DNA of 64,000 nt from an uncultured Gammaproteobacteria bacterium (GTDB lineage: Bacteria > Patescibacteriota > Microgenomatia > JALYQM01): positions 5,667 to 69,666 of the forward strand of contig CAYOFQ010000002.1 of NCBI GenBank assembly GCA_964403585.1. The letters are read 5' to 3'. Both the position numbers and the translations under genes were made by a program. Shown piece by piece: positions 1 to 64,000 of the stretch. The notes under the pieces are model-generated. The model had not been told where the DNA came from. It was given only the letters and a program-made list of their open reading frames with translations, and did no database searches. How positions within the stretch are numbered: position 1 is the first letter of the stretch; the number at the start of each line of letters is the position of its first letter.

Positions 1-2155
1 CAATACATTGTTTATATAATTCCGCACGCTCCAACTCAGGAATATATCTCCACTCTCTGTATTCAACACCCTCAAAATACTTATCAACTTCGTTATATCG
101 CTGCATCATTTTTTCAATAAGAAGCTCAATCGGCTGCATAGGTTGCTGATGTACTTCAGATGTGTATTCAGAAATTGCCTTCTTCAAAGCCAAGGCAACT
201 CCAATATAATCAACTACTATGCCAGCTTCTTTATCTTTATATCTTCTATTAACTCGGGTAATTGCCTGCATCAAGGTATAACCTTTAATCGGCTTATCTA
301 TGTAAATTGTATGCAAATGAGGAACATCAAATCCCGTTAACCACATGTCACAGACAATAACTATTTTGAGTTTATCATCAGGATTTTTAAATCTCTTTTC
401 CAATTCTTTGTTACTCAATTCGTCTTGAATTTTTCCTTTATAATCGCTATTACTAGAAATAACAATTGCCATCTCAGGAGCTAAAGGTAAATCCTTCATA
501 ATATTATAAAGATCAACGGCTATCTTTCGAGTCATCGTTACAACCATTGCCTTACCTTCAAGTTTTCTATGTACAAAATGGTATATAATATCCTTTGCAA
601 CTCGTCTCAACCTATCATCCGCACCCACTAAACGCTCTAATTCGCTAAATTTCTTTTTTAATGTTTCCTTCACTTCTTCGGGATGTTCCGAAAAATAATC
701 ATCAAAATCTTCATTGATAAATTCATTCGCGAAATGAAGTGGAATTAACCGGCTATCATAAAAAATTGGAACCGTAGTCTGGTCACGCTCTGAACGATCA
801 ATAGTATATCTGCTAACAACCTTCCCAAACACGAGCTGAGTATTTCTATCGCTAAAAGCTATCGGAGTACCTGTTATACCTAAGAAAGAGGCATTCGGAG
901 CAGCAGTACGGATATTACCTGCGTAATCAGCATATTGAGAACGATGAGCTTCATCTGCTATTACAATTAGATTAGCTCGATCCGTAATCTTATGGTCAAA
1001 ATCAAACTTCTGGATAGTCGTAAAAAGTATTTCGGAACCAGGATAGGACAATTTCTCTTTTAAATCCTCAACGGTAACAGCAATTTTCGAACCTATAAAA
1101 CCTGAACGTAAAAAAGTCTTATACAATTGCTGATCTAAATCATTTCGATCAGTCAAAAATAACAGCATGGGACCAGAAAGTTCATCAAGTTGTCGCACCT
1201 TATTGGTATAAAAAACCATTGACAAGGATTTTCCACTACCTTGAGTATGCCAATAAACACCAATCTTTTTGTTACCTTTCACCGAATCAAGAGTTTGCTT
1301 AATCGTCCTATTAACTCCAAAGTACTGATGATACATGCACATTTTTTTTGTGTATTTTGTAGCATCTTTTTCTGCATCAGCTTCGAATACAATGAAGTAA
1401 TGAATAATATCAAGCAAATGATCTTTATTAAATATACCCTTAGTCAATACCTCCAGCTGATATTTATCTTCATTATTCTCTTCTTCACTTTCGATCCCGT
1501 CCCAAGGCACAAAGAAATCCCATGAGGAAGAAACCGTTCCATGTTTCGCCTTAAAAGAGTCACTAGCTACTAAAACTTGGTTAAAATAGAAGATTTTAGG
1601 AATATCCTGCTTATACTTCTCATGCAGTTGAGTAAAGGCATCAACAATTGTAGCATTAGGATCTGTAGGATTTTTCAATTCATAAATAGCGATAGGTAGA
1701 CCATTAATAAACACAACAACATCTGGCCGTCTTGTTTTCTCAACACCTTGCACAGAAAATTGATTTACAACTAAGAACTCATTATTAAACAAGTTTTTAA
1801 AATCAATCAATTTAACATATTCATTTTTAGTATCTCCAGCTTTATTCCTAAAATGAACTTCGATTCCTTTAATTATCCACTCGTAGGCTTCTTTATTTCC
1901 AAGCTCAATATCTACGTGATGAAATCTCATAAGCAGTTGCACAACTTCGTAAATTTTTTCTTCTGGAATTGACGGATTAATCCGTATAAGCGACCGAGTC
2001 AATCGTGATTTTAGAATTACATCACGATAATCCTCCCGCTCAGGTGCAACCCCTCCAGGAGCAATATCAGGCCCATATGCATACTCATACCCAAGCTGCT
2101 TAAACCAACCTAATAATGGCTGTTCAGACAATGTATCTTCATTCAACTTACTCAT
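1..2155 (-). CDS. hsdR: Type I restriction enzyme R subunit (HsdR), N-terminal and helicase part; C-terminus lies beyond the left window edge
   Basis: Minus-strand translation from the ATG at 2155 (MSKLNEDTLSEQPLLGWF...) is open to position 1. It has a PD-(D/E)xK-like N-terminal region, Walker A HTQGSGKS, a DEAH box (IVIADEAHRSQY) and helicase motif VI (QAITRVNRRY). The start overlaps the hsdS stop. Confidence 0.8.
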   Translation of the reverse strand, partial: MSKLNEDTLSEQPLLGWFKQLGYEYAYGPDIAPGGVAPEREDYRDVILKSRLTRSLIRINPSIPEEKIYEVVQLLMRFHHVDIELGNKEAYEWIIKGIEVHFRNKAGDTKNEYVKLIDFKNLFNNEFLVVNQFSVQGVEKTRRPDVVVFINGLPIAIYELKNPTDPNATIVDAFTQLHEKYKQDIPKIFYFNQVLVASDSFKAKHGTVSSSWDFFVPWDGIESEEENNEDKYQLEVLTKGIFNKDHLLDIIHYFIVFEADAEKDATKYTKKMCMYHQYFGVNRTIKQTLDSVKGNKKIGVYWHTQGSGKSLSMVFYTNKVRQLDELSGPMLLFLTDRNDLDQQLYKTFLRSGFIGSKIAVTVEDLKEKLSYPGSEILFTTIQKFDFDHKITDRANLIVIADEAHRSQYADYAGNIRTAAPNASFLGITGTPIAFSDRNTQLVFGKVVSRYTIDRSERDQTTVPIFYDSRLIPLHFANEFINEDFDDYFSEHPEEVKETLKKKFSELERLVGADDRLRRVAKDIIYHFVHRKLEGKAMVVTMTRKIAVDLYNIMKDLPLAPEMAIVISSNSDYKGKIQDELSNKELEKRFKNPDDKLKIVIVCDMWLTGFDVPHLHTIYIDKPIKGYTLMQAITRVNRRYKDKEAGIVVDYIGVALALKKAISEYTSEVHQQPMQPIELLIEKMMQRYNEVDKYFEGVEYREWRYIPELERAELYKQCI

Positions 2156-2156
2156 A

Positions 2157-3326
2157 CTAAACATCTAGTTCCCCTCTTAACAACTTAGGCAGCAAGATGT
2201 CTTTCAATGAAATTAATTCATTATTTTCAACTTCTAACAGTTGAATCTTATGTTCTATACCTCCTGCAATTATTTCAAACTTTGAGATTAACTCTTCTGG
2301 AGGTAATATAACCTTTATATTTTCTAATTCACTTTTAGTAACAGCAGCAAAGATAGAACCAGATCCAAAACTATCTTCTTTTTTAAATACATTTCTTAGT
2401 TGGTAAAACAGAAAACTCTGGCTACCATTTTTATTTCGAACAGATGCTAGGCCTCGACCTAAGGACAACTCTCTATCAGCAATGTTCAGTCTTCCAACAG
2501 GGGCACGCACACTCAATAAAATATCTCCTTTTGCAGCTTTTCTCGGATTATTTGTACAGAAAATTTTATGAGTAGGATAACGCCGTCCAAAATAAGTAAC
2601 TCCCTGATGAAAAGGAAGACCCTTACCTTCTATGTTATAGTCTTCAGATGGTGGAGATTGACCCATTATAATATCTGCTACTTCAGCAAGAGTAGTTAAC
2701 CTCCACGTAGACTCAGACAAGACCTTATTACCTTGAATCATAAACCATTCTTTATAAACTAATTGGGCAACAAGTTCCAGCTTTTCTACAATTTTATTAT
2801 TTAGTACGATTTTTTCATCTAGTCTTGAAATTATCGAAGATATTTTAGACTGTATTCTCAAATTTTCAGGATACTTAATCAATATTTGCCTCAACTCAGC
2901 TTGCCTTATTCCTTCTGCAGCAGTTCCGCTCAATCTCTTAAGTAATTCATGTCTCCCCTCAGCTCCCTGAAGGTAATAGTATAAGTACTTAGGATCCAAT
3001 TTAGTTTTATCAGTCCTTAGTCCAAATAGCCTTTGGCTTAAAACAAGATCTTTTTTTTCAGCTAAATAATATATCTCACCTAAAGGCGCTTCTGATGTTA
3101 ACAAAATATCCCCTGCTTCAAGCTTTTCAGGCATCCACTTCTCATATAAATCCGAACTAACATACCTTATATCATCATGATTGACTATTCTACCTGTCTT
3201 AATATTTTTAGCAGATATCGCTGGAATGCCTTTACTCGACCAATCACCTCCTAATTTTTTAGGAGTTAAACCTCTATGATCAATTATCAATTCCATTAGA
3301 TTATCAAGTCTATCTTGTTTCCACAT
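2157..3326 (-). CDS. hsdS: Type I restriction-modification specificity subunit (HsdS), two target-recognition domains
   Basis: 389 aa with the typical HsdS central and C-terminal conserved helical repeats (…IISRLDEKIVLNNKIVEKLE… and …ILPPEELISKFE…LLPKLLRGELDV). It sits between the NYN gene and hsdR. Confidence 0.8.
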   Translation of the reverse strand: MWKQDRLDNLMELIIDHRGLTPKKLGGDWSSKGIPAISAKNIKTGRIVNHDDIRYVSSDLYEKWMPEKLEAGDILLTSEAPLGEIYYLAEKKDLVLSQRLFGLRTDKTKLDPKYLYYYLQGAEGRHELLKRLSGTAAEGIRQAELRQILIKYPENLRIQSKISSIISRLDEKIVLNNKIVEKLELVAQLVYKEWFMIQGNKVLSESTWRLTTLAEVADIIMGQSPPSEDYNIEGKGLPFHQGVTYFGRRYPTHKIFCTNNPRKAAKGDILLSVRAPVGRLNIADRELSLGRGLASVRNKNGSQSFLFYQLRNVFKKEDSFGSGSIFAAVTKSELENIKVILPPEELISKFEIIAGGIEHKIQLLEVENNELISLKDILLPKLLRGELDV

Positions 3327-3401
3327 ATACTAAACCCTTATTAAATTTGACTTATATCCACATTTTGCATATAATTAACATATAACGATGACTGGATAAG
3401 C

Positions 3402-3914
3402 CTAAGGTTTCGACCGACCGCTGATGCCAGTCGTTTTTTTGACATATTTTAAGCTCATTTTGAGCTTATCCAACGTTACTATATATTGAGCATACTTTCT
3501 CAATAAACTGGAATAATGCCTATTAGGCGTAATTACCTTCAAAAGCTTATTCTTACCAACTAAATGCTCAACTAAACAGTGAAAATCTCCATCATTAGAT
3601 ACAATTATCGCCTTTTCATAGTTTTCAAGCTCAATCATAGTATGTAAAACAAGCTCAGCATCAACATTCCCCTTCACAACTCCAGTTTTCAAAGTTAAGG
3701 TAGGCTTCAAAATGACTATATACCCCATCTCTTGTAAATGTGTATAAAGCTTTTCATTATCAGCTTTAAATCCGATAAAAACAAATGCTTTTTCGATCTT
3801 ATATTTATTTTTTAGATACTGACGAAACTTTCGCCAATCCAATTCCCAACCTTCAGATCGAACTCCTAAATTGAGATTTTGGCTATCTATAAATGCATAA
3901 TTCTCTTTACTCAT
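3402..3914 (-). CDS. NYN-domain (LabA/PIN-like) predicted ribonuclease embedded in the Type I R-M operon
   Basis: N-terminal YAFIDSQNLNLG and downstream AIIVSNDGDFHCLVEHL match the NYN/LabA acidic-residue pattern. The start ATGA overlaps the hsdM stop at 3911-3914, implying translational coupling. The C-terminal roughly 15 aa read through a hairpin region (3413-3473), so the true stop may be earlier. Confidence 0.6.
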   Translation of the reverse strand: MSKENYAFIDSQNLNLGVRSEGWELDWRKFRQYLKNKYKIEKAFVFIGFKADNEKLYTHLQEMGYIVILKPTLTLKTGVVKGNVDAELVLHTMIELENYEKAIIVSNDGDFHCLVEHLVGKNKLLKVITPNRHYSSLLRKYAQYIVTLDKLKMSLKYVKKTTGISGRSKP

Positions 3915-5704
3915 AACTCAAATCCTAAAGTTTTCAAATTCTTTCGTATCTCTTCTTCTAGTTGTCTCGATTTAGCAAAGTCAGCAGATAAACTCTTCGT
4001 CAACTCCGACATTTTTTCTTCATATGAAATACCGTCATCTTCTTCCTCCGCAATCTCAACATATCTCCCTGGAGTCAACACATAACCATTTTCAGCAATC
4101 TCAGAAAGAGTTACTGATTTACAGAACCCAGCTACGTTCTCATAAGTACCCACTTCACCTCTCCAAGCTCTCACAGTATCAGCAATCTTCTTAATTTGCT
4201 CATCATTAAATATCACTTGCTTCCTCGAAATTTGCTCGAATAGATCCTTGGCATCAATAAACAACGTTTCTCCAGCTCTATTTCGAAACCTTCCAGAAAC
4301 TTTATTCTTAGTCATAAACCACAAAGAAACAGGGAGTGAAACATTATAAAATAGTTTAGGAGGGCAAGCGATAATAATATCAATAAGGTCATCATCGATC
4401 ATCTTCTTACGGATTTCCCCTTCTTTACCACCTACAGCTAATGCCCCGTTAGCCATAACAAAACCAGCCATACCATTGGGAGTTAAATGATGCAAAAAAT
4501 GTTGAATCCACATAAAGTTAGCATTACCGGATGGAGGCGTTCCATATTGAATTCTCGGATCTTTTTCATCTAGTCGATCAGGGTTCCACTCAGCATTAAA
4601 AGGAGGGTTACAAATTTCGAGATCTACCTTTAAGTCGGAAAATTTGTCATCATAATAAGTATTTCCAAGTTCAATCTTTCCATAAATGCCTCTAATCGCT
4701 AAGTTCATTTTACATAACTTAAGAGTAGTTTGATTACTTTCTTGACCATAAATCGCAATCTTTGTAGGGTCTTTATGATGTTCTCGTAAAAATTTACTCG
4801 ACTGAACAAACATACCACCCGATCCACACGCAAAATCCGCAACTCTACTATTTTCAAAAGGTTCAAGCACTTCGACCAAAACCTTAACTATTGAGCGAGC
4901 AGTAAAAAATTCACCTCCACGCTTACCTTCTTCTGAAGCAAACTGACCTAAGAAATATTCGTAAACCCTACCCAATAAATCTTTTTCTTTTTCAATGTCG
5001 TGATCAAAGTTAATTCTAGAAAATATATTTACCAATTCTCCGAGGATGTGACTGTCAAGGCCCACACGAACGTAACTTTTGGGAAGTACCCCAGTAAGCT
5101 GTTCAGGATTATCTTTTTCTATAGCATCCATAGCTTCATCAATGTATTTCGCGATATCACTTGAAGTAGCCTTTGAACGCAAGTATTCCCATCGAGCAAT
5201 TTCTGGTATAAAGAAAATTCCTTTACTTTTATACAAGTCTTTTTCCTCTAGCATTTTCTCTCTTATTTGAGGATCCGGAACATACTCAGGTCTACTAGAA
5301 TCAGCCATAAATTCGACTAATTCATCCCGCCTTTGATAATAAGTGTCGGTAATGTATTTAAGGAATATAAGGCCCAAAACAATATGCTTATAATCGGAGG
5401 CATCAATTGAGCCACGCAGCTTATCTGCAGCGGACCAAAGATCATTCTCAAAATTTATATCTTTGTCCTTATTGATCTCTTGAGTAAGTCTTTTTGCCAT
5501 TTTGGCTGTTTCTAACTGAGCAACACTCACTCTAGATTGAAGTTCACTTGGCAAAGTATCCACTCGAATAAGGTATTTCTTACCTACCTCTTTGATTAGC
5601 ACCTCTCCAGCCTGTATTTTACCTTGTAACTGTTTTTGTATAGCTTGTCGCGACACACCAAGTATCCGTGCAAGGTCATTAATGGTGATATATTTTTCTT
5701 CCAT
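3911..5704 (-). CDS. hsdM: Type I R-M N6-adenine DNA methyltransferase (HsdM) with N-terminal helix-turn-helix domain
   Basis: 597 aa; catalytic NPPF motif (ICNPPFNAEWNPD) and an AdoMet-binding region (DFACGSGGMFV). The N-terminal roughly 70 aa look like a DNA-binding HTH (ITINDLARILGVSRQAIQKQL). Confidence 0.9.
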   Translation of the reverse strand: MEEKYITINDLARILGVSRQAIQKQLQGKIQAGEVLIKEVGKKYLIRVDTLPSELQSRVSVAQLETAKMAKRLTQEINKDKDINFENDLWSAADKLRGSIDASDYKHIVLGLIFLKYITDTYYQRRDELVEFMADSSRPEYVPDPQIREKMLEEKDLYKSKGIFFIPEIARWEYLRSKATSSDIAKYIDEAMDAIEKDNPEQLTGVLPKSYVRVGLDSHILGELVNIFSRINFDHDIEKEKDLLGRVYEYFLGQFASEEGKRGGEFFTARSIVKVLVEVLEPFENSRVADFACGSGGMFVQSSKFLREHHKDPTKIAIYGQESNQTTLKLCKMNLAIRGIYGKIELGNTYYDDKFSDLKVDLEICNPPFNAEWNPDRLDEKDPRIQYGTPPSGNANFMWIQHFLHHLTPNGMAGFVMANGALAVGGKEGEIRKKMIDDDLIDIIIACPPKLFYNVSLPVSLWFMTKNKVSGRFRNRAGETLFIDAKDLFEQISRKQVIFNDEQIKKIADTVRAWRGEVGTYENVAGFCKSVTLSEIAENGYVLTPGRYVEIAEEEDDGISYEEKMSELTKSLSADFAKSRQLEEEIRKNLKTLGFEL

Positions 5705-5744
5705 GACAATATCGTAACATATTAAAATAGAAAGTCAAGTTGCA

Positions 5745-5768
5745 ATATGACAACAAAAGTTGTCATAT
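5745..5768. promoter_or_regulatory. Perfect 10-bp inverted repeat (ATATGACAAC-aaaa-GTTGTCATAT) 40-64 nt upstream of hsdM; candidate operator
   Basis: Palindrome read directly from the sequence in the AT-rich hsdM upstream region. HsdM carries an N-terminal HTH that could bind it. Confidence 0.35.
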
Positions 5769-5776
5769 GAATATCA

Positions 5777-6469
5777 CTATTCGTCCACTCTCACCTCGTT
5801 CACCACATCATAATATGCATGCAAATACGAATTCTCCAACACCTCGCACTTCACCAACCGCAACGGTCGCACCTTCAACAAATCCACCTGCGTATGAAGC
5901 GACTCTCCATCCACCAACGTCGACGTATCCTTACCACCCACCAACACCGCCGCAATCACCACCGAAACATGATCAATCAGTCCTCGCCGCACCCATTCCG
6001 CATTCAACGTTCCTCCCGACTGAATCGTAATCCGATCCACCCTATACTCACGCTTAAGTTTCTCCATTAACCCAGCCAAATCCACTTCACCGTCATAAAA
6101 TAGAATCTCAATATTCGAATATTCCTGCTTCACCTTAAAAGCCGGATGATTTTTATTCGTCGTCACCAAATACAACGTCTTCACCCACTGCGCCAAATAC
6201 GCCACACCCTTTTCATTTAAATGAGGCTTATTATCCAGGATAATAAAACTACAATCAATTTTCTTCGGCGGAGTCGTTCGCTCATTCACCCCAATCTTCG
6301 CCATCACCCGCCCTGTATTTAACGAAAACAAATCCGTCTGCTTCTCCAAGTCATAGTACTGCTGTAACCCTTCCTTAACCCCCACAATCCGCTTAAAATC
6401 CTTATCTACATCCAACTCGTCTACATCCCCGGTGGAAATCTTTCCATCCATGTGATACACAATAATCAT
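5777..6469 (-). CDS. RibD C-terminal domain / dihydrofolate-reductase-like reductase family protein
   Basis: 230 aa; C-terminal ITIQSGGTLNAEWVRRGLIDHVSVVIAAVLVGG is typical of RibD_C/DHFR-like proteins. The overlapping plus-strand ORFs are antisense artefacts. Confidence 0.6.
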   Translation of the reverse strand: MIIVYHMDGKISTGDVDELDVDKDFKRIVGVKEGLQQYYDLEKQTDLFSLNTGRVMAKIGVNERTTPPKKIDCSFIILDNKPHLNEKGVAYLAQWVKTLYLVTTNKNHPAFKVKQEYSNIEILFYDGEVDLAGLMEKLKREYRVDRITIQSGGTLNAEWVRRGLIDHVSVVIAAVLVGGKDTSTLVDGESLHTQVDLLKVRPLRLVKCEVLENSYLHAYYDVVNEVRVDE

Positions 6470-6493
6470 TACTACACGTAAGAAAGGTCATAT

Positions 6494-6997
6494 ATGGAAG
6501 AAACATCCCCTATCGGTGAAATAAAAGGTACCCCAAAAGACGAACGAGGCGAACTACAGACCAATGGAGTATGGAAATTAACCGAAACGTCATCATTCGT
6601 AGAACCGGCAACCCCGGATAATCCGGATCATCGAACCCACAATGTAACAAAAACAACCTTCACCGTCGAAGGCCCAAATGATGAAGTATATAAAGTAACC
6701 AACACCAACGATCGTATCGATGTAGAAGGACCGGGGTACAACAGAACCGACGAAGTTATTACCAATACCGGTATCACTCGCAATAGCGAAGACTGGTTAC
6801 CATTCCAGATTGCCAACCAGCTCATTGATCGTGGTGACGCATTTAATCGAAGCAATCGGAATCAACTGGTAAGAACATTAGATACAATTGGCTCAAACTA
6901 CCAACAAGCAGTCGCAAAAGCAACTGAGAGCGGTGACCGCCTTGCTGCTATTCAAACCGCTGTTGATCAAGCTAAGGATTTTACCGACCAGCTATAA
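6494..6997 (+). CDS. hypothetical protein
   Basis: 167-aa ORF followed immediately by a strong rho-independent terminator; no recognisable motif. Confidence 0.5.
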   Translation: MEETSPIGEIKGTPKDERGELQTNGVWKLTETSSFVEPATPDNPDHRTHNVTKTTFTVEGPNDEVYKVTNTNDRIDVEGPGYNRTDEVITNTGITRNSEDWLPFQIANQLIDRGDAFNRSNRNQLVRTLDTIGSNYQQAVAKATESGDRLAAIQTAVDQAKDFTDQL

Positions 6998-7021
6998 AAA
7001 ATAAAATTCAAAGTGTAATAA

Positions 7022-7054
7022 TAAAAAAGAGCCGTAATGGCTCTTTTTTATTTT
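7022..7054. terminator. Bidirectional rho-independent terminator between convergent genes
   Basis: Stem AAAAAGAGCC / GGCTCTTTTT with loop GTAAT, an A-run 5' and a T-run 3'. Confidence 0.65.
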
Positions 7055-7066
7055 ACGATAATTAGG

Positions 7067-7861
7067 TTAAAAAATCTTTAAGTAACAATATACCACAATC
7101 ACACTGGCTACCACCAGCAATCCCACCATCGCCAACGGAACCACCGCTTCAGCATTCCCTGTACGCAAATCTAAAAACAACGTCGCCACAATACTACTCC
7201 CCATCAATACCGAAAATACCAGCCACGGCGCGGCAAACACATACCCTAAGGTTTTCTTTCGCCATAACAAAACGCCTATTAGTATCATCGCCGACAACAC
7301 TAACGACAAATCTATAACCTGAATAGGATTCACCCATAACCCGGCCGTTGCAATACTTTTTGGTAGATCTCCAGAGATCAGCGCCGGAATAATCTCAGAC
7401 AACCACAGCAAGGCAAATAACCCTCCCGTAAGCATCAGCAAAACACTCGCTCCGCGGAATCTCTTACCCACAACACTTTTGGCCAAGATAGCCAGATCCT
7501 GACCCAATAACCCAACTATCACGCTGTACGCAGATAAACCCAAAATAGCTACATACACTAAGAATAAATAATTGAAATGCACAAAAAAGGCATAGATCAA
7601 AAACGCGTAAATAAAATACAGCAGCGTACCCAACCACACCAGCCAAGCCGCAACAGATTTCTTAGTGAGAAAATACGTACTAACAAGCAACACCGGCACC
7701 GCCAACAAATTCCCAATATCCTGCCCCACCGCCTGCATCGCCCAGTTCGCCGATTCCTGCGCATACGTAACCGGATCAAAAATACCCAGTAAACTCGACA
7801 GCAAAACTAACGCGCCAATAAGCACCGAACAAAAAATCCAAACTTTAGATACCGAATGCAT
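7067..7861 (-). CDS. polytopic integral membrane protein (about 8 TM), function unknown
   Basis: 264 aa, almost entirely hydrophobic helices. Confidence 0.55.
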   Translation of the reverse strand: MHSVSKVWIFCSVLIGALVLLSSLLGIFDPVTYAQESANWAMQAVGQDIGNLLAVPVLLVSTYFLTKKSVAAWLVWLGTLLYFIYAFLIYAFFVHFNYLFLVYVAILGLSAYSVIVGLLGQDLAILAKSVVGKRFRGASVLLMLTGGLFALLWLSEIIPALISGDLPKSIATAGLWVNPIQVIDLSLVLSAMILIGVLLWRKKTLGYVFAAPWLVFSVLMGSSIVATLFLDLRTGNAEAVVPLAMVGLLVVASVIVVYCYLKIF

Positions 7862-7913
7862 ACCAACATGATAGCGTATTCTAAATTAAATACTGTGATC
7901 TGGATAAAATGAT

Positions 7914-8021
7914 TCATTGGGGAAACAGAGAGATAACCGAACCTATAAACATAAAAATGCCAAAAAACAACAGCGACAAGCCGCCAAGCTTTAACTTCTT
8001 ACTCCATACGTTCTTTTTCAT
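7914..8021 (-). CDS. possible small membrane peptide (MKKNVWSKKLKLGGLSLLFFGIFMFIGSVISLFPQ)
   Basis: 35-aa ORF preceded by GGAGGTG at the correct SD distance; absent from the ORF track because of the length cutoff. Confidence 0.25.
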   Translation of the reverse strand: MKKNVWSKKLKLGGLSLLFFGIFMFIGSVISLFPQ

Positions 8022-8097
8022 GATTTCACCTCCTGGTAGAGCGCAGATTGCGCTGCATAGCTACGCTCTACCATAGTTCATTTGAATCCAGTTTAGG

Positions 8098-8403
8098 CTA
8101 GGGTGATGCTGCCGGGGGCGGCGCTGGCCGGTGAATGGTGCAATAGTCTTCCCCTTTCAGATTGTAGGTTGTCATGATCGGAACTGAAAAGTCACCTACT
8201 TTAATCGAACTAGTTTTCACTAACCACGTCGCCGGACAATCCTCCTCGCCTTCTCCCAAAATCCCTGAAAAGGTTTGTTCGTCTTGAGCGCACCCGTTCG
8301 GGTGGCAGTAGACTCCCTTCCAGGTCAGGGATGATCCATCACATGCGGCCAAAGCCAACGCAGCAAGAAGGCCCAAAAGTACCAGGGATAGACCCCGAAA
8401 CAT
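8098..8403 (-). CDS. small secreted/lipoprotein-like Cys-rich protein, GC-rich gene
   Basis: Signal peptide with a lipobox-like LALAAC, six cysteines and a Pro-rich C-terminus; locally elevated GC compared with the flanks. Confidence 0.5.
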   Translation of the reverse strand: MFRGLSLVLLGLLAALALAACDGSSLTWKGVYCHPNGCAQDEQTFSGILGEGEEDCPATWLVKTSSIKVGDFSVPIMTTYNLKGEDYCTIHRPAPPPAASP

Positions 8404-8609
8404 CGCACGCTCCTGTGCTAAAAGGATCCAAAGTCTGCCCAGAAAATGAGCTAAAATGTTAACTCGCTTACTGAGCAGACCTTGAGTAATTATGAAGTGA
8501 ATTCCTGTGTTATCTCTCTGTTAAAGAACTTGCCGAATGGTGAATTCAGCCCGGTAATTATACTACAAAATTAACAAAAGTAAAATACTATAGGATATCA
8601 AAGAAGAGG

Positions 8610-9038
8610 TTATGCCACATGCTTCTTCATATACTCATATGCCGACCTGATTATCGATTCCAAAACCGCCAAATCCACATCCGAAAGCTTATTAATATAC
8701 AAACATCCACCCATTCCGCTACCGCTCGTTTTATGTTTGCCTAATTTCTCCAAAGCCGGATTATCGTGATTCCCTTGCAACACATACAACGTTAAGTTCT
8801 GCTTCCGCGGCGAAAACCCCACCAACATCCAATCCCCTTCCTGAGCACTTCGTTCGGATTTATAATGATACTTTCCAAACCCTACAATACTCGTTCCCCA
8901 CATCACCGCTTTTTCTCCGGTAACTTTTTTGAACATTTCCAACAGCGCCAACGCATCTTCACGCTTCTGCTGCGGCTCAACGGAATTCAAAAACTCTTTT
9001 GGATCTTGATCGGTAATTTTCGTTTTAGGTTCGGCCAT
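8610..9038 (-). CDS. DUF1801 (YdhG-like) domain protein
   Basis: 142 aa; paralogous to 14774..15205, sharing …GFSPRK…LYV…LEKLGKHK…G..CLYINKLSDVD..VLE.I.R.SYE…. Confidence 0.6.
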   Translation of the reverse strand: MAEPKTKITDQDPKEFLNSVEPQQKREDALALLEMFKKVTGEKAVMWGTSIVGFGKYHYKSERSAQEGDWMLVGFSPRKQNLTLYVLQGNHDNPALEKLGKHKTSGSGMGGCLYINKLSDVDLAVLESIIRSAYEYMKKHVA

Positions 9039-9057
9039 AGGTTGATTATATCAAACC

Positions 9058-10149
9058 TTACGGAAACAAGGTTTCAAACGAAGGACTATGCTCGAGGATT
9101 TCTCGCAGAAAAATATTCTTGGCAAAACGGTCAACTATTCCGGCAGCCGTATCCGTCAGTTCATCAGGCAATCGTCGCATCGTTATGCGTTGGTACATCG
9201 GATGAATCAGCGCGAAACCGTATTCAACAGTTCTCACCGCCAAATTACTAAAACCCATTTCCCGGCATTTCGAACGCAACTGTGCTTTATGTTCACGTAC
9301 AAGCCACTTTGGATCCTCTGTCGGATGTATCGATTGCAGCGCGTTATAGTAGTTTGGTATAGCCAACCGACCATCCAATTCCGCCCCGTTAATATCATCA
9401 TCAATCTGAGCCAACATCGTTGTGTAATGCAACCCCACCAGCGCCCGGCGAGTCCGTGTCACATCGCTACCTGCATCGAAGAAAACTGAATATTTAGCCA
9501 CCATCTCTTCAAAATTTCGCGGCATCTGAGCAAAGTTAAAACCAACTTCTTCTAATACCTGCGGACTCAGTAAAGACAAACAAAACGCCTCATACATAGC
9601 CACATCACAATGGACATGTTGCAGCTGTTGCTCCGGTGTCAGTTCACCTTGGTAGGTTGACAGAAACAAACTATCCCGGGAAAAATGACCAAAAGCAACA
9701 TCAGCTTCTCCACACGGCACTGCCGCAAATTTTTCAAAATACCGTTTGTGCAAACGTTGAGACATCTCTACTAATGCATCTCGATGATCTGTAGCACCGA
9801 CAGCTTTACGCTCAGCCGGTCGGCCAACATCAATATAGTCATTCAAGGCCGTCAGAGCCACCAAATACGCATCCAAGCCGCGCACCCTCTCGGCGATAGT
9901 ACCCTGCAAATAATCGGGGAATAAACATTCCACTGCCGAAACAATCGTCGCCGTCGTTACGGGCAAAGTTAACCCAGGTTCTTTTCGCTTCTCAGCGGCC
10001 ACAACCCGTCCAACTTCAATAAAAGAACTCACACCTTCAGAGAAACTTGCCATATCGCGAATTATACCATTACTAAGCAAAAAAGCATAAATATGATACA
10101 ATCCGTTCTTAATATATGAACGAATTAGTTCGGGAAATTGGATATGCAC
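9058..10149 (-). CDS. hypothetical all-alpha protein, divergently paired with the cytochrome P450
   Basis: 363-aa ORF whose 5' end overlaps the P450 start, so the real start may be internal (e.g. the Met at 10053). Asp-rich stretches (FFDAGSD, IDDDING) are present, but their spacing does not match terpene-synthase DDxxD/NSE motifs. Confidence 0.45.
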   Translation of the reverse strand: MHIQFPELIRSYIKNGLYHIYAFLLSNGIIRDMASFSEGVSSFIEVGRVVAAEKRKEPGLTLPVTTATIVSAVECLFPDYLQGTIAERVRGLDAYLVALTALNDYIDVGRPAERKAVGATDHRDALVEMSQRLHKRYFEKFAAVPCGEADVAFGHFSRDSLFLSTYQGELTPEQQLQHVHCDVAMYEAFCLSLLSPQVLEEVGFNFAQMPRNFEEMVAKYSVFFDAGSDVTRTRRALVGLHYTTMLAQIDDDINGAELDGRLAIPNYYNALQSIHPTEDPKWLVREHKAQLRSKCREMGFSNLAVRTVEYGFALIHPMYQRITMRRLPDELTDTAAGIVDRFAKNIFLREILEHSPSFETLFP

Positions 10150-11567
10150 TCCACAGCAGGATAGCGGTGGAAACCCGCCGCGCCCTGGCGCCTAATCAAA
10201 CTCCGGGGCCTCGGAAACTTAATCCGCTACTCGGATGTTTACCGGAAGTCAGCACAGGACTTCTTGAATATATAGATACCGTCGCGCATCAGTTTCCTGA
10301 AATAGCGTTCTATCATGCCGGCGCTGCTATCTGTCAGGTTACCGATCCTGGGTTGGTGCGGCAAGTGTTGGCAGTGCAGCACGAAAAAACCCAGGCCATA
10401 GTTTTCCCGCGCACGGCCATGCGTTCCACCTTAGGCGAAGGAGTATTATTTAGCCAGGGCACCAAATGGCGCAACTCCCGCGAAGCAATGCAACCACAAT
10501 TTCATCACGGGAAACTGGAAAATTTCGCCGATATTGTCCACTCGGTATTGGATGAAACAGTCGACCAACTCAAATCATACCAAGAAACCGGCGCTACCTT
10601 TGACCTTAACAACGCCATGTCCGAAATGACTTTAAAAATCGTTCTGCGATCACTCTTTTGTCAGGACCTACCGCTGCAGGATTACCGTTCCATCATCGAC
10701 TTCACTATTAGATACAACGAGCTTTTTGTAGATACCCTCACTAAATCTCCTCTCTCACTTGTCAATCTGTTACTGGACAACAAATGGGACAAAAACGTCC
10801 GCAAGCTTCACGATATCGTCGAACAGGCAGATATCATTTTCGACCGGCTTATCGATCACCACCTCGAATATCCGCCCGGAACCTTTGACGACCTCTTATC
10901 ACTATTTATGAATATTCAATTTGAAGGACAACCAAACACACGAGAACAAGTCAAAAACGAAATCCGCACCTTCATACTCGCCGGGCACGACACCTCTGCG
11001 CGAGGTTTAACCTGGCTCTGGTACAACCTTTCTCAAAAACCGGAATGTATCGCCAAACTAACAGGTGAATTACAAGCCACCGGTAAAAACGCGCGCGAAT
11101 TAGGTCCGCATGATCTCAGAGAACTTCCGTACCACCGTGCCACCATTGAAGAAAGCCTGCGACTACACCCGCCTTCTTGGGTAAATTTACGCATGGCCAA
11201 AGAAAACCTGGCCCTAAAAAGTTCGAGCGGTAAGGATTATTTCGTCCCGCGGGGTACATACATTATTGTCAGTCCGTATGGCACCCACCGCAGCCCTGCG
11301 TATTGGGAAAATGCCGAACAATTCAATCCGGAAAGATTTCTTCTGCCGAATAGAAAAACAATCCACCCCGGCGCCTTCTTTCCGTTTGGCGGCGGTCCTC
11401 GTCATTGCATTGGCCAGGGCTTTGCTATGACGGAAATGCAGTTAGCAGTAGCACGACTTAATTCCGAATTTGCTATTCAAATAATTACCGGAGAAGTTGA
11501 ACCAATGGCCTCACTTGTGCTTCGAGCTAAAAACCCCATTATGGCTAAAGTAACACAAAAAGAATAA
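10116..11567 (+). CDS. cytochrome P450 monooxygenase
   Basis: Heme-binding signature FPFGGGPRHCIGQGFA, ExxR (EESLRLHPP) and I-helix AGHDTSA. Confidence 0.85.
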   Translation: MNELVREIGYALHSRIAVETRRALAPNQTPGPRKLNPLLGCLPEVSTGLLEYIDTVAHQFPEIAFYHAGAAICQVTDPGLVRQVLAVQHEKTQAIVFPRTAMRSTLGEGVLFSQGTKWRNSREAMQPQFHHGKLENFADIVHSVLDETVDQLKSYQETGATFDLNNAMSEMTLKIVLRSLFCQDLPLQDYRSIIDFTIRYNELFVDTLTKSPLSLVNLLLDNKWDKNVRKLHDIVEQADIIFDRLIDHHLEYPPGTFDDLLSLFMNIQFEGQPNTREQVKNEIRTFILAGHDTSARGLTWLWYNLSQKPECIAKLTGELQATGKNARELGPHDLRELPYHRATIEESLRLHPPSWVNLRMAKENLALKSSSGKDYFVPRGTYIIVSPYGTHRSPAYWENAEQFNPERFLLPNRKTIHPGAFFPFGGGPRHCIGQGFAMTEMQLAVARLNSEFAIQIITGEVEPMASLVLRAKNPIMAKVTQKE

Positions 11568-11611
11568 CTCACCACTACTTAACTGGATTCTTCTTTGTTA
11601 TTATTAAATCG

Positions 11612-14203
11612 ATGCTTAAGCGACTGCTCACTTTTCTACTGCTTCTATCACTCTCGATATTTATTTTTCCGGGCAAAGTCCACGCGGCGTATTCCCTTGC
11701 TGGAAGCAACTCCTTCACCGGAACCAGCAGCGTCGCCATGCCAATTACAGATTTACAAATTAGTGGCACCGGTACCGAACCAATCAATGTAAAACTATTA
11801 GTTACCAGTGGAACACTTTCCATGTCTACCACCACCGGACTTACCTTCGATGGCAGCTCCAGCGGTTCTACAATCTATTTCAGCGGAACACTTACCAATA
11901 TCAATAACGCCTTAGCAACACTCACCTACACCAGAGCTTCAACCGGAACTGATACACTCGAAGTGTCACTGGTCCCGCGCGGTGAAGTTTTTTTTACAGA
12001 CAATAACCACTTATATAAATTTATCTCCGGAACCATCACCGCCAACAGTGCCCGTACCTCAGCCGCAGCACAAACCGCATACGGGGCCACCGGCTATCTT
12101 GCCACTATCACCTCCCAAGCCGAAAACGATTTCGTTGCAAACCGTCTCCAGGGTGATGGGTGGATCGGTGGCAGCGACGCCACTTCTGAAGGCACTTGGA
12201 AATGGATCACTGGACCTGAAACCGACACAACCTTCTGGTCTGGCGCATCAGGTGGAAGCACCGTAGGTGGCAATTACGCCAACTGGGCCTCCGGCGAACC
12301 AAATGACTGGGGTGGCAACGAAGACTGTATCCAGTTTTATATCACCAGCCGCAACTGGAACGATCTACCTTGCACTGGAAACACCCTTTCCGGGTATGTT
12401 GTCGAGTTTGGAGCACCGGGAGATCTACCCAGTGTCGTCGCCAAAAATATTTCTATCACTACCAGTAACGCACCAACCGTGAACACCTTCAGCCCTCTGG
12501 ATAACGCTACTAATATTTCCACCACCTCCAACCTTACATTGACGTTTAATCAAACTATCACTAAAGGTACGGGGAATATTCTCATTAAAAAAACTTCCGA
12601 CAACTCCACCGTTGAAACCATCGATGTCACCAGCTCGCAGGTTACCGGCCAAAGCACCAGCACTATTACTATCGACCCAAACACTACACTCGATGAAAAC
12701 ACCTCCTATTACATCACTATCCCAAATACCGCTTTTAAAAATGGCAGCAACGCGTTTTATACCGGCATCTCCACAACTACTGGCTGGAATTTTACCACCG
12801 GAGATTTCACTAACCCCGGCTTAAGCAGCATAACTGCCACATCAATTTCTAATTCCGGAGCAACTATCACCTGGGCGTCTACCGAGAGTTCGTCATCCCG
12901 GGTAACCTACGGACTCACGACATCATACGGCACTCAAACCTCCGAAACAGATACCTCTCCACGCGTCACATCTCATTCAGTTGCATTAACCGGTTTACTC
13001 GCCTGCACGACCTATCATTACACTGTCACATCACGCGATGCTTCCTCAAATAGCAGCACTTCCTCAGATAATTCATTTACTACCACCGGCTGTGAGGCTA
13101 GCCAAACTCCAGTCGACACCAACACCGAAACCATAACTACAACAACCGGCGGAACAACTACTCTTGAGGAAAACAACAACGAACTGACCGTCCAGGCACC
13201 GGGCAATTTCACTACTGCCGCATCGTCGGTTGTAATCCAAATCAAAGCAGTCGAAAGTTCACCGGTATTAAGTGCAACCGGTAAACCAACCGAAGTCCCC
13301 TTACCGGTCGGCAATATCGTCTTCGATGTTAAAGCCATTATTAATGGAACAACCGTGTTAGATTCATTTGATCAACCGGTCACGATCACCTACCACTATA
13401 CCGATGCAGATATCGTTGGCATCAAAGAAGAAACGCTCAGACTGTATCATTACCACAATAACACCTGGGAAGAACTCGACTCCTGTTATGTTAACCAGAC
13501 TACCAACACCATTTCCTGCACCACCGACAGTTTCTCAATTTTCGCGCTGTTTGGGAAATCCATCAACAGCCCAACCGCTCAAGTTGCTACAACCAACAAC
13601 GGTCCGGCCACATGCGGCTCATCCGTTCCGTCTACGCCCACACTATTTCAAATTGACGCAGCTCAAACCCAAGCCAAGGTATACCTCTCACCCGTTAGTA
13701 ATCCGGTTACCAACTACTTTATTTCCTACGGATACTCACCAAACGAAGAACGCTTTGGCACCTTCACCAACCTAAACCAGTCTACGGGAGTTCTTTCATA
13801 CACCGTCAACTTTTTAAGTGCCAACACCACCTACTATTTCAAACTACGCGCCTACAACGACTGCATGCCGGGCAATTGGAGTAACGAGATGAAGATCACC
13901 ACCCATAAACGCTTATCCGGCAGCACCGTGTACTATAAAAACTCACCCACACACACGCTCTCGGTTTTCCCCAGCCCGCTCAAAAACATTCCCTCCGTTC
14001 TCATATCGCAAAACAACACCTCCCGCATTCTCGGAGCTACAACCGGCACTACCTGTGAATATACTGTCCAATCGGGTGATTCACTCTGGACCATTGCATC
14101 CCAAAAACTCGGTGCCGGCTGGAAATACCAATCGATCATGGAGCAAAACAATTTAAATTCTACTTTCTTGAAGACAGGCTCCGTCTTAAGAATTGGCTGT
14201 TAA
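11612..14203 (+). CDS. large secreted surface protein with C-type lectin-like domain, Ig-like/FN3 repeats and C-terminal LysM
   Basis: Signal peptide MLKRLLTFLLLLSLSIFIFPGKVHA; a C-type lectin signature (WIGGSD…EGTWKW…WASGEPNDWGGNEDC…WNDLPC); an FN3-like segment (…TITWASTESSSSRVTYG…YHYTV…); a C-terminal LysM (YTVQSGDSLWTIASQKLG…). Confidence 0.75.
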   Translation: MLKRLLTFLLLLSLSIFIFPGKVHAAYSLAGSNSFTGTSSVAMPITDLQISGTGTEPINVKLLVTSGTLSMSTTTGLTFDGSSSGSTIYFSGTLTNINNALATLTYTRASTGTDTLEVSLVPRGEVFFTDNNHLYKFISGTITANSARTSAAAQTAYGATGYLATITSQAENDFVANRLQGDGWIGGSDATSEGTWKWITGPETDTTFWSGASGGSTVGGNYANWASGEPNDWGGNEDCIQFYITSRNWNDLPCTGNTLSGYVVEFGAPGDLPSVVAKNISITTSNAPTVNTFSPLDNATNISTTSNLTLTFNQTITKGTGNILIKKTSDNSTVETIDVTSSQVTGQSTSTITIDPNTTLDENTSYYITIPNTAFKNGSNAFYTGISTTTGWNFTTGDFTNPGLSSITATSISNSGATITWASTESSSSRVTYGLTTSYGTQTSETDTSPRVTSHSVALTGLLACTTYHYTVTSRDASSNSSTSSDNSFTTTGCEASQTPVDTNTETITTTTGGTTTLEENNNELTVQAPGNFTTAASSVVIQIKAVESSPVLSATGKPTEVPLPVGNIVFDVKAIINGTTVLDSFDQPVTITYHYTDADIVGIKEETLRLYHYHNNTWEELDSCYVNQTTNTISCTTDSFSIFALFGKSINSPTAQVATTNNGPATCGSSVPSTPTLFQIDAAQTQAKVYLSPVSNPVTNYFISYGYSPNEERFGTFTNLNQSTGVLSYTVNFLSANTTYYFKLRAYNDCMPGNWSNEMKITTHKRLSGSTVYYKNSPTHTLSVFPSPLKNIPSVLISQNNTSRILGATTGTTCEYTVQSGDSLWTIASQKLGAGWKYQSIMEQNNLNSTFLKTGSVLRIGC

Positions 14204-14755
14204 TACTTTAAAAGTAATGCTTGTTCTCATCGCAGTAGTTTGTTCTACCTTAATTCTCTCGAGCCGTATCTTATCCGCATCGAGGTTATCTAACAATCGA
14301 AGTCCTTTGCCAATCAAAACCGGCATAATATCTACCGACAATTCATCACATAATCCCGCATTGAGACATTGTCGGATCGTATCCGGCCCACCGATTACCT
14401 GAACCATTTTTTCTCCGGCAGCTTTCCTTGCTTTTGCCACAGCACTTTCAATACCATCCGAAACAAACGTTACGCTCAGTCGACCATTTCCTTGAGGATA
14501 CTTTTCAGGAGGAGTATGCGTTAAAATAAACAGCGGAACCTGAAATTCATAATCATCATTAATCCATTCAAACGGATCGGCCATTTCATATACATGCCTG
14601 CCCATTACCACTGCACCGGTGTTTGCAATCATCTCTTGGAATGAATGAACAGTATGCAACTCTTCAAAGTCAGTATACAGTCTATCTACACTGCCGTTAC
14701 TGTCCTGAACAAATCCGTCCAGTGACATCGTCATACCTGCAACTACTTTACTCAT
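14186..14755 (-). CDS. RibD_C / dihydrofolate-reductase-like family protein (YwjB-like)
   Basis: 189 aa; LDGF…GRHVYE…VQVIGGPDTIRQCLNAGLCDEL pattern of the DHFR-like RibD_C family; paralogous to 15392..16000. Confidence 0.7.
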   Translation of the reverse strand: MSKVVAGMTMSLDGFVQDSNGSVDRLYTDFEELHTVHSFQEMIANTGAVVMGRHVYEMADPFEWINDDYEFQVPLFILTHTPPEKYPQGNGRLSVTFVSDGIESAVAKARKAAGEKMVQVIGGPDTIRQCLNAGLCDELSVDIMPVLIGKGLRLLDNLDADKIRLERIKVEQTTAMRTSITFKVLTANS

Positions 14756-14773
14756 AGAGGAATTATACCAAAG

Positions 14774-15205
14774 TTAGGATTTCCACAATATGCGGTCAAT
14801 CGGACCTTTTTGGGACTGTAACTTTATATTCTCATACGACTGCCGCACAATTTGTTCAAGTACTGTCATATCAACATCGCTAAGTCGTTTAATATAAATA
14901 CAATATCCGGTAAGAGTGTGCTTCCCCAACTTCGCCAGTAACACCGAATAACGTGCAGTCCCATCCATCAGGTAAATAGTAATCTTCCCTTTGCGTGGAT
15001 AAAAACCAATCACCAGAGCATCACCTTCCCGGCCACTGTCATATTTGTAATGATACGTATCGAAACCGAGAGTTCCTTCATTCCATTTTTGCGGGATATG
15101 TCCACTTATTCGCTGCATCATCGCCAGTAATTTATGACTGTCTTCAATAGTTTGCGCATCGGTAAGTGAATCAATATAATCTGCAACTGAGCTGTCAGAT
15201 TTCAT
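14774..15205 (-). CDS. DUF1801 domain protein (paralog of 8610..9038)
   Basis: 143 aa with the same conserved blocks (GFYPRKGKITIYL…LAKLGKHTLTGYCIYIKRLSDVDMTVLEQIVRQSYE). Confidence 0.6.
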   Translation of the reverse strand: MKSDSSVADYIDSLTDAQTIEDSHKLLAMMQRISGHIPQKWNEGTLGFDTYHYKYDSGREGDALVIGFYPRKGKITIYLMDGTARYSVLLAKLGKHTLTGYCIYIKRLSDVDMTVLEQIVRQSYENIKLQSQKGPIDRILWKS

Positions 15206-15395
15206 GTATTAGTTTTCCTTTCGTGTCATACTTCATCCACGGTTTCGCCAATTTTCCCGCCACAAAATATCCCGTCTTTAGTTTAGTTGCATCCCTGCGA
15301 TACCATTTCCAATACCCTTCACGTTTTCCATCTTTAAGCTTTCCTATTGCATGAATTGATCCATCTGAATAATACGTAACACTGGAAATCTTCAT
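15195..15395 (-). CDS. MORN-repeat / YwqK-family-like small protein
   Basis: 66 aa with two G-x-EG-W / Y…G-K MORN-like repeats; its ends overlap both neighbours. Confidence 0.45.
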   Translation of the reverse strand: MKISSVTYYSDGSIHAIGKLKDGKREGYWKWYRRDATKLKTGYFVAGKLAKPWMKYDTKGKLIHEI

Positions 15396-16000
15396 AAGAC
15401 ATTGTATCTGATATGTGTCACAAAGCTGGTTCCACTCACTTCAATTGGTTCAAGTTTAAGATTAGGCACTCCTTCGAAAAGTCGTGACCCTGTTCCGATC
15501 GTTACCGGCACAATATGTAACCACAGTTCATCAATAAATCCGCCGGCCAAATATTGATTTATCGTGCTCGCGCCTCCCATAATCTTAACATTCCTATTCC
15601 CGACAGCCTCTTTAGCCTGTGTGAGAGCCGACTCAATACCATCAGTTACAAAGAAAAATGTCGTTCCACCTTCCATATTAATCGGTGCACGCGCTTTATG
15701 AGAAAGCACAAACACCGGAGCATGGTACGGAGGATCGTCACCCCACCACCCCTTCCATTCAGGATTATCACGTCTGTCACGAGGCCCAAACATGTTACTC
15801 CCCATAATAAACGCACCCGCATCAAGAATAGCGTCAATTTCTTTGGTATGTTTATGCTTTTCGGGTTCGGCAAACATCCAGCGATCAAGTAAATCGGCGT
15901 CAAAATTATCTCCAAACGGGTGTTCAAAACTCTGGTTCACACCGGCGCCAAACCCGTCCAAAAAAATAGTCAACCCTGCAGTAACTTTTGTTTTATTCAT
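15392..16000 (-). CDS. RibD_C / dihydrofolate-reductase-like family protein
   Basis: TIFLDGFG…IMGSNMFGP…VKIMGGASTINQYLAGGFIDELWLHIVP. Start placed at the ATG at 16000, which overlaps the upstream stop as ATGA, rather than the extended ORF-track start at 16051. Confidence 0.65.
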   Translation of the reverse strand: MNKTKVTAGLTIFLDGFGAGVNQSFEHPFGDNFDADLLDRWMFAEPEKHKHTKEIDAILDAGAFIMGSNMFGPRDRRDNPEWKGWWGDDPPYHAPVFVLSHKARAPINMEGGTTFFFVTDGIESALTQAKEAVGNRNVKIMGGASTINQYLAGGFIDELWLHIVPVTIGTGSRLFEGVPNLKLEPIEVSGTSFVTHIRYNVL

Positions 16001-16440
16001 AATTCTTGAGCTAGCCCAATGAGAATTCCTTCGGGTCCACGGATATAACAAAGCCGATACGAATGCTCATATTGGACCACTTCACCAACTAGCTGTGCAC
16101 CTTTCTTCTGAAGTCTTGTTAAAGTATCGTCGATATCCTGTACAGTAAACATAACCCGCAAGTAACCAAGCGCATTTACTGGAGCATTCCGATGATCGGC
16201 AATAACAGACGGAGCAATAAAACGCGAAAGCTCCAGGCGACTATGCCCGTCCGGGGTAACCATCATCGCAATCTCTACTCGCTGATTACCCAAACCCGTC
16301 ACTCTTCCGGCCCATTCACCTTCTACCATACCGCGTCCTTCCAGTGTCAGACCGAGTTCGGTAAAAAAGGCAATCGCCTCATCGAGAGACTCCACAACAA
16401 TACCGACGTTATCCATCCGTTTCAAGTTAGATGCGCTCAT
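15997..16440 (-). CDS. VOC-family glyoxalase / bleomycin-resistance-like protein
   Basis: 147 aa; LDHVGIVV-like N-terminus (MDNVGIVVESLDEAIAFF) and the βαβββ-type sequence pattern. Confidence 0.7.
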   Translation of the reverse strand: MSASNLKRMDNVGIVVESLDEAIAFFTELGLTLEGRGMVEGEWAGRVTGLGNQRVEIAMMVTPDGHSRLELSRFIAPSVIADHRNAPVNALGYLRVMFTVQDIDDTLTRLQKKGAQLVGEVVQYEHSYRLCYIRGPEGILIGLAQEL

Positions 16441-16811
16441 CCTTCTACCTCTACCTGAAATCCGCCATACGCCATTCGCTTCATATCTACAGGCATCTCA
16501 AAATCTTTAAAATCCATCTGTCCCATTTCCTCCATAACCTTAGCATTCACTTCATCACGATGTTCTTTTGAGTTAAAAACAATAAACGAAAACCAGACGT
16601 TCTCATCACCACTGGCACCCATAACTTCCGGAAAAGCACGTGACTTCTCATCACCCATTTCCTGAGGAGCAAGTTCACTGCCACGGCATTCATAGTACTC
16701 CAGCGCACCATGCTTCATCCACGACTCCTTACCCATTTCAGCCATTTTCTTGTAGTCCTCCTCTTTACCCTTAGGAACAACCAGTACAAATCCGTCTACA
16801 TATTTTGCCAT
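16437..16811 (-). CDS. DUF1428 (YbaA-like) domain protein
   Basis: 124 aa; MAKYVDGFVLVVPKGKEEDYKKMAE…GALEYYEC is characteristic of DUF1428. Confidence 0.55.
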   Translation of the reverse strand: MAKYVDGFVLVVPKGKEEDYKKMAEMGKESWMKHGALEYYECRGSELAPQEMGDEKSRAFPEVMGASGDENVWFSFIVFNSKEHRDEVNAKVMEEMGQMDFKDFEMPVDMKRMAYGGFQVEVEG

Positions 16812-16845
16812 ATAAAATTCCTTCCTTTTACTAATAAAATATATT

Positions 16846-17331
16846 TTATTCTGAAACCGGACTCCAATTTTTAATATTCTTCATCAATTCCCTACACTCA
16901 TCTCGCAACACTCCGCCAGCAACCGAAATACTTCTGCCATCAAAGGTAACTAATCGCTTACCATGCTCCTCGGCATGATAATCTCTCAACTCATACGGAT
17001 TCGGCTGAACATCTTCTTTGTAAGCACCAAAAACAATCCGGGACACCCCGGACCATCCTGCACAACCAAGACACATCGAACATGATTCTAACGTTGAATA
17101 GAGAGTACACCCGGATAAGTCTAAACTACCAAGTTTTTGGCATGCATTGCGTAAACACTCAGTCTCACCATGAGCAGAGGGATCTTTCTTAGGCCAAACT
17201 AAACTCCATCCGGTAGAAATAACGTCGTCACCCTTTACAAGAATAGCTCCAATCGGCGCACCTCCCGCAGCCTGTGACTTCTTCGCTTCCTCAATAGCTA
17301 ATCTAACATAGTATTCATACTTGTCATTCAT
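16846..17331 (-). CDS. CMP/dCMP-type zinc deaminase (nucleoside / guanine deaminase family)
   Basis: Zinc-binding H(A/G)E (HGETECL) and PCxxC (SCSMCLGC) motifs. Confidence 0.8.
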   Translation of the reverse strand: MNDKYEYYVRLAIEEAKKSQAAGGAPIGAILVKGDDVISTGWSLVWPKKDPSAHGETECLRNACQKLGSLDLSGCTLYSTLESCSMCLGCAGWSGVSRIVFGAYKEDVQPNPYELRDYHAEEHGKRLVTFDGRSISVAGGVLRDECRELMKNIKNWSPVSE

Positions 17332-17403
17332 AATGTAATTATATCGTAGTTGGAAGATTTGAGATAATACTAAAAAAGGGCTTCATAAAGCCCTTAAAAA
17401 TCT

Positions 17404-17421
17404 GCTCCCCGACTGGGACGT
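17404..17421. repeat. 18-nt copy of the 3' end of tRNA-Asn (TGCTCCCCGACTGGGACG); candidate att site
   Basis: Matches 18403..18420 (TGCTCCCCGACTAGGATT) at 15 of 18 positions in direct orientation, about 1 kb from the intact tRNA. Preceded by the hairpin AAGGGCTTCATAAAGCCCTT (17374-17396). Confidence 0.5.
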
Positions 17422-17713
17422 TATTCGGACTGAGATGTACTTGAGAAATTATTTTTTATAGTTTGTTTCGGCTTCTATTTGCCTCATCAGATAGAGATAA
17501 CTCTATGACAAACTACAACACGAGGAAATTATGAAACTATACTTAAAGCAAAAAACTAATTCTTCGACTTTCGTCAAAGCAAGTCTTATGCAATGAGCAT
17601 ATGTTCATCGCTTCCTCGTACTGTAGTTTGTATAAAACCCTTCGATTGTTTCGCGCAATGCGCAAGTACAATTCTTTAGTCGGGAGGGCCAAAGACAAAA
17701 CTTTCAGATGCGA

Positions 17714-18094
17714 CTACTCCGCCCAGGGATCGAAATCAGTTTCGGTAAGTTCTACCACTCGCGGATGCTTCTGCAGCTCGGCAAGTTCGACCTCCGAAAC
17801 GTTTTCGAAGAAACATCCTGCATAAGAGACAACCATTTGGTCATCCCTCATCTGGTTGAGCTCAACAATCGCGTCGGGATAGAGCGGCTGCTCCATTCCA
17901 CCGTGATTTATGAACCACTGCTTCTTACCTTCGGCTACAGCCTCGGCGGGAGTTAACGATCGCGGCACGATGATCCAGCCGTGGCCACAAATCAAGGCTC
18001 CAGCATTGAGCGGGAACTCGTCTTCGAATCGCGAGATCACACAACCCCAATAATTTTTGCCGGCGGTCTGATTGGCGATGTTCGATGCGTTCAT
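17714..18094 (-). CDS. hypothetical protein (GC-richer ORF lying between the tRNA-Asn 3'-end repeats)
   Basis: 126-aa ORF with no recognised motif; sits inside the approximately 1-kb segment bounded by the direct repeats. Confidence 0.45.
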   Translation of the reverse strand: MNASNIANQTAGKNYWGCVISRFEDEFPLNAGALICGHGWIIVPRSLTPAEAVAEGKKQWFINHGGMEQPLYPDAIVELNQMRDDQMVVSYAGCFFENVSEVELAELQKHPRVVELTETDFDPWAE

Positions 18095-18285
18095 TATTTT
18101 TCCCTTTCTTAGCTAAGACTGCTTGCAGCGAAAGTGCTACCGCTTTGTCTTAAAAGACCCTTAATACATTCGAATTTAATCAAATGCATAAAGGGTCTTT
18201 CATTACTAAGAAAGAAGATAAACTACATATTTTGAGGAAGATATAAGCTAAAAAGCTAATCCTCGTGTTGTAAAAGAACACTTAT

Positions 18286-18301
18286 GAGCTCAATTGAGCT
18301 C
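18286..18301. promoter_or_regulatory. Perfect 16-bp palindrome GAGCTCAATTGAGCTC; candidate operator of a recurring AGCTCAA motif family
   Basis: Read directly from the sequence. A near-identical site lies at 24097..24112, and AGCTCAA half-sites recur at 23999-24025, 25128-25150, 25265-25300 and 29213-29226. Confidence 0.4.
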
Positions 18302-18404
18302 AATCTTAATTACATTCATAAGTTCAATTTGAGCTTAGAGTATAACTAAGATATGTTTATTATATCACAAAATAGGGAAAAAGTAAATTACTATAGGTTA
18401 TTTG

Positions 18405-18681
18405 CTCCCCGACTAGGATTCGAACCTAGAACCTTCTCGTTACATGAACCCCACAAGTTTCCTAGTGGCATGGACTATCTCATCACCATACTTAAAAAGC
18501 ACAGGTGTCAGGCGTATAGTCTCTGAACCTTCAATACGCAAGAAGCGTAAAGCTTGGCTGCGGATTACCATAATCTTTCGATCGTAGGCTTCCCGACAGT
18601 TAACCCAATTTTCACTTCAGGATTTCTCCAGAAGGCTGCATCAATCTACAGCGAGCCGCTCTACCGTTGAGCTATCAGGGA
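18405..18681 (-). tRNA. tRNA-Asn(GUU) interrupted by a group I intron (5' exon 18681..18648, 3' exon 18442..18405)
   Basis: The exons rebuild a 72-nt cloverleaf: acceptor UCCCUGA/UCGGGGA, D-arm GCUC-AACGGUA-GAGC, anticodon loop CUGU|UAA, T-arm CUAGG-UUCGAAU-CCUAG, discriminator G73; close to Bacillus-type tRNA-Asn. The intron sits between anticodon positions 35 and 36, after a U. Confidence 0.75.
18443..18647 (-). ncRNA. Group I self-splicing intron (IC3-like, 205 nt) within tRNA-Asn
   Basis: P1 pairs the 5' exon GCUGU with an internal guide GCAGC and ends on a U•G wobble at the splice site. The Q element AAUCCGCAGC is an exact match; the R-like GGUUCAGAGACUAUA and S-like GAGAUAGUCC pair in a P7-like helix (GACUAU/AUAGUC); there is a P-like UGUCGGGAAG; the last intron nucleotide is G. 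I recall the Azoarcus/cyanobacterial tRNA introns carrying similar …GCCAAGCUU… and …GAAGGU.UAGAGACUA.ACG… stretches, but this is from memory and not aligned. Confidence 0.8.
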
Positions 18682-18684
18682 ATA

Positions 18685-19401
18685 TTAACTTTTACCGTGC
18701 TTTAAGCACGATGCATCCTGAATTCTATCACCAAAAACAGCAGAAATCCACCCCATAATTTGACGCTGTATATCTGAGCAACTGAACCTAATAGAAAACA
18801 CTCCATAAGAGTGTATATTTTTTCTAATTTTCTGTGAATCAATCTTATTTTTTACTATATAAGTTTTATGGAATTTAGCCTTAGAAATACCCGTTAGTTG
18901 AGACCAAAATTCCCTTGCAGCTTCTATATCTAAACCTTCATGAATCCAAAGTGCACCTCTAAATCTATCTTCAGGGACCTTCGCAAATTGCCGTAACCAG
19001 CCCATCATAAACTCGATTATCCGAGGATCAGAATTTGCGATACCTCCCTTCCCATCGGCTTTATCACCTTCACCCAAATAAATAGCGATACCTGCCAACA
19101 ACCTGTCCCTTTCAGAAATCGCACCTAGTTCATTTTTTGCATGTAAAAATATTTGCTGAGTTTTATTAATTCTGTAGGAACGTTTATTTTCAGCTGCAGC
19201 AAGAGAACCCTTTTTTTGACCGTTAATTTTTGTAGTAATAAGCCGGTTTCTCTGTTCATCAGTTAATACTATATCCCTACACCAACGACTTAATGTGTCT
19301 TTAGAAACTTTAACCTGTAATAAAATCTCATTATAAGAAAGACCTTTACTTCTTAATTTCTGAGCAATAATTCGTTCTTCCAATTTCCCTGAATAACCCA
19401 T
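18685..19401 (-). CDS. HTH-domain protein with a possible degenerate LAGLIDADG-like motif (candidate free-standing homing endonuclease; weak)
   Basis: N-terminal HTH (LSYNEILLQVKVSKDTLSRWCRD); central LLAGIAIYLGEGDK resembles a degenerate LAGLIDADG motif; located immediately 5' of the intron-containing tRNA. Confidence 0.4.
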   Translation of the reverse strand: MGYSGKLEERIIAQKLRSKGLSYNEILLQVKVSKDTLSRWCRDIVLTDEQRNRLITTKINGQKKGSLAAAENKRSYRINKTQQIFLHAKNELGAISERDRLLAGIAIYLGEGDKADGKGGIANSDPRIIEFMMGWLRQFAKVPEDRFRGALWIHEGLDIEAAREFWSQLTGISKAKFHKTYIVKNKIDSQKIRKNIHSYGVFSIRFSCSDIQRQIMGWISAVFGDRIQDASCLKHGKS

Positions 19402-19504
19402 GTCTATTTTATAAGATACGAAACAAGGATATACAAGTATATATTTCTAGATCCACTATTTGATAATTGCATCTAAATCCTAATTATTGCTAAAGTAAAA
19501 GAAG

Positions 19505-20206
19505 ATGAAAAACTCTTTTAATGTCAAATTTGCGCTAACCGCCATCGCAGTGGCTTTAATCCTCACCGGATTGGTTTTCACCGAAGTACTCCAGAGCAAT
19601 GCTAAAAAAGAATACCTCCGTAAAGCCGAAATTCAGCGCAAACTCGAAGACACCGCCCCCGCTCTTCTCCAGAAAGGCATCGATAAAATCCTCGGCGCTC
19701 AAGAGTTGAGCTTTTCAATGACCGAAACCTTCAGTGCTTTTGGCTGCGAATATACCACCATTTATGAAGGCCGGATTAAGGATGGCGAACAATACGCCAA
19801 AAATAACGTCAAATACGATAATAACGCCGTATTAAAAGATATCTGTCCCACTCAGTATAACGAAGTTATGTCCAATCTGTCAGGCGAACACTATTGGAAC
19901 ACCGCCAGTGATTCATACGAATATTCACCCGTCGACCAGCCAACCGAGTACCGCCAGCAGTTCTTCCGGGAAAATGTCGTCAACGCCAGTATTCAGGAAG
20001 TCTATGAAAACCCCACCAATATCCTGATGCGTACCAAATATACCAAAGACGACCAGGTCACCACGTACACCATAACTATAAACAAGCAAACCGAATCAAT
20101 TCAGAAAATTACCTTTACCCGCTCGGGCGATTCATCGCTCACCTCGGATACCGGTGACATCATCTTCATCTACGATGTCGACGAAGTTGCCCCGGCCCGG
20201 GGATAA
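19505..20206 (+). CDS. membrane-anchored hypothetical protein
   Basis: N-terminal TM/signal anchor (ALTAIAVALILTGLVF); the remainder is hydrophilic. Confidence 0.5.
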   Translation: MKNSFNVKFALTAIAVALILTGLVFTEVLQSNAKKEYLRKAEIQRKLEDTAPALLQKGIDKILGAQELSFSMTETFSAFGCEYTTIYEGRIKDGEQYAKNNVKYDNNAVLKDICPTQYNEVMSNLSGEHYWNTASDSYEYSPVDQPTEYRQQFFRENVVNASIQEVYENPTNILMRTKYTKDDQVTTYTITINKQTESIQKITFTRSGDSSLTSDTGDIIFIYDVDEVAPARG

Positions 20207-20524
20207 TTAACTGTTCTTAATTTTTTCTTCAATGTGATCCATTGTTTGTAAAAAAGCTTTTTCGATATCAATGTTGTAGCGCTTTGAAAGCACCAACACA
20301 CACCACAAACAATCTGCCAGCTCATGGGCCAATCGCTCATCTATATTTTCAAGTTTACGCACACCCTCTTTCGCCATGATTACTTCCATTAATTCACCAA
20401 TATCCGCCACAAACCCTTCCATAATATTGAGGTTAGTCCACGGAGTCCCCGACCGTTTTAACTCCAACTCCGAATACTTCTCCCGAATCTCAATCGCCCG
20501 CGCAGCTAAATCTTTAATGTCCAT
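20207..20524 (-). CDS. MazG-like nucleotide pyrophosphohydrolase
   Basis: 105 aa; FVADIGELMEVIMAKEG…LAHELADCLWCVLVLSKRYNIDIEKAF matches the MazG/NTP-PPase EExxE…(E/D)xxD helical motifs. Confidence 0.7.
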   Translation of the reverse strand: MDIKDLAARAIEIREKYSELELKRSGTPWTNLNIMEGFVADIGELMEVIMAKEGVRKLENIDERLAHELADCLWCVLVLSKRYNIDIEKAFLQTMDHIEEKIKNS

Positions 20525-20622
20525 ATGCCTCCTATAAAAAATGAGAGCTATCTGCTAGATAACTCTCATTGTACTACGCTATAGAATGTTCAGTCTCCTG
20601 GAAATATTTTCCTGAGCTTAGG

Positions 20623-20714
20623 TTATTCAGCGACATTCTTTGCCATACCTTAGCGGCAAAGCATAGGTTTAAAGGCTGAGACAAAGTCGAAGCGTTAACC
20701 GTGTCGCTGAATAC
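20623..20714. ncRNA. Unclassified structured-RNA motif, copy A (strand undetermined)
   Basis: Closing stem ATTCAGCGACA / TGTCGCTGAAT, inner hairpin CTTTGCC-ATACCTTAGC-GGCAAAG, then CATAGGTTTAAAGGC…GTTAACC. It shares a core with 63719..63835, with compensatory changes between the copies. Confidence 0.4.
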
Positions 20715-20732
20715 CCAAGCGAAGGGAAGAAC

Positions 20733-21872
20733 TTAATCTATATAATCTTTCAATTTTTTAGATCGGCTCGGATGACGCAACTTCCGCAGCGCCTTCGCCT
20801 CAATCTGACGAATACGTTCTCGAGTCACACCAAATTCCTTTCCAACCTCTTCCAGCGTTCGGGATTTACCGTCAATCAACCCAAACCGCATCTCAATAAT
20901 CTTGCGCTCACGATCAGTTAACGTAGATAAGACTTCCCAAATATGTTCACGCAATAAACCATGTGCAGCTTCGTCTTCCGGCAACGGCTCGTTGGCTTGC
21001 ACGAAATCTCCCAGGAAGCTGTCCTCATCCTCTCCAACCGGTTTTTCCAGAGAAGCCGGCTCTTGAGACACCTTAATAATCTCACGGGCCTTCTCGGGCT
21101 CTATACCCATTACTTTGGCCACTTCCTCTGGCGTTGGCTCACGACCCAGGTCCTGCATCATCTTACGTGATGTACGAACAAACCGGTTGATCGTTTCCAC
21201 CATATGCACCGGAATACGAATAACACGAGCCTGGTCAGCAATCGCACGGGTAATCGCCTGACGAATCCACCACGTCGCATACGTAGAGAATTTGTATCCG
21301 CGTCGCCAGTCATATTTTTCAACCGCACGAGCCAAACCAATATTTCCCTCCTGAACCAAATCCATCAAACTCATACCACGACCAACATATTTTTTGGCAA
21401 TTGAAACTACCAAGCGTAAGTTAGCTTCAACCAGTCGGTCATATGCTCGCTTATCTCCCTTTTCCACTTTCTTCGCCAAATCAATTTCCTGTTCAAAAGA
21501 CAACAGCGGAATGCGTCCGATCTCACGCAGGTACATACGTACCGGATCGGTTACAAAACCCTCATCAACCGTTGAAAGCACTTCCAGTTCTTTCTCAAGT
21601 TCCGAAGTACTCTTAACCGTATCTCCAGCCACTTCACTGGAAGTCTCAAACACATCAATCGACTCGGTGAGTAACTTGAGATACAAATTATCTAAGTCTT
21701 CTATGAAATATTCAGGCTGAGTATAGATTTCGAGAATATCATCCTGAGTAACAAAACCTTGCTTTTTACCTTTTTCAAGTAACTTCTTAATCATTCCGTT
21801 AACCACTTTAGGGTTAAGCACGGGAACGTCTTTGGTAACCTCGGCAGCAGGTGCTGCAGCAGTACTAGACAT
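20733..21872 (-). CDS. rpoD: RNA polymerase primary sigma factor (sigma-70 / RpoD)
   Basis: Regions 2 to 4 are conserved ([54 protein letters not shown]; [29 protein letters not shown]). Start chosen at ATG 21872, which is preceded by AAGAAGGAG, rather than the TTG-initiated extension to 21938. Confidence 0.9.
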
Positions 21873-21946
21873 GCAATACTCCTTCTTTCGGTATCCCCAG
21901 AGAAAAAAGACAAAAAAATGAATTCTCCAGGAATCCAATCACTAAA

Positions 21947-23866
21947 TTACAGCTTTTGCAATTTGCTCAAGCGTACAACAAGCATATCAACTTGCTGTTG
22001 TAAATGCGATATCTCGTCAGCCGTTCCTGAAAGCTCATTTTGCTTGATCTCAAGCGAAAGTACGCGCATTTGCTCGCGGATCATCATTTCTTTCAGGTTT
22101 TTAATAGTCAGGAACAATTCGCTACGCAACGCTTCGTCGCCTTCGGGCTCAATATCAATCAGGAAAATTTCATCAATGATTGGAATAATATCGCTCGTAG
22201 CACCTGCTATAAAATCCTGTACAAAACTCTCGGGATTAGCTATAAAGAAATCGACAAAATGAGTATACACCTCTTTGACCTTTTTGTCATCTATATCCTC
22301 TATCTTCAGCTTTTTCTCAATCCCCTGGACCGGCAGATGCAGGCGCATCAAAAGGGAGATAAAGTACCACTCCATCCGACCTTTTTTTGCCTGGTAGTCC
22401 ACTGCATACCGGTCAACCTCTTTCTGCTTCGCCCGGTTGGACAATTCTTCCAAACTGACAGTTTTAGGAAGCACCGGCCTGGTGGCCTTCGACTGTAGAA
22501 CCACCTTAGCAGAGTCCTTAACTTTCCCTGAATCACCAACTGATACACTTTGTCCTAGTTTAATCAACTCTACCTCTGAAATACCTAAATGAGTACTCAA
22601 TTTCTGGAGATAATGCGACCGTATAATCATATCCTTAATTCGCGAAAGCTGAGGCATTACCTCCCGTATGAAGTCACGCTTACCCACCGCATCCTTCACA
22701 TCGTACCGCTTCATGCCGCTTTGAATTATATAGTCGTAATACGGAACAGCCTGCTCCACTGCATCAATCCAGTTTTGAACTCCCTTACGGATGCATTCAT
22801 CCGGATCCTTACCGTTTTTTATTTGTATAACTTTTATCTCCATTCCCTTCTCTTCAGCCAAATAGATAGCCTTTCTCATTGCCATGTCCCCAGCCTTGTC
22901 CGCATCAAAACACAACAGCAAACGATTACATAATTTCCCCAGCATGGTAATCTGCTCTTCCGTTAAAGCTGACCCTTTTACTGCACACACATTCTTTACA
23001 CCGACACGGAAAGAAGACAGCATATCCATTTCACCTTCCACCAAAATAGCCTCACCTTTACGTCGGATAAACTCCTTCGCCTGGTAAAAGCCAAATAGAA
23101 ACTCCCGCTTATGGAAAATAGCTGTCTCCGCCGAGTTAATATATTTGGCAGTCTTATCCGTACCCAACACACGCCCGGCAAAACCTACTACCTGACCTGC
23201 TTTATCAAACAAAGGGAACATCACCCGTCCACGAAACATATCATAAAATCCGATACCTTTATCACTCTTAACACCCAATCCACCGGCAATAATTTCTTCT
23301 ATTGTAAAACCCTTCTTAAGTAAAAAATTTCCCAAACCATCCCAGCTCTTTGCCGAATACCCCAGCTGAAACAGCTCCGCCACATCATTCTTATCGGCCT
23401 TACCAGCCACAGGAATACTCTCACCAACCACCACACCCCGCTTCTCCAAATAATCCCGGGCTTCCTGCCCAACTTCATGCTTCACCAGCAAAAAATGATA
23501 GTACGCTACTGCCGCATCATGCATTTCATACAAACGTTCCCGTAAATCATTCTCCTGCCGGGACTGTTTACTCTCGATCTTCTGTATCTCTACTCCGGCT
23601 TCATCTGCCAATACTTTTACCGCTTCCGGAAACGTTAGTCCATCATGTTGCATCACAAAAGTGAACAAATCTCCGGATACTCCGCATCCGAAACATTTAA
23701 ATATCTGTCTATCAGGTGAAACATTGAATGAAGGAGAATTCTCTCCATGAAAGGGACACAAACCGGTAAAGTTTCGCCCTGCTTTTTTAAGTTGTATACT
23801 GCGCCCAATATAGTCAACAATATCTATCTTGTCTTTTATCTGTCGGATCTCGGTCTCGCTTGCCAT
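21947..23866 (-). CDS. dnaG: DNA primase DnaG
   Basis: CHC2 zinc finger (CPFHGENSPSFNVSPDRQIFKCFGCGVSGD), TOPRIM (ILVEGEMDMLS…CFDADKAGDMA); classic dnaG-rpoD operon arrangement. Confidence 0.9.
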   Translation of the reverse strand: MASETEIRQIKDKIDIVDYIGRSIQLKKAGRNFTGLCPFHGENSPSFNVSPDRQIFKCFGCGVSGDLFTFVMQHDGLTFPEAVKVLADEAGVEIQKIESKQSRQENDLRERLYEMHDAAVAYYHFLLVKHEVGQEARDYLEKRGVVVGESIPVAGKADKNDVAELFQLGYSAKSWDGLGNFLLKKGFTIEEIIAGGLGVKSDKGIGFYDMFRGRVMFPLFDKAGQVVGFAGRVLGTDKTAKYINSAETAIFHKREFLFGFYQAKEFIRRKGEAILVEGEMDMLSSFRVGVKNVCAVKGSALTEEQITMLGKLCNRLLLCFDADKAGDMAMRKAIYLAEEKGMEIKVIQIKNGKDPDECIRKGVQNWIDAVEQAVPYYDYIIQSGMKRYDVKDAVGKRDFIREVMPQLSRIKDMIIRSHYLQKLSTHLGISEVELIKLGQSVSVGDSGKVKDSAKVVLQSKATRPVLPKTVSLEELSNRAKQKEVDRYAVDYQAKKGRMEWYFISLLMRLHLPVQGIEKKLKIEDIDDKKVKEVYTHFVDFFIANPESFVQDFIAGATSDIIPIIDEIFLIDIEPEGDEALRSELFLTIKNLKEMMIREQMRVLSLEIKQNELSGTADEISHLQQQVDMLVVRLSKLQKL

Positions 23867-23998
23867 ACCCCAATATTACCAGAAAACAGTTAACACAAAA
23901 ATATCCTATAGTATTTGACTATTGGATATTTAGGAGTATAATAGATAGTGCCTCCAAAAGGCTATTTACCTCAACTGAGGTAGACAAGCTCAAAAGAG

Positions 23999-24043
23999 GC
24001 GCGAGCTCAAGCTCAACTTGAGTTCACAGTACTTTAACAAGAG
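23999..24043. promoter_or_regulatory. Conserved upstream element, copy 1 (GCGCGAGCTCAA…TTAACAAGAG), about 225 nt upstream of the GC-rich secreted gene 24269..24958
   Basis: Shares GCGC(A/G)AGCTCAACTT and TTAACAAGAG blocks with 25289..25337 and 29237..29285. Confidence 0.4.
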
Positions 24044-24084
24044 AACATGCAAAATAAGCTAAAACACTTCCCCAACCCGGTAAC

Positions 24085-24134
24085 CTACAGGATTTTGAGC
24101 TCAATTGAGCTAGATTGAACTCAGTATCCTGTAG
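24085..24134. promoter_or_regulatory. Nested palindromes: CTACAGGAT…[GAGCTCAATTGAGCTA]…ATCCTGTAG
   Basis: Near-perfect copy of the 18286 palindrome, flanked by a 9-bp inverted repeat. Confidence 0.35.
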
Positions 24135-24268
24135 TTTGCTCGGGTAATCAAGGAGGTGTAAACACCTACCCGAAAGTGACAAATCGTCACCGCAAATTGC
24201 AATCGAGGTCGTATGCCTCAGGATGACTTATTCAGTAGTAGCCGTTTTAAAACAACAAGGACAACACA

Positions 24269-24958
24269 ATGCCAACCCAACTCCGCTACCTGCTCGCCGC
24301 CATCTTGCTCGCGCTCGTCGTCGTTCTGCCCGCGGCTGCACAACCCTCAACACCCCCCGCAAACCCAGAGCCGACCACGATCGAGCTGAAACCGGCCTCG
24401 AAGACCATCACCGTAACCGTTCCCGCCAACGCAACGTTCGAGCAACGCCATGCCCTTATTAAGGCTGCCGCGCCTCAGAACGAGCTCGTTCGGATCCACC
24501 TCGTGATCGACAAGACGCTGGCTCCCAAGCCCGCCATCACGACCGCCGAGGCCAACCCGATCGCTGCATCCCACGCTGTCAGCTACACTATGCAGTGGAA
24601 CCGGCCGGTGTTCAACAACTACAGCAGTGCTACGCCTGAAGACTTGTCGCCCACGCTCACGTTCAATGTGTACACCGATACCGTAGGGCTCTCGCTCTAC
24701 AGCTGGATCAACTACAAGAACATCGAGCGCGGGGAGAGTGAATTTTACGTCGATTTCGACTTCGTTAACGTCACTGTCACCGGATCCGGCTCAATCCAGC
24801 TACATCTACCCACATATACCCCCAAGGCAGGATATGAGCAGGACGCTCAGTTCAATGCGTATCTCGGCGAGTACACCACTAACGGCTGGCTGAAGCAATC
24901 AACCATCCACTTCTACTCGCACGTCAAGCACATTTACTCGCCCGTCGCCCTTAGTTAG
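24269..24958 (+). CDS. secreted hypothetical protein (GC-rich gene)
   Basis: Signal peptide LLAAILLALVVVLPAAAQP; followed by a GC-rich hairpin (GAGCCACGC…GCGTGGCTC); GC is far above the flanks. Confidence 0.6.
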   Translation: MPTQLRYLLAAILLALVVVLPAAAQPSTPPANPEPTTIELKPASKTITVTVPANATFEQRHALIKAAAPQNELVRIHLVIDKTLAPKPAITTAEANPIAASHAVSYTMQWNRPVFNNYSSATPEDLSPTLTFNVYTDTVGLSLYSWINYKNIERGESEFYVDFDFVNVTVTGSGSIQLHLPTYTPKAGYEQDAQFNAYLGEYTTNGWLKQSTIHFYSHVKHIYSPVALS

Positions 24959-25288
24959 CAGCTTATCCGAGGCAGTTGAGCCACGCACACACGCTTACGC
25001 GTGGCTCAGCTCCTCGCAGGAGAAACCAAATGGAGTTTACTAAGCCCTTGAGTCTTGAACTCATTCGTAGCGTATTTCCCTATTTAGCCTCAACCTGTAC
25101 ATGTTCTCTTGTCCCATTTTAACCTCAAATAAGCTCAAATCTTATCCAAGCTCAATTTTAGCCTAAATATAACGAAATAATAACCTATAGTATTGACATA
25201 TAGGACAAAATATGGTAATATACAAGATGCCTCACCGAGGCTACCAGTTCAAATAGAACCGTCTAGACTCAGTTGAGGCTAGGAAGAG

Positions 25289-25337
25289 AGCGCAAGCTCA
25301 ACTTCCGCACCTTAACAAGAGTGCTTAGCAACAAGTC
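25289..25337. promoter_or_regulatory. Conserved upstream element, copy 2 (AGCGCAAGCTCAACTT…TTAACAAGAGTGCTTAGCAACAAGTC)
   Basis: About 335 nt upstream of 25672..26514; the 26-nt block TT(A/T)ACAAGAG.GC.ATAGCAA.AAGTC is nearly identical to 29260..29285. Confidence 0.4.
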
Positions 25338-25671
25338 AGAGTTACACGCTCGGCTAGCACAAATGAGCTCACGCTCATCCGCTATCCAATGGGCAACTAC
25401 CTCTGAAATAGCAACATTTTTTGAAACCAAATCCTCTTTCTCCCATTACAGCGGAATTCTGGACCTCATAATTGAGATTCGGTATTCCGCTGCAATGAAG
25501 ATTGAGTAAACTCCTTAGTTTGGAGAGCTCCTTGAACGCAAGTTCAAGAACTTCGTTATAGATCCAGCGGCCCGAGACCCTTCTCAACGACGCAAGTCGA
25601 AAAGATATAGGTCATATTTCCGCGCGGACTTTTCGACAAGTTTACAAGCAACCGAACAAGGAGCAAACACA

Positions 25672-26514
25672 ATGGAAACCCTCAACCGCAACCGCACCAA
25701 GCTCATCATCGCCGCCATCGCCATCATTTTCGCCATCTCTGCGCTTCCGCTGGCTGACTATTACTTCGGTACCAAGGTCACACCAATGACCAGCTACCAG
25801 CAGCCGACCGCCGCCCCGACCGCGGCCGCCCAGCCGACTAACGATCCCGTTGGTACCCCCAGCGAGAACGACCACAGCCTGCTGAAGGTGGCCTTCGACG
25901 ACGAGCCGATCACCGTGATCACCCCGACCGAGACCATCTCCTACGAGTTGGATCTCCTCCGGCTCTTCAACTACCAGCACGGTGACGTGTTCACAGGCAA
26001 TGATGACATCAGCGTTTCAATGGAAACTTTGGACGGCGACCCTGCCACAACAATCGTGTTCGACACCAGCTCAGACCAGCTCGGCGCCACCGACCTCGAC
26101 AAGCACACCACCACCTTCGGCAAAGGCCTCGCCATCAACAAGAGCGACCACTCGATCCACGCTGACGGCGGTGCTGTGATCACCTTCACCCTGACGACCT
26201 CGACCTTCGTGTCTGACGTTCAGGTTGTCGACCTGGATCGCGGCGCTATGCGAGTTGTTGGCCTAGATGAGAAAGGCAATGAAGTTTTCCGGCAGAGCAT
26301 GAGCCCCGACGCTCAGTTGATCAAGACGATGGCTGTCAACACGACGGTCAAAACGCTGATCATCCGGGTCAAGGACAGCTTTGTGTTGTTGCCACACTTC
26401 CGTGCCTTCTCCTCCGGCGAGCTGCGCGCCTTCTGGCTGCCGAAAACCCTCGGTGAGTGCACCAGCACCGCCGAAGAGGCCGCGCAATACCCCGATAAGC
26501 CGAGCTGCAACTAG
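25672..26514 (+). CDS. membrane-anchored/secreted hypothetical protein (GC-rich gene)
   Basis: N-terminal anchor LIIAAIAIIFAISALPLA, Pro/Thr/Ala-rich linker; followed by an RNA hairpin containing two G•U pairs (26549-26590), which places the structure on the plus strand. Confidence 0.6.
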   Translation: METLNRNRTKLIIAAIAIIFAISALPLADYYFGTKVTPMTSYQQPTAAPTAAAQPTNDPVGTPSENDHSLLKVAFDDEPITVITPTETISYELDLLRLFNYQHGDVFTGNDDISVSMETLDGDPATTIVFDTSSDQLGATDLDKHTTTFGKGLAINKSDHSIHADGGAVITFTLTTSTFVSDVQVVDLDRGAMRVVGLDEKGNEVFRQSMSPDAQLIKTMAVNTTVKTLIIRVKDSFVLLPHFRAFSSGELRAFWLPKTLGECTSTAEEAAQYPDKPSCN

Positions 26515-26751
26515 CAGTTCACTCGCCCTTCGGACTAACCGCCGCCAAGATGGAGCACGCGCTCACCACCACGCCGAGTGCGTGTTCCATCTACAATTGA
26601 TTTCAAAATGTTACGAAAAAATAGAAAGGAAGAAAGACAATGAAGAATCTAAAGCGTTTTAGCTTTACCATTTTTCCCCCGTCCGCCCGAATTTTCTAGC
26701 TATCTGCACTCTTGTTACCGATTTTACTTATCCCCAATTAACGTATATTTA

Positions 26752-28896
26752 TTACCTACCAAATTTAGCATTCTTTAGTGCTAACGGAACATATTGTTTA
26801 TACTCGTCATTCTGAGGTTGGCCACCGCTGCTTGGAGTAGTAACCATATCCATCAATTGCGCCAATATTCCCAAGGTATAATCAACAACCTCCGCTTGAT
26901 CATAGACTCCCTGATCACCTTTTAACGGCGCATTAGGATTACGTGCATTCGAAAAATCTGGTGCTCGAACCGAACCATTCTCAGGGTACGTCATCGCATC
27001 ACCTTGCCCATTCTTAATTCGACCTCGCCCCCATAGACGAAGCAACACTTCATCCATAACACTTTTATTAATTGCCTGATGATCTAATGCCAATAAATGC
27101 CCCAATTCGTGCATTAAGGAGTGAAAAGTTTCCATACAACTCCGAGTTACAACCAAAATACCGTATGGACGCATCGCATCTGCCGAGTCAAACCCCTTAG
27201 CCATAATATAACTATTTCCGCACGATGCGTTATCCTCAACCACAATAACAATAATATCTGCACCCAACTCTTTTCGTTTACGCTGCACATTTTCATCTTG
27301 TTGTACTTTATCGCGAATTTGCTGCAATGATTCCTTTGTTTCATCAAAACTAAGCGTACCTGGACGATCTACTGCGCCGAGTGAATGAACACGACCATTA
27401 ATTCCGTCACGGGCAAAGCCCTCGTTAATTTCAGCAGTAGCAATATTAAAACCACCCAAAAAACCCGGATGCGTTGCTGATACCTTAGCACTTGGAATAA
27501 CAGCCCACTGAATTATACGATCATTAGTTACACCAAACTCAGGATTAAAGGAAGTATCCACTCCCTGAGGAACAGATTGAACCTGCGGAGATCCGGAAGC
27601 TGGAGGAATATCTGCATCAATTTCAGGTTCCAGTTGTCGTGGTGGACGCTCTTCAACAGCAACAACATCTGTTTGGCCGGGGACACCTTCCAAAATGTAG
27701 GTAGTGCCATCTGCAGCCACAACTTTTCCTGCATTAATCGAACCGTCGGGATTAGTATCAATGTAGGCCGCCGTGCCTTCAACACCATTGACAGTACCCG
27801 TTAATATACCGGTACCTGTTAATGCAGCAGTTGAGGTTAAAGGTTCCGAGATTCGGGTACGCAACTCTTCCCCAAATGGATTTATTGCTACAGTACCATC
27901 CTTAAGAGCATTTTCATCGACTTGCACAATAGCTCTCCGTGTTGCTGCAGAACTAAGTGGAGGCAAAGCTCGACTCACAGTATTTAATACATCACCCGAA
28001 ACATCTTGGAACAGCGGCGGATATACATAATCCAACTGCTTATTAACCGCAAAAACTCCTGCAACTATAGACAGTACTAAGGTTGCAGAAATGATAGGTA
28101 TTGTCCACGATCGAATCTTCTCTCTAATTCTATTGGACTCATCAGATTCAAAAACAGCATGCTCAAATGCATAACGCAAATAGACACGCTCCTTAAAGTC
28201 CTCCTCTGATTCACCCGGCATGCGCTGTATGTACTCTGGCTCAGTTAAGTTCCCTCGTCCTTTTTTATTTTTTGACGCATTAGACCAAGACTCTTTAACT
28301 AAAGCAGCAACTATATCTCGAGAATCCTTTGGCTCAAGCAATCTCCCTTCTTTTACAGCTTTAATTTCATTCTTAGAATACTTAAGTCGAGTCTTTCCAT
28401 CTAATTTAATTCGCTCTTCATCCTGTTCAAGGAAATCTTCTTCAACAAAAGAAAACAGTTCTAATGCCATACGTTTTCTTATCTCTTGTAACATGAAACG
28501 CTCTTCATCTTTTAAAGTCTGGGTACTGTGTCCATCGACCAATTCGGACCGAACTTCGGGATCCAGTGCTACTGCTGGTCGAGAAACATTATCGATCCAA
28601 CCCGCCAGCGCGACATAAGATTCAACTACTTCCTTAAAGCTAGATAGCTTCTCCTCAGCGAATAAATCTATTTCAAATCTACCGAAGTTATTAAGTACAA
28701 AACCGGAGTCAGTTACCTGTACAAACATACCAACTCGATCTAATATTTGAGAAATACTTTCTTGATTATCTATGTGTGAATTCCGTTCAACATAGTTACG
28801 ACCTACCCGGTCCACATACTCAAGTGTACGCGTCCCAAGATGCTTCGCTGATTCGGCTATACGGTGAGGTACTCCTCCACTATTTTCGACAGACAT
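26752..28896 (-). CDS. membrane-anchored metzincin-like zinc metalloprotease with long N-terminal cytoplasmic domain
   Basis: C-terminal HELGHLLALDH matches the HExxHxxxxxH spacing, followed by a Met-turn-like SVMD; central TM WTIPIISATLVLSIVAGVFAV. Start chosen at MSVENSGG (28896), not the upstream extension. Confidence 0.6.
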   Translation of the reverse strand: MSVENSGGVPHRIAESAKHLGTRTLEYVDRVGRNYVERNSHIDNQESISQILDRVGMFVQVTDSGFVLNNFGRFEIDLFAEEKLSSFKEVVESYVALAGWIDNVSRPAVALDPEVRSELVDGHSTQTLKDEERFMLQEIRKRMALELFSFVEEDFLEQDEERIKLDGKTRLKYSKNEIKAVKEGRLLEPKDSRDIVAALVKESWSNASKNKKGRGNLTEPEYIQRMPGESEEDFKERVYLRYAFEHAVFESDESNRIREKIRSWTIPIISATLVLSIVAGVFAVNKQLDYVYPPLFQDVSGDVLNTVSRALPPLSSAATRRAIVQVDENALKDGTVAINPFGEELRTRISEPLTSTAALTGTGILTGTVNGVEGTAAYIDTNPDGSINAGKVVAADGTTYILEGVPGQTDVVAVEERPPRQLEPEIDADIPPASGSPQVQSVPQGVDTSFNPEFGVTNDRIIQWAVIPSAKVSATHPGFLGGFNIATAEINEGFARDGINGRVHSLGAVDRPGTLSFDETKESLQQIRDKVQQDENVQRKRKELGADIIVIVVEDNASCGNSYIMAKGFDSADAMRPYGILVVTRSCMETFHSLMHELGHLLALDHQAINKSVMDEVLLRLWGRGRIKNGQGDAMTYPENGSVRAPDFSNARNPNAPLKGDQGVYDQAEVVDYTLGILAQLMDMVTTPSSGGQPQNDEYKQYVPLALKNAKFGR

Positions 28897-29236
28897 AGGC
28901 CGGTGAATTATAACATTTACTATAAGATAAGTAAATGATCTACATATAACCTGACGAAAAAGAGATATTAATCGGACAAAGGGTTGACAATTCACTAAAT
29001 GTATAGTAGAGTTTATAGGTCATAATACCCTAACTCAAGGGCCGCTTCACTACTGCTGCTCCAGCCTTAACAAGGCGAATCAGCAATTTTGGTAATACCC
29101 GAATAAAATACGAAACTAATAAATCCGAAGTGAAGACAGGAAAACGCCTTTTGATAAGACCTATAGTGTTGACTATTATGACAAAATGTGGTATTATGAT
29201 GCTACCTTAAATGAGCTTAGGCTCAAAATGAGTTAA

Positions 29237-29285
29237 AAAGCGCTTTTAAGGTAAGTACATTTACAAGAGAGCAATAGCAAAAGTC
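29237..29285. promoter_or_regulatory. Conserved upstream element, copy 3 (…TTTACAAGAGAGCAATAGCAAAAGTC)
   Basis: About 390 nt upstream of 29677..30939; preceded by AGCTTAGGCTCAA half-sites. Confidence 0.4.
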
Positions 29286-29676
29286 TACAGTAGTCTGGAT
29301 GCCTACGGTACCGGTTTACCCGCCCCGTTAAGCAATATCCTCCCGCCTGTAGCATTCCGATACTAAACAATTCCCTTCACTACCTACGAACAGTGGAATT
29401 CTGCGAATAAGTAATCTTGTTCCCGGGATTCCACTGCTCAGTAGGAAAAATAGTGAAAGGAGGATGTTCCTACAACGACCACGTACGTCGTGAGCAGTTT
29501 ACATAGCAGGCTGGTCAAGTCCTATCGACATGGGAATGTCCAATCCGACAAGGTAGAGTGTGGCAAGTATCCACATCTATCAGCGTTGGTGCGGAATATA
29601 CCATGAAAGCAGGAGGAGATCTTCTGTCCGCCCGTCGTATCTCATATCGGCCGATAGAACTGAAGGATGTGCAACC

Positions 29677-30939
29677 ATGCGTAACAAACGCAACAACCGT
29701 AACCCTTTGCGGAACCCGTGGTTCCGCCGGACGAGCATCGCGATTCTCGTCGCGTTGGCGCTCGCCAACACCTTTCAGTGGGTGACTCTGGCGTCAGCTG
29801 CCGGGCACTTTAACTTTGAGGTGATCCGCAGGGATGAGAAGGGCTGGGAAGTTCGCGTCACCAACCCCGGGTGCCCCGAGGGTTGGAACTACAAGACGAA
29901 GAACTTGAGCGGCTCGTGGGAAGACGGGGATAACGGGGAAACAGCGCGCGCCTGGTGCGAGCGTGAAGTTCCCGATCCCAAGGATCCGACCAAGACCATC
30001 AAGGAGAAGTGCTGGGAGAGTTCGAAGTGGGTGGATAACCCCAACACGAAATCGCCCACGCGCGACCCCAACGTGCCCACCCGGACGCCGCGCCCCACGG
30101 TCGACTGCCCGCTCTGCACCGAAACGCCGACGGAGGAGGAGAAGACCGCCACGCCGACCGAGGAGGAGAAGACCGCCACGCCGACCGAGGTGGAAAAAAC
30201 CACCACGGCCACACCTCCCGGCGGCGGCGACACGGCTACCCCCCAGCGTACGGCGACCAGCACTTCCACAAGCACAAGCAACACGGCCACGCCGACCCGC
30301 CGCCCGCCCGGTGGTGGTGACAACCCGACCGCAACGACCATCGTGACGACCTACCTAGACGCCCGCGTCCTCGCGGCTTGCCGCGCGGATACCGGCCTGG
30401 GGGCTGACGTCGACCTCTATGTGTCGCCCAACCTGGCGAAAGCCTATAACCTCGGCGACAGCGTCAGCATCTACGCCCAGTACAGCGGCGGCACCGAGAT
30501 CGTGGTCGTGACGAAAGTTGGCTCAACGGACGACGGCTCGATCCACTACCGCGGTACGCTGCAGAGCGCGCGCAACGAGGTTCACTTCCTCAGCGTGGAG
30601 TTCGACAAGGTGTACAGCGTCAATGTCATCCCGTTCTGCATCACCGCCAGCACCGCCACCGTCGGCACCAGCGCCACCAAGACCCGCACGCCGGTCATTC
30701 CCCGCCAGGAAGGCTCAATCACACCCAACGCCGGCTTCGCAGCCGACGTTGACATGGCAGCGCTCCTGGCCGAAAACCCCACGATCGGGATGGTCGCCGT
30801 GAACGTGTTCGATCCCGAACACGCCTACGACCTGGCCTACCTGGCCGGAGCATTGATCAGCGCGCTGCTGGCAATCCTCCTCACCTGGTACGACCGCCAG
30901 CTCGCCGCCGCCAAGCCCCGCCGCCGCGTGACCGCCTAG
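29677..30939 (+). CDS. secreted Pro/Thr-rich repeat protein with C-terminal membrane anchor (GC-rich gene)
   Basis: Start at MRNKRNNRNPL…, signal peptide AILVALALANTF…ASA; TPTEEEKTA repeats; C-terminal TM LAGALISALLAILLTWY plus a basic tail. The 5' part of the longer tracked ORF (from 29560) is rejected. Confidence 0.6.
   Translation: MRNKRNNRNPLRNPWFRRTSIAILVALALANTFQWVTLASAAGHFNFEVIRRDEKGWEVRVTNPGCPEGWNYKTKNLSGSWEDGDNGETARAWCEREVPDPKDPTKTIKEKCWESSKWVDNPNTKSPTRDPNVPTRTPRPTVDCPLCTETPTEEEKTATPTEEEKTATPTEVEKTTTATPPGGGDTATPQRTATSTSTSTSNTATPTRRPPGGGDNPTATTIVTTYLDARVLAACRADTGLGADVDLYVSPNLAKAYNLGDSVSIYAQYSGGTEIVVVTKVGSTDDGSIHYRGTLQSARNEVHFLSVEFDKVYSVNVIPFCITASTATVGTSATKTRTPVIPRQEGSITPNAGFAADVDMAALLAENPTIGMVAVNVFDPEHAYDLAYLAGALISALLAILLTWYDRQLAAAKPRRRVTA
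30124..30200 (+). repeat. In-frame 30-nt tandem repeat (about 2.5 copies) encoding TPTEEEKTA units
   Basis: ACGCCGACCGAGGAGGAGAAGACCGCC is repeated directly. Confidence 0.6.
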
Positions 30940-31243
30940 TATCGGAAACCACTCACATCGGACGTCGTAAGATTTCCATAGCCGCAAGGTGATGTGAGTG
31001 TTATCCTGGCTTCCAGCCGAGTAAAACTGATGCCGTCTTCGAGACGTCATAAAGATACTCGGCTGGGACCAGGCGCTAGAAGCAATAGTAGAGAGGAATT
31101 CCTCAAGTCGATTGGGGTAATCCCAAACTTCTTGACCTTCTCGCACCGCTATTGCTCTCTGTTTCCGCTTGATTTTAAGTTCAAGAATTTGAAGTCAGAC
31201 AGAAACAAATTAAAAGTAAATGTGTTAAAATAAAGTTACTATA

Positions 31244-33103
31244 ATGAATATAGAAACAATGGATATAAATCACCATAACGACATCTATTTCAATAATAAC
31301 CTCAATATCCCCGGCGAATCACTGCAAGGCCGTGGAGTTATCGTGCCTGACCGAAAAGCCGACCCACTACCTAAGGATGAAAAAACACGCGCCATCGAAG
31401 AAGAAAGCCGTACCCGTATTGACAGCATCTTAGACAGAGCTGACGATTTAACTGCAGCCAAGGACTATTACCAATTCGGTAAACGCAAAGGCCAGGTTCG
31501 TTCAGCTCGCTTGAATATGCAAGGAAGACAAGCAATCTCAGGTAAAGATGGGTATACCGAAAAACTAAAAGGCACCTCAATTGATGCAATCTTTCAAGAT
31601 TACAGATACTTGAACGAACGTTTAACTGGCGAACTTAATGACGAAAATTCAGAAATTGAGATCGAATACACTGTTGAAGAAAGAGCCATCATGCGCTCAA
31701 TGCGTGAAGCTGCTTATCTCCAATTGCAGTATCGGGTGCAGGACATCTTGAAAAAGCAATCACCTGAAATGCATGACGCGTGGCTGCAAAATATGTACAG
31801 CCTCTCACACGACGCCCAGGGCAACAAAGTTGATCACATTTCAATGAGAGAAATTTATCTCGATGAAGCACGAGCATTTATTAAAGCGGGAATCGACGTT
31901 AATACCGTTAAACCAATCGAGATCGCACCACGAGAAGAAAAAACTAAATGGCAAAAAGCAGCAAATTTCTTAATGCAAAAAGCTAATGGTTTTATGCGTA
32001 TAGCAGGATTGTTATCACCGGCAACAGCTATTATCCCTCCTGCAGAATACACTCCCCCAATAACCAGTTCAATAGTTGTTGATCGACCAACTCCACCAAG
32101 TCCAATCACCAAGGATAATCCAACTCGCGGTTTGAATTACTTCAATGCCCAACCACAAGCCACCGAAGCTCCTGCAGCACCGGAAAATTTCACGACCAGC
32201 AGTATTGGTAAAAATAGAGCCGAACCGTCTCCAACACCTGAGGTCGTACCAACAACCCTTGCCACCCCCGAGCCGGTTATTACAAGAACCGAACCGACAG
32301 CCAAAACAGAAACACTACCTCCTCAGGAACCATTCACTATTGGCAGAGGCACAGATAAATTAAGATTAATGGAGGTTGGAAATGAGCAAACCGCACCACA
32401 AATACGCTGCGAAATTCCTGCACTTGACGTCCGTTTCGGATTTAAGCCACGACTCTGGGATCCAGAAGAAATACCAAACCCGCTGAATCAGGAGTATAAC
32501 GCCGTAGCTCAACTATCAGTCAATGGAGATATGCTAACAGATTTCCATGACCAATTCTATCCGATGAAGGCCGATCCGGCAGATACAAAACATAATCCTC
32601 CGTGGCCGAAAGACGTAGCTACGTTCCAGAAATTTCAACAGGAACATGACGAAAAAGATATAATCTGGTGGGAAGCCGAACAAACCTGGTTAATAGCCAA
32701 TAACGGTGAATGGCTACGAAGAGTATTCGACGGAGAAACATCCAAGAAACCGTTAAAAACGGTACAAGAAATTGAAGATACCATTGCACAAACCAACGGC
32801 ACACGCTTCACATGCGAACAAACCATAGACGGCAAGAAAGTAGTAAGAACAGGTACCATAAAAACATTCCACTTGGATGAAGATGCCACAACCGATTATT
32901 ATGCCGATAAGTCGCGCCTTCTTGAACTAATTAAAGCTAAATATGGGAATGGCGCAGTACCTGAAAGCAGCTGGAATAATTTATATGCCACCTATTGTGG
33001 CTTACGACCTAAAGACGCACCTGAAGCCACTAAGGCTAATGAAAGATTACCTTGGTCAGCCTGGATGTACGCAACCGTCTTTATGTTTGACGATCAAGCA
33101 TAA
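31244..33103 (+). CDS. hypothetical protein (619 aa, no signal peptide, central Pro/Thr-rich linker)
   Basis: Long ORF with consistent low-GC codon usage; no recognised motif. Confidence 0.5.
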   Translation: MNIETMDINHHNDIYFNNNLNIPGESLQGRGVIVPDRKADPLPKDEKTRAIEEESRTRIDSILDRADDLTAAKDYYQFGKRKGQVRSARLNMQGRQAISGKDGYTEKLKGTSIDAIFQDYRYLNERLTGELNDENSEIEIEYTVEERAIMRSMREAAYLQLQYRVQDILKKQSPEMHDAWLQNMYSLSHDAQGNKVDHISMREIYLDEARAFIKAGIDVNTVKPIEIAPREEKTKWQKAANFLMQKANGFMRIAGLLSPATAIIPPAEYTPPITSSIVVDRPTPPSPITKDNPTRGLNYFNAQPQATEAPAAPENFTTSSIGKNRAEPSPTPEVVPTTLATPEPVITRTEPTAKTETLPPQEPFTIGRGTDKLRLMEVGNEQTAPQIRCEIPALDVRFGFKPRLWDPEEIPNPLNQEYNAVAQLSVNGDMLTDFHDQFYPMKADPADTKHNPPWPKDVATFQKFQQEHDEKDIIWWEAEQTWLIANNGEWLRRVFDGETSKKPLKTVQEIEDTIAQTNGTRFTCEQTIDGKKVVRTGTIKTFHLDEDATTDYYADKSRLLELIKAKYGNGAVPESSWNNLYATYCGLRPKDAPEATKANERLPWSAWMYATVFMFDDQA

Positions 33104-33121
33104 TTCCTTATTCTATTTGAG

Positions 33122-33208
33122 CGGAGAGGGAGGGATTCGAACCCTCGATACCCTTGCGAGTATATTGTCTTTCCAGGACAACGCACTAGTCCACTATGCG
33201 ACCTCTCC
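33122..33208 (-). tRNA. tRNA-Ser(GGA)
   Basis: Class II tRNA: GGAGAGG acceptor, anticodon stem-loop UUGUC-CUGGAAA-GACAA, long variable arm, T-loop GGUUCGAAUCC; CCA not encoded. Confidence 0.8.
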
Positions 33209-33342
33209 TTAAAATAACTGGGTTGTATCAATAACTATCTGCTTTGATACAAGCCAGGTATTTTAACTGTGGGGTCGTCCTGTAAGGGCGACCTCTCCAA
33301 ACATGCTCCTTATTCTAACACAGATTCAACTGAAAATCTCAC

Positions 33343-33825
33343 CTAGTACAACTTTCGCTCATAAGTAATAACCGGCGTTGTGGAAATAAAAACTTCCGGT
33401 ACACCCTCTTGCCCTAAATTCTCCCCCACCCGCCGTACTCCGTCTATCGTGTGGTCTACAATCCGTCGAGCGACATATTTACTTGTCTGCCACGGATGAG
33501 CATCAAAACAACATGCTAACTCGTAAGCTCTATGTACCAATCGCCCGGTCTTACTCTCGGCGTTTTTACCATAGAAAGCAGTCATACCCCAGGTAAACGC
33601 TGCGCCACCAACATTAATTGCCATTGCCCCTATAGTCGCTGTCCTGGCATCAACCAGATTAAGTGCTGCAGCACCCGCCCAAACCGCATTTTGACCATAT
33701 CCGACTAAACGGACAGGGACATGTGCTGCAAAAAGTATTTTACGCTCATGGCGTTGAAGAAATCCTGCAACCCGTTCTTTTACAGGAGTAAGGAGGTCTA
33801 AATTGTCACGATACTGCTCTAACAT
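33343..33825 (-). CDS. hypothetical protein
   Basis: 160-aa ORF with Gly/Ala-rich hydrophobic stretches; no recognised motif. Confidence 0.45.
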   Translation of the reverse strand: MLEQYRDNLDLLTPVKERVAGFLQRHERKILFAAHVPVRLVGYGQNAVWAGAAALNLVDARTATIGAMAINVGGAAFTWGMTAFYGKNAESKTGRLVHRAYELACCFDAHPWQTSKYVARRIVDHTIDGVRRVGENLGQEGVPEVFISTTPVITYERKLY

Positions 33826-33925
33826 AAGGGTAAATTATACCATCCCGGAAAACAAATACGAAGTTCGACAATCCTGACAAAATTGTCATGGACTCCGTTC
33901 CGCATACACATAACAATAGCAGCAT

Positions 33926-36397
33926 ATGCACCAACTCTTCAAACCCCGCATTATAATCTATTGTGTTCTTTTTGCTTCAATGTTGACCATGCCAACACTG
34001 ATTCACCAACCACCGACCGCTGATGCCCACGTCATCAAGTACCCGATTATCCTAATCCCCGGCTTTGCCGGGACTACCCTGAGTACCTCCGACCTGGGTA
34101 CGGTATACGAAGGTGACGACGGGCACGGCGGTATATTTGAACACCACTACCTCGCCAATGAGCAAGTTTGGATTAATACATCCGAAGCAGCCAACCCGGG
34201 TGAAGACGATTATTTTGACGCGCTAAAGATGAAGCCTGACGGCCAAACGCCAGAATCTAATCTATATCCCCGGTTTCCCGTACCAGAAGTCTACCAACCC
34301 ACACTCGAATACTTCCGAACCAAAGGCTATCGTGACGGGAGAGACCTTTTTACTTTTGCCTACGATTGGCGCAGAGATATACGTATAAACAATGACCAGC
34401 TCGACGACCTCATCACCTATGCCAAACAAAGAACCGGACTACCGAAAGTTAATATAATAGCTCATTCCATGGGAGGACTGTTAATTAGACACTATATTAC
34501 CGACGCAACCAAAGCACAAAACATCTTCCGCGCAGTGACACTTGGCACACCGTATCTTGGTTCTCCCGAATTTCTCAAGTGGATGGGCTATGGAGGGTGC
34601 CTGACCAATCTCAACACAGGAGCTCCGTGTATTGGCATACCCGCTTCGGAAACCAAAGATATCGTCCAAAATTTCATTTCCGGCTACCAACTACTTCCTT
34701 CTCAAAAATATTATGATTTTTACGACGGGCACGACGCACAACATCCACGACCGTTTAAAGACACACGAGATATAGATACAAATGGAATCACTGGCGAACT
34801 AAGCTATCTCCAAGTAAAGGAATTATTAACAAACACTGGATATAATACCGCTCTTTTTACACCTGCCGAAGAACTGCATCAGCAAATAGATACAACTCTC
34901 CCAGTAATACTTGGTGGACAATTAACACTCATCGTAGGATCAGGTCAGGCAACTATTGGGCAAATTGAAGAACGTAATGTAGTGAACGTAGGGAATATTG
35001 CAATCAATAAACGCGACATTCACATGATCAACGGCGACGGCTCGGTACCACTTTTTAGCGCATCATTAGACGACAGCACCAACGGTCACCTGCTAACCGG
35101 GAATGCCCAAGTATTTTACACTAAACAAAACCACAATCAACTCCCTCAGGACAGTAATACCTTGGGATTGATTAATCATATATTTACGGGCAATCCCGGA
35201 GACACATACACCAATCCCGCTATTACGACACAACCGTTCCCACTCAATGGATGGTTAGTCTCAGTACATTCTCCGGTAACGCTGGACTTATATGATGAAA
35301 ATGGACTACTCACCGGAACCTCAAGCACAAACATAGAAACTGCTATTCCAAACACGTATTACGACACGGTAGACGACACTAAATATATTTGGGTAGATAA
35401 CATTTCCAACTACTACCTAAAATTCAAAGCCACAAGCGCAGGATCATTTGACCTAAAAATTCGTGAATACAACAACAATCAAATAGTCCAAGCCATCTTA
35501 TATAAAGATATTCCACTAACACAAAACACCATTGTTCAAAGTAGACTTAATACAGATAATTTCATGATACCCATACTGCAGATAGATGCCGACGGCGACG
35601 GAACATGGGAGAGTCTCGTTGATCCGACCGAAACCACTCATGAACACATTGACAACCTCCCACCCACCACTCAGATCACCGTTTCCGGCGAGCAAGGGAA
35701 TCAAGGTTGGTATAAAGACACTGCAACCATCCAATTAGCCGCTGAAGACAACCAAGGAGGCTCAGGAGGGGTAAAAATACACTACTCGGTGAATCAGGAA
35801 CCGATGAAGCAGTACAGCACTCCTTTTCAAATTTCCTCAGAGGGAGTCTCTACTTTAACCTACTATTCCGAAGATCAGGTCGGCAATACAGAAACGCTGA
35901 AAGAGCAACAAATAAAAATCGATCGTACCGCACCTGAAGTACAGGTGATGTTTATCAGCAATCAACTGGTCACGGAAATTGTAGGTAAAGACAATCTAAC
36001 CCCTGTGTCTACAGTGAAAAATACTGACCAAGTAGTAGTAACCGACGAGGCAGGTAATACCACCTCCATAAAACATCAAGCTAAAATAAACAAAGATCAA
36101 ACTAAAATCGAATTAACCACCATCTCATATAATGGCCAAGTATTCTCCCTGACTCCTAATCGATACGAATCCACGTATGAGACACAAAGCGGTACCGATC
36201 CCCTCAAGGAACTAGAACAAAAAATCAGTATTAAAGGTGAAGAAAAACTAACCGCACACTACTCTCAAAAGAAATACAAGACAGTTATTAAAGATAAAAA
36301 CCGCCAAGACAAAAAACAAAGCTATGAGGTGGAAGGCCTACAAACTATTATTCTCGGCACCAATAAAGGAGTAGTTTATACTAGTCTAAACATATGA
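33926..36397 (+). CDS. secreted alpha/beta-hydrolase (lipase/LCAT-PGAP1-like, GxSxG = AHSMGG) with C-terminal Ig-like repeats
   Basis: Signal peptide; PIILIPGFAGTTL oxyanion region; nucleophile elbow IIAHSMGGLLIRHYI; C-terminal beta-rich repeats resembling bacterial Ig-like domains. Confidence 0.7.
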   Translation: MHQLFKPRIIIYCVLFASMLTMPTLIHQPPTADAHVIKYPIILIPGFAGTTLSTSDLGTVYEGDDGHGGIFEHHYLANEQVWINTSEAANPGEDDYFDALKMKPDGQTPESNLYPRFPVPEVYQPTLEYFRTKGYRDGRDLFTFAYDWRRDIRINNDQLDDLITYAKQRTGLPKVNIIAHSMGGLLIRHYITDATKAQNIFRAVTLGTPYLGSPEFLKWMGYGGCLTNLNTGAPCIGIPASETKDIVQNFISGYQLLPSQKYYDFYDGHDAQHPRPFKDTRDIDTNGITGELSYLQVKELLTNTGYNTALFTPAEELHQQIDTTLPVILGGQLTLIVGSGQATIGQIEERNVVNVGNIAINKRDIHMINGDGSVPLFSASLDDSTNGHLLTGNAQVFYTKQNHNQLPQDSNTLGLINHIFTGNPGDTYTNPAITTQPFPLNGWLVSVHSPVTLDLYDENGLLTGTSSTNIETAIPNTYYDTVDDTKYIWVDNISNYYLKFKATSAGSFDLKIREYNNNQIVQAILYKDIPLTQNTIVQSRLNTDNFMIPILQIDADGDGTWESLVDPTETTHEHIDNLPPTTQITVSGEQGNQGWYKDTATIQLAAEDNQGGSGGVKIHYSVNQEPMKQYSTPFQISSEGVSTLTYYSEDQVGNTETLKEQQIKIDRTAPEVQVMFISNQLVTEIVGKDNLTPVSTVKNTDQVVVTDEAGNTTSIKHQAKINKDQTKIELTTISYNGQVFSLTPNRYESTYETQSGTDPLKELEQKISIKGEEKLTAHYSQKKYKTVIKDKNRQDKKQSYEVEGLQTIILGTNKGVVYTSLNI

Positions 36398-36651
36398 AAG
36401 TTACCAAGCATCTTCCAATTGTATTCGCAAGTATTGTAATCTGGCTCTTTTCACTTGTAACTCAAGCATACATAGATATGGCGGTATTTAAACACGCACC
36501 GGTCTTCCCTGCTCCCACATGTTCAGGAACCGGCTACCCTATTGCCTTGTGCAGCAGCAACGGCACCATAACCATTATCGTATGCCTTTTAAATATTACT
36601 CTTATTTTTGGAATACTTTCCCTTATTCGGTGGATCTATAATACGAAATAA
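36394..36651 (+). CDS. small membrane protein (two TM), hypothetical
   Basis: 85 aa; start overlaps the upstream stop (ATGA). Confidence 0.35.
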   Translation: MKVTKHLPIVFASIVIWLFSLVTQAYIDMAVFKHAPVFPAPTCSGTGYPIALCSSNGTITIIVCLLNITLIFGILSLIRWIYNTK

Positions 36652-36654
36652 CAG

Positions 36655-36738
36655 CGGAGAGGGTGGGATTCGAACCCACGAGGCTCATCACCTAGACGTG
36701 TTCGAGACGTCCGCACTCGGCCACTATGCGACCTCTCC
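36655..36738 (-). tRNA. tRNA-Ser(CGA)
   Basis: GGAGAGGUCGCAUAGUGGCCGAGUGCG…GACGU-CUCGAAC-ACGUC…GGUUCGAAUCCCACC; long variable arm. Confidence 0.8.
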
Positions 36739-36837
36739 TTAATATATCTTGTTCATACCTACTGGAGCCTGATAGGCATGAACAAGATATATTATCGTGA
36801 GCGTCGTCCTGTAGGGACGACCTCTAGCCCATTCTAG

Positions 36838-36910
36838 TGCACTCGACAGGAGTCGAACCTGTAACCGTCAGCTCCGCAAGCTGATGCTCTATCCATTAAG
36901 CTACGAGTGC
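36838..36910 (-). tRNA. tRNA-Arg (anticodon read as GCG)
   Basis: GCACUCG acceptor, D-arm GCUU-AAUGGAU-AGAGC, anticodon stem-loop UCAGC-UUGCGGA-GCUGA, T-arm ACAGG-UUCGACU-CCUGU. Confidence 0.7.
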
Positions 36911-36981
36911 CCATCTTTCATGCCTAAGCACAAAACTACCGTCATATTATAACGCACAAAGCCATTTCGCACAATTGAAGA

Positions 36982-37530
36982 TTATTGAGCGGTTTTCTCA
37001 AGAGGAAACTTCTTCGACACCCATTCTGCAGCCCGATCCACCGCTGAAGTATCCTTGCTGTCTTTCAGGATCAACCGTGTTCCAATTACCTGCTCGATTT
37101 GCTCCCGGGTAGCCGGCTCTCGCAACAATAAGTATATTGACCCGGGGAGACTGGCTTTAGTTCGCGCCACCATAATATCATTACCCCAGCGTTTCTCGAA
37201 CCAGTAGTACAGAAGATCCGGCCAGGCATAAAAGTGATTCCCGTTCTTAATTCCTGTCGTAAAAATTTCATTATCAATATCGTCAGGCGGAACGGTATAC
37301 AATACGTACACCAGAAAAACAAACGCAATCACTACGGCAATGACCAGGAACTCCCGCATAAAAAACAGGATCACAATAGATAAAATTGCCATAATAGTCA
37401 CTGTAGTGAAAAAATCTTTATCACGCTTTTTAAATGGGCGTGAAGGAGATCGCCATTGTAAAAGTAACTTTTTTTCTTCCTCAGGAACAATAGCTACCGT
37501 TGGTTGAGAGGAAACAGAAGAAGTGTCCAT
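36982..37530 (-). CDS. membrane protein, hypothetical
   Basis: 182 aa with two central TM helices. Confidence 0.5.
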   Translation of the reverse strand: MDTSSVSSQPTVAIVPEEEKKLLLQWRSPSRPFKKRDKDFFTTVTIMAILSIVILFFMREFLVIAVVIAFVFLVYVLYTVPPDDIDNEIFTTGIKNGNHFYAWPDLLYYWFEKRWGNDIMVARTKASLPGSIYLLLREPATREQIEQVIGTRLILKDSKDTSAVDRAAEWVSKKFPLEKTAQ

Positions 37531-37595
37531 AAGCGAATAAAAAGGATTATACTGAACACAGAATATCAGATGTGCGTAATAATGCGCAAGAGCTA

Positions 37596-39419
37596 TTATC
37601 CAAAAGTAAATGCAAAAACCTGAACACGATCATCTAAAAACTCTAATTCAATAGTCGCATCCGTCCATTCGGCAAAGGTAGCCAAATTGTATAACTTGGC
37701 AGCTTTCACCAGAAGTGAATTATCCCGAACGTCTTTACTGACATTTTTCTTATTAGTCCCCGTAACAGTGATCTTCACTCGCTTCCCATTTACCAATACT
37801 GTCTTAGGTTGTCCGTTCCCCTGACAATATTCACCTGTACAAACAAGCGAATCATCACCGGACGCAATAGGTACACTCACCCCGTCCGACATTACTAAAT
37901 TAATCTCTTTACCAATAAAATGGTAACGGAGTGTACTCCCCTTCTCTGCTTCAGCGTATTCAGGAGTTATTTTCCATCTCCCTCCTAAACTATACTGACT
38001 TGCCGACAAATCGTATCGCAATGAATAAGTGGAAAATGAATCCCGAACAACGCTTTCTTTTGACCTAAATTGCTCTTCATCTAATCGTGCGTAACCAACA
38101 TATGTCTCTGGACTAATATCCCGATCTACCACAACACCCGCTTCCTTAGTAAGTTCATAATCTGCCTGCACACCCCGCTCTGCCAATAATAACTGGATCG
38201 CCCGTTCCATATTCTCATAATCACCTTCTCCAAAATGATAGCGCCGGATTCTTCCCTGTGCATCAATCAGGTAATGTGCCGGCCAGTAATGGTTTTCATA
38301 CGCCCGCCAGGTACCAAAGTCATTATCCATCACCACCGGATACGTCAAACCAAAATCAGCAATTGCTTTCTCTACATTTTCCTGAACCTTTTCAAACGCA
38401 AATTCAGGCGAATGCACACCAATAACGGTGAAACCTTTATCTTTATATTTCTTATGCCAATCCTCAATATACGGCAATGTACGAATACAGTTAATACAGC
38501 TGTAGGTCCAAAAATCCACTAAAACAACGTTTCCCTGTAATGCTTTAAGTGTAAAAGGTTCCGGAGTATTCAACCATTTGGTTGGCTTTACAAACTCGGG
38601 AGCCGGACCGACATCTCTCAACAGAGTAGCGCTATCAAAACGGATATCACGTTGTGGAGTTCCCGGATTCTCACGAAGCTGCTGTAATTGACCCACAACC
38701 TCGCTACTCGATTCATACGAAGCTAAGGGGGTTAATACCCAACTCGGTAAACGCTGTACAATAAAAGTCTGAAAACGGCGGTCAATATTGAACACCAAAG
38801 CTAAAGCTGCCAGGATCATTACCACGCCAAAGAATTGTTGGATTCGCCCGGAATATTTATTAAGCAAACGGAAGCGACTTAATATCTCTTTACCACCATA
38901 CGCAATCATCAACAGCACCGAAGCGGATCCGCAAACATATGCAAAGGTTATCAAAACTGCCTCAATAGTTACTGACTGAGTCGCCACCAAAGTAATAACC
39001 GCCGCCAGTATTGGCCCTGCGCAGGGAACCCACAATAAACCGACTGTCAATCCAATCACTACCCCACCCCAAAATCCCGTCCGCTGTCCGACACTTCCCA
39101 CCTGCCCGCTCAACCGGGAAAAAACCCGCTCCGTGAACTGTGAAAAATACGGTACCACCATGGATAAACCAAACATAAATATTAGAACAATGGAAAGATT
39201 CCGCAGCAAATCCGGCGGCAAATTAAAACGATCTACTAATGCGGTTAAACCCAATGTAAAAAACGTAAAGCTGAAAATAAGTCCGAGGATAACCCCCAAC
39301 GGACGACGCGAACCACCAACAACAGTTGAAGATAGAACAATCGGTAAAATTGGCAATACACACGGTGTTAAAGCAGTAACAAATCCGGAAACAAAGGCAA
39401 AAATGAGAAGAAGTGCCAT
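37596..39419 (-). CDS. cytochrome c-type biogenesis CcdA/DsbD-like transmembrane domain fused to thioredoxin-like (TlpA/ResA-type) domain
   Basis: N-terminal CcdA-like TM helices with paired Cys (ALTPCVLP, LWVPCAGP); central redoxin domain with CxxC (WTYSCINCIRTLPYIEDWHKKYKDKGFTVIGVHSPEF). Confidence 0.75.
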   Translation of the reverse strand: MALLLIFAFVSGFVTALTPCVLPILPIVLSSTVVGGSRRPLGVILGLIFSFTFFTLGLTALVDRFNLPPDLLRNLSIVLIFMFGLSMVVPYFSQFTERVFSRLSGQVGSVGQRTGFWGGVVIGLTVGLLWVPCAGPILAAVITLVATQSVTIEAVLITFAYVCGSASVLLMIAYGGKEILSRFRLLNKYSGRIQQFFGVVMILAALALVFNIDRRFQTFIVQRLPSWVLTPLASYESSSEVVGQLQQLRENPGTPQRDIRFDSATLLRDVGPAPEFVKPTKWLNTPEPFTLKALQGNVVLVDFWTYSCINCIRTLPYIEDWHKKYKDKGFTVIGVHSPEFAFEKVQENVEKAIADFGLTYPVVMDNDFGTWRAYENHYWPAHYLIDAQGRIRRYHFGEGDYENMERAIQLLLAERGVQADYELTKEAGVVVDRDISPETYVGYARLDEEQFRSKESVVRDSFSTYSLRYDLSASQYSLGGRWKITPEYAEAEKGSTLRYHFIGKEINLVMSDGVSVPIASGDDSLVCTGEYCQGNGQPKTVLVNGKRVKITVTGTNKKNVSKDVRDNSLLVKAAKLYNLATFAEWTDATIELEFLDDRVQVFAFTFG

Positions 39420-39518
39420 ACTTCAGTATAGCATAGTGCGGAGAGGATTGGGCGATATTTGAACTTTTCTAAGTCAATCCTCTTGTGCATAAAACAGAAA
39501 AATTCGTAAGATATTATT

Positions 39519-40343
39519 ATGGCTAAGAAAAAGGGTGTCCAAAAATATTTTATACACCTAATTATAGCAGTTATATTAATAACCGGACTATATATAACTA
39601 TCTTCCTAAACCTCATCACTCCTCGTCATTCTAATAATATTAGACCTCAAAAAAATATAATAAATACGCCTACTTCTTCGTTCAAGGCAACTATTCTACC
39701 TATACCGACTCATACACCATATCCAATCAAATATAAAACTTATATAAACAATAAATCTGGGTTTTCTATAAAATATCCAGAAGTTACAGAAGCACTTTGG
39801 ACAGGTTGTGACGTTAATTCACAATCTTCAGGGATGACTAGCGGAATAATTCCAACAAAGTTAATCGAAGATCCGTCTAATGACACTATTTACCTCACCG
39901 TCACAAAATACGCCCATGTAGATATGATAAAAACCGCAAACAGTATGGTTAATGATCCTACATCGTGTAAAGTTGAGGAGGTAAATTTAAACCTAGTAAA
40001 AAATGGATATACTCAAAAACCATACGGACCAAATTATCCTAAACATACAAAGTTCATCTATAAGCAGATCAATAACGATAAAGACTTATCAGCTTTCGCT
40101 CAAGAGGTATATGGGGACAAATGTAATAACATAACAAAAATTCCATCTAACGAACTTAAGGGTATTTACAATATAGAATTTAATAATAGAAACCCAGATA
40201 CCGGATGCTGGATAGGAGCTGTTATCCGCTTTATATATTCACCTAAAAACAGGTTAGCAGTTACTTGGATCTTAGGACATGAACCACCATATCAAATATA
40301 CGGGCAAGTCCACGAGCTAGAAGTTAACTTTTTACAACATTAA
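39519..40343 (+). CDS. membrane-anchored hypothetical protein
   Basis: N-terminal TM LIIAVILITGLYITIFLNLI. Confidence 0.5.
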   Translation: MAKKKGVQKYFIHLIIAVILITGLYITIFLNLITPRHSNNIRPQKNIINTPTSSFKATILPIPTHTPYPIKYKTYINNKSGFSIKYPEVTEALWTGCDVNSQSSGMTSGIIPTKLIEDPSNDTIYLTVTKYAHVDMIKTANSMVNDPTSCKVEEVNLNLVKNGYTQKPYGPNYPKHTKFIYKQINNDKDLSAFAQEVYGDKCNNITKIPSNELKGIYNIEFNNRNPDTGCWIGAVIRFIYSPKNRLAVTWILGHEPPYQIYGQVHELEVNFLQH

Positions 40344-40397
40344 CCCTACATTTACAGATTCTGTAAAGACCTCTTCTGTTATAAACTTGAAGACTAC

Positions 40398-40491
40398 TGG
40401 CGGAGAGGGAGGGATTCGAACCCTCGATACGGGTTTAGGCCCATATAATTTCTTAGCAGGAAATCGCTTTCGTCCACTCAGCCACCTCTCC
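40398..40491 (-). tRNA. tRNA-Ser(GCU), CCA encoded
   Basis: GGAGAGGUGGCUGAGUGG…AUUUC-CUGCUAA-GAAAU…long variable arm…GAGGGUUCGAAUCCCUCCCUCUCCGCCA. Confidence 0.8.
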
Positions 40492-40552
40492 AAAGGTAAC
40501 CTGGAAACTTGAGGAAGTATATCACAAAACAGGCAGAAAATTCTCCCCCATC

Positions 40553-41380
40553 TTACGCAACCCGGTGACGAAGCCGTTTGAACTTGAACAAAAACCAGAT
40601 AAAAGCCACATAATAGACCATAATTGCCAGTTTCATCACACTGAATTCACGGTCAATCCCTACCAAACCCTTAAGCAAGTGTCCCACCATCGTTTCATCA
40701 TCAGGCAGGAAATTCAGTGGTATCGGCACAATACTGGACAAGTGAATATCACCATAAACCTCAAACAACTCCCCCAGTCCCCGCTGCACCAGAGCAGCAC
40801 CCGTTACCACAATTAAAGCCTCTGTGGCCTTAAAAATTTTACGGATCGGGAATTTGGTATACAGGAAGAATATAGCCAACCCAATCACGCTTGCACCGGC
40901 AAATCCCAAAAGCAATCCGACAAAATTCTGGAAAAAGACCGAAAAAAGCGCCGTACTGGCAGTAAATAAAGCTATCTCCGCCCCTTCACGAATCACCATA
41001 AAAAAGACCGTAAAAAAGAGCGAAAAATCAAACGCGTCCGGTCGAACACGTCCGGTTACCGTCGAAATCTGGTCACTATCCTTCTTTTTGAGGCGACCAT
41101 GTAAAGACAAAACTAAATAAACAATAAAGAACCCGGAGAAGGTCATTAAGTATCCCTCAAGCATATCCGCATTGCGTTCAGTCAACACCCCTCTGGCGAG
41201 ATCTCCAAACACATAGGTAAGACTGGAAAGAACTAATGAAAAGATCATTCCCACCCCGGCTGCCCAATAAATCTCACGCTCTTTTTTTAATTCAAGTTTC
41301 CGCGAAATCCCAAGGAAAACACCGGTAATCAGAAAGGCTTCTAAAAATTCACGAAAAGCAACAAGTGCAATAATTAACAT
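40553..41380 (-). CDS. FTR1/EfeU-family high-affinity iron permease
   Basis: Seven TM helices and the two RExxE motifs of the family (FREFLEAFL and VIREGAEIALF). Confidence 0.75.
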   Translation of the reverse strand: MLIIALVAFREFLEAFLITGVFLGISRKLELKKEREIYWAAGVGMIFSLVLSSLTYVFGDLARGVLTERNADMLEGYLMTFSGFFIVYLVLSLHGRLKKKDSDQISTVTGRVRPDAFDFSLFFTVFFMVIREGAEIALFTASTALFSVFFQNFVGLLLGFAGASVIGLAIFFLYTKFPIRKIFKATEALIVVTGAALVQRGLGELFEVYGDIHLSSIVPIPLNFLPDDETMVGHLLKGLVGIDREFSVMKLAIMVYYVAFIWFLFKFKRLRHRVA

Positions 41381-41452
41381 AGATCAACACTATACTAAAA
41401 ATAATATTTTGTGTATTTACAAATAAAACCCGAAGTAGTATAGTAACCTTGC

Positions 41453-42019
41453 ATGAGAAATACTCGTAAAACGCCCAACACTACTTGTGCTTACTGCCAA
41501 ATTCCTTTCTATAAAAAACCTTCAGAAATAAAAAAATATAAGCACACCTTTTGTTCGACTAAATGCTATGGAAAGTTTAGTAGCCACCCCTTAACTTGCA
41601 TTATCTGCGGAAAAGAATACCCAAGAAAATTTCACAAAAAAACCTGTAGCCGCAGCTGCGCTAATAAGCACCGAAGTGGAATAAAATATAAAGTAAATCG
41701 ACCAAGAGACAAAGTCGCTTACTCAACAGGGCTTAAAATACGCTTATTATCTGAAAGAGGCTCATCATGCCAAAGATGTAATTTCCCAAAAACAGAAATT
41801 TTAATTGTTCACCATAAAGACAGGGATAGGACCAACAACAACCTGAAAAATTTGGAGCTTATTTGCCCAAACTGTCATGCTGAAGAACACTATCTAGAAA
41901 AAAACTGGCTAAAAAGATATAATGTTCAGGAATTTAAAGAAAAGCTCCTTTTGAAAGAATCTGCTTACTTTATCTATCGTACGGAGAGGTCGCCTAGTGG
42001 TTTATGGCAGAAGTCTTGA
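41453..42019 (+). CDS. HNH-family endonuclease; 3' end overlaps tRNA-Ser(UGA)
   Basis: Cys-rich N-terminus; HNH core ILIVHHKDRDRTNNNLKNLELICPNCH. There is no in-frame stop before the tRNA, so the last roughly 15 codons read into it. Confidence 0.6.
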   Translation: MRNTRKTPNTTCAYCQIPFYKKPSEIKKYKHTFCSTKCYGKFSSHPLTCIICGKEYPRKFHKKTCSRSCANKHRSGIKYKVNRPRDKVAYSTGLKIRLLSERGSSCQRCNFPKTEILIVHHKDRDRTNNNLKNLELICPNCHAEEHYLEKNWLKRYNVQEFKEKLLLKESAYFIYRTERSPSGLWQKS

Positions 42020-42069
42020 AAACTTCCAGGTGATGAGCCTCGTGGGTTCGAATCCCACCCTCTCCGCCA
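41973..42069 (+). tRNA. tRNA-Ser(UGA), CCA encoded
   Basis: GGAGAGGUCGCCUAGUGG…GAAGU-CUUGAAA-ACUUC…long variable arm…GGGUUCGAAUCCCACCCUCUCCGCCA. Confidence 0.8.
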
Positions 42070-42089
42070 TAATTTGATACAATACTTCC

Positions 42090-42875
42090 ATGTCTCATGA
42101 ACTAGAAATCATACTCCGGGCAATCCAAGAAGCTTCAAAAATCCACCGCAAGTATTTTCAGGACCCTAATCTTACACATACGCCAAAAGGATTATCAGAC
42201 TCAGTTTCTCAGGCAGATCTCGAATCAGAAAAGATAATTCTAGACATACTTACTAAAGAATTCCCTGATTATTCCTTTTTCTCTGAAGAATCCGGACTCT
42301 CGGAAAATAAATCGAACAATCAGTGGATCATCGATCCAATGGACGGATCAAGTAACTTCAAGCTTGGTTTAACAGAAATCGGTATAACTATAGCCTTGCT
42401 ATCAGAAGGCCAAATAATAGCCGGAGCAGTTGCCGCGCCTTTACTAAACATTCTTGCTTATGCCGAAACAGGCGGGGGAACGTATCTTAATGGCACTAAA
42501 ATTACTCCTGACTCAACACCTCAAAGTAACATCATCTCCTTAATTGCCGGATACGCGGCTGTAGAAAGCCAAACCAAGGTTTGGACTGGATTACAAGGCA
42601 AAGTCAAACGGATTCTAATGCAATGGGCACCAACCATAGATTCCTTACTATTGCTTTCCGGTAAAACCGATGCCTTAATATCGTTGGACAACGAAATAGA
42701 AGATCAAGCCGCAGCGCTACTACTCTTCAAAGAGGCCGGATTCACTACCCGCACACTGGATAATAAAGACTATGATCTGAACGAATTTTCACTCCTATTA
42801 CCCAAAATGGTCATCTCCCGTAATGAGGATATAAGTAACAGATTAATAGCTGAAGTTAATCAAAGCCTGCAATGA
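42090..42875 (+). CDS. inositol-monophosphatase (IMPase/SuhB) family protein
   Basis: Metal-binding motifs FSEESG and WIIDPMDGSSNF. Confidence 0.75.
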   Translation: MSHELEIILRAIQEASKIHRKYFQDPNLTHTPKGLSDSVSQADLESEKIILDILTKEFPDYSFFSEESGLSENKSNNQWIIDPMDGSSNFKLGLTEIGITIALLSEGQIIAGAVAAPLLNILAYAETGGGTYLNGTKITPDSTPQSNIISLIAGYAAVESQTKVWTGLQGKVKRILMQWAPTIDSLLLLSGKTDALISLDNEIEDQAAALLLFKEAGFTTRTLDNKDYDLNEFSLLLPKMVISRNEDISNRLIAEVNQSLQ

Positions 42876-43666
42876 AACTCCTTAATATCAACATCGGCAT
42901 CAAAATAGACAACACCCCAGAAATTGCTGAGTTCATCAAGCAAACGAATGCCGACATTGTCGCCGTTCAGGAAATAGTTCGCCACCTTGAACCTTCCGTA
43001 TATGACCAATATAAAACAAAAGAAGGCATTGAAAAGATCGTTAACAACGTCTATCCATATAAGTTCTTCGGTCCGCTCTGGGTAACGGAAGCATTTAGAA
43101 AAAACGGCAAAATTCACCGTGATTTTAACGGTATAATTGAGCAAGGAAATGAAATTCTATCCAAATTTCCCATCACCGAAGCAACCAATGAGCATTACTA
43201 CAAATCCTATTCCTACGCACTTGATTGGACCAATTGGGAAGCAGAAGACCATGGGCGCGCCGTTCAAATTGTTGAAATTACCGTCAACAACAAACCATTA
43301 CAAATACTCAACTTACACGGAATATGGACAAAAGATAAGCTTGGAGATCAGCGAACCGACGCCGAATGCGAATATATTATTTCAGCTGCTCAACGGAAAA
43401 AAATACCAACTATTATTACCGGCGACTTTAACTTACTCCCCCACTCTAACTCAATAAAAATCATAAACAGTGAGTACAATAACTTAATCAAAAAATTCAA
43501 CATCACCAGCACCCGTCCGGAATTTAAAGACAACATCGATATAGGAAACAACGTGGTAGACTATATTTTTATAAGCAAAGATATCATAGTAAACAGCTTT
43601 GAAGTCATCCAGACTAATATTTCCGATCATTTACCACTTCTTCTTGATTTCGAGATTGAACAATAG
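42872..43666 (+). CDS. endonuclease/exonuclease/phosphatase (EEP) family protein
   Basis: ADIVAVQEI, ITGDFNL and SDHLPL catalytic motifs; start overlaps the upstream stop (ATGA). Confidence 0.75.
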   Translation: MKLLNINIGIKIDNTPEIAEFIKQTNADIVAVQEIVRHLEPSVYDQYKTKEGIEKIVNNVYPYKFFGPLWVTEAFRKNGKIHRDFNGIIEQGNEILSKFPITEATNEHYYKSYSYALDWTNWEAEDHGRAVQIVEITVNNKPLQILNLHGIWTKDKLGDQRTDAECEYIISAAQRKKIPTIITGDFNLLPHSNSIKIINSEYNNLIKKFNITSTRPEFKDNIDIGNNVVDYIFISKDIIVNSFEVIQTNISDHLPLLLDFEIEQ

Positions 43667-43671
43667 CAAGG

Positions 43672-44103
43672 CTACTGAGCACCACCCCACGCCACCGCTT
43701 GCACCTGTTTATATTCCGCCTCTTTACGGTCTATCATGCCATCACCCAAACGGGCTAATGCCAACGCCCGATGTGGAGCTTTTTGCAAAGTCATATCCAT
43801 CGCATATACTTGCATCTCTCTATATGCAGCTCCCACCGCGGCTACCCGACACAGCGATTCAACCGAATGAGGATTTTCCGGAGTCACACTCGCCCGCAAA
43901 GCCATCGCCGCTTCCATTCGTGCTTTAGTAGTTTCCTCAGTCCGTCCGTCTACAGCTTCATCTTTTACAACCGCCACTAAATACGTTGCTTCCAAAGGAG
44001 TCGGATTAATAAACGTAATCGCATCGCGAACAAGCGGCGGTAATTCTTCGACAGGATTTGGTTGTTGAGCTTCTTCTTCACCCATAACAGAATTATAATC
44101 CAC
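43672..44103 (-). CDS. hypothetical protein
   Basis: 143-aa ORF, GC-richer than its neighbours, no recognised motif. Confidence 0.4.
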   Translation of the reverse strand: MDYNSVMGEEEAQQPNPVEELPPLVRDAITFINPTPLEATYLVAVVKDEAVDGRTEETTKARMEAAMALRASVTPENPHSVESLCRVAAVGAAYREMQVYAMDMTLQKAPHRALALARLGDGMIDRKEAEYKQVQAVAWGGAQ

Positions 44104-44145
44104 GAAATACTATACGCAATAGCTGCCGGTTGGTATTATTAAACC

Positions 44146-44898
44146 ATGAACCTCAAACGACTACTCTTTTTAACAGTAATCACCTCTCTTAGTTTTAGTG
44201 CCTTTCTTGGAATCGTAGTTTTTCTCTTTGGAACCTTAAGTGAAACCGAAGGTCGCATAATCGGAACAACTTTTTTTGTAGGAATTTATTCTCTATCCGG
44301 ACTTGCGAGTTTCTCTCTCTACGAAAAAAAGAAATATCAAATACTCGCTACAGCAAACATTACCTTCGCAGCGGCAAGCTTCTTTATGACCGAACTGGTT
44401 TTATGGGATATACTGGACTTTGAGGACATCTGGCGGGCGGTTGCTGCAGCCGGCGTAATCGCCTATGCACTGGCACATATTTCGCTAGTAATGTTGGTCA
44501 ATCCCAAAAGCAACGTCGTAAAAACAATTCAAGTAGTAACTGCTGCTGCGATTGCACTGGTTGCAGGAATACTGAATATCCTGCTTTTTGAGATGATCAG
44601 CACATATAATAATGATGGCATCATCAGATTACTTGGTGTGTGTGCAATTCTCTCCGCTACCGGCACTATTCTGGGACCACTCATCAACAAAACTATCAAA
44701 AATCCCCATGAACAATTTACGTTAAACACTACTCCATCAACAATTCACCGCAGTGTAGCAAGTACTACCATCACTGAAACCGATCTGGGAATTACTACGG
44801 TCAAACATGCCATTACCGGAGAAAAGTTTCACCTGTTCAAAGAAGTAGATCAGACCACCAACAAAACCGAATTATTTATTGAACCCATCAACCAATAG
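44146..44898 (+). CDS. polytopic membrane protein, hypothetical
   Basis: About six TM helices. Confidence 0.5.
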   Translation: MNLKRLLFLTVITSLSFSAFLGIVVFLFGTLSETEGRIIGTTFFVGIYSLSGLASFSLYEKKKYQILATANITFAAASFFMTELVLWDILDFEDIWRAVAAAGVIAYALAHISLVMLVNPKSNVVKTIQVVTAAAIALVAGILNILLFEMISTYNNDGIIRLLGVCAILSATGTILGPLINKTIKNPHEQFTLNTTPSTIHRSVASTTITETDLGITTVKHAITGEKFHLFKEVDQTTNKTELFIEPINQ

Positions 44899-44940
44899 CA
44901 CCTCAGAGACAAAACCTTGCCCACTTGGTATACTACCCGC

Positions 44941-45534
44941 ATGAATGACTTACTCAAAAAACCGGAAATTAAATATGGATTAATCATTGGCCTCGCAGTT
45001 GCGGCCTACGTATATGCAGAATATTTGTTGGGATTCCATGGAAAGTACGCAGATTTCGGCCGCTATACAGGCTATGCCTCTACCTTAATACCCGTAATTG
45101 GATTATATTATGCCATGAAGAAAAAGAAGGCTGAATTAAATAATACGATATCCTTTAAAGAGGCCTTTATGACAGGGTTAATTGCTAGCGCTATTGCCGC
45201 CGCTATCATCTCCGGATTTTTCTACCTGTATAACACCAAAATAAACCCTACCTGGATAGATAAAGCGGTCGATTCCGCCCGCAAGGAAATGGTTAAGGAA
45301 AAAGTCGATCCAAAGAAAATTGAAGAAAATATTAAGGACTTAAAACAAATATACAGCCCCCAGACACAGCTTACTGCGGTATTTGTCGGTACCTTCATTA
45401 ATGGAATGATTCTCAGTCTCATTTTAGCCGCTGTTATGGCCAGAAAACGCAAAAAAACAGACGCAGCTACTCAAACCGAAGAAGTAAAAGAAATAGAAAC
45501 AACCAAAGAAATAAAAACTGAAGATAAATCATGA
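44941..45534 (+). CDS. DUF4199-like membrane protein
   Basis: Four TM helices with conserved aromatic or Gly residues; start moved to MNDLLKK (44941) from the ORF-track start at 44917. Confidence 0.5.
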   Translation: MNDLLKKPEIKYGLIIGLAVAAYVYAEYLLGFHGKYADFGRYTGYASTLIPVIGLYYAMKKKKAELNNTISFKEAFMTGLIASAIAAAIISGFFYLYNTKINPTWIDKAVDSARKEMVKEKVDPKKIEENIKDLKQIYSPQTQLTAVFVGTFINGMILSLILAAVMARKRKKTDAATQTEEVKEIETTKEIKTEDKS

Positions 45535-46310
45535 ACAAAACAGTCCTGATCACAGGAGCTTCCGGTGGACTCGGCTATGCGTTCGCCAAGCTGTATGCTC
45601 AAAAGAACTACACACTTATTCTCACTGCTCGCAATCACCAACGATTAAATGACATTGCTGCAGAACTGCTGGCCCAACACCATGTTACAGTTATCACCAT
45701 TCCCAAAGATCTGTCACAGACCAACGCACCTCAAGAGATACATCAGGAGATCCAAAAAACTAACCACCAGGTTGACATACTTATTAATAACGCCGGATTC
45801 GGCAACTATGGAGAATTTGCCGATGTTGAGTGGTCGCGGCAGAGCAACCTGTTACAAGTGAACATCGTCGCGTTAACACACCTCACACACCTTATTAGTA
45901 GTGATATGAAGAAAAGAAACTCCGGTCAAATTCTAAATATTGCCTCAACAGCCGGATTCCTGCCTGGTCCACTGATGGCTACATATTATGCCAGTAAAGC
46001 CTATGTCGTATCGTTTTCCGAAGCCATCCATGAAGAATTAAAAAAATACGGCATTACGGTAACTTGCCTATGCCCGGGCGTCGTTAATACCGGTTTTGGC
46101 AAAAACGCCGGGGCGCAAAGTACCCGTTTATTTAATACCTTTCACCTTGAGCCGGACACAGTTGCCGAAATGGGATATACCGGACTGCAACAAAGAAAAA
46201 ATGTCGTAATTGTGAATTGGGTGAATAAATTCCTGATCACAGCCAGCAAATTCGTACCAATAACTCTTACGCTAAAGGCAGTACGCTATATCCAGGAAAG
46301 CAAAAATTAG
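45531..46310 (+). CDS. short-chain dehydrogenase/reductase (SDR) family oxidoreductase
   Basis: TGASGGLG cofactor motif, NNAG, catalytic YxxxK (YYASKAY). Confidence 0.85.
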   Translation: MNKTVLITGASGGLGYAFAKLYAQKNYTLILTARNHQRLNDIAAELLAQHHVTVITIPKDLSQTNAPQEIHQEIQKTNHQVDILINNAGFGNYGEFADVEWSRQSNLLQVNIVALTHLTHLISSDMKKRNSGQILNIASTAGFLPGPLMATYYASKAYVVSFSEAIHEELKKYGITVTCLCPGVVNTGFGKNAGAQSTRLFNTFHLEPDTVAEMGYTGLQQRKNVVIVNWVNKFLITASKFVPITLTLKAVRYIQESKN

Positions 46311-47407
46311 CCAGTAGCCTGAAGAATAATTCCCTGTCCTTTTTTAGTAGTTAATACGAACGGAGCGTGGGAAATTTTTATCTTTTCCCGTAAACGATGT
46401 ATAAGTTGATCAAGTGCATCATCTGAATATTTGTCTTTCCACCCGTCTCCCCACACTACCCCGGCTAAAGCAGATCTGCTGATAAGCTCTCCTGCATGCA
46501 AAGTTAGATACCTGAAAATATCACCCTCTTGTCCCGTTAGCTCTTGAACTATTTTATTTTCCGCAACACTATATCCCTTAAGAACTAAATACCGGGATAG
46601 TAGCGGATTAAAAATCACTCCATCACAGGTAAAACCAAACTTTTCCAAGAATAACCTGTCTAAATAGGATCCACTTCCGGAGGCTAAAACTGCAACCTTG
46701 TCTTCGGGCAAATCAGTTAGGATGGATTCCAATCGTAACAATAGGGAATCCTGCTCAAGCAGATATGAAAGACTCCAGTCAGCCTGAGGATAATCTTTTC
46801 GTAAAAGATACAGTGATTTAATTAATCCGTCATGGCCACGACTCCACTCATAAATCTCCTTACTTTGCTCCAGTGTAAGCGAAAATGCATATCGCTCACT
46901 AAAGTTAGCAATCAGGCGAAGGGTATCATCAAAATCTAAATGGGTAAGCACAAACATCGACCGGGTCAAGCTCTTGTTACGCTTTTCTAATGCGGCATAG
47001 ACTGATTTAAGGTACGCGAGTGTTATGCATATAAATTTCATCTGTAAGGTCTCACGAACAGCATCAATTTCTGCGAATAAATCAGACACATCCTCACTGA
47101 GAGCCAAATCTACAACATAAACCGAGGGAGCTGAAGTTTCACACATTAACCGGACAAGTGATTCCATTTCTTCCCTGCTTTTTATCTTTACGGTAGTTAC
47201 ACGATAACTTCCACTCTCAGCGCGTAAAGCCTCACCAAGGGCATCGAAAACCACATTCTTACCCTCATCGGTCATGCTAATTATTGAACAGGGTTCCGCC
47301 TGCCGAATACGACTCAAAGCAAAATCCACGGCCTTCTGATGATGGTCGGTACACAGTTTTGGACCCGGTATTGCTTTTGGTATAGTCATAGCTCGTAATT
47401 GTATCAT
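46307..47407 (-). CDS. protein with C-terminal OmpR/PhoB-type winged-helix DNA-binding domain and unknown N-terminal domain
   Basis: The C-terminus LTGQEGDIFRYL…ELISRSALAGVVWGD…SDDALDQLIHRLREKI matches the Trans_reg_C pattern. There is no receiver-domain Asp pocket and no Walker A. Confidence 0.5.
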   Translation of the reverse strand: MIQLRAMTIPKAIPGPKLCTDHHQKAVDFALSRIRQAEPCSIISMTDEGKNVVFDALGEALRAESGSYRVTTVKIKSREEMESLVRLMCETSAPSVYVVDLALSEDVSDLFAEIDAVRETLQMKFICITLAYLKSVYAALEKRNKSLTRSMFVLTHLDFDDTLRLIANFSERYAFSLTLEQSKEIYEWSRGHDGLIKSLYLLRKDYPQADWSLSYLLEQDSLLLRLESILTDLPEDKVAVLASGSGSYLDRLFLEKFGFTCDGVIFNPLLSRYLVLKGYSVAENKIVQELTGQEGDIFRYLTLHAGELISRSALAGVVWGDGWKDKYSDDALDQLIHRLREKIKISHAPFVLTTKKGQGIILQATG

Positions 47408-47409
47408 AG

Positions 47410-49164
47410 TTACCTGATCCCTACCCTTTCACGCACAAATAACTTTCTAAAACTATGATGTTCTTTAATATCCGGCAGCACGACAATAATCTCTGCATTG
47501 ACATCAAGATAGTCACCATTCGAAAAACCGTATTCACCTGATCGCGAGGGAGGCAAAGCTATCGGAGCAAGCAGTTGAATCCCTGCAAATGTTCGCTCAT
47601 GAAGAAATTGACTCCGGAACCAGGCACATGGATTCCGCTCTATACTGGAAAGCTGATCGGATTGACGTAAGTTTGACAACACAACCCCTGCGCCCGGTTT
47701 ATAAAGGAGCAAATTAGCCGTTACCCGGTACCGGTCTAAGTCAGTGTTAACCAGCCTATGGACAAGTACCGAAAAGTCTTTTTCCTCTTTAATCTGTGAA
47801 CGATACCGGATTCCATCTTTTGTAGCGCGTAAATAGTCAGGCAGTGAGTACAAAGCTGCCGGATCAAATAAAGACTTAAATGCCATCAAATAATGAGTAG
47901 CATTCGCATCAATCATCCCCTCACCTTGTACTAAACGATCAAGATTAATATCAAAGTCCGTTAAGTGCGCCTGCACACGCAGAGCGGCCTCTGGACCAAG
48001 AAGATCATGTAAATATGCATAGCGGGGATTCTCAGGATCGGCAAGAAAACCCGCCGCTAATTGGGCATAGTATTCAACCTGTTGCCGATACGGTTCTCGC
48101 CGTAAAAAAACTCGCGTTCCTGACTTTACTGAAGCATCAATCTGCCCTTTGCTCACCATATCCAACCCTGCATCAACCAATAGCAGTCTAAGGGAACTTT
48201 CCTTCCGCGCCGGATGAAGCATTTTCATTATCCGGATCTTGCGCTCCGTATCATAAACTACCCGATCTTCTTTTGTGCTGGCAACACGACTGCGCAATAC
48301 TTCCAGACTATACCTGTCATTAAGCACCGCCAGTAACGAAGAGAACCGGGTTAAATCATTCTTGTTGTCCCCCGGACCAAACCATCCGCCTTCTTCCAGC
48401 ACTGCGTCCTCTGAAAGTTCGAGCGACTGAATTATCTTTCCTAAACCGTGAAAGTTAGAATACACCAGCTGATGATACTCATGTGAGAATCTCTGTGTGT
48501 TCAATTCAGGATTACATACAATTGCCAGGTTAAGCATTAACGACTGCACTAATGCCGGATTATATTCAAAATCCCGCTGCACATACTCCTCGTCTCCACT
48601 AAGTAAGGCAAAATGTAATCGAGCTAAGCTAAAGAGATTATGGCAGGTATCAAAGAATATATACCGGTCCTGATCGGTTTTGAAGTTAAGACTGCTTAAA
48701 AAAGCTTCGGTAACCGGAGAGGTATACAGCATTCCCCGCAAAAACCGTTGAAAATGGTAATCCTCAGTCTCCACCAGCGGAAGTACTCCCGGCTTAATGG
48801 CCAATTCACGGGTAGCCAACAGACACGTCGCTTCGATCTCCCGTGAATGATAATATACCGGCTGAGCATCAGAAGTTTGCCGAGCGATCCGCTCAGCCAT
48901 TTGAAAGATATGTAGCCCTACCCCAGAATAATGATACAAACGGGCCAGCTGTGCCCGATCCTCAGGAAGCCCGATTAAATCTGCTAGATGTTCACAAAAT
49001 TCACTCCAGCGCGGGTCGGCATCCCTGCGCAATAGCACATCAAGCTGAGCCGGAGATTCTGTATGAATACGTTTTAACCGTACATGTGGAGCCAGTATCC
49101 CGGCTGCTATCTCTCGAGCATGAGCTTCAATATTCGAATAAGTGAGATCTTCCCCTGAACACAT
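47410..49164 (-). CDS. hypothetical protein (584 aa), middle gene of a three-gene operon
   Basis: Long ORF with a 3-nt gap to the downstream gene; no recognised motif. Confidence 0.5.
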   Translation of the reverse strand: MCSGEDLTYSNIEAHAREIAAGILAPHVRLKRIHTESPAQLDVLLRRDADPRWSEFCEHLADLIGLPEDRAQLARLYHYSGVGLHIFQMAERIARQTSDAQPVYYHSREIEATCLLATRELAIKPGVLPLVETEDYHFQRFLRGMLYTSPVTEAFLSSLNFKTDQDRYIFFDTCHNLFSLARLHFALLSGDEEYVQRDFEYNPALVQSLMLNLAIVCNPELNTQRFSHEYHQLVYSNFHGLGKIIQSLELSEDAVLEEGGWFGPGDNKNDLTRFSSLLAVLNDRYSLEVLRSRVASTKEDRVVYDTERKIRIMKMLHPARKESSLRLLLVDAGLDMVSKGQIDASVKSGTRVFLRREPYRQQVEYYAQLAAGFLADPENPRYAYLHDLLGPEAALRVQAHLTDFDINLDRLVQGEGMIDANATHYLMAFKSLFDPAALYSLPDYLRATKDGIRYRSQIKEEKDFSVLVHRLVNTDLDRYRVTANLLLYKPGAGVVLSNLRQSDQLSSIERNPCAWFRSQFLHERTFAGIQLLAPIALPPSRSGEYGFSNGDYLDVNAEIIVVLPDIKEHHSFRKLFVRERVGIR

Positions 49165-49212
49165 AAGGCCTACAATAAAAATTATAGGCCATTATACCAC
49201 AAAAAGGTATTA

Positions 49213-50391
49213 TTAGGCTTGGAACTGTCCACCACGAACTGCAGTTATGCTGCCATTCTGGTGCTCTGTTACAGCGACAACCGGAATTATCCCATCAGGA
49301 AGAGTTCCATTCTTCTGCAAAGTTTTTGCTAACGCAGGCATTGTCAGTCCGGCTTGCTTTCCTGCTTTAGCAGTCGCAGCCAAAACAAATTCTGACTCTG
49401 TTAAGGCAGAAGAATCCGCCTGGACACCGGCAAGAACAGCCCGCAACCCTTCCAATCCGCTTGCATAACGCATCTCGGCAACTTGCGGATATAAGGGGAA
49501 CAGTGGCTGACCATCCTGATCAGGCACAACAACTTTTACAGTATCGTCAGAAGTTAATCCTTCTTTAGTATATTGTGCTACCAGCAATTCACCATGATCA
49601 CCCGGGAGAAATTCAATATCAACATTTTTACCTGCCCACTTAGCACGGACAATAGCTTTAACAACATCTCCTACTAATCCCTGCCGGGCATCATATTCTC
49701 CGCTGCGGGAGTTCATTTGAGCCAGATGACCACACCCTAAGTATTTAACCATTAAGTCAAGCACGGCATCCTGTGTTGCTCGTGTATCGCTAACACCCAT
49801 CTCATCCAAAACACGCGCAGGATCGTTAATAAGTTCAACTATCCATTGATCTGCATCAACCTGTGCAGCGCGGGCAACCACCGCTTCCGGTAAATCTTCT
49901 ACCGCAGCTAAATTATGCGCCATTTTCTGCGCAGCATGCATATCTGAATGGAGATACACACCGCCATTCTGCTCTATATCACCATCCACTACTTTCTGGA
50001 CCATCTCGGGAGTGAACACAGTACCGGTTAGATCTTCAGCAGTGCTGATCTTTACTGCAATAATACCTGCATCGCCGGCAGGAACATTAACACTCTCTTT
50101 TTTACGACGCCCGTCAATACAGCAAATTTCTGCAATCTCAGCTACTTTCTGTTCCGCAGCAGCTCTAAATCTATCCTCTGCAATTGCTTCGGGATTAGTC
50201 TCTATCTCACGTTGTGTAGATTGTTCTTGCATGACACCTCCTTGTCCTCCAATAGACTCACTACGGCCATCAGTTAATCCGACAACCCGCCGAGGCGGAA
50301 TTGGCCCTTGGTGCCCTCGCTGATCGTTTCCGGAATCGGGAGCAAATAAGCGCTGGTCCATCTCAATAGGCAAATAAATTTCTCTCGGCAT
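49213..50391 (-). CDS. hypothetical protein (392 aa), first gene of a three-gene operon
   Basis: Long GC-richer ORF; no recognised motif. Confidence 0.5.
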   Translation of the reverse strand: MPREIYLPIEMDQRLFAPDSGNDQRGHQGPIPPRRVVGLTDGRSESIGGQGGVMQEQSTQREIETNPEAIAEDRFRAAAEQKVAEIAEICCIDGRRKKESVNVPAGDAGIIAVKISTAEDLTGTVFTPEMVQKVVDGDIEQNGGVYLHSDMHAAQKMAHNLAAVEDLPEAVVARAAQVDADQWIVELINDPARVLDEMGVSDTRATQDAVLDLMVKYLGCGHLAQMNSRSGEYDARQGLVGDVVKAIVRAKWAGKNVDIEFLPGDHGELLVAQYTKEGLTSDDTVKVVVPDQDGQPLFPLYPQVAEMRYASGLEGLRAVLAGVQADSSALTESEFVLAATAKAGKQAGLTMPALAKTLQKNGTLPDGIIPVVAVTEHQNGSITAVRGGQFQA

Positions 50392-50490
50392 AAGTATACT
50401 CCTTAAAAAACAAAAATATCAGAATCTGACAAAATCCTGATAATCTTGACCGAATATACTCCTTAAGCCTGATATTTACAAGCGACCGTT

Positions 50491-51198
50491 TTGAACACCT
50501 CCCCTTTTGCTATAATCAAACCAATGCTACTCGACCTACTCTTCCCCAAGCAGTGCCTCTCCTGTAATAAATACGGTTCCTACATCTGTGATAACTGTGC
50601 GGCCAAAATAACCCGTCATAATCAAACCTGCATTGTCTGTTATCACTACTCACCATTCGGTAAAACCCACCCTGAATGCCAAAAACACACGCCACTTAAT
50701 GGCGCCATCCTGACAACCGAATATAAGGAACTGACACGCCATGCCCTCCACCAGATAAAATACAAACTAAACTACGATATCCTGAGAGAGCTCTTACAAA
50801 AAACACTCGACTCAAAAAAGATAGCGCAATGCCTAATTCAGGAAGAAATAGAGCTCTGCACCGAAGTACCTATGCATCCTTATAAACAGAATCAGCGGGG
50901 ATTCAATCAGGCATTGCTCATGGCAAAATGGCTCGCCGGACATTACTCCATTTCCTACCGGTCGCTGCTAATCAAGAAACACAACACCCTGCCACAAATG
51001 AAACTATCCCGTGAAGAACGGATCTTCAACATCAAAAATGCATTTTTAGTAAAAGATCCTTCCCTGATAAACGGCAGAAACATACTATTTGTCGATGATG
51101 TCACAACGACCGCCTCAACACTCGAAGAGTGTGCTTCCATCGCAAAAAAAGCAGGAGCAGGAAAAGTTTGGGCCATCGTCATAGCCGCTCGGCGATAA
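50491..51198 (+). CDS. comFC: ComF-family protein (phosphoribosyltransferase-like competence protein)
   Basis: N-terminal double-Cys zinc ribbon (CLSCNKYGSYICDNCAAKI…CIVCYHY) and PRTase motif ILFVDDVTTTASTLEE. Confidence 0.7.
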   Translation: MNTSPFAIIKPMLLDLLFPKQCLSCNKYGSYICDNCAAKITRHNQTCIVCYHYSPFGKTHPECQKHTPLNGAILTTEYKELTRHALHQIKYKLNYDILRELLQKTLDSKKIAQCLIQEEIELCTEVPMHPYKQNQRGFNQALLMAKWLAGHYSISYRSLLIKKHNTLPQMKLSREERIFNIKNAFLVKDPSLINGRNILFVDDVTTTASTLEECASIAKKAGAGKVWAIVIAARR

Positions 51199-51231
51199 AT
51201 ATACATTTGACATTCAATCAAAAAGTGATCT

Positions 51232-52956
51232 ATGCTAATTACATCTATGAAATCTGCCCACCTCAAAGTAATTACCATAGCATTTTTAGTAACCGTCGGA
51301 ACCTGGGTAGCATTAATGGGCGCACGCGGTGCCAACCAGGTAGCCTTGCATGAAGTAAATAAACCTTCCATTATTGGAGCAGAACCCCAGATTAACGTAG
51401 CTGCAAAAATGGGTCCGCTCGTACCGAATCCCCGCCAGGAAACAGACGACCCGGCTATCTGGATCCACCCTACTAATCCCAGCAAAAGCTTCATGATTCT
51501 TTCAGATAAATATAAAGGAATGTTTGTCTTTGATTTTAATGGAAATCAAATTCAACAATTACAAGCTACAGATTGGAATTTATCCGGCAGAGTAAATAAC
51601 ATCGATCTGCGCAAAGGCTTTAAACTCGGCAATGAAACTGTTGATGTAGTCGCCGGAAATTTCCGCGATGCCGGTAAATTGGGTATGGCTAAAGTAAATC
51701 CGAATTGGGGCGGAACGGTAAAACCATTAGAAGTAATCCCGGGCACTCCAACCATTTCCAGTGCAAGTTATGGATTTACTCTATATAAGCGCAAATCCGA
51801 CGGCCAACTGTTTATGTTTGATCAACCTAAATCAAGCGCACCTATAAAGCAATGGAAAATTGACGGAAGCTCTGGAACAATTACAACGACCTTTGTGAGA
51901 GATGTAGCAACAATGGGAGTTGCCGAAGGATACGTCGCCGACGATGATGCCGGATTAGTATATTTCACTGAAGAAGGCACCGGCATTCATAAATATAATG
52001 CCGATCCGGATAATCCGGTTAAAACTCGCTTGAATCTTTTCGCTAACGGTTCAGATACCAAACCGGATCGCGAAGGGTTAACACTCTATGCCTGTAACGA
52101 CGGAACCGGTTACTTAATCCTCTCCAACCAGGGATACAGCAACTTTAAAGTATACAACCGTCAGGGCAATAATGAGCTGGTTAAAACTTTTACTGCAGAT
52201 AAATCCAAAGGCACCGATGGCTTGGATGTTACTGCCTATGCAGCACCCGGTTTCCCGAACGGATTTGCCATAATCCAAAACGATGCCTCTACAGCCGGCG
52301 GAGCGACCACAATGAGTTATTATGTCTATGATTGGGCATCAATCGCACAGTCGGATATGAAAATCTGCCCGAACGGTGGCGGTGGTGGACCAACTATTAA
52401 CCCGACACCGACTAACAACCCTACCCCAACCATCCATCCTACTCTTACAGCTAATCCAACCCCAACAGAAGACCCGTTTACACTCTGCGACAAAAACGCC
52501 TATTCCATCAACAATCCGGCCGGATGGAATTTCACCGAAGAGTGCTTACAAAGAGATAGTGTTATCTATCAAAACGATAACCGCTTTACCTTCTTCGGAG
52601 TACCAACAGACTACAATGAAATATCATATATAAAAACACCTAACAATGTCATCAAAGACAGCACAACCCTTAGCTGGTCAATTAATCTAACCAAAACTGC
52701 CGACGTCTACGTGTTCTACCGAAAAATCCCCGGCCAAACAGTACCGTCCTGGCTATCAACATACACCAAAGTAACCCCTGCTGGATACGCAGATCTACCG
52801 CAGCATATCTTAAGAAAAAATGAGTTAGGCTTAATTGGCGTATATGATATTTACAGGAAACGCTCAACACCCGGTAACGTCAGCTTCGGAGCAGCGTCAA
52901 CGTCCTCGGTAAACGCTTACTCCATGTACATCACAGCGATAAAAACCAATATCTAA
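51232..52956 (+). CDS. secreted beta-propeller phytase (3-phytase, BPP family) with C-terminal extension
   Basis: Signal peptide; blocks matching Bacillus PhyC from memory (ETDDPAIWIHPTNPSKS, YGFTLY, EGYVADDDAGLVYFTEE, DREGLTLYACNDGTGYLILSNQGYSNFKVYNRQG, TDGLDV); Pro/Thr linker and about 150-aa C-terminal domain. Confidence 0.8.
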   Translation: MLITSMKSAHLKVITIAFLVTVGTWVALMGARGANQVALHEVNKPSIIGAEPQINVAAKMGPLVPNPRQETDDPAIWIHPTNPSKSFMILSDKYKGMFVFDFNGNQIQQLQATDWNLSGRVNNIDLRKGFKLGNETVDVVAGNFRDAGKLGMAKVNPNWGGTVKPLEVIPGTPTISSASYGFTLYKRKSDGQLFMFDQPKSSAPIKQWKIDGSSGTITTTFVRDVATMGVAEGYVADDDAGLVYFTEEGTGIHKYNADPDNPVKTRLNLFANGSDTKPDREGLTLYACNDGTGYLILSNQGYSNFKVYNRQGNNELVKTFTADKSKGTDGLDVTAYAAPGFPNGFAIIQNDASTAGGATTMSYYVYDWASIAQSDMKICPNGGGGGPTINPTPTNNPTPTIHPTLTANPTPTEDPFTLCDKNAYSINNPAGWNFTEECLQRDSVIYQNDNRFTFFGVPTDYNEISYIKTPNNVIKDSTTLSWSINLTKTADVYVFYRKIPGQTVPSWLSTYTKVTPAGYADLPQHILRKNELGLIGVYDIYRKRSTPGNVSFGAASTSSVNAYSMYITAIKTNI

Positions 52957-53111
52957 AAAAGTCCCAACAACTGTTGGGACTTAATTGTGGACATCCATGA
53001 CGAAAGTAGCCGACAATGACGAAGTGGAGAATGAATTAGAGAATATAAATCAACTCAATAATAATTCCAACAAAAGATGAATAAACGATAGTAGTGTAGT
53101 AAAATCAAGCA

Positions 53112-54005
53112 ATGTCACACATAACAAAAACCTTAAGAACAGGAGAATGGATTCATATTGAAAATCCAGACGCAAAAGACATAACCTTTCTACATACACA
53201 ATTCCCTTTTATTCATTCAGTAAACTTAGAAGATATACAAGAATCTGTTATTCGTTCCAAACTTGATACCTATCATGACCATATATTCGTATCTTTAGCA
53301 GTTCCCATAGACTATACACCAGGCACAAGATTAGAATACCTTGAGTTAACAATAATTTTTAATAAAGATATAATCATTACAGTAACCAACTCAAAAAAAA
53401 ACACCTCCAGACTATTCGAAGATATCTATAAACCCCAAGAAAATCCAGCAATAAGTGCATATGAGTTAAGTAGAAGACTTTACGCAAAATCAAGTAACGT
53501 TATCGCTCACATGGGCAAAGCTGTAGCCGATATTGATTCTGATATTCTTAACACACGCTCAACTACTGTCATTAGAAAAATATCAATATTACAAAGAAAT
53601 CTTATATATTTTGCAACCACTTTAGATGCAGCCTTACCTATATTCGAAAAACTTGAAAACACAACACATTCATTTCTCCAAGAACAAATAAGCGATTATT
53701 GGGGAGACATTATTGATACACTCTACGAACAAAGAGATCTTCTAGACGATTATTACAATATTTTGAAGGAATTATCTAATTCCCATCAAATTATTCTAGA
53801 CTACCATACTAATCACGTTATTCATATTCTAACGATTATCTCAGTTATATTTTTACCCTTGAATTTAATTGCAGGTATTTACGGTATGAATTTTGATTTT
53901 TTGCCTGGTACACACTATCCATATGGGTTCACTTTCACTATTCTAAGCATGGTTTTAATTACAGTTATTACTTTTATTGTAATCAAATACAAGAAATGGT
54001 TATAA
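53112..54005 (+). CDS. corA: CorA-family magnesium/cobalt transporter
   Basis: C-terminal two-TM region with the GMN motif (IAGIYGMNFDFLP). Confidence 0.8.
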   Translation: MSHITKTLRTGEWIHIENPDAKDITFLHTQFPFIHSVNLEDIQESVIRSKLDTYHDHIFVSLAVPIDYTPGTRLEYLELTIIFNKDIIITVTNSKKNTSRLFEDIYKPQENPAISAYELSRRLYAKSSNVIAHMGKAVADIDSDILNTRSTTVIRKISILQRNLIYFATTLDAALPIFEKLENTTHSFLQEQISDYWGDIIDTLYEQRDLLDDYYNILKELSNSHQIILDYHTNHVIHILTIISVIFLPLNLIAGIYGMNFDFLPGTHYPYGFTFTILSMVLITVITFIVIKYKKWL

Positions 54006-54133
54006 CTGAAAGGTCGGTGGAGCAAGTGCGTAACCTGCATAATGTGATAAAGGCAGCCGCAACGCTCACACAATGCACATCAAACAACATAGCGTTCTGT
54101 GTGAGTATACTGCTTTCCCCTCAATTTTGTAGG

Positions 54134-54733
54134 CTATGGTTGTATGAAAGATGATGTCGAGAGAAGCAACATTATCCCTATGGTATTAAGTAAAAACGAT
54201 AAGACTATAAATTTGTACGTTCCCATTTTAGATATACCCATCAAACTAATCCCGATCTCATCAGGCAAAGGTGAAGCAATAATGAAAGCTCCAAGTACAG
54301 GTAATGTCCACATAAAATATTTTGTGTGCAGCACTCGATTACAGTAGGCACCTCCTAGTTTGTAATAAAAAAATTTAAGCTCATCAATGATGCTGTATTT
54401 GATGAAATGAAATATTGTAAGATCGCCAACAACCGCACCCACTCCAGCAATGATTGCAAGGATATAAAAAGGTAACTTTTCAGCAAGTACGAACAGAATT
54501 ACTGCACCAGTAGCAACGGTGAACGTAGATACAAATAATATACCCGCAATAAATGCTCCAATATAACCAAGCTCACCTAAACTAAGCAAAAACATGTGAA
54601 ATATTTCCAGGCGAGAGATAACAACAGCAACGATAACGCTGAGTGCAAAAATTGCCAAGTTCCGATAGTTAATACTCGTTTTTTTCAACTTTATTTTACG
54701 CATCCATATGATTAGTATATGACTAAGTTGCAC
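54134..54733 (-). CDS. membrane protein, possibly DedA/VTT-domain-like
   Basis: Multiple TM helices with a Gly-rich re-entrant-like segment (YIGAFIAGILFVSTFTVATGAVILFV); family call is weak. Confidence 0.4.
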   Translation of the reverse strand: MQLSHILIIWMRKIKLKKTSINYRNLAIFALSVIVAVVISRLEIFHMFLLSLGELGYIGAFIAGILFVSTFTVATGAVILFVLAEKLPFYILAIIAGVGAVVGDLTIFHFIKYSIIDELKFFYYKLGGAYCNRVLHTKYFMWTLPVLGAFIIASPLPDEIGISLMGISKMGTYKFIVLSFLLNTIGIMLLLSTSSFIQP

Positions 54734-55895
54734 ATAAATTCACTAGTCAACCTAAAATTCAAACAGATCACGCACCTCAACACCCAATCGCACAGCAAGC
54801 TTTATCAAATACCACACCGTTGTATTCACATATCCATTTTCAATTTTAGCCGGGACCGAAGTGAAAAGTATTATCTTCTCTCAATAATCATTTACAGATG
54901 TGGAAAAGTTACCGGTCTACAAGACAAACCATTTATGACAAAAAATCAGGGGTTGGAACCAGTACTTTATCCAGTCCTATTAAGGTTTTTGATGCTTTAA
55001 AAACATCAAAAGAAAATGATGTGGAGATGCCGATCTATGAAATCGGGTCTGGAATCTGTAATTAAAAACATCTACATAGCATAGTCGGTACTTATATCTC
55101 GTACCACAACGATCCTACCGACAGGAGAAGTGATACAAAGGTCAAAGTCTTAAAGGATTACAGCGACCACCCCGAATCCTCGCATACAATCTTTGTTTAC
55201 GCCCTACTCCGCTCGATTGTAAAATCAGAATAGAACGTCCATTGTTTAGCTAAAGAAAAGTTTAGCCAAATGCAGGATAGCTAACGCCTGCTACAGCGTT
55301 ACCCAAGCCGAAGTTTGGGAACTTTGCAGCGATTTTGTCAGCTATTGATGTAGAAGAATCTGCATCTATATTTTAGTCCCGTTTTTACGACTCTTGAGAC
55401 CATCGTCGGCTATGCAGTTTTTAAAGAGCACATCCCATCGAAACAACACATCCCCATGAGATTTTATGTTAAGACTAGTGCTTAACAAGACTGAATTATA
55501 ACACATTTTAAGCCATTTTTCCAGTAAAATAAACCTGCCAAACCGCTAATAGCAGAGCAAAGCTTTAAACGCAAGCAGAGCGAAGCCTTAATCGTATCAC
55601 TGGCAAGCTCGACAAGAAGGGTATAATTACCCTGTTGACATACATACACTAATGATATAACATATAAATATACTTACAGTATAACAGTCATCACTCGCTG
55701 TAAGTGTTCCTTAAAAATTCCTTTTCTGATTTCGTCGCAGACCCCGGGATCATATAAAAAGGGCACAATACATGTCCTGTCAGTATCTCATTATAGGTGC
55801 CGCTAAATTGGATAAGGAATTTATGAATAAACCCGTCTTTGAAACATAAGGCGGGTTTATTTTTATGCAAAGCCTTTCTCCCTTTACCCCTACAC

Positions 55896-55904
55896 TGGTA
55901 TAAT
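55896..55904 (+). promoter_or_regulatory. Extended -10 promoter element (TGGTATAAT) 6 nt upstream of the smpB ATG, implying a leaderless transcript
   Basis: TGnTATAAT consensus read directly; no room for a Shine-Dalgarno sequence. Confidence 0.4.
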
Positions 55905-55910
55905 ACGCTC

Positions 55911-56354
55911 ATGAAATCACTCGTCTACAACAAACGAGCCAAATTCGACTATTTTCTGGAAGACAAATACGAGGCAGGTATGGTACTTACCGGAGGAGAA
56001 GTCAAATCGATCCGGGAAGGCCGTGCAAGCCTCCAGGATAGCTTTGTGCGGGTTAAAAATGGTGAGGCTTACCTATTGAATGCCTTTATTAATCCCTACA
56101 GCTTCGCCGATAACAGAAACCTCGATCCACGCCGGGAACGCAAACTGTTACTCCATAAAAAACAAATCAACGAACTGATGGCTAAAAGTAATGGCAAAAA
56201 TACCACCATAGTTCCCGTTTCTTTCTACAACAAGAACAACACCATTAAAGTAGAGATCGCCATTGGTAAAGGTAAGAAACAATACGATAAACGCGCCGCT
56301 ATCAAGAAACGCGACTTAGATAAAAAAATCCAGCAGGAAATGAGGATTAGATAG
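55911..56354 (+). CDS. smpB: SsrA-binding protein SmpB
   Basis: MKSLVYNKRAKFDYFLEDKYEAGMVLTGGEVKSIREGRASLQDSFVRV…RKLLLHKKQI matches SmpB throughout. Start set at 55911 rather than the tracked 55839. Confidence 0.85.
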   Translation: MKSLVYNKRAKFDYFLEDKYEAGMVLTGGEVKSIREGRASLQDSFVRVKNGEAYLLNAFINPYSFADNRNLDPRRERKLLLHKKQINELMAKSNGKNTTIVPVSFYNKNNTIKVEIAIGKGKKQYDKRAAIKKRDLDKKIQQEMRIR

Positions 56355-56515
56355 CCACGCGAAGCTTACCATTTCATTTTATGAAGCCGAACTTCCGCCC
56401 TGGGGAACGTTTATGGCTAAAGAAAAGATCGTGGTGCGAAGGGCATTGAGAAAGAGCAACTGGAGCATGTGAGGCCATTAAAACGAAATGGTAAGCGAAG
56501 TGACAAAGAAGTTTA

Positions 56516-58576
56516 TTACTCTTTCTTCGTCACATTTTCCTTCAACTCCACCTTAAAAATCTTCTGCTTTGTCAAAACATATAATTGCTTTTGCGCAACA
56601 TCAATTAGAATATCACTCGCATCTTTAAACTCTGGTGAAGTATATGTCGACACATAACTGCCATCCTTTTTAGAAACCACTACCACCCGGGCATTCATCT
56701 CATCCAGAATATATAAAAAATCAATCTCAGCATCAGTCGCAACCGCCCGTACATTTGTCAAATCCCCCTCCACTCCTGATACACTAAAGGTATCCTCTTT
56801 TCCTGAGAACAATTTAATAATATCCCCACTCTTTTTTCCGATCCACACATTTCCGTCGATCGCAAAACTAACTGCATCAGACAAATCCACCGTCACATCT
56901 GATGAAATATAATTACGAACCGGACCGAAACCATTCCCTTCAGGAATGTATTTCCAGATCTGAGCTTTTCCCTGATCTAAAAGGTATAAATTCCCGCCAA
57001 ATAGCTGAACATCAGTCAAGGTGCCCCAAACATCCGCGGGCTCAAGTAATCGCACCACTTCTGAACTTTGCTCTTGAGTACGCACAATACCTTTTCTTGC
57101 ACTCACACCGTAAGTAACAGTCTTATCACCTTCTGCACCGATCAATCCATCTAAATCATTAGGGCCAATCACCGCTGAGGCTGACCGTGTTTCCGTTCCT
57201 ACCTGGTATACGGAATTATGCGCAACATCTGCGACCAGCAACGCTGTTCCGGTAAGCGCAAATCGTTCCCCCACCGCCTGAGCATTTACCGTCGACAAAT
57301 CAAAGTAAGGTGAAAGATCAGTTAATGCGTATGTTTTAGTAACAACTCCATACGCCGACTCAATATCCCGGGATAACTTTTGAACTTCCGGATCTTTAAG
57401 AGTAGCCTCATCGAATTGCGATATAACCCGTCGGGCTTCCTGGAGATAATTCTTAGCTCGCTCGGGATTCAACTCAGCATAGTAAAGCCCTTGTTTATAC
57501 GCTTCTTCAGCTTGCGGCAATATTTCACTTTTAAGAACTGCGGTTTGCTTCTGGTTCTTAAACCTGTTCTCGTAATCATGTCCAATAAAAATAAACCCTG
57601 CAAATAAAAGCAGGATCATACATCCTAAAATAAAAACTCGTCGTCGGGTAAAAAAACTGGTAATTTTCTTACCGGCAGCAGCAATCTTACCCCGCGCCGC
57701 AGAAGGAATAATTTTTGCACTAAACCCTCGAATCGAAGCTTCTGATGAAAACAATCGCTCCCGCTCGGGGACCGGACTAGACAACGCAGCATCAACAGCA
57801 AGCTCTTTCTCAACAAACTCCGGATCCTCAGTCAGGGGAAGAGGTGAAGTAACATCTTCCTCCCGGCTTTCAGCAAAAACGATACTCTCTTCCTCTATAG
57901 AAGGCACGGCATCCGAACCGACATAACATCCAACAATACAGCAACTCGGATGAGTTTGTATTGGTTCATTAAAATACTGGGCTAATTTGGAATACGCTAA
58001 TGCCGAATCTAATTCTTTTAAACTTCCTAAGGTCAAAGGAAAATGACTTGTATCAACAGAACGATTAAATAAGCACAAAGTATCATTGGGTTGAATATAT
58101 CCGGAGAGACTTACAGCCAGGCTGGATCCTGAAGAGTCATCCGTCTCAAACAAATTTCCAAAAGTAGCCTCACGGTATAACCTCATTCCTGTCATTCCCC
58201 CACACCGAACCGTATACAAAACACTGCCCCAAACCACACCTATACAAAGCGAAAAATCAATATTCTCAACATTACCATACTCAAGGATCTTCTTCTCAAT
58301 GAAAGCCTGAGTTTGACGAACACAGTCCAGTAAATGTCCATGAACAGATACACACTCTCCCTGATAATATAATCCTTCAAAAAAAGGAAACACTTCCCTC
58401 CCCATTTGATCTATCGGGAAAACTTCCGGATACGTTATACAAAACAAACCAAAGATTCTCCCATGTGAAGCCAAAACAGAACCGACAGGACTGGTCAGAG
58501 GTAATCCTTCTACATATGATCCGGGAGCCGAAGCCGAGCTAAAAACAAATGGCTGGAAATTGAGCAGAGTATCCAT
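56516..58576 (-). CDS. large bitopic membrane protein: cytoplasmic N-terminal domain, single TM, extracytoplasmic beta-rich domain; function unknown
   Basis: TM at VFILGCMILLLFAGFIFIG; the C-terminal half is rich in short beta-strand repeats. Confidence 0.5.
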   Translation of the reverse strand: MDTLLNFQPFVFSSASAPGSYVEGLPLTSPVGSVLASHGRIFGLFCITYPEVFPIDQMGREVFPFFEGLYYQGECVSVHGHLLDCVRQTQAFIEKKILEYGNVENIDFSLCIGVVWGSVLYTVRCGGMTGMRLYREATFGNLFETDDSSGSSLAVSLSGYIQPNDTLCLFNRSVDTSHFPLTLGSLKELDSALAYSKLAQYFNEPIQTHPSCCIVGCYVGSDAVPSIEEESIVFAESREEDVTSPLPLTEDPEFVEKELAVDAALSSPVPERERLFSSEASIRGFSAKIIPSAARGKIAAAGKKITSFFTRRRVFILGCMILLLFAGFIFIGHDYENRFKNQKQTAVLKSEILPQAEEAYKQGLYYAELNPERAKNYLQEARRVISQFDEATLKDPEVQKLSRDIESAYGVVTKTYALTDLSPYFDLSTVNAQAVGERFALTGTALLVADVAHNSVYQVGTETRSASAVIGPNDLDGLIGAEGDKTVTYGVSARKGIVRTQEQSSEVVRLLEPADVWGTLTDVQLFGGNLYLLDQGKAQIWKYIPEGNGFGPVRNYISSDVTVDLSDAVSFAIDGNVWIGKKSGDIIKLFSGKEDTFSVSGVEGDLTNVRAVATDAEIDFLYILDEMNARVVVVSKKDGSYVSTYTSPEFKDASDILIDVAQKQLYVLTKQKIFKVELKENVTKKE

Positions 58577-58619
58577 TACATAGAATATATCAGAAAAATG
58601 GAAGAAAGCGAAAGATCGA

Positions 58620-58856
58620 CTAGGACAAGAAAGACAACAGTGTCAAACCAAACAAACCAATCGCGCCTAATAGCAGAAACAAACTGATCACCACAAAAAC
58701 CGGCGCCAGCTGCGTCCTCAATACCCGATTCATCATTTGTACTTGGCGCATAATCAAAAACGTAAACCCTAAAACACCAAAAGAAACAACAGCAAAGATA
58801 ACCTTAATTAAAAGTATAAAAGCGGAATCAAAAGAAAAATCGGTAAAATTATCCAT
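58620..58856 (-). CDS. small two-TM membrane protein
   Basis: 78 aa, two hydrophobic helices, immediately downstream of the bPH_2 gene. Confidence 0.4.
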   Translation of the reverse strand: MDNFTDFSFDSAFILLIKVIFAVVSFGVLGFTFLIMRQVQMMNRVLRTQLAPVFVVISLFLLLGAIGLFGLTLLSFLS

Positions 58857-58857
58857 A

Positions 58858-59457
58858 TTAGTGCTCTTTCCTGCTAATTACTCCCCCATGCTCGGCAACA
58901 AGTTCACCAACCAGTCGGCTCACTTGATCAGGATACGGAATGTCATCAAACTCGATGTTGGTCATTTCCGCTGCGGTCTGTACAAAAACATCACCGTAAT
59001 TAAATGCCAGCTGAAACGCACCGGCTACTTCCGAACGGACATCCTGTATTTTAGTAAATTGGGCTTCTGCAAAGTTCTTGTTAAACAACCCCACAAAATC
59101 GACATCAATAATACGGTCATTAGTAATAATATTTACTGTAAAGAACCAAATCAGGAGACGCTCAAAACCATAAGCAAATACTAATAAATACCAGAAGATA
59201 AACATCGCGAAGCGCAACATGAGTGGAAGACTTTCATACATATTAGGTGCCAGATACAGTACCGCTCCTTGAGCAAAAAGTGGCACCAGCAGCATAGCAA
59301 AGACTCCCACGATCCAGGGTACATTAGTAATCTGATGCTTGCGAATCAGGAGATATAACTGCTCCCCTTCCTGTTGCTCGTTGAAGATCACTGAACGAGG
59401 CTGGACCAGGAACGCGGAGGTCAGAGTATTGTTATTGCGTGCTGCAGGTAAATGCAT
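58858..59457 (-). CDS. membrane-flanked bacterial PH-domain (bPH_2 / YdbS-YdbT-like) protein
   Basis: Two TM helices followed by a PH-like beta-rich domain. Confidence 0.5.
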   Translation of the reverse strand: MHLPAARNNNTLTSAFLVQPRSVIFNEQQEGEQLYLLIRKHQITNVPWIVGVFAMLLVPLFAQGAVLYLAPNMYESLPLMLRFAMFIFWYLLVFAYGFERLLIWFFTVNIITNDRIIDVDFVGLFNKNFAEAQFTKIQDVRSEVAGAFQLAFNYGDVFVQTAAEMTNIEFDDIPYPDQVSRLVGELVAEHGGVISRKEH

Positions 59458-59510
59458 AGATATGAGTATATCAGTAACTATTATCTATTGTCTATGAGCT
59501 TTTTCCACGG

Positions 59511-61253
59511 TTATTTCTTCTCAATATTAAACAAGGCGCTCTGGATAAATAACTCACCCGGAGCACGCAGGTTAAACACTTGCTTAAATAAATCACCACT
59601 AATGGTTACTGTACCTTTATCAGTCTGGAAACTAACCTGATTAGTATATCCGCCATTAGCATATTGAGTAGAACCGATACCGGTAACGGAATTCACCGCA
59701 TCACCCCCAAGCTCCTGTTTTACCCGTTCAACCGACCAGGTATCACCGTTTGCTTTATCAGTCTGGGATACATGGGTAATGTTATTTCCGTCTTTCTTTA
59801 CCACCAGCACGGCATTCACAATATCGGCCATTTCTGATGAATTTAACCATGGATGCTTACGGGAACCACCACCACCGCGCGGCTTATACCAACCTTTATA
59901 AAACCAGGGGGAACCCGCAATCTTTTCATAGGCATCACCGGTCCAGCAACTCTGCGACCCGCACTTAGTATCCCACAACATCGGAGTGCTATGCCCTCGA
60001 CCTGAGTATGAATAAATCGCACCACCGGCAGTTGAAGCATAATAAGTCGTGATCATATCGTTAGAGGAGTTCGAAACAACGACCATACCTTTCGTTTCTT
60101 CCACTGCCTTATGCCATATGCTCGCTACCCCGCTGGTAGCCTTACTTGAGTTGTATACTTGACATGATTCAGTAATACAGATTGGTTTTGAAGCCACCAT
60201 TGCATAAGTACGGGCCGCAATAGCCTGAGCCTTCTGAGCTTCTAAATCCCACGATGAAGGCATCTCGGCAATACCCTTTAAGTAATTACCTTCAAAATCC
60301 AACGCTCCGGAACTGGTTTGAATTGTCGACGGAAAATCTCGCTTCTCAACACGGATATTCCCATAATACGCTTTAAGAATAGTTTCGTAATTTTGCCCGC
60401 TCTTAGCACGTCCTAAAGCGCCATACTGGCTCATTCCTTTGCGGTGTGGAGCTCCGAAAGAAAATGCTGCAAATGCCGGCGAGAAACCCGGATTATAGGT
60501 AGGGCTCGATGCTGCATCATCAGTCAAAGGGACATCCCCCACTGAAGACGTAAATGATCCGGTCTTCTCTGCTAATAATTGCTGTTGCCTGGCCGACAAA
60601 GCAGCAATCTGCGTCGATAAATCTGCCTGATACTTCTTTGCTTTAGCAATCTCTGCCTCATAAAAAGTTGCTTCTTTTGCAGTCTTCTCTTTTATTGAAG
60701 CCAGTCTGGAATTTTCTTTTTGTAAATCATTTTTAAGTTTCTCTGCGGTAGCCTTATCATCGTTGAGCGAACGCAACTCTGCACCAATACCTTTAATAAA
60801 TCGCTGATCTTCCTCAAGCGCCGCTTCTCTATAAGCAAGCCTTCTCGTTGCATCTCCTAATTCCGAACTTGAGAACAAAATCATTAACGGTGATGTACTT
60901 TTTGAGGTTATATAATAGGAATTTACCTTAGACTCAAACATATCCTGCTGTTCTTGCAGGCGTCCATCAGATTCTGCAATTGAGGTCTGCAGCCGTTTAA
61001 GTTCTTTTTGCTTCTGAGCTATTTGGCCTTCAACTTTTGTAATGGAATTCTTAACGCTATTAAGAGTGGTGGTTAAGCTGGTTAACTGCCCTTCCAAAGG
61101 CTTGGTAGCTTTTACTGAAGCTTCTCGGGCTGACTGCAATTCAGACAGCTTTTTTTCAATATCATCCAACTCATCAGCAAATACCAATGATAAAGAAGTG
61201 GAAGAGTGAATGAGTAAAGATAAACTGAGGATAAAAAGCAAAAAAGCTTTCAT
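59511..61253 (-). CDS. SpoIID/LytB-domain protein with N-terminal signal peptide and long coiled-coil
   Basis: Start at MKAFLLFILSLSLLIHS… (61253); about 200-aa coiled coil; C-terminal SpoIID-like blocks (AQKAQAIAARTYA, CQVYNS, YYASTAGGAIYS). Confidence 0.7.
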   Translation of the reverse strand: MKAFLLFILSLSLLIHSSTSLSLVFADELDDIEKKLSELQSAREASVKATKPLEGQLTSLTTTLNSVKNSITKVEGQIAQKQKELKRLQTSIAESDGRLQEQQDMFESKVNSYYITSKSTSPLMILFSSSELGDATRRLAYREAALEEDQRFIKGIGAELRSLNDDKATAEKLKNDLQKENSRLASIKEKTAKEATFYEAEIAKAKKYQADLSTQIAALSARQQQLLAEKTGSFTSSVGDVPLTDDAASSPTYNPGFSPAFAAFSFGAPHRKGMSQYGALGRAKSGQNYETILKAYYGNIRVEKRDFPSTIQTSSGALDFEGNYLKGIAEMPSSWDLEAQKAQAIAARTYAMVASKPICITESCQVYNSSKATSGVASIWHKAVEETKGMVVVSNSSNDMITTYYASTAGGAIYSYSGRGHSTPMLWDTKCGSQSCWTGDAYEKIAGSPWFYKGWYKPRGGGGSRKHPWLNSSEMADIVNAVLVVKKDGNNITHVSQTDKANGDTWSVERVKQELGGDAVNSVTGIGSTQYANGGYTNQVSFQTDKGTVTISGDLFKQVFNLRAPGELFIQSALFNIEKK

Positions 61254-61363
61254 CCAAAAAGGTACACGCGAGAACATACTTTCATAATACCATACTAAAA
61301 TAAAGAGTACGCTAAACATCCGATTTACAATTAAGAAACACATGCTTATGATAAAATAAACGT

Positions 61364-61786
61364 ATGAAGAAATGTTTAATTCTCATCCTCTTTTGTTTCT
61401 CATTTTTTGTTGCCCAGAATAGTATAGTTTTTGCCGCACCAACAGTCGAATGCAGCGCCACAATCAAGTGTCCTGCAGGTAAGTCGTGTGTTGGCTCATT
61501 TTGTGTTCAAGCTGCTCCCAGCCTACGCCCTGAATTCCAACAGGAAGGAGCCTTAACCTTTGCCGTCTCTCGATTCTTTACCTATTTATTGCCGGTTATC
61601 GGTATTCTCGGTTTCCTGCTTTTCCTCTGGTCGGGCTTCCAATTCCTGATGAGTAAAGGCGATCCTAAAGCCCTTGCCGCAGCTCAAGCGAGATTAACCT
61701 ATACCGCTATCGGATTGCTAATAATTTTCCTGGCATATAGTATTACAGCATACACAACCGGATTATTTGGATTGGTAACACCATGA
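61364..61786 (+). CDS. T4SS-pilin-like (TrbC/VirB2-like, CPR-type) small membrane protein, paralog 1
   Basis: Signal peptide, Cys-rich N-terminal segment, two TM helices and the family core WSGFQFLMSKGDPKALAAAQARLTYTAIGLLIIF. Confidence 0.65.
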   Translation: MKKCLILILFCFSFFVAQNSIVFAAPTVECSATIKCPAGKSCVGSFCVQAAPSLRPEFQQEGALTFAVSRFFTYLLPVIGILGFLLFLWSGFQFLMSKGDPKALAAAQARLTYTAIGLLIIFLAYSITAYTTGLFGLVTP

Positions 61787-62205
61787 AAAAAGTATTTAAG
61801 AAAAGCTTTATCATCTCAATATTTGTATGTATCGGACTCTTGGGTATCAAAAATATTCAAGCTGCCAGCTCCGTTCCGGTTGCTACCTGCCAACCGATCC
61901 CGGGACAGGGAGTCTCCATTCAGGATTGTGCGAACGCTAACTTCCCAAAGGGTGCGCCCACTACGATCGGTGGTTGGGTTTCTACCATCTTAGGCCAGGT
62001 ATATACCATAGCGCTTGTCGTCATGCTCGCCTATTTAATCTGGGGTTCATATCGTTTTATGATGGCCGCCGGAGACCCCAAAGCCATTGCCGCAGCCAGA
62101 GCCCATCTGACGTGGGCAATCGCTGGTATGATCATCGTGTTTGTGGCATATTGGATATATCGTGTCATCAACGAACTGGCATTCTATGTATTCCAGGACA
62201 TTTAA
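61783..62205 (+). CDS. T4SS-pilin-like protein, paralog 2
   Basis: WGSYRFMMAAGDPKAIAAARAHLTWAIAGMIIVF core; start overlaps the upstream stop. Confidence 0.65.
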   Translation: MKKVFKKSFIISIFVCIGLLGIKNIQAASSVPVATCQPIPGQGVSIQDCANANFPKGAPTTIGGWVSTILGQVYTIALVVMLAYLIWGSYRFMMAAGDPKAIAAARAHLTWAIAGMIIVFVAYWIYRVINELAFYVFQDI

Positions 62206-62222
62206 TGGTACTATAAAAACAT

Positions 62223-62849
62223 ATGTATATATATAAATTGTTCTTAGATGTAATCGCAGCCGTAGCACCCCCTGAACCGGGAAGCAATACCCCAAGCAAT
62301 GAAGCCGGAAGCATTGTCGGACGAATTTTCCCTCCATTTCCCGGATTTAGCGGATCAATCAGTTTAACCAGATATTTTCTTACCTTATTCAATACAGCCC
62401 TCTATGTCGGCCTCGTCGCTGCTCTTATATATATAGTCTACGGAGCAATCAAATGGATTACCTCGGGCGGAGATATCAAAGCCCTCGCCGCAGCTCGCAA
62501 TACCATTACCCACGCTATAATGGGTGTTATCCTTCTTTCACTCGGCTTAGTCATGAGTCAGGTTGTCGGAACATTTGTCTCTCCCACACTCGACGACACT
62601 AATTCAAAGGCAGTATATATCTGCGGCTATGGCAGCCGCAAAGAACAATGCGATTTAAGTGGCATTCCACCATCAGAATGTTATCAGTCTATTACCTGTC
62701 ACCAAGTCTACTCACGTATTTTAAATGAAAAGGCCGACAAACTACAAATGAGCTACCCAAGCCAATACTGCTTCAGTGCCCAGGAATGCGACAAGGGCTG
62801 TAAACAAAATGAATTAATTAACACATATAAATATTGCCAGCCAATCTAA
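62223..62849 (+). CDS. T4SS-pilin-like protein, paralog 3, with Cys-rich C-terminal extension
   Basis: GAIKWITSGGDIKALAAARNTITHAIMGVILL core plus about 90 aa C-terminal containing 10 Cys. Confidence 0.6.
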   Translation: MYIYKLFLDVIAAVAPPEPGSNTPSNEAGSIVGRIFPPFPGFSGSISLTRYFLTLFNTALYVGLVAALIYIVYGAIKWITSGGDIKALAAARNTITHAIMGVILLSLGLVMSQVVGTFVSPTLDDTNSKAVYICGYGSRKEQCDLSGIPPSECYQSITCHQVYSRILNEKADKLQMSYPSQYCFSAQECDKGCKQNELINTYKYCQPI

Positions 62850-62853
62850 GAAT

Positions 62854-63204
62854 ATGAATAGTAAAAAATTACTTATCTTTTTCATACTGCTCACGGGGTT
62901 AATACCTACCCGGCTGGCTGAAGCGGCCGGGCTGGGAACCTTAAGTCCACCGACTGGTACAACTCTAGATCTGAATGCCAACGTTATCCGTTTTGTTAAT
63001 TTTGCTATCGGCAGCGGTACGGTTGTTTTTCTGTACATGTTTGTCCGTGGAGCGATTGAATGGACTATTTCCGAGGGAGATAAAATGAGGCTCGAAACCG
63101 CACGAAACCGCATGACCCAAGCCGCTATCGGACTACTGCTTTTAGGTACCTGTTTCGCAATCGCATCAATTGTGAGATCCTTAACCTATTCACGGGGATT
63201 TTAA
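62854..63204 (+). CDS. T4SS-pilin-like protein, paralog 4
   Basis: RGAIEWTISEGDKMRLETARNRMTQAAIGLLLL core. Confidence 0.6.
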   Translation: MNSKKLLIFFILLTGLIPTRLAEAAGLGTLSPPTGTTLDLNANVIRFVNFAIGSGTVVFLYMFVRGAIEWTISEGDKMRLETARNRMTQAAIGLLLLGTCFAIASIVRSLTYSRGF

Positions 63205-63262
63205 ACAATTTTGGAAAAAATATGGTATAATAAGTTGTCTTGAAGGGAGGTGAATTTAAAAC

Positions 63263-63646
63263 ATGTTCAAAAAAGCATATGCAAAATTAGTTGGTGTTTC
63301 ATCAGCAGCAACAGCGGTATTATCTTTGGCAACGGCTACATACGCTCAGGTAACCTTATCGTTCCCTACTACCAGCCAATACGGTTTCAACGATTTGCCA
63401 ACAGCTCTTAGCGGAGTCTTAAACCTCGTTTTCTTCTTTGCGTTAATCTTAGTTTTGATCTACCTCGTTTGGGGTGGTATCCAGTGGATCACATCCGGTG
63501 GAGACAAAGCAGGAACTGAAGCAGCTCGAGGTAAGATCACTGGCGCTATCGTCGGTATCATTATCGTTGCAGTAGCATTCGCAATCTTCCGATTGCTCAT
63601 GACATTCGTCGGTGCTACAAACTCTATCGTTATCACCAAACAATAA
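63263..63646 (+). CDS. T4SS-pilin-like protein, paralog 5
   Basis: Strong RBS GAAGGGAGGTG; WGGIQWITSGGDKAGTEAARGKITGAIVGIIIV core; followed by a terminator. Confidence 0.65.
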   Translation: MFKKAYAKLVGVSSAATAVLSLATATYAQVTLSFPTTSQYGFNDLPTALSGVLNLVFFFALILVLIYLVWGGIQWITSGGDKAGTEAARGKITGAIVGIIIVAVAFAIFRLLMTFVGATNSIVITKQ

Positions 63647-63670
63647 AACTCAAAAACAAAATAGAGTTAA

Positions 63671-63701
63671 AAATACCGGTCTTTATGACCGGTATTTTTT
63701 T
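63671..63701 (+). terminator. rho-independent terminator after the pilin-like gene array
   Basis: Stem ATACCGGTC / GACCGGTAT followed by a T7 run. Confidence 0.65.
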
Positions 63702-63718
63702 GCATAAAGTAATATTTT

Positions 63719-63835
63719 TTACGAGTCATAAGTGTAAGACGACCTTCTCTGCCATACCTTGAACGGCAGAGCAGAGCTTTAAATGCCAATAAGTAAAGGC
63801 ATTAAGCGTGTCGTCTTACACTTATGACGAGTAGG
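63719..63835. ncRNA. Unclassified structured-RNA motif, copy B
   Basis: Approximately 20-bp closing stem (ACGAGTCATAAGTGTAAGACGAC…GTCGTCTTACACTTATGACGAGT), inner hairpin CTCTGCC-ATACCTTGAAC-GGCAGAG, then CAGAGCTTTAAATGCC-AATAAGTAA-AGGCATTAAGC. Two stems carry compensatory changes compared with copy A. Confidence 0.4.
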
Positions 63836-63841
63836 ATTAAT

Positions 63842-64000
63842 TTAAAGCGGTATCGTCACCGGCAACCAATAGGCAAAGAAAGCAAAATAGGCAATAAAAA
63901 ACAGTGCCGTTAATTTCCAGTCACAGTATTTGAAAAGATAATAGCAAGTTAAAAGCAAAATAAAAGGAAACGCCGGAACATAATAAAAAGAATATTGAAC
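63842..64000 (-). CDS. C-terminal fragment of a membrane protein; gene continues beyond the right edge
   Basis: Minus-strand frame open from 64000 to the TAA at 63842-63844 (…FFIAYFAFFAYWLPVTIPL*). Confidence 0.35.
   Translation of the reverse strand, partial: VQYSFYYVPAFPFILLLTCYYLFKYCDWKLTALFFIAYFAFFAYWLPVTIPL

Follow-up and report, generated by a model that had tools for sequence, protein, structure and literature searches.

Three adjacent genes in an uncultured bacterium: a resident gene and a possible lineage-specific regulatory pair

Introduction

Do three consecutive, uncharacterised genes on the minus strand of a bacterial genome form a single operon, and does that operon encode an undescribed regulatory or defence module? 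A sequence-only reading of the locus had proposed both. The genes lie in a stretch of 64,000 nucleotides that was analysed as a whole and is referred to here as the window, and their arrangement, three open reading frames of 392, 584 and 366 aa separated by gaps of 48 nt and 2 nt, is as that reading described it (Table 1). Its statement that their GC content exceeds the local background is only marginally true: the three genes have values of 0.419, 0.459 and 0.476, against 0.44-0.45 in the flanking genes and about 0.43-0.44 in a typical ORF of the window.

Table 1. Features of the locus, in window coordinates
Feature	Position	Strand	Basis or length
366-aa ORF	46307..47407	-	ORF list of window
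584-aa orphan ORF	47410..49164	-	ORF list of window
392-aa ORF	49213..50391	-	ORF list of window
Spacer between 392-aa and 584-aa genes	49165..49212	-	48 nt
Winged-helix DNA-binding domain of 366-aa protein, aa 289-359	46331..46543	-	PF00486, PDB and PHROGs matches
Putative AAA+-like alpha/beta core of 366-aa protein, ~aa 20-157	46937..47350	-	AF2 model, Foldseek, motifs

Results

L003, L004 and L009, the only relatives whose genomes were found, have the same flanks as the locus in the window: a phytase gene, a ComF-like gene, a homolog of the 392-aa gene, an SDR gene and a DUF4199-like gene. There the homolog (340 aa) stops 9 nt short of the SDR gene, the two stop codons being convergent, and nothing of the 584- or the 366-aa gene is seen at the syntenic locus of any of the three. 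As neither the 392-aa protein nor the SDR differs in the length of its C-terminus between the two genomes, the indel corresponds exactly to positions 46311-49212 of the window. Synteny of all three genes elsewhere, the test that the sequence-only reading had itself named, was absent in L003, L004 and L009, and the 584-aa protein has no homologs anywhere. The presence/absence comparison covers one other related lineage, at about 70% nucleotide identity and with L009 duplicating the arrangement of L003. Because this single lineage is the one sequenced, gain of the two genes is indistinguishable from loss, and a scan of JGI metagenomes gave no further relatives by which the indel could be polarised. 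Many other indels distinguish the two genomes nearby.

The 392-aa ORF itself is probably over-extended. Its true start would be Met54 (ATG at 50232), for a protein of 339 aa, because all homologs align from Met54 and a Shine-Dalgarno site, AAGGAGGT, stands just upstream of this ATG. The protein belongs to a widespread family (at least 80 loci, mostly in Myxococcota) whose core domain has no Pfam or PDB match. Every invariant column of a 38-sequence alignment is present in the window protein, including PGDAG within the family motif set CxDGR, PGDAG, HxD, GCGH and GxHxE (C38xDGR42, P51xGDAG56, H95xD97, GC167GH169 and GxH213xE215 in Met54 numbering). It is 48% identical to P0003 (E 1.2e-89), and both are only about 25-30% identical to the other members; rhodanese-fused members match it at E 1e-16 to 2e-17. 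An N-terminal rhodanese-like domain (PF00581) occurs in 36 of the 38 members. What the window protein has in common with the unnamed rhodanese-fused family (P0004 and P0005, termed "rhodanese-related sulfurtransferase" by JGI) is the core of about 330 aa, whereas the rhodanese domain of P0004/P0005-type members is missing from both the window protein and P0003. The conserved Cys, His and Asp motifs suggest an enzyme or a metal-binding protein. A sulfurtransferase role, as the rhodanese fusion might imply, is weakened by the loss of the catalytic cysteine, which is kept in 5 of the 36 rhodanese-bearing members and is a serine in most. Descent from beta-carbonic anhydrases, which also came to mind (CxDxR with a His 57 residues later), was rejected: when the family alignment was compared with E. 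coli Can/CynT by hhalign, the probability came to 2.1%, and the family has no Pro_CA match. A Zn-ADH gene adjoins both P0004 and P0005; across 48 loci of the family no neighbour recurs in more than 5, by crude ORF calls that are noisy in high-GC genomes.

The 48-nt spacer downstream of the 392-aa gene contains an extended -10-like sequence, TGgTATAAT (49199-49191), for which a promoter scan found no matching -35 element. It is followed by a stable 10-bp hairpin, GGCCTATAAT/ATTGTAGGCC (49190-49167), which ends 2 nt short of the ATG of the 584-aa gene; that start codon is preceded by no clear Shine-Dalgarno site. The fold energy of the hairpin region is -21.8 kcal/mol over 76 nt (z = -2.56). That the promoter-like element and the hairpin have a function is something we infer from their sequence. 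Owing to this hairpin, co-transcription of all three genes is not evident; the hairpin was picked up as terminator-like, but as a weak one whose U-tract is poor, so the 392-aa gene and the two genes downstream may still share one mRNA.

That all three genes make up a single functional operon, so that the 392-aa protein would act together with the 584- and 366-aa proteins in a new regulatory or defence module, would fit the common strand, the short gaps, the similar codon usage and the uncharacterised nature of all three proteins. We nevertheless hold it to be decidedly unlikely, as related genomes carry a homolog of the 392-aa gene at this locus but neither of the other genes, its family has unrelated neighbours in at least 80 other genomes, the gap holds the hairpin and a possible internal promoter, and none of the three proteins matches a PADLOC-DB 2.0 family at E <= 1. 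The three-gene module proposed earlier is not supported. The 392-aa gene, a member of a separate and widespread family, is probably a resident gene of the lineage, functionally independent of the two genes downstream.

No credible homolog of the 584-aa protein was found among 1.84 billion cluster representatives. A word-indexed search returned the protein itself only, and an exhaustive phmmer search added one spurious match, P0007, which we reject since some 50 aa of the query (414-474) align with 12 repeat copies at about 30 bits each and the score is therefore repeat-inflated. Pfam, NCBIfam, PADLOC, PHROGs and the PDB gave no match, nor did phages, plasmids and viral contigs. The protein is soluble and acidic to neutral. 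An AF2 model computed without an alignment (pLDDT 33) predicts a mostly alpha-helical region over aa 1-475 and a non-helical tail of about 110 aa; Foldseek searches with this model returned only meaningless matches. As a side observation, the genome of the window, from an uncultured organism, is rich in orphan genes.

The 366-aa protein offers more to work with. It had been said to end in an OmpR/PhoB-type winged helix and to have no receiver domain, and both statements proved right: Trans_reg_C (PF00486) matches at E 3.1e-11 and 43.6 bits against a Pfam cut-off of 26.2, the effector domains of WalR/VicR/YycF in the PDB match at E 3e-8 to 2e-6 and phrog_731 at E 2e-9, while Response_reg has no match at E <= 1-10. 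NCBIfam response-regulator matches are confined to the effector part, with scores far under their cut-offs. The databases searched hold no homolog of the protein beyond its winged helix, no candidate DNA-binding sites were identified for it, and no histidine kinase gene lies near its gene. Like the OmpR/PhoB response regulators, atypical orphans included, the protein has its Trans_reg_C effector at the C-terminus, the closest effector matches being those of WalR/YycF/VicR, RpaB and CusR/SilR. It differs from them in lacking a receiver and in an N-terminal part of 280 aa, over twice as long as a receiver, which in the model matches AAA+ folds and not CheY-like ones.

We infer from a low-confidence model that the N-terminal part resembles an AAA+ fold whose Walker motifs have degenerated. 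AF2, run on the single sequence, gave a mean pLDDT of 45, with 55-78 only over aa 20-130. The model predicts the secondary-structure order a0-b1-a1-b2-a2-b3-a3-b4-a4, with an AAA+-like domain, a helical lid and the C-terminal winged helix following one another. Foldseek placed DnaA, IstB, RFC, RuvB, TnsC and ORC on top in the PDB (best E 1e-4) and RFC and DnaC-type loaders on top in BFVD (best E 5e-5); matches in these two independent libraries are almost all AAA+, at TM-scores of only 0.25-0.48. No AAA-family HMM matches the protein at E <= 10. A degenerate P-loop (S44-MTDEGKN51) and a Walker-B-like V96YVVD100 (VYVVDL) are present, the canonical Walker A GxxxxGK[ST] and Walker B hhhhDE are not, and the sensor-2 residue appears not to be conserved in the modelled domain. 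In the NCBI annotation the protein has 322 aa and begins at Met45; the long form is preferred because helix a0 and strand b1 of the predicted fold need it. Strict Walker A, HExxH and CxxC motifs are indeed absent from all three proteins of the locus. The wider claim that no catalytic motif can be recognised is valid for sequences read singly, but must yield to the degenerate P-loop and Walker-B-like motif of the 366-aa protein and the family-invariant motifs of the 392-aa protein.

The 584- and 366-aa genes probably constitute a lineage-specific, translationally coupled pair. The stop codon of the first lies 2 nt before the start codon of the second, whose ATG is preceded by a purine-rich stretch; both are singletons, and they are present or absent together. 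We regard them as real genes because of their length (584 and 366 codons), their native codon usage and their recovery in two independent assemblies with identical sequence. GC3 of the three genes of the locus (0.35-0.42) and their codon usage are typical of the window, and the codon-usage distances of the pair to the window, 0.149 and 0.161, are some of the smallest among 44 ORFs. The two Logan contigs match the window at 100% identity and offer no population variation for dN/dS. That one or both ORFs are non-functional, decaying or spurious would agree with the degenerate ATPase motifs of the 366-aa protein and with the missing Shine-Dalgarno site of the 584-aa gene, and with no homologs at hand purifying selection cannot be shown. 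This explanation is most improbable, given that 584 and 366 codons are very unlikely to stay open by chance at about 44% GC, that codon usage is native, that an intact winged helix scores over its threshold, and that the alpha/beta domain of the 366-aa protein is predicted to be foldable. No internal repeats, transmembrane segments or similarity between the two proteins were found, and weak Pfam matches (zf-HC2, DUF1491, Tc-R-P and UPF0302) were all dismissed as falling under their cut-offs.

Could the pair have come from a mobile element? DnaA, Orc1/Cdc6, IstB and TnsC are the top structural matches of the 366-aa model, and the predicted order of AAA+ base, lid and C-terminal (winged-)helix DNA-binding domain is that of AAA+ initiators and loaders. 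The 366-aa protein departs from these initiators and helpers in that Walker A, Walker B and sensor-2 are not conserved, the model being of low confidence, in that its DNA-binding domain is OmpR-type and not a Bac_DnaA_C or Cdc6 winged helix, and in that nothing around its locus points to replication or transposition. One might suspect that the pair is what remains, domesticated or decayed, of a mobile element or a replication module, akin to IS21 IstA/IstB, Tn5053 TniA/TniB or an initiator-loader pair, given the presence of IstB, TnsC, DnaA, DnaC and ORC among the best fold matches, and given the order (about 580 aa, then an AAA+-like protein of about 300-370 aa) and tight coupling of the genes, which resemble istA-istB and tniA-tniB. 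A tmRNA gene, a common integration target, also lies about 6 kb from the pair, but conserved genes (phytase, ComF-like and 392-aa) stand between them. Such an origin seems very unlikely to us. The 584-aa protein shows no rve/DDE, integrase, Rep or helicase signal even at E <= 1, and neither protein has a phage, plasmid or viral match. No mobile-element genes and no terminal inverted or direct repeats were found at the locus, repeats flanking the pair being at chance level, and there is no room for the ends of an element, as the stop codon of the 366-aa gene overlaps that of the SDR gene. To our knowledge, an OmpR-type winged helix is not a feature of the helper ATPases of IS21- and Tn5053-type elements. 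Recent horizontal transfer of the pair was likewise rejected, in view of its native GC3 and codon usage, the lack of flanking repeats and the lack of phage, plasmid or viral matches.

Discussion

The explanation we favour, held with middling confidence, is that the locus is composite: a resident 392-aa gene next to a lineage-specific regulatory pair made up of a pseudo-ATPase switch and a helical partner. The composite nature of the locus is supported by the synteny without the pair, the exact indel, the at least 80 family loci in other contexts and the hairpin. For the 366-aa protein, regulation of transcription is the most likely role, and the two genes of the pair may be partners in regulation; by adjacency alone, the 584-aa protein could be its partner or sensor. 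We propose that the AAA+-like domain, having lost its Walker A, Walker B and sensor-2 residues, would serve in oligomerisation or as a conformational switch instead of as a motor, and that this switch would control the binding of DNA by the C-terminal OmpR-type winged helix. The probably helical 584-aa protein might then be a signal-sensing or scaffold subunit, or the first product to be regulated.

The large SARP/AfsR and MalT/LAL STAND regulators may be the functionally nearest analogue of an NTPase-like switch that drives a DNA-binding domain. In these proteins a P-loop NTPase for switching or oligomerisation and a helical sensor are joined to an OmpR-type winged helix (AfsR) or an HTH (MalT); AfsR, for example, consists of SARP, NOD and TPR parts (PMC10936776). 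The analogy has its limits. SARPs carry the winged helix at the N-terminus, followed by BTAD, whereas that of the 366-aa protein is C-terminal; its NTPase motifs are degenerate, and the helical part, if equivalent, is encoded by a separate upstream gene. Pfam detects no BTAD, NB-ARC or TPR in the 366- and 584-aa proteins, and there is no sequence homology to SARP/STAND regulators outside the winged helix. If the proposed mechanism is true, the OmpR winged-helix regulators would gain an unusual layout, with a degenerate AAA+-like switch in place of the receiver and a separately encoded orphan partner, and a further case would be added of P-loop pseudo-enzymes acting as regulatory modules in poorly sampled bacteria.

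Of the two roles suggested earlier for the locus, regulation is plausible for the 584-/366-aa pair, while PADLOC, neighbours, mobility and composition yield nothing specific for defence. Defence genes typically evolve fast and lack relatives, and the pair, itself an orphan, occurs in one but not in another of the related genomes, at a locus that is conserved; with a predicted AAA+-like domain in the 366-aa protein, it might be read as an undescribed anti-phage system in which an AAA+/STAND-like DNA-binding sensor acts with an effector. This we find improbable. There is no PADLOC or PHROG match that would indicate defence, no signature of a nuclease, protease, TIR, SIR2 or transmembrane effector, and the genes nearby serve metabolism, not defence. 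Defence NTPases usually retain their NTPase motifs, which are degenerate here; codon usage is native, signs of mobility are lacking, and with so many other indels nearby the indel of the pair alone says little.

The most far-reaching interpretation is also an unlikely one: that the pair is an unseen two-protein system which senses a signal, possibly phage or foreign DNA, and acts on DNA, without relatives detectable by sequence among some 15 billion predicted proteins, and that, separately, the 392-aa family has an enzyme fold of a new kind, dependent on a metal or on cysteine, and is the partner of a (pseudo-)rhodanese. Apart from any such role, this family is the more usable by-product of the analysis, as a conserved, unnamed domain with Cys/His motifs that is open to experiment in cultured myxobacteria. 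It occurs in dozens of these, among them Corallococcus, Nannocystis and Polyangium.

The window and its orphan genes

The window is an ordinary piece of chromosome from an uncultured bacterium, with genes for DnaG, a type I R-M methylase, SpoIID, a DsbD-like protein, SmpB/tmRNA and several tRNAs. Of ten large ORFs looked at, four are without a Pfam match, and large orphans are therefore common in it. The three consecutive ORFs of 366, 584 and 392 aa lie where the sequence-only reading had placed them, with gaps of 2 nt and 48 nt. Their supposedly raised GC proved marginal (0.419, 0.459 and 0.476 in the three genes vs 0.44-0.45 in the immediate flanks), and few of the 44 ORFs in the window come closer to its norm in GC3 (0.35-0.42) and codon usage.

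Features of the window discussed in the text
Feature	Position	Strand	Remarks
366-aa ORF	46307-47407	minus	ORF read
584-aa ORF	47410-49164	minus	ORF read
392-aa ORF	49213-50391	minus	ORF read
tmRNA gene adjoining smpB	55019-55455 and 55839-56354	minus and plus	Rfam RF00023, 91 bits; both conserved in L003, a related locus
Group I intron	18451-18657	minus	RF00028, 79.7 bits, full length
GC-rich ORFs	24269-24958, 25672-26514, 29677-30939	plus	GC 0.58-0.65, GC3 0.75-0.84

The 584-aa and 366-aa genes (the pair) have native codon usage, encode soluble proteins whose sequences agree fully between two independent assemblies, and are therefore real genes. No transmembrane segments or internal repeats were found in either protein, and the sequence of the pair carries no sign of recent arrival. 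That they are non-functional ORFs, an alternative which like the three discussed below has little positive evidence, is very improbable.

Probably two units rather than one module

The three genes had been proposed to form one operon, but they do not constitute a conserved module. P0003, a 340-aa protein encoded in a MAG, is 48% identical to the 392-aa protein, and in that genome's locus (L003 and L004, with the equivalent L009) the gene order is phytase, ComF-like, the 340-aa homolog, SDR (adh_short) and DUF4199-like. The window flanks are identical in kind, the phytase/ComF-like/392-aa family/SDR block being conserved in the relative, with nucleotide similarity of ~67-80% all the way from SmpB/tmRNA up to the 392-aa gene. 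In the relative, the 340-aa gene and the SDR gene converge with 9 nt between their stop codons; in place of these the window has 2,902 bp (46311-49212) carrying the pair. Since the C-termini of both flanking proteins are unchanged in length, indel and gene pair coincide exactly. The 392-aa homolog thus occurs at the same locus without the other two genes, and synteny of all three is absent from these relatives, so that a true three-gene module is unlikely.

Within the 48-nt spacer lie TGgTATAAT (49199-49191) and, ending 2 nt before the 584-aa ATG, a 10-bp hairpin (49190-49167); the 76-nt stretch with this hairpin folds at -21.8 kcal/mol (z = -2.6). These signals would fit transcription that ends behind the 392-aa gene and starts anew for the pair. 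As the hairpin has a weak U-tract and a search turned up no -35 element to go with the TGgTATAAT motif, we only infer separate transcription units. Within the pair, the 2-nt gap and purine-rich sequence ahead of the 366-aa start codon point to translational coupling.

The 392-aa family

All homologs of the 392-aa protein align from Met54, and AAGGAGGT lies just 5' of the Met54 ATG; the true product is therefore probably 339 aa. Two copies of TTAAGGAGTATA lie ~60 nt apart in the intergenic stretch (50392-50490) that separates this ORF from the divergent ComF-like gene. The annotated ATG at 50391, probably an over-extended start, has its Shine-Dalgarno site and spacer in the second copy; the matching region in L003 is only 24 nt long.

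A genome scan found relatives at 80 loci, almost all in Myxococcota (Nannocystis, Corallococcus, Polyangium, Archangium), with a few in Planctomycetota and Acidobacteriota. Residues that never vary across an alignment of 38 sequences include C38, D40, G41, R42, P51, G53-D-A-G56, H95, D97, G166-C-G-H169, H213 and E215 (Met54 numbering), a pattern such as would be expected of an active or metal site. An N-terminal rhodanese domain is present in 36 of the 38 members, absent only from the window protein and P0003; matches in PDB profile searches are confined to it, and the ~330-aa core has no counterpart in Pfam, NCBIfam or PDB. A sulfurtransferase role drawn simply from the fusion is unsafe, because the catalytic Cys is kept in only five of the 36 (L016, L031, L037, L068, L081) and is mostly Ser in the others, a hint that most members carry a pseudo-rhodanese domain with a regulatory or binding role. 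Kinship with beta-carbonic anhydrases, considered for a CxDxR likeness, was rejected (2% probability in a profile-profile test). In the best-supported reading the 392-aa gene stands on its own, as one member of a family that is enzyme-like but uncharacterised.

The 584-aa and 366-aa proteins

A word-indexed search of 5.8 billion proteins returned only the 584-aa protein itself. Exhaustive phmmer against 1.84 billion cluster representatives gave one non-self match, a repeat protein hit 12 times by a single 50-aa query stretch, which we regard as spurious. Nothing matched in Pfam, NCBIfam, PADLOC, PHROGs, PDB sequences, or phage, plasmid and viral-contig collections, and single-sequence AF2 yielded pLDDT 33 only. 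That the pair is a new defence system seems to us quite unlikely.

The OmpR/PhoB-type winged helix previously noticed in the 366-aa protein is borne out: Trans_reg_C covers aa 289-359 at its C-terminus (E 3.1e-11, 43.6 bits; cut-off 26.2), this is also the only part matched by NCBIfam response-regulator models and by the solved WalR/VicR/YycF effector domains, and profile searches detected no receiver domain. Defining features of the response-regulator and SARP families were tested for and found absent, placing the protein outside both. No full-length relative was found, a result less secure than that for the 584-aa protein, which was the query of the exhaustive phmmer search.

The single-sequence AF2 model of the 366-aa protein is poor overall (pLDDT 45), with residues 20-130 at pLDDT 55-78 forming a0-b1-a1-b2-a2-b3-a3-b4-a4, then a helical region. 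Foldseek against PDB returned almost only AAA+ proteins (DnaA, E 1e-4; IstB, RFC subunits, RuvB, TnsC, ORC), and a second, independent viral structure library gave RFC clamp loaders and DnaC-type loaders, all at low TM-scores (0.25-0.48). In the predicted fold the P-loop (S44-MTDEGKN51) and Walker B (V96YVVD100) positions are degenerate; as a lead, SRGHDGLIKSLYLL presumably occupies the place of the lid sensor-2 'GxxR' helix, the arginine being absent. The NCBI call of 322 aa, starting at Met45, would lose a0 and b1, making the 366-aa form more plausible.

A domesticated transposon or replication remnant is likewise quite unlikely. No terminal repeats flank the pair, and the 366-aa stop codon overlaps that of SDR, leaving no room for mobile-element ends; since several further indels distinguish the two related genomes close to this locus, the pair's being present or absent is by itself poor evidence on mobility.

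The best-supported reading is in two parts: an independent 392-aa gene, and a 366-aa regulator that would bind DNA through its winged helix under control of a pseudo-AAA+ switch or oligomerisation domain in place of a receiver, with the 584-aa orphan, probably helical and co-translated, as its putative sensor, scaffold or first target. In proposed function the pair resembles STAND-type regulators such as MalT and AfsR, the latter SARP + NOD + TPR (PMC10936776), but differs in its reversed domain order, degenerate NTPase and split gene. It is a genuine, uncharacterised pair that shows an unusual domain combination and, as a singleton, lies beyond the reach of comparative genomics.

Other observations

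A low-GC (0.31) CorA gene (53112-54005) and a 199-aa membrane protein gene lie in the interval from the 3' end of the tmRNA to the phytase gene, where L003 has a different, 259-aa gene; the tmRNA gene may be an integration hot spot. The group I intron is inside no tRNA detected by ARAGORN, and the low-GC ORF beside it (18685-19401, minus strand), with a weak HTH_23 match only, might be a homing-endonuclease-like gene. No significant Pfam match was obtained for the three GC-rich ORFs, whose codon usage deviates more than that of any other ORFs in the window (genome ~43% GC); recent foreign DNA, chance ORFs in non-coding GC-rich sequence or an assembly chimera could each account for them. Four tRNA-Ser genes, each with another anticodon (GGA, CGA, GCU, UGA), and tRNA-Arg(GCG) lie within 9 kb (33121-42069). 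Finally, a beta-propeller phytase (PF02333), an inositol monophosphatase-family gene and an Exo_endo_phos phosphatase, all within 10 kb of one another around the locus (42090-43666 and 51232-52956), hint at inositol-phosphate or phosphate scavenging.

Follow-up and report, generated by a model that had tools for sequence, protein, structure and literature searches.

A tandem array of five PF18895 pilin-like genes beside a divergent SpoIID/LytB gene in a Microgenomatia-class Patescibacterium

The window, that is, the whole stretch of 64,000 nucleotides analyzed here, contains a tandem array of five genes (P1 to P5; plus strand, 61364-63646) whose products, paralogous membrane hairpins of two helices, belong to the PF18895 "T4SS pilin" family. 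The genes have an operon-like layout and adjoin a divergently oriented gene for a coiled-coil SpoIID/LytB protein, confirming an earlier observation of tandem pilin-like paralogs beside SpoIID. In a syntenic relative, such an array is physically linked to PrgI/VirB3-like, TrsD-like, and VirB4 genes, to more pilin-like genes, and to a polytopic membrane protein, and in a contig identical to the window this linkage can be followed as far as the PrgI-like gene. We consider it probable that the five genes provide the VirB2-like subunit set of a chromosomal, monoderm-type (MPF-FATA-like) T4SS of a Microgenomatia-class Patescibacterium, working along the lines outlined below. Such arrays have already been described (PMC10633639, PMC12102498), and their kind is thus not new. 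The features of the region are as follows.

61364..61786, plus strand: P1, pilin-like subunit of 140 aa with a signal peptide, a 4-Cys N-terminal module, and a two-helix hairpin (PF18895 31.8 bits; hydropathy)
61783..62205, plus strand: P2, pilin-like subunit of 140 aa, mature N-terminus with 2 Cys (PF18895 32.5 bits; NF045849 41.3 bits)
62223..62849, plus strand: P3, 208 aa, pilin-like hairpin at about residues 45-120, without a canonical signal peptide (PF18895 23.5 bits, below cut-off)
62583..62846, plus strand: C-terminal P3 domain with 8 Cys, of predicted extracytoplasmic location (8 Cys invariant in 3 orthologs)
62854..63204, plus strand: P4, most divergent pilin-like subunit, 116 aa (PF18895 15.2 bits; GD...AR...T..G motif retained)
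63263..63646, plus strand: P5, most conserved pilin-like subunit and candidate major subunit, 127 aa (PF18895 29.8 bits)
61324..61352, plus strand: promoter-like site 5' of P1 in the divergent intergenic region (consensus scan, 10/12 positions; pattern match only)
63202..63231, plus strand: promoter-like site 5' of P5, TAAACA, 18 nt, TATAAT with TG (consensus scan, 10/12, extended -10; pattern match only)
63669..63699, no strand assigned: bidirectional terminator-like site closing the array, a 13-bp stem-loop between T and A runs (sequence)
59511..61343, minus strand: secreted coiled-coil SpoIID/LytB peptidoglycan hydrolase, 610-aa ORF (TIGR02669 99.5 bits)
56516..59457, minus strand: three-gene block downstream of SpoIID (recurrence in related loci)
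58858-59457, minus strand: 2-TM bacterial-PH protein, in the block
58620-58856, minus strand: DUF5657 gene, in the block
56516-58576, minus strand: 686-aa membrane protein, in the block

Five paralogous hairpin proteins

The assignment of the five genes to a pilin-like family abundant in CPR/Patescibacteria, as an earlier note had proposed, was borne out by a Pfam profile search, in which P1, P2, and P5 (three of the five) exceed the PF18895 T4SS_pilin cut-off of 26.6 bits and P3 and P4 fall below it. P2 additionally exceeds the cut-off (40 bits) of the NCBIfam model NF045849 (Mbov_0395 pilin-like conjugal transfer protein), under which the other four remain. A profile built from the five paralogs retrieved 337 proteins. 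Of the 120 that were listed, almost all belong to PF18895, and some carry the NCBI name "pilin". Pairwise identity among the paralogs is just 19-27%, with five invariant residues (G, D, A, T, and G) located in the loop and the second helix. The common architecture described in the earlier note stands insofar as two hydrophobic helices (by hydropathy) and a GD..A.AR loop occur in all five proteins, whereas the W is present in only three and hydropathy reveals no canonical signal peptide in P3. Signal-like N-terminal segments are seen in P1, P2, and P4, and the P5 leader is rich in Ala, Ser, and Thr. The lack of a signal peptide in P3 is a point against the T4SS subunit reading.

The genes are separated by -4, 17, 4, and 58 nt, with the P1 stop overlapped by the P2 start (4 nt), and this tight or overlapping spacing implies co-transcription. 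The spacing also bears on the idea, raised in PMC12102498, that the array is a variation cassette whose alternately expressed pilin variants alter antigen or host range, comparable to the VirB2 paralogs of Bartonella and Anaplasma. P1-P4 indeed evolve far more rapidly than either P5 or the genes flanking the array, and the arrays of relatives contain anywhere from 2 to 9 genes. Alternate expression, however, agrees poorly with co-transcription, and the divergent paralogs keep one-to-one positional orthologs (including those of P4) in three related loci (L003, L006, and L007). Moreover, the sole DNA repeats are 28-nt stretches encoding the conserved GDPKALAAA motif, and invertible or cassette-type repeats are absent. 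We consequently regard a variation cassette as quite improbable, and the antigenically variable filament suggested earlier finds no backing in positional orthology kept between species and an array devoid of recombination repeats.

P5 stands apart from its neighbors. Its orthologs are 94/73/71% identical, versus 60-69% and 36-58% for P1-P4, and it shows the best cross-locus similarity among the paralogs. Furthermore, it has its own promoter-like site, a strong Shine-Dalgarno sequence (GGGAGGTG), and a terminator-like signal. Judged by this conservation and these separate expression signals, P5 is probably the major subunit.

Linkage to a secretion system and relation to known pilins

No secretion machinery genes lie within the 64,000-nt window. 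The contig identical to it (L002) extends past the window end through PMT, YfhO, and the N-terminus of a PrgI-like protein, which is 69% identical to its counterpart in L003. In the syntenic relative, which has the same gene order, PrgI-like, TrsD-like, and VirB4 genes follow at 3.7-9.2 kb downstream. L003/L005 encode a PrgI-like protein (PF12666, 28.1 bits), a TrsD-like protein, and a VirB4 scoring 387.5 bits on NF045971 (cut-off 325); 3' of VirB4 there are two Cys-rich pilin-like genes and then a 373-aa polytopic membrane protein. The PrgI-like/TrsD-like/VirB4 core recurs in 78-80 of 80 related loci, which were the closest 80 of 369 relatives and hence not a random sample. Pilins precede the polytopic protein in every related locus where the region is visible; homology of this "VirB6-like" protein to either VirB6 or PrgH was not detected. 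VirB4 of the source genome itself was not recovered, L171 being a candidate continuation only.

Published Patescibacteria pilin arrays number 441, comprise 2-11 genes of about 25% identity, and are common in Microgenomatia (PMC12102498); the 6-pilin array of Southlakia epibionticum ML1 is essential (PMC10633639). The present array resembles them in its PF18895 profile, its tandem arrangement, and its divergence (19-27% here vs a reported average of 25%), as well as in its chromosomal position near PrgI, TrsD, and VirB4 with neither a relaxase nor a coupling protein visible. On the other hand, the window lineage differs in having two GT-C glycosyltransferase genes between the array and the virB4 operon and a further two extended pilins after virB4. 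We found no mention in PMC10633639 or PMC12102498 of a divergent coiled-coil SpoIID partner, of a Cys-rich ectodomain on the first array gene, or of a P3-type C-terminal 8-Cys domain.

PrgF(B2) of Enterococcus pCF10 and Mbov_0395 of Mycoplasma ICEs (NF045849) are likewise small two-helix proteins of monoderm MPF-FATA-type T4SSs, and the relative's VirB4 and TrsD-like proteins match the Mycoplasma ICE VirB4 model. Those systems, however, serve conjugation and include both a relaxase and a coupling protein; judging from the cited work, each has one functional subunit. PrgF is VirB2-like and essential for conjugation (bioRxiv 10.64898/2025.12.18.695078).

The likeness to the VirB2/TrbC/TraA pilins (PF04956; T-pilus, R388, RP4, and F pili) lies in the leader, the two hydrophobic helices with a short charged loop, and a location beside a lytic transglycosylase and VirB3/VirB4-type genes; six Alphaproteobacterial plasmids have the gene order lytic transglycosylase, VirB2, VirB3. 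Sequence or profile homology is nevertheless undetectable, and the TrbC/VirB2 kinship claimed in the earlier note could not be demonstrated: no window protein matched PF04956 in the Pfam search, hhalign of the paralogs against six real VirB2/TrbC sequences gave a probability of 5% over 18 columns, and PDB profile and fold searches with the pilin-like proteins returned nothing significant. Two other family members reach 24.9 and 27.4 bits on PF04956 (cut-off 27.9). Canonical Gram-negative T4SSs also differ in combining one pilin with a VirB5 tip protein, as opposed to 5-9 paralogs, their pilins have no Cys-rich ectodomains, and the host of the window array is a monoderm. The AF2 hairpin of P3 (residues 48-80 and 85-124) has a pLDDT above 90. 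This hairpin fold is generic, which counts against a pilin assignment.

With VirB2 homology beyond demonstration and no pilus seen in any Patescibacterium (PMC11665869, PMC12857230), the hairpin proteins might instead be T4SS parts that form no extended pilus, such as a short stalk or channel lining confined to the membrane and wall, or assembly chaperones, with paralogs at fixed, distinct positions. That P1-P5 keep positional orthologs in different species suggests roles of this sort, fixed and non-redundant, but the large ectodomains on the first array gene (see below) better suit a surface-exposed structure, and for Gram-positive PrgF both the model and its label are those of a pilus-like tube (bioRxiv 10.64898/2025.12.18.695078). 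We consider such a pilus-free arrangement unlikely.

Less likely by far is a DNA-uptake (competence) filament working with ComF, even though a T4SS mediates uptake in Helicobacter pylori (cited in PMC11665869) and the window does hold a real ComF gene (50491-51198; DZR_2 and Pribosyltran domains). The earlier note had put this gene next to the array, yet it lies at a distance of ~10 kb, with phytase, CorA, tmRNA, SmpB, and other unrelated genes in between, and thus does not adjoin it. In addition, competence pili are built from type IV pilins and not from VirB2-type hairpins, and S. epibionticum requires its T4SS but can dispense with competence (PMC10633639, PMC12857230).

Cys-rich extensions and a proposed subunit arrangement

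Both Cys-rich extensions noticed earlier are real. The mature N-terminus of P1 has 4 Cys (C30, C36, C42, and C47; C-x5-C-x5-C-x4-C, residues 30-47), and its ortholog in L007 retains the module. P3 has orthologs that are 67% and 64% identical, and all 8 Cys of its C-terminal extension (88 aa) are invariant in 3 orthologs. This domain has no match in Pfam, an AF2 pLDDT of 55-68, and just 2 true clusters among 1.84 billion representative proteins, both of them pilin-like. In related loci, a Cys-rich N-terminal ectodomain of 100-400 aa is usual on the first array gene. The suggestion that these are decorated subunits fits the topology, since a VirB2-type hairpin has its two ends on the outside, as well as the even extracytoplasmic Cys counts of the array proteins and the recurring extensions.

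According to the T4SS subunit reading that we favor, the proteins would, after membrane insertion, have both termini outside and, in the cytoplasm, a short loop that is mostly net-positive but neutral in P4 (the P3 and P4 loops carry K/R). Extraction of the subunits and their stacking into a pilus or wall-spanning conduit would then fall to the VirB4 ATPase together with the VirB6-like polytopic protein. P5 would form its bulk, with P1-P4 as low-abundance, faster-evolving, non-redundant minor subunits, and the disulfide-bonded P1 and P3 add-ons would decorate the outer filament face, where they may contact a host.

The SpoIID/LytB partner

The adjoining coiled-coil SpoIID/LytB gene was correctly recognized before, scoring 99.5 bits on TIGR02669 (cut-off 83.3) and 58.9 bits on Pfam SpoIID. 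Its true start is probably internal (MKAFLLF..., about 61253), and the protein has an N-terminal coiled coil of ~200 aa. Compared with the solved SpoIID structure, the catalytic domain shows a circular permutation; its AEMP segment, which corresponds to the one holding the catalytic Glu in SpoIID, aligns with the C. difficile protein. Enzymes of the SpoIID family are lytic transglycosylases. While this domain and the conserved AEMP are shared with sporulation SpoIID, the sporulation equivalog TIGR02870 was rejected, as its score of 49.5 bits is far below the cut-off of 234.75; sporulation is not known in Patescibacteria.

With less confidence than the remainder of the mechanism, we propose that SpoIID would open the peptidoglycan for the apparatus in place of a VirB1 homologue. 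A secreted wall-cutting enzyme at the edge of a T4SS/pilin locus is also seen with VirB1, PrgK, TraG of pIP501, and the S. epibionticum peptidase/lysozyme genes downstream of virB4. The window protein differs in having a SpoIID/LytB fold rather than SLT, lysozyme, or CHAP, and an EnvC/PcsB-like coiled coil; it is not of the VirB1 family, and the functional analogy derives solely from gene linkage. A VirB1 homologue is absent from most of these genomes.

That coiled coil raises a serious alternative for SpoIID, which we rate only a little short of evenly balanced: an ordinary division or wall-growth hydrolase, for example under FtsEX control, whose adjacency reflects inherited gene order. EnvC and PcsB are FtsEX-controlled division hydrolases. 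The coiled coil matches the EnvC-type M23 protein 8tzk_E (E = 3e-5) and, below cut-off, CC_PcsB (18.7 bits), although such matches are compositionally weak evidence. Furthermore, the SmpB/tmRNA housekeeping genes are retained in the same region in 33 of the 80 loci, and a Levybacteria-type T4SS/pilin locus (L075) has no SpoIID by its array. Gene linkage, although the loci are again those of the closest 80 relatives and not a random sample, argues the other way. The pilin array is divergently adjacent to coiled-coil SpoIID (within 1.5 kb) in 50/59 loci, or 31/37 clusters after dereplication at 80% identity. Among the 35 SpoIID loci with 3 kb on both sides, 34 have a T4SS gene nearby, and linkage to pilin or VirB6-like genes (34/35) is tighter than that to the housekeeping flank (28/35). 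The T4SS side alone is kept, outlasting flank replacement, in 6 loci, and the housekeeping side alone in 0. The three-gene block downstream of SpoIID, seen in 53 and 37 of the 80 loci and lost in 6 that keep the pilin side, possibly belongs to the secretion system too.

An operon-like array of T4SS-pilin-like genes

The five pilin-like paralogs (P1–P5, numbered 5' to 3') lie head to tail with intergenic spacings of −4, 17, 4, and 58 nt. Their neighbor, a divergent coiled-coil SpoIID/LytB gene (hereafter SpoIID), is encoded on the other strand, so that array and SpoIID diverge from a short common intergenic region.

Features of the array and its neighbor (window coordinates)
59511-61343, opposite strand to P1–P5: SpoIID, ORF of 610 aa
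61364-61786, + strand: P1, ORF of 140 aa
61783-62205, + strand: P2, ORF of 140 aa
62223-62849, + strand: P3, ORF of 208 aa
62854-63204, + strand: P4, ORF of 116 aa
63263-63646, + strand: P5, ORF of 127 aa
63669-63699: terminator-like 13-bp stem-loop, 3' of P5

Identity to P1, the alignment reference, is 19–27% across the paralogs, and all five align over a GD...A..R..T..G pattern between two hydrophobic helices. Hydropathy and loop charge reveal a leader, two hydrophobic helices, and a short charged loop (the P3 hairpin being modeled by AF2 with pLDDT > 90). The signal peptide that the earlier note had considered common to all is classical in P1, P2, and P4, takes the form of an Ala/Ser/Thr-rich leader in P5, and is absent in canonical form from P3. 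The Cys-rich parts it described are indeed there: mature P1 carries 4 Cys within 18 residues in its N-terminal part and P3 an 88-aa C-terminal extension bearing 8 Cys; P2 has 2 Cys.

Family membership was judged from whole-protein HMM scores against PF18895 (T4SS_pilin; gathering cut-off 26.6 bits). P1, P2, and P5 exceed the cut-off with 31.8, 32.5, and 29.8 bits, respectively; P3 (23.5 bits) and P4 (15.2 bits) fall below it and are counted as members because of the shared motif, their positional orthologs, and profile searches. The NCBIfam model NF045849, describing the Mbov_0395 pilin-like conjugal transfer protein of Mycoplasma ICEs (cut-off 40 bits), is passed by P2 at 41.3 bits, with P1 (18.6 bits), P5 (19.8 bits), and P4 (13.1 bits) below threshold and no match for P3. 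A profile of the five paralogs retrieved 337 proteins from a 5.8-billion-sequence collection; among the 120 matches listed, nearly all are PF18895 proteins and some are named ‘pilin’ by NCBI. Together with the TIGR02669 result for SpoIID (see below), these searches confirm the five-gene array as real.

Such arrays belong to a known class. In Southlakia epibionticum, the essential T4SS locus includes a series of predicted pilins that is itself essential (Wang et al. 2023, PMC10633639), 3,035 genomes have been searched with PF18895 and PF04956 (Quinonero-Coronel et al. 2025, PMC12102498), and a 2025 review considers these systems unique among monoderms in their potential for conjugative pili (PMC12857230). 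In addition, a December 2025 preprint describes the Gram-positive PrgF as an essential VirB2-like protein and models it as a pilus on a VirB6 pentamer (bioRxiv 10.64898/2025.12.18.695078). In the published class, two or more pilin genes occur in tandem and are linked to VirB4 and PrgI-type genes; here there are five. The array was thus rightly recognized and falls within the published Patescibacteria T4SS pilin arrays. What appears undescribed are the SpoIID partner, the ectodomains of the first gene, the conserved subunit encoded by the last gene, and a very rare 8-Cys domain. PMC12102498 mentions neither ‘SpoIID’ nor extensions of pilins that are rich in Cys.

A match to canonical VirB2/TrbC was also sought. 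PF04956 (TrbC) gave no hit to any of P1–P5 at E up to 1; of the two families proposed earlier only PF18895 is recovered, above its cut-off in P1, P2, and P5. Aligning 70 family members to six plasmid VirB2/TrbC sequences with hhalign yielded 5% probability over 18 columns, the family profile found nothing under E = 0.79 among PDB sequences, and a Foldseek search of the PDB with the P3 model returned generic hairpins (best E 0.78). The only bridge to PF04956 consists of two family members, P0054 and P0071, which score 24.9 and 27.4 bits, just below the 27.9 cut-off; tblastn of a bridging member against plasmids found no match. Homology to VirB2/TrbC is therefore undemonstrated, and the view that these proteins work like VirB2 rests on architecture and gene context. 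Six canonical plasmid T4SS loci share the order lytic transglycosylase, pilin, VirB3, which a wall-opening SpoIID beside the window array would echo.

Linkage to secretion machinery

Assembly machinery, which the earlier note proposed to look for, is not found inside the window (Pfam scans of most window ORFs of at least 110 aa, covering T4SS and type IV pilus machinery). It is found in full, as PrgI-like, TrsD-like, and VirB4 genes, in a syntenic relative (L003/L005), and as a PrgI-like gene on L002, a contig identical to the window that extends past its end. Three window ORFs were considered as TrsD-like (49213-50391), VirB4 (47410-49164), and PrgI-like (33926-36397) candidates for their length and rejected: BLASTP found no similarity, so their same or near-same lengths are coincidence.

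Beyond the window end, L002 encodes a PMT-family and then a YfhO-family GT-C glycosyltransferase, followed 3.8 kb downstream of the array by a partial PrgI-like gene, whose 307 N-terminal residues share 69% identity with the PrgI-like protein (823 aa) of L003/L005. The latter locus has SmpB, a 685-aa protein, DUF5657, a bPH protein, and SpoIID on one flank. On the array side it continues with six pilins (the P3 ortholog being 67% identical), PMT, YfhO, PrgI-like (PF12666, 28.1 bits), TrsD-like, and VirB4 (NF045971, 387.5 bits; cut-off 325). Afterward come two pilin-like proteins, whose Cys-rich N-terminal extensions measure 142 and 180 residues, then a small secreted protein and a polytopic membrane protein of 373 aa. 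For this polytopic protein, neither Pfam nor NCBIfam nor a profile search of the PDB returned a VirB6 match, and it is ‘VirB6-like’ by position only.

Scanning species-representative genomes with the L003/L005 VirB4 gave 80 loci, many of them labeled Curtiss-, Woese-, Shapiro-, Gottesman-, or Levybacteria (Microgenomatia). Of these 80, 78–80 have the core of PrgI-like, TrsD-like, and VirB4 genes, and the polytopic protein is preceded by pilins wherever that region is in view. A further contig, L171 (GCA_964462765.1, CAYWYZ010000006.1), carries TrsD-like, VirB4, two pilins, and the polytopic protein. L002 (12667-12696) and L171 (1-54) break in the same (CCACAG)n repeat, encoding (PQ)n in the PrgI-like gene, and their shared identity is confined to it. 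Judging from the repeat, this is likely an assembly break, and L171 may continue the window's contig; a VirB4 assignable to the window's own genome was not recovered. P1–P5 are family members in an operon-like arrangement that is linked to T4SS genes.

The earlier note also raised a possible role in DNA uptake and placed a ComF gene beside the array. That gene (50491-51198) actually lies some 10 kb from the array, behind unrelated genes, and competence is dispensable in S. epibionticum whereas the T4SS is essential (PMC10633639). A competence function is therefore disfavored.

GT-C genes occur in pilin/T4SS loci of two distant lineages, as PMT and YfhO families in L002 (8156-11672) and L003 (9259-12799) and as GT87 in the pilin cluster of L075 (5290-6534), a Levybacteria-type T4SS locus. 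They might point to glycosylation of Ser/Thr/Pro-rich pilin ectodomains. Pilin glycosylation by the neighboring PMT/YfhO was dropped as a general feature: the linkage is limited to the closest relatives and absent from the 80 SpoIID loci described below (best 80 of 369).

The SpoIID partner and the Cys-rich ectodomains

A SpoIID/LytB protein next to the array is borne out by TIGR02669 (99.5 bits; cut-off 83.3) and PF08486 (58.9 bits), whereas the sporulation SpoIID equivalog TIGR02870 scores 49.5 bits, below its 234.75 cut-off. SpoIID proteins form a lytic transglycosylase family. The AEMP segment of the window protein aligns with the GEMS segment of 5i1t, which we take to hold the catalytic Glu. 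The SpoIID/LytB domain (59904-60500, −) looks circularly permuted with respect to C. difficile SpoIID: the GxGxGMSQxGA...YY segment, C-terminal in the latter (5i1t residues 275-326), is found at residues 282-332 in the window protein, before the AEMP segment (345-385). Pfam and NCBIfam detect only SpoIID/LytB, and no SLT, lysozyme, or CHAP domain. Membership of a VirB1-type family was rejected since an SLT/lysozyme-like domain is missing; the claim is one of functional analogy, drawn from gene linkage.

A metagenome scan with the coiled-coil SpoIID yielded 80 full-length relatives at 41–52% identity (the best 80 of 369). Within this set, a divergent pilin gene lies no more than 1.5 kb from SpoIID in 50 of the 59 loci whose upstream sequence extends for 1.2 kb or more, and in 31/37 clusters after dereplication at 80% SpoIID identity. 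Where at least 3 kb is available on both sides (35 loci of the same best 80), a pilin or the polytopic protein occurs within 3 kb in 34. Among the same 35, the bPH/686-aa/SmpB flank is present in 28; the T4SS side alone is kept in 6 and the housekeeping side alone in 0. SmpB itself belongs to the conserved SpoIID-side block in 33 of the best 80 loci; in the window, tmRNA (91.3 bits) adjoins it (55019-55455, −, and 55839-56354, +).

The conserved position suggests that SpoIID opens the wall for the apparatus. A serious rival is that it is a cell-division hydrolase, since EnvC and PcsB have similar coiled coils: that of SpoIID scores 18.7 bits on CC_PcsB (cut-off 27), and residues 41-251 match 8tzk_E, ‘Peptidase M23’, at E = 3.2e-5, a kind of match that coiled-coil composition can give. 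The Levybacteria-type array of L075, which has an OmpR-type regulator and a transporter as neighbors and no SpoIID beside it, likewise speaks for a division role.

Among the pilins, the last one stands out. P5 is the only one with a promoter-like site with an extended −10, a GGGAGGTG Shine-Dalgarno, and a terminator (by sequence pattern), and P5-type proteins are the best conserved pilins across all loci. This makes them candidate major subunits and a handle for modeling, antibodies, and tagging.

Identity to the L003 relative and to L007 and L006, two further contigs with positional orthologs
P5: L003 94%; L007 73%; L006 71%
P1–P4: L003 60–69%; L007/L006 36–58%
SpoIID: L003 85%; L007 56% (L007 only)

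A tandem array with diversified extensions had also been read as an antigenically variable filament. One-to-one positional orthology is kept between relatives, from P1 (b1) through P5 (b5), which disfavors antigenic variation and agrees with subunits that hold their place.

Cysteine content follows position as well. In arrays at the SpoIID loci (best 80 of 369), the SpoIID-adjacent pilin has a median length of 205 aa and, in its N-region, a median Cys count of 6, with at least 4 in 40/56 arrays; the other pilins have a median length of 121 aa and no Cys. Several of the longest first-gene ectodomains have Pro/Thr-rich linkers, and many finish in a T-A-(I/L)-G-C-(I/L/V)-P-like motif ahead of the first helix. 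The window P1 is a minimal version of such a pilin, and its L007 ortholog retains the 4-Cys module. One defined Cys module was tried and rejected, as the pattern C-x(4-8)-C-x(3-6)-C-x(4-12)-C matches no more than 28 of the 62 N-extensions rich in Cys; these are very heterogeneous, so no single module family is claimed.

C-terminal Cys-rich extensions are much rarer, with 6 in 196 non-first pilins (SpoIID loci, best 80 of 369). In the P3 C-terminal domain, 8/8 Cys are invariant across three orthologs, and among 1.84 billion representatives searched exhaustively with HMMER, the domain occurs in just two real clusters. The second of these is a pilin-like protein of 267 aa that has a signal peptide as well as a 4-Cys module at its N-terminus. 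Since AF2 pLDDT is too low (55–68), no fold is claimed for the domain. P3 and both orthologs start without a canonical signal peptide (window 62223-62360, +) despite a domain expected to be extracytoplasmic, whereas the distant homologue does have one.

More extreme pilin-like proteins exist. One on contig L139 (901-3444, −) is extended C-terminally by 743 aa with 16 Cys, its counterpart in near-identical loci being a 113-aa gene, and three adjoining genes on L163 (301-3953, −) encode 365–487 aa with 30–37 Cys in N-terminal extensions. Relevant to so many Cys-rich surface domains, the window encodes a DsbD-type transmembrane domain fused to Redoxin and Thioredoxin_10 (37596-39419, −), which shows that the organism can handle extracytoplasmic thiols.

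A possible mixed-subunit filament, and further window features

VirB2 has both termini outside and a loop facing the cytoplasm or lumen. Based on this topology, the net-positive P3 loop, and even extracytoplasmic Cys counts, we infer that both ends of each subunit would be outside after membrane insertion and that the T4SS would extract the subunits and stack them into a filament or wall-spanning tube. P5 would be the bulk subunit and P1–P4 co-transcribed minor subunits with their add-ons facing outward, and SpoIID would open the wall for the apparatus.

Extended to the Microgenomatia T4SS as a whole, a bolder and rather improbable proposal is a mixed-subunit filament whose displayed ectodomains set host specificity, together with a dedicated SpoIID wall-breacher and an accessory module. 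A conserved P5-type hairpin would be the major subunit, joined by position-specific minor subunits with disulfide-rich ectodomains, N-terminal on the first array gene and rarely C-terminal, as in P3. The divergent, circularly permuted coiled-coil SpoIID would then be the ‘missing VirB1’ and may act in an accessory module, so far unrecognized, that it would form with the conserved bPH, DUF5657, and 686-aa membrane proteins.

The locus brings no new kind of system, and the comparison gives testable handles on a T4SS apparatus conserved across a very large, mostly uncultured bacterial group. Host recognition is a natural role to propose for the recurring pilin-like proteins with Cys-rich surface domains, and a conserved peptidoglycan hydrolase partner could explain wall crossing in lineages in which no VirB1 homologue is found.

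Other parts of the window hold further observations. A full-length cytochrome P450 (10116-11567, +; 251.6 bits) is unusual in Patescibacteria, which are usually described as fermentative; GC around it (8-14 kb) is 46–49% vs 35–44% nearby, and the gene may have been acquired. Next to it, an 863-aa predicted surface protein (11612-14203, +) combines C-type lectin, Big_5, fibronectin III, and LysM domains. Three RibD_C-domain paralogs (5777-6469, 14186-14755, and 15392-16051, all −) are found near type I restriction-modification HsdS and HsdM genes (2157-5704), and a phytase (51232-52956) further along. Isoacceptors of tRNA-Ser (GGA, CGA, GCU, and UGA) and a tRNA-Arg fall within 9 kb (33121-42069), where an HNH endonuclease ORF (41453-42019) overlaps the start of tRNA-Ser(UGA). 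Finally, a tRNA gene (18404-18681, −) that a default tRNA scan missed carries a 205-nt group I intron in its anticodon loop (Rfam RF00028, 79.7 bits, 18451-18657) and is identified as tRNA-Asn (GTT) by ARAGORN with introns allowed.
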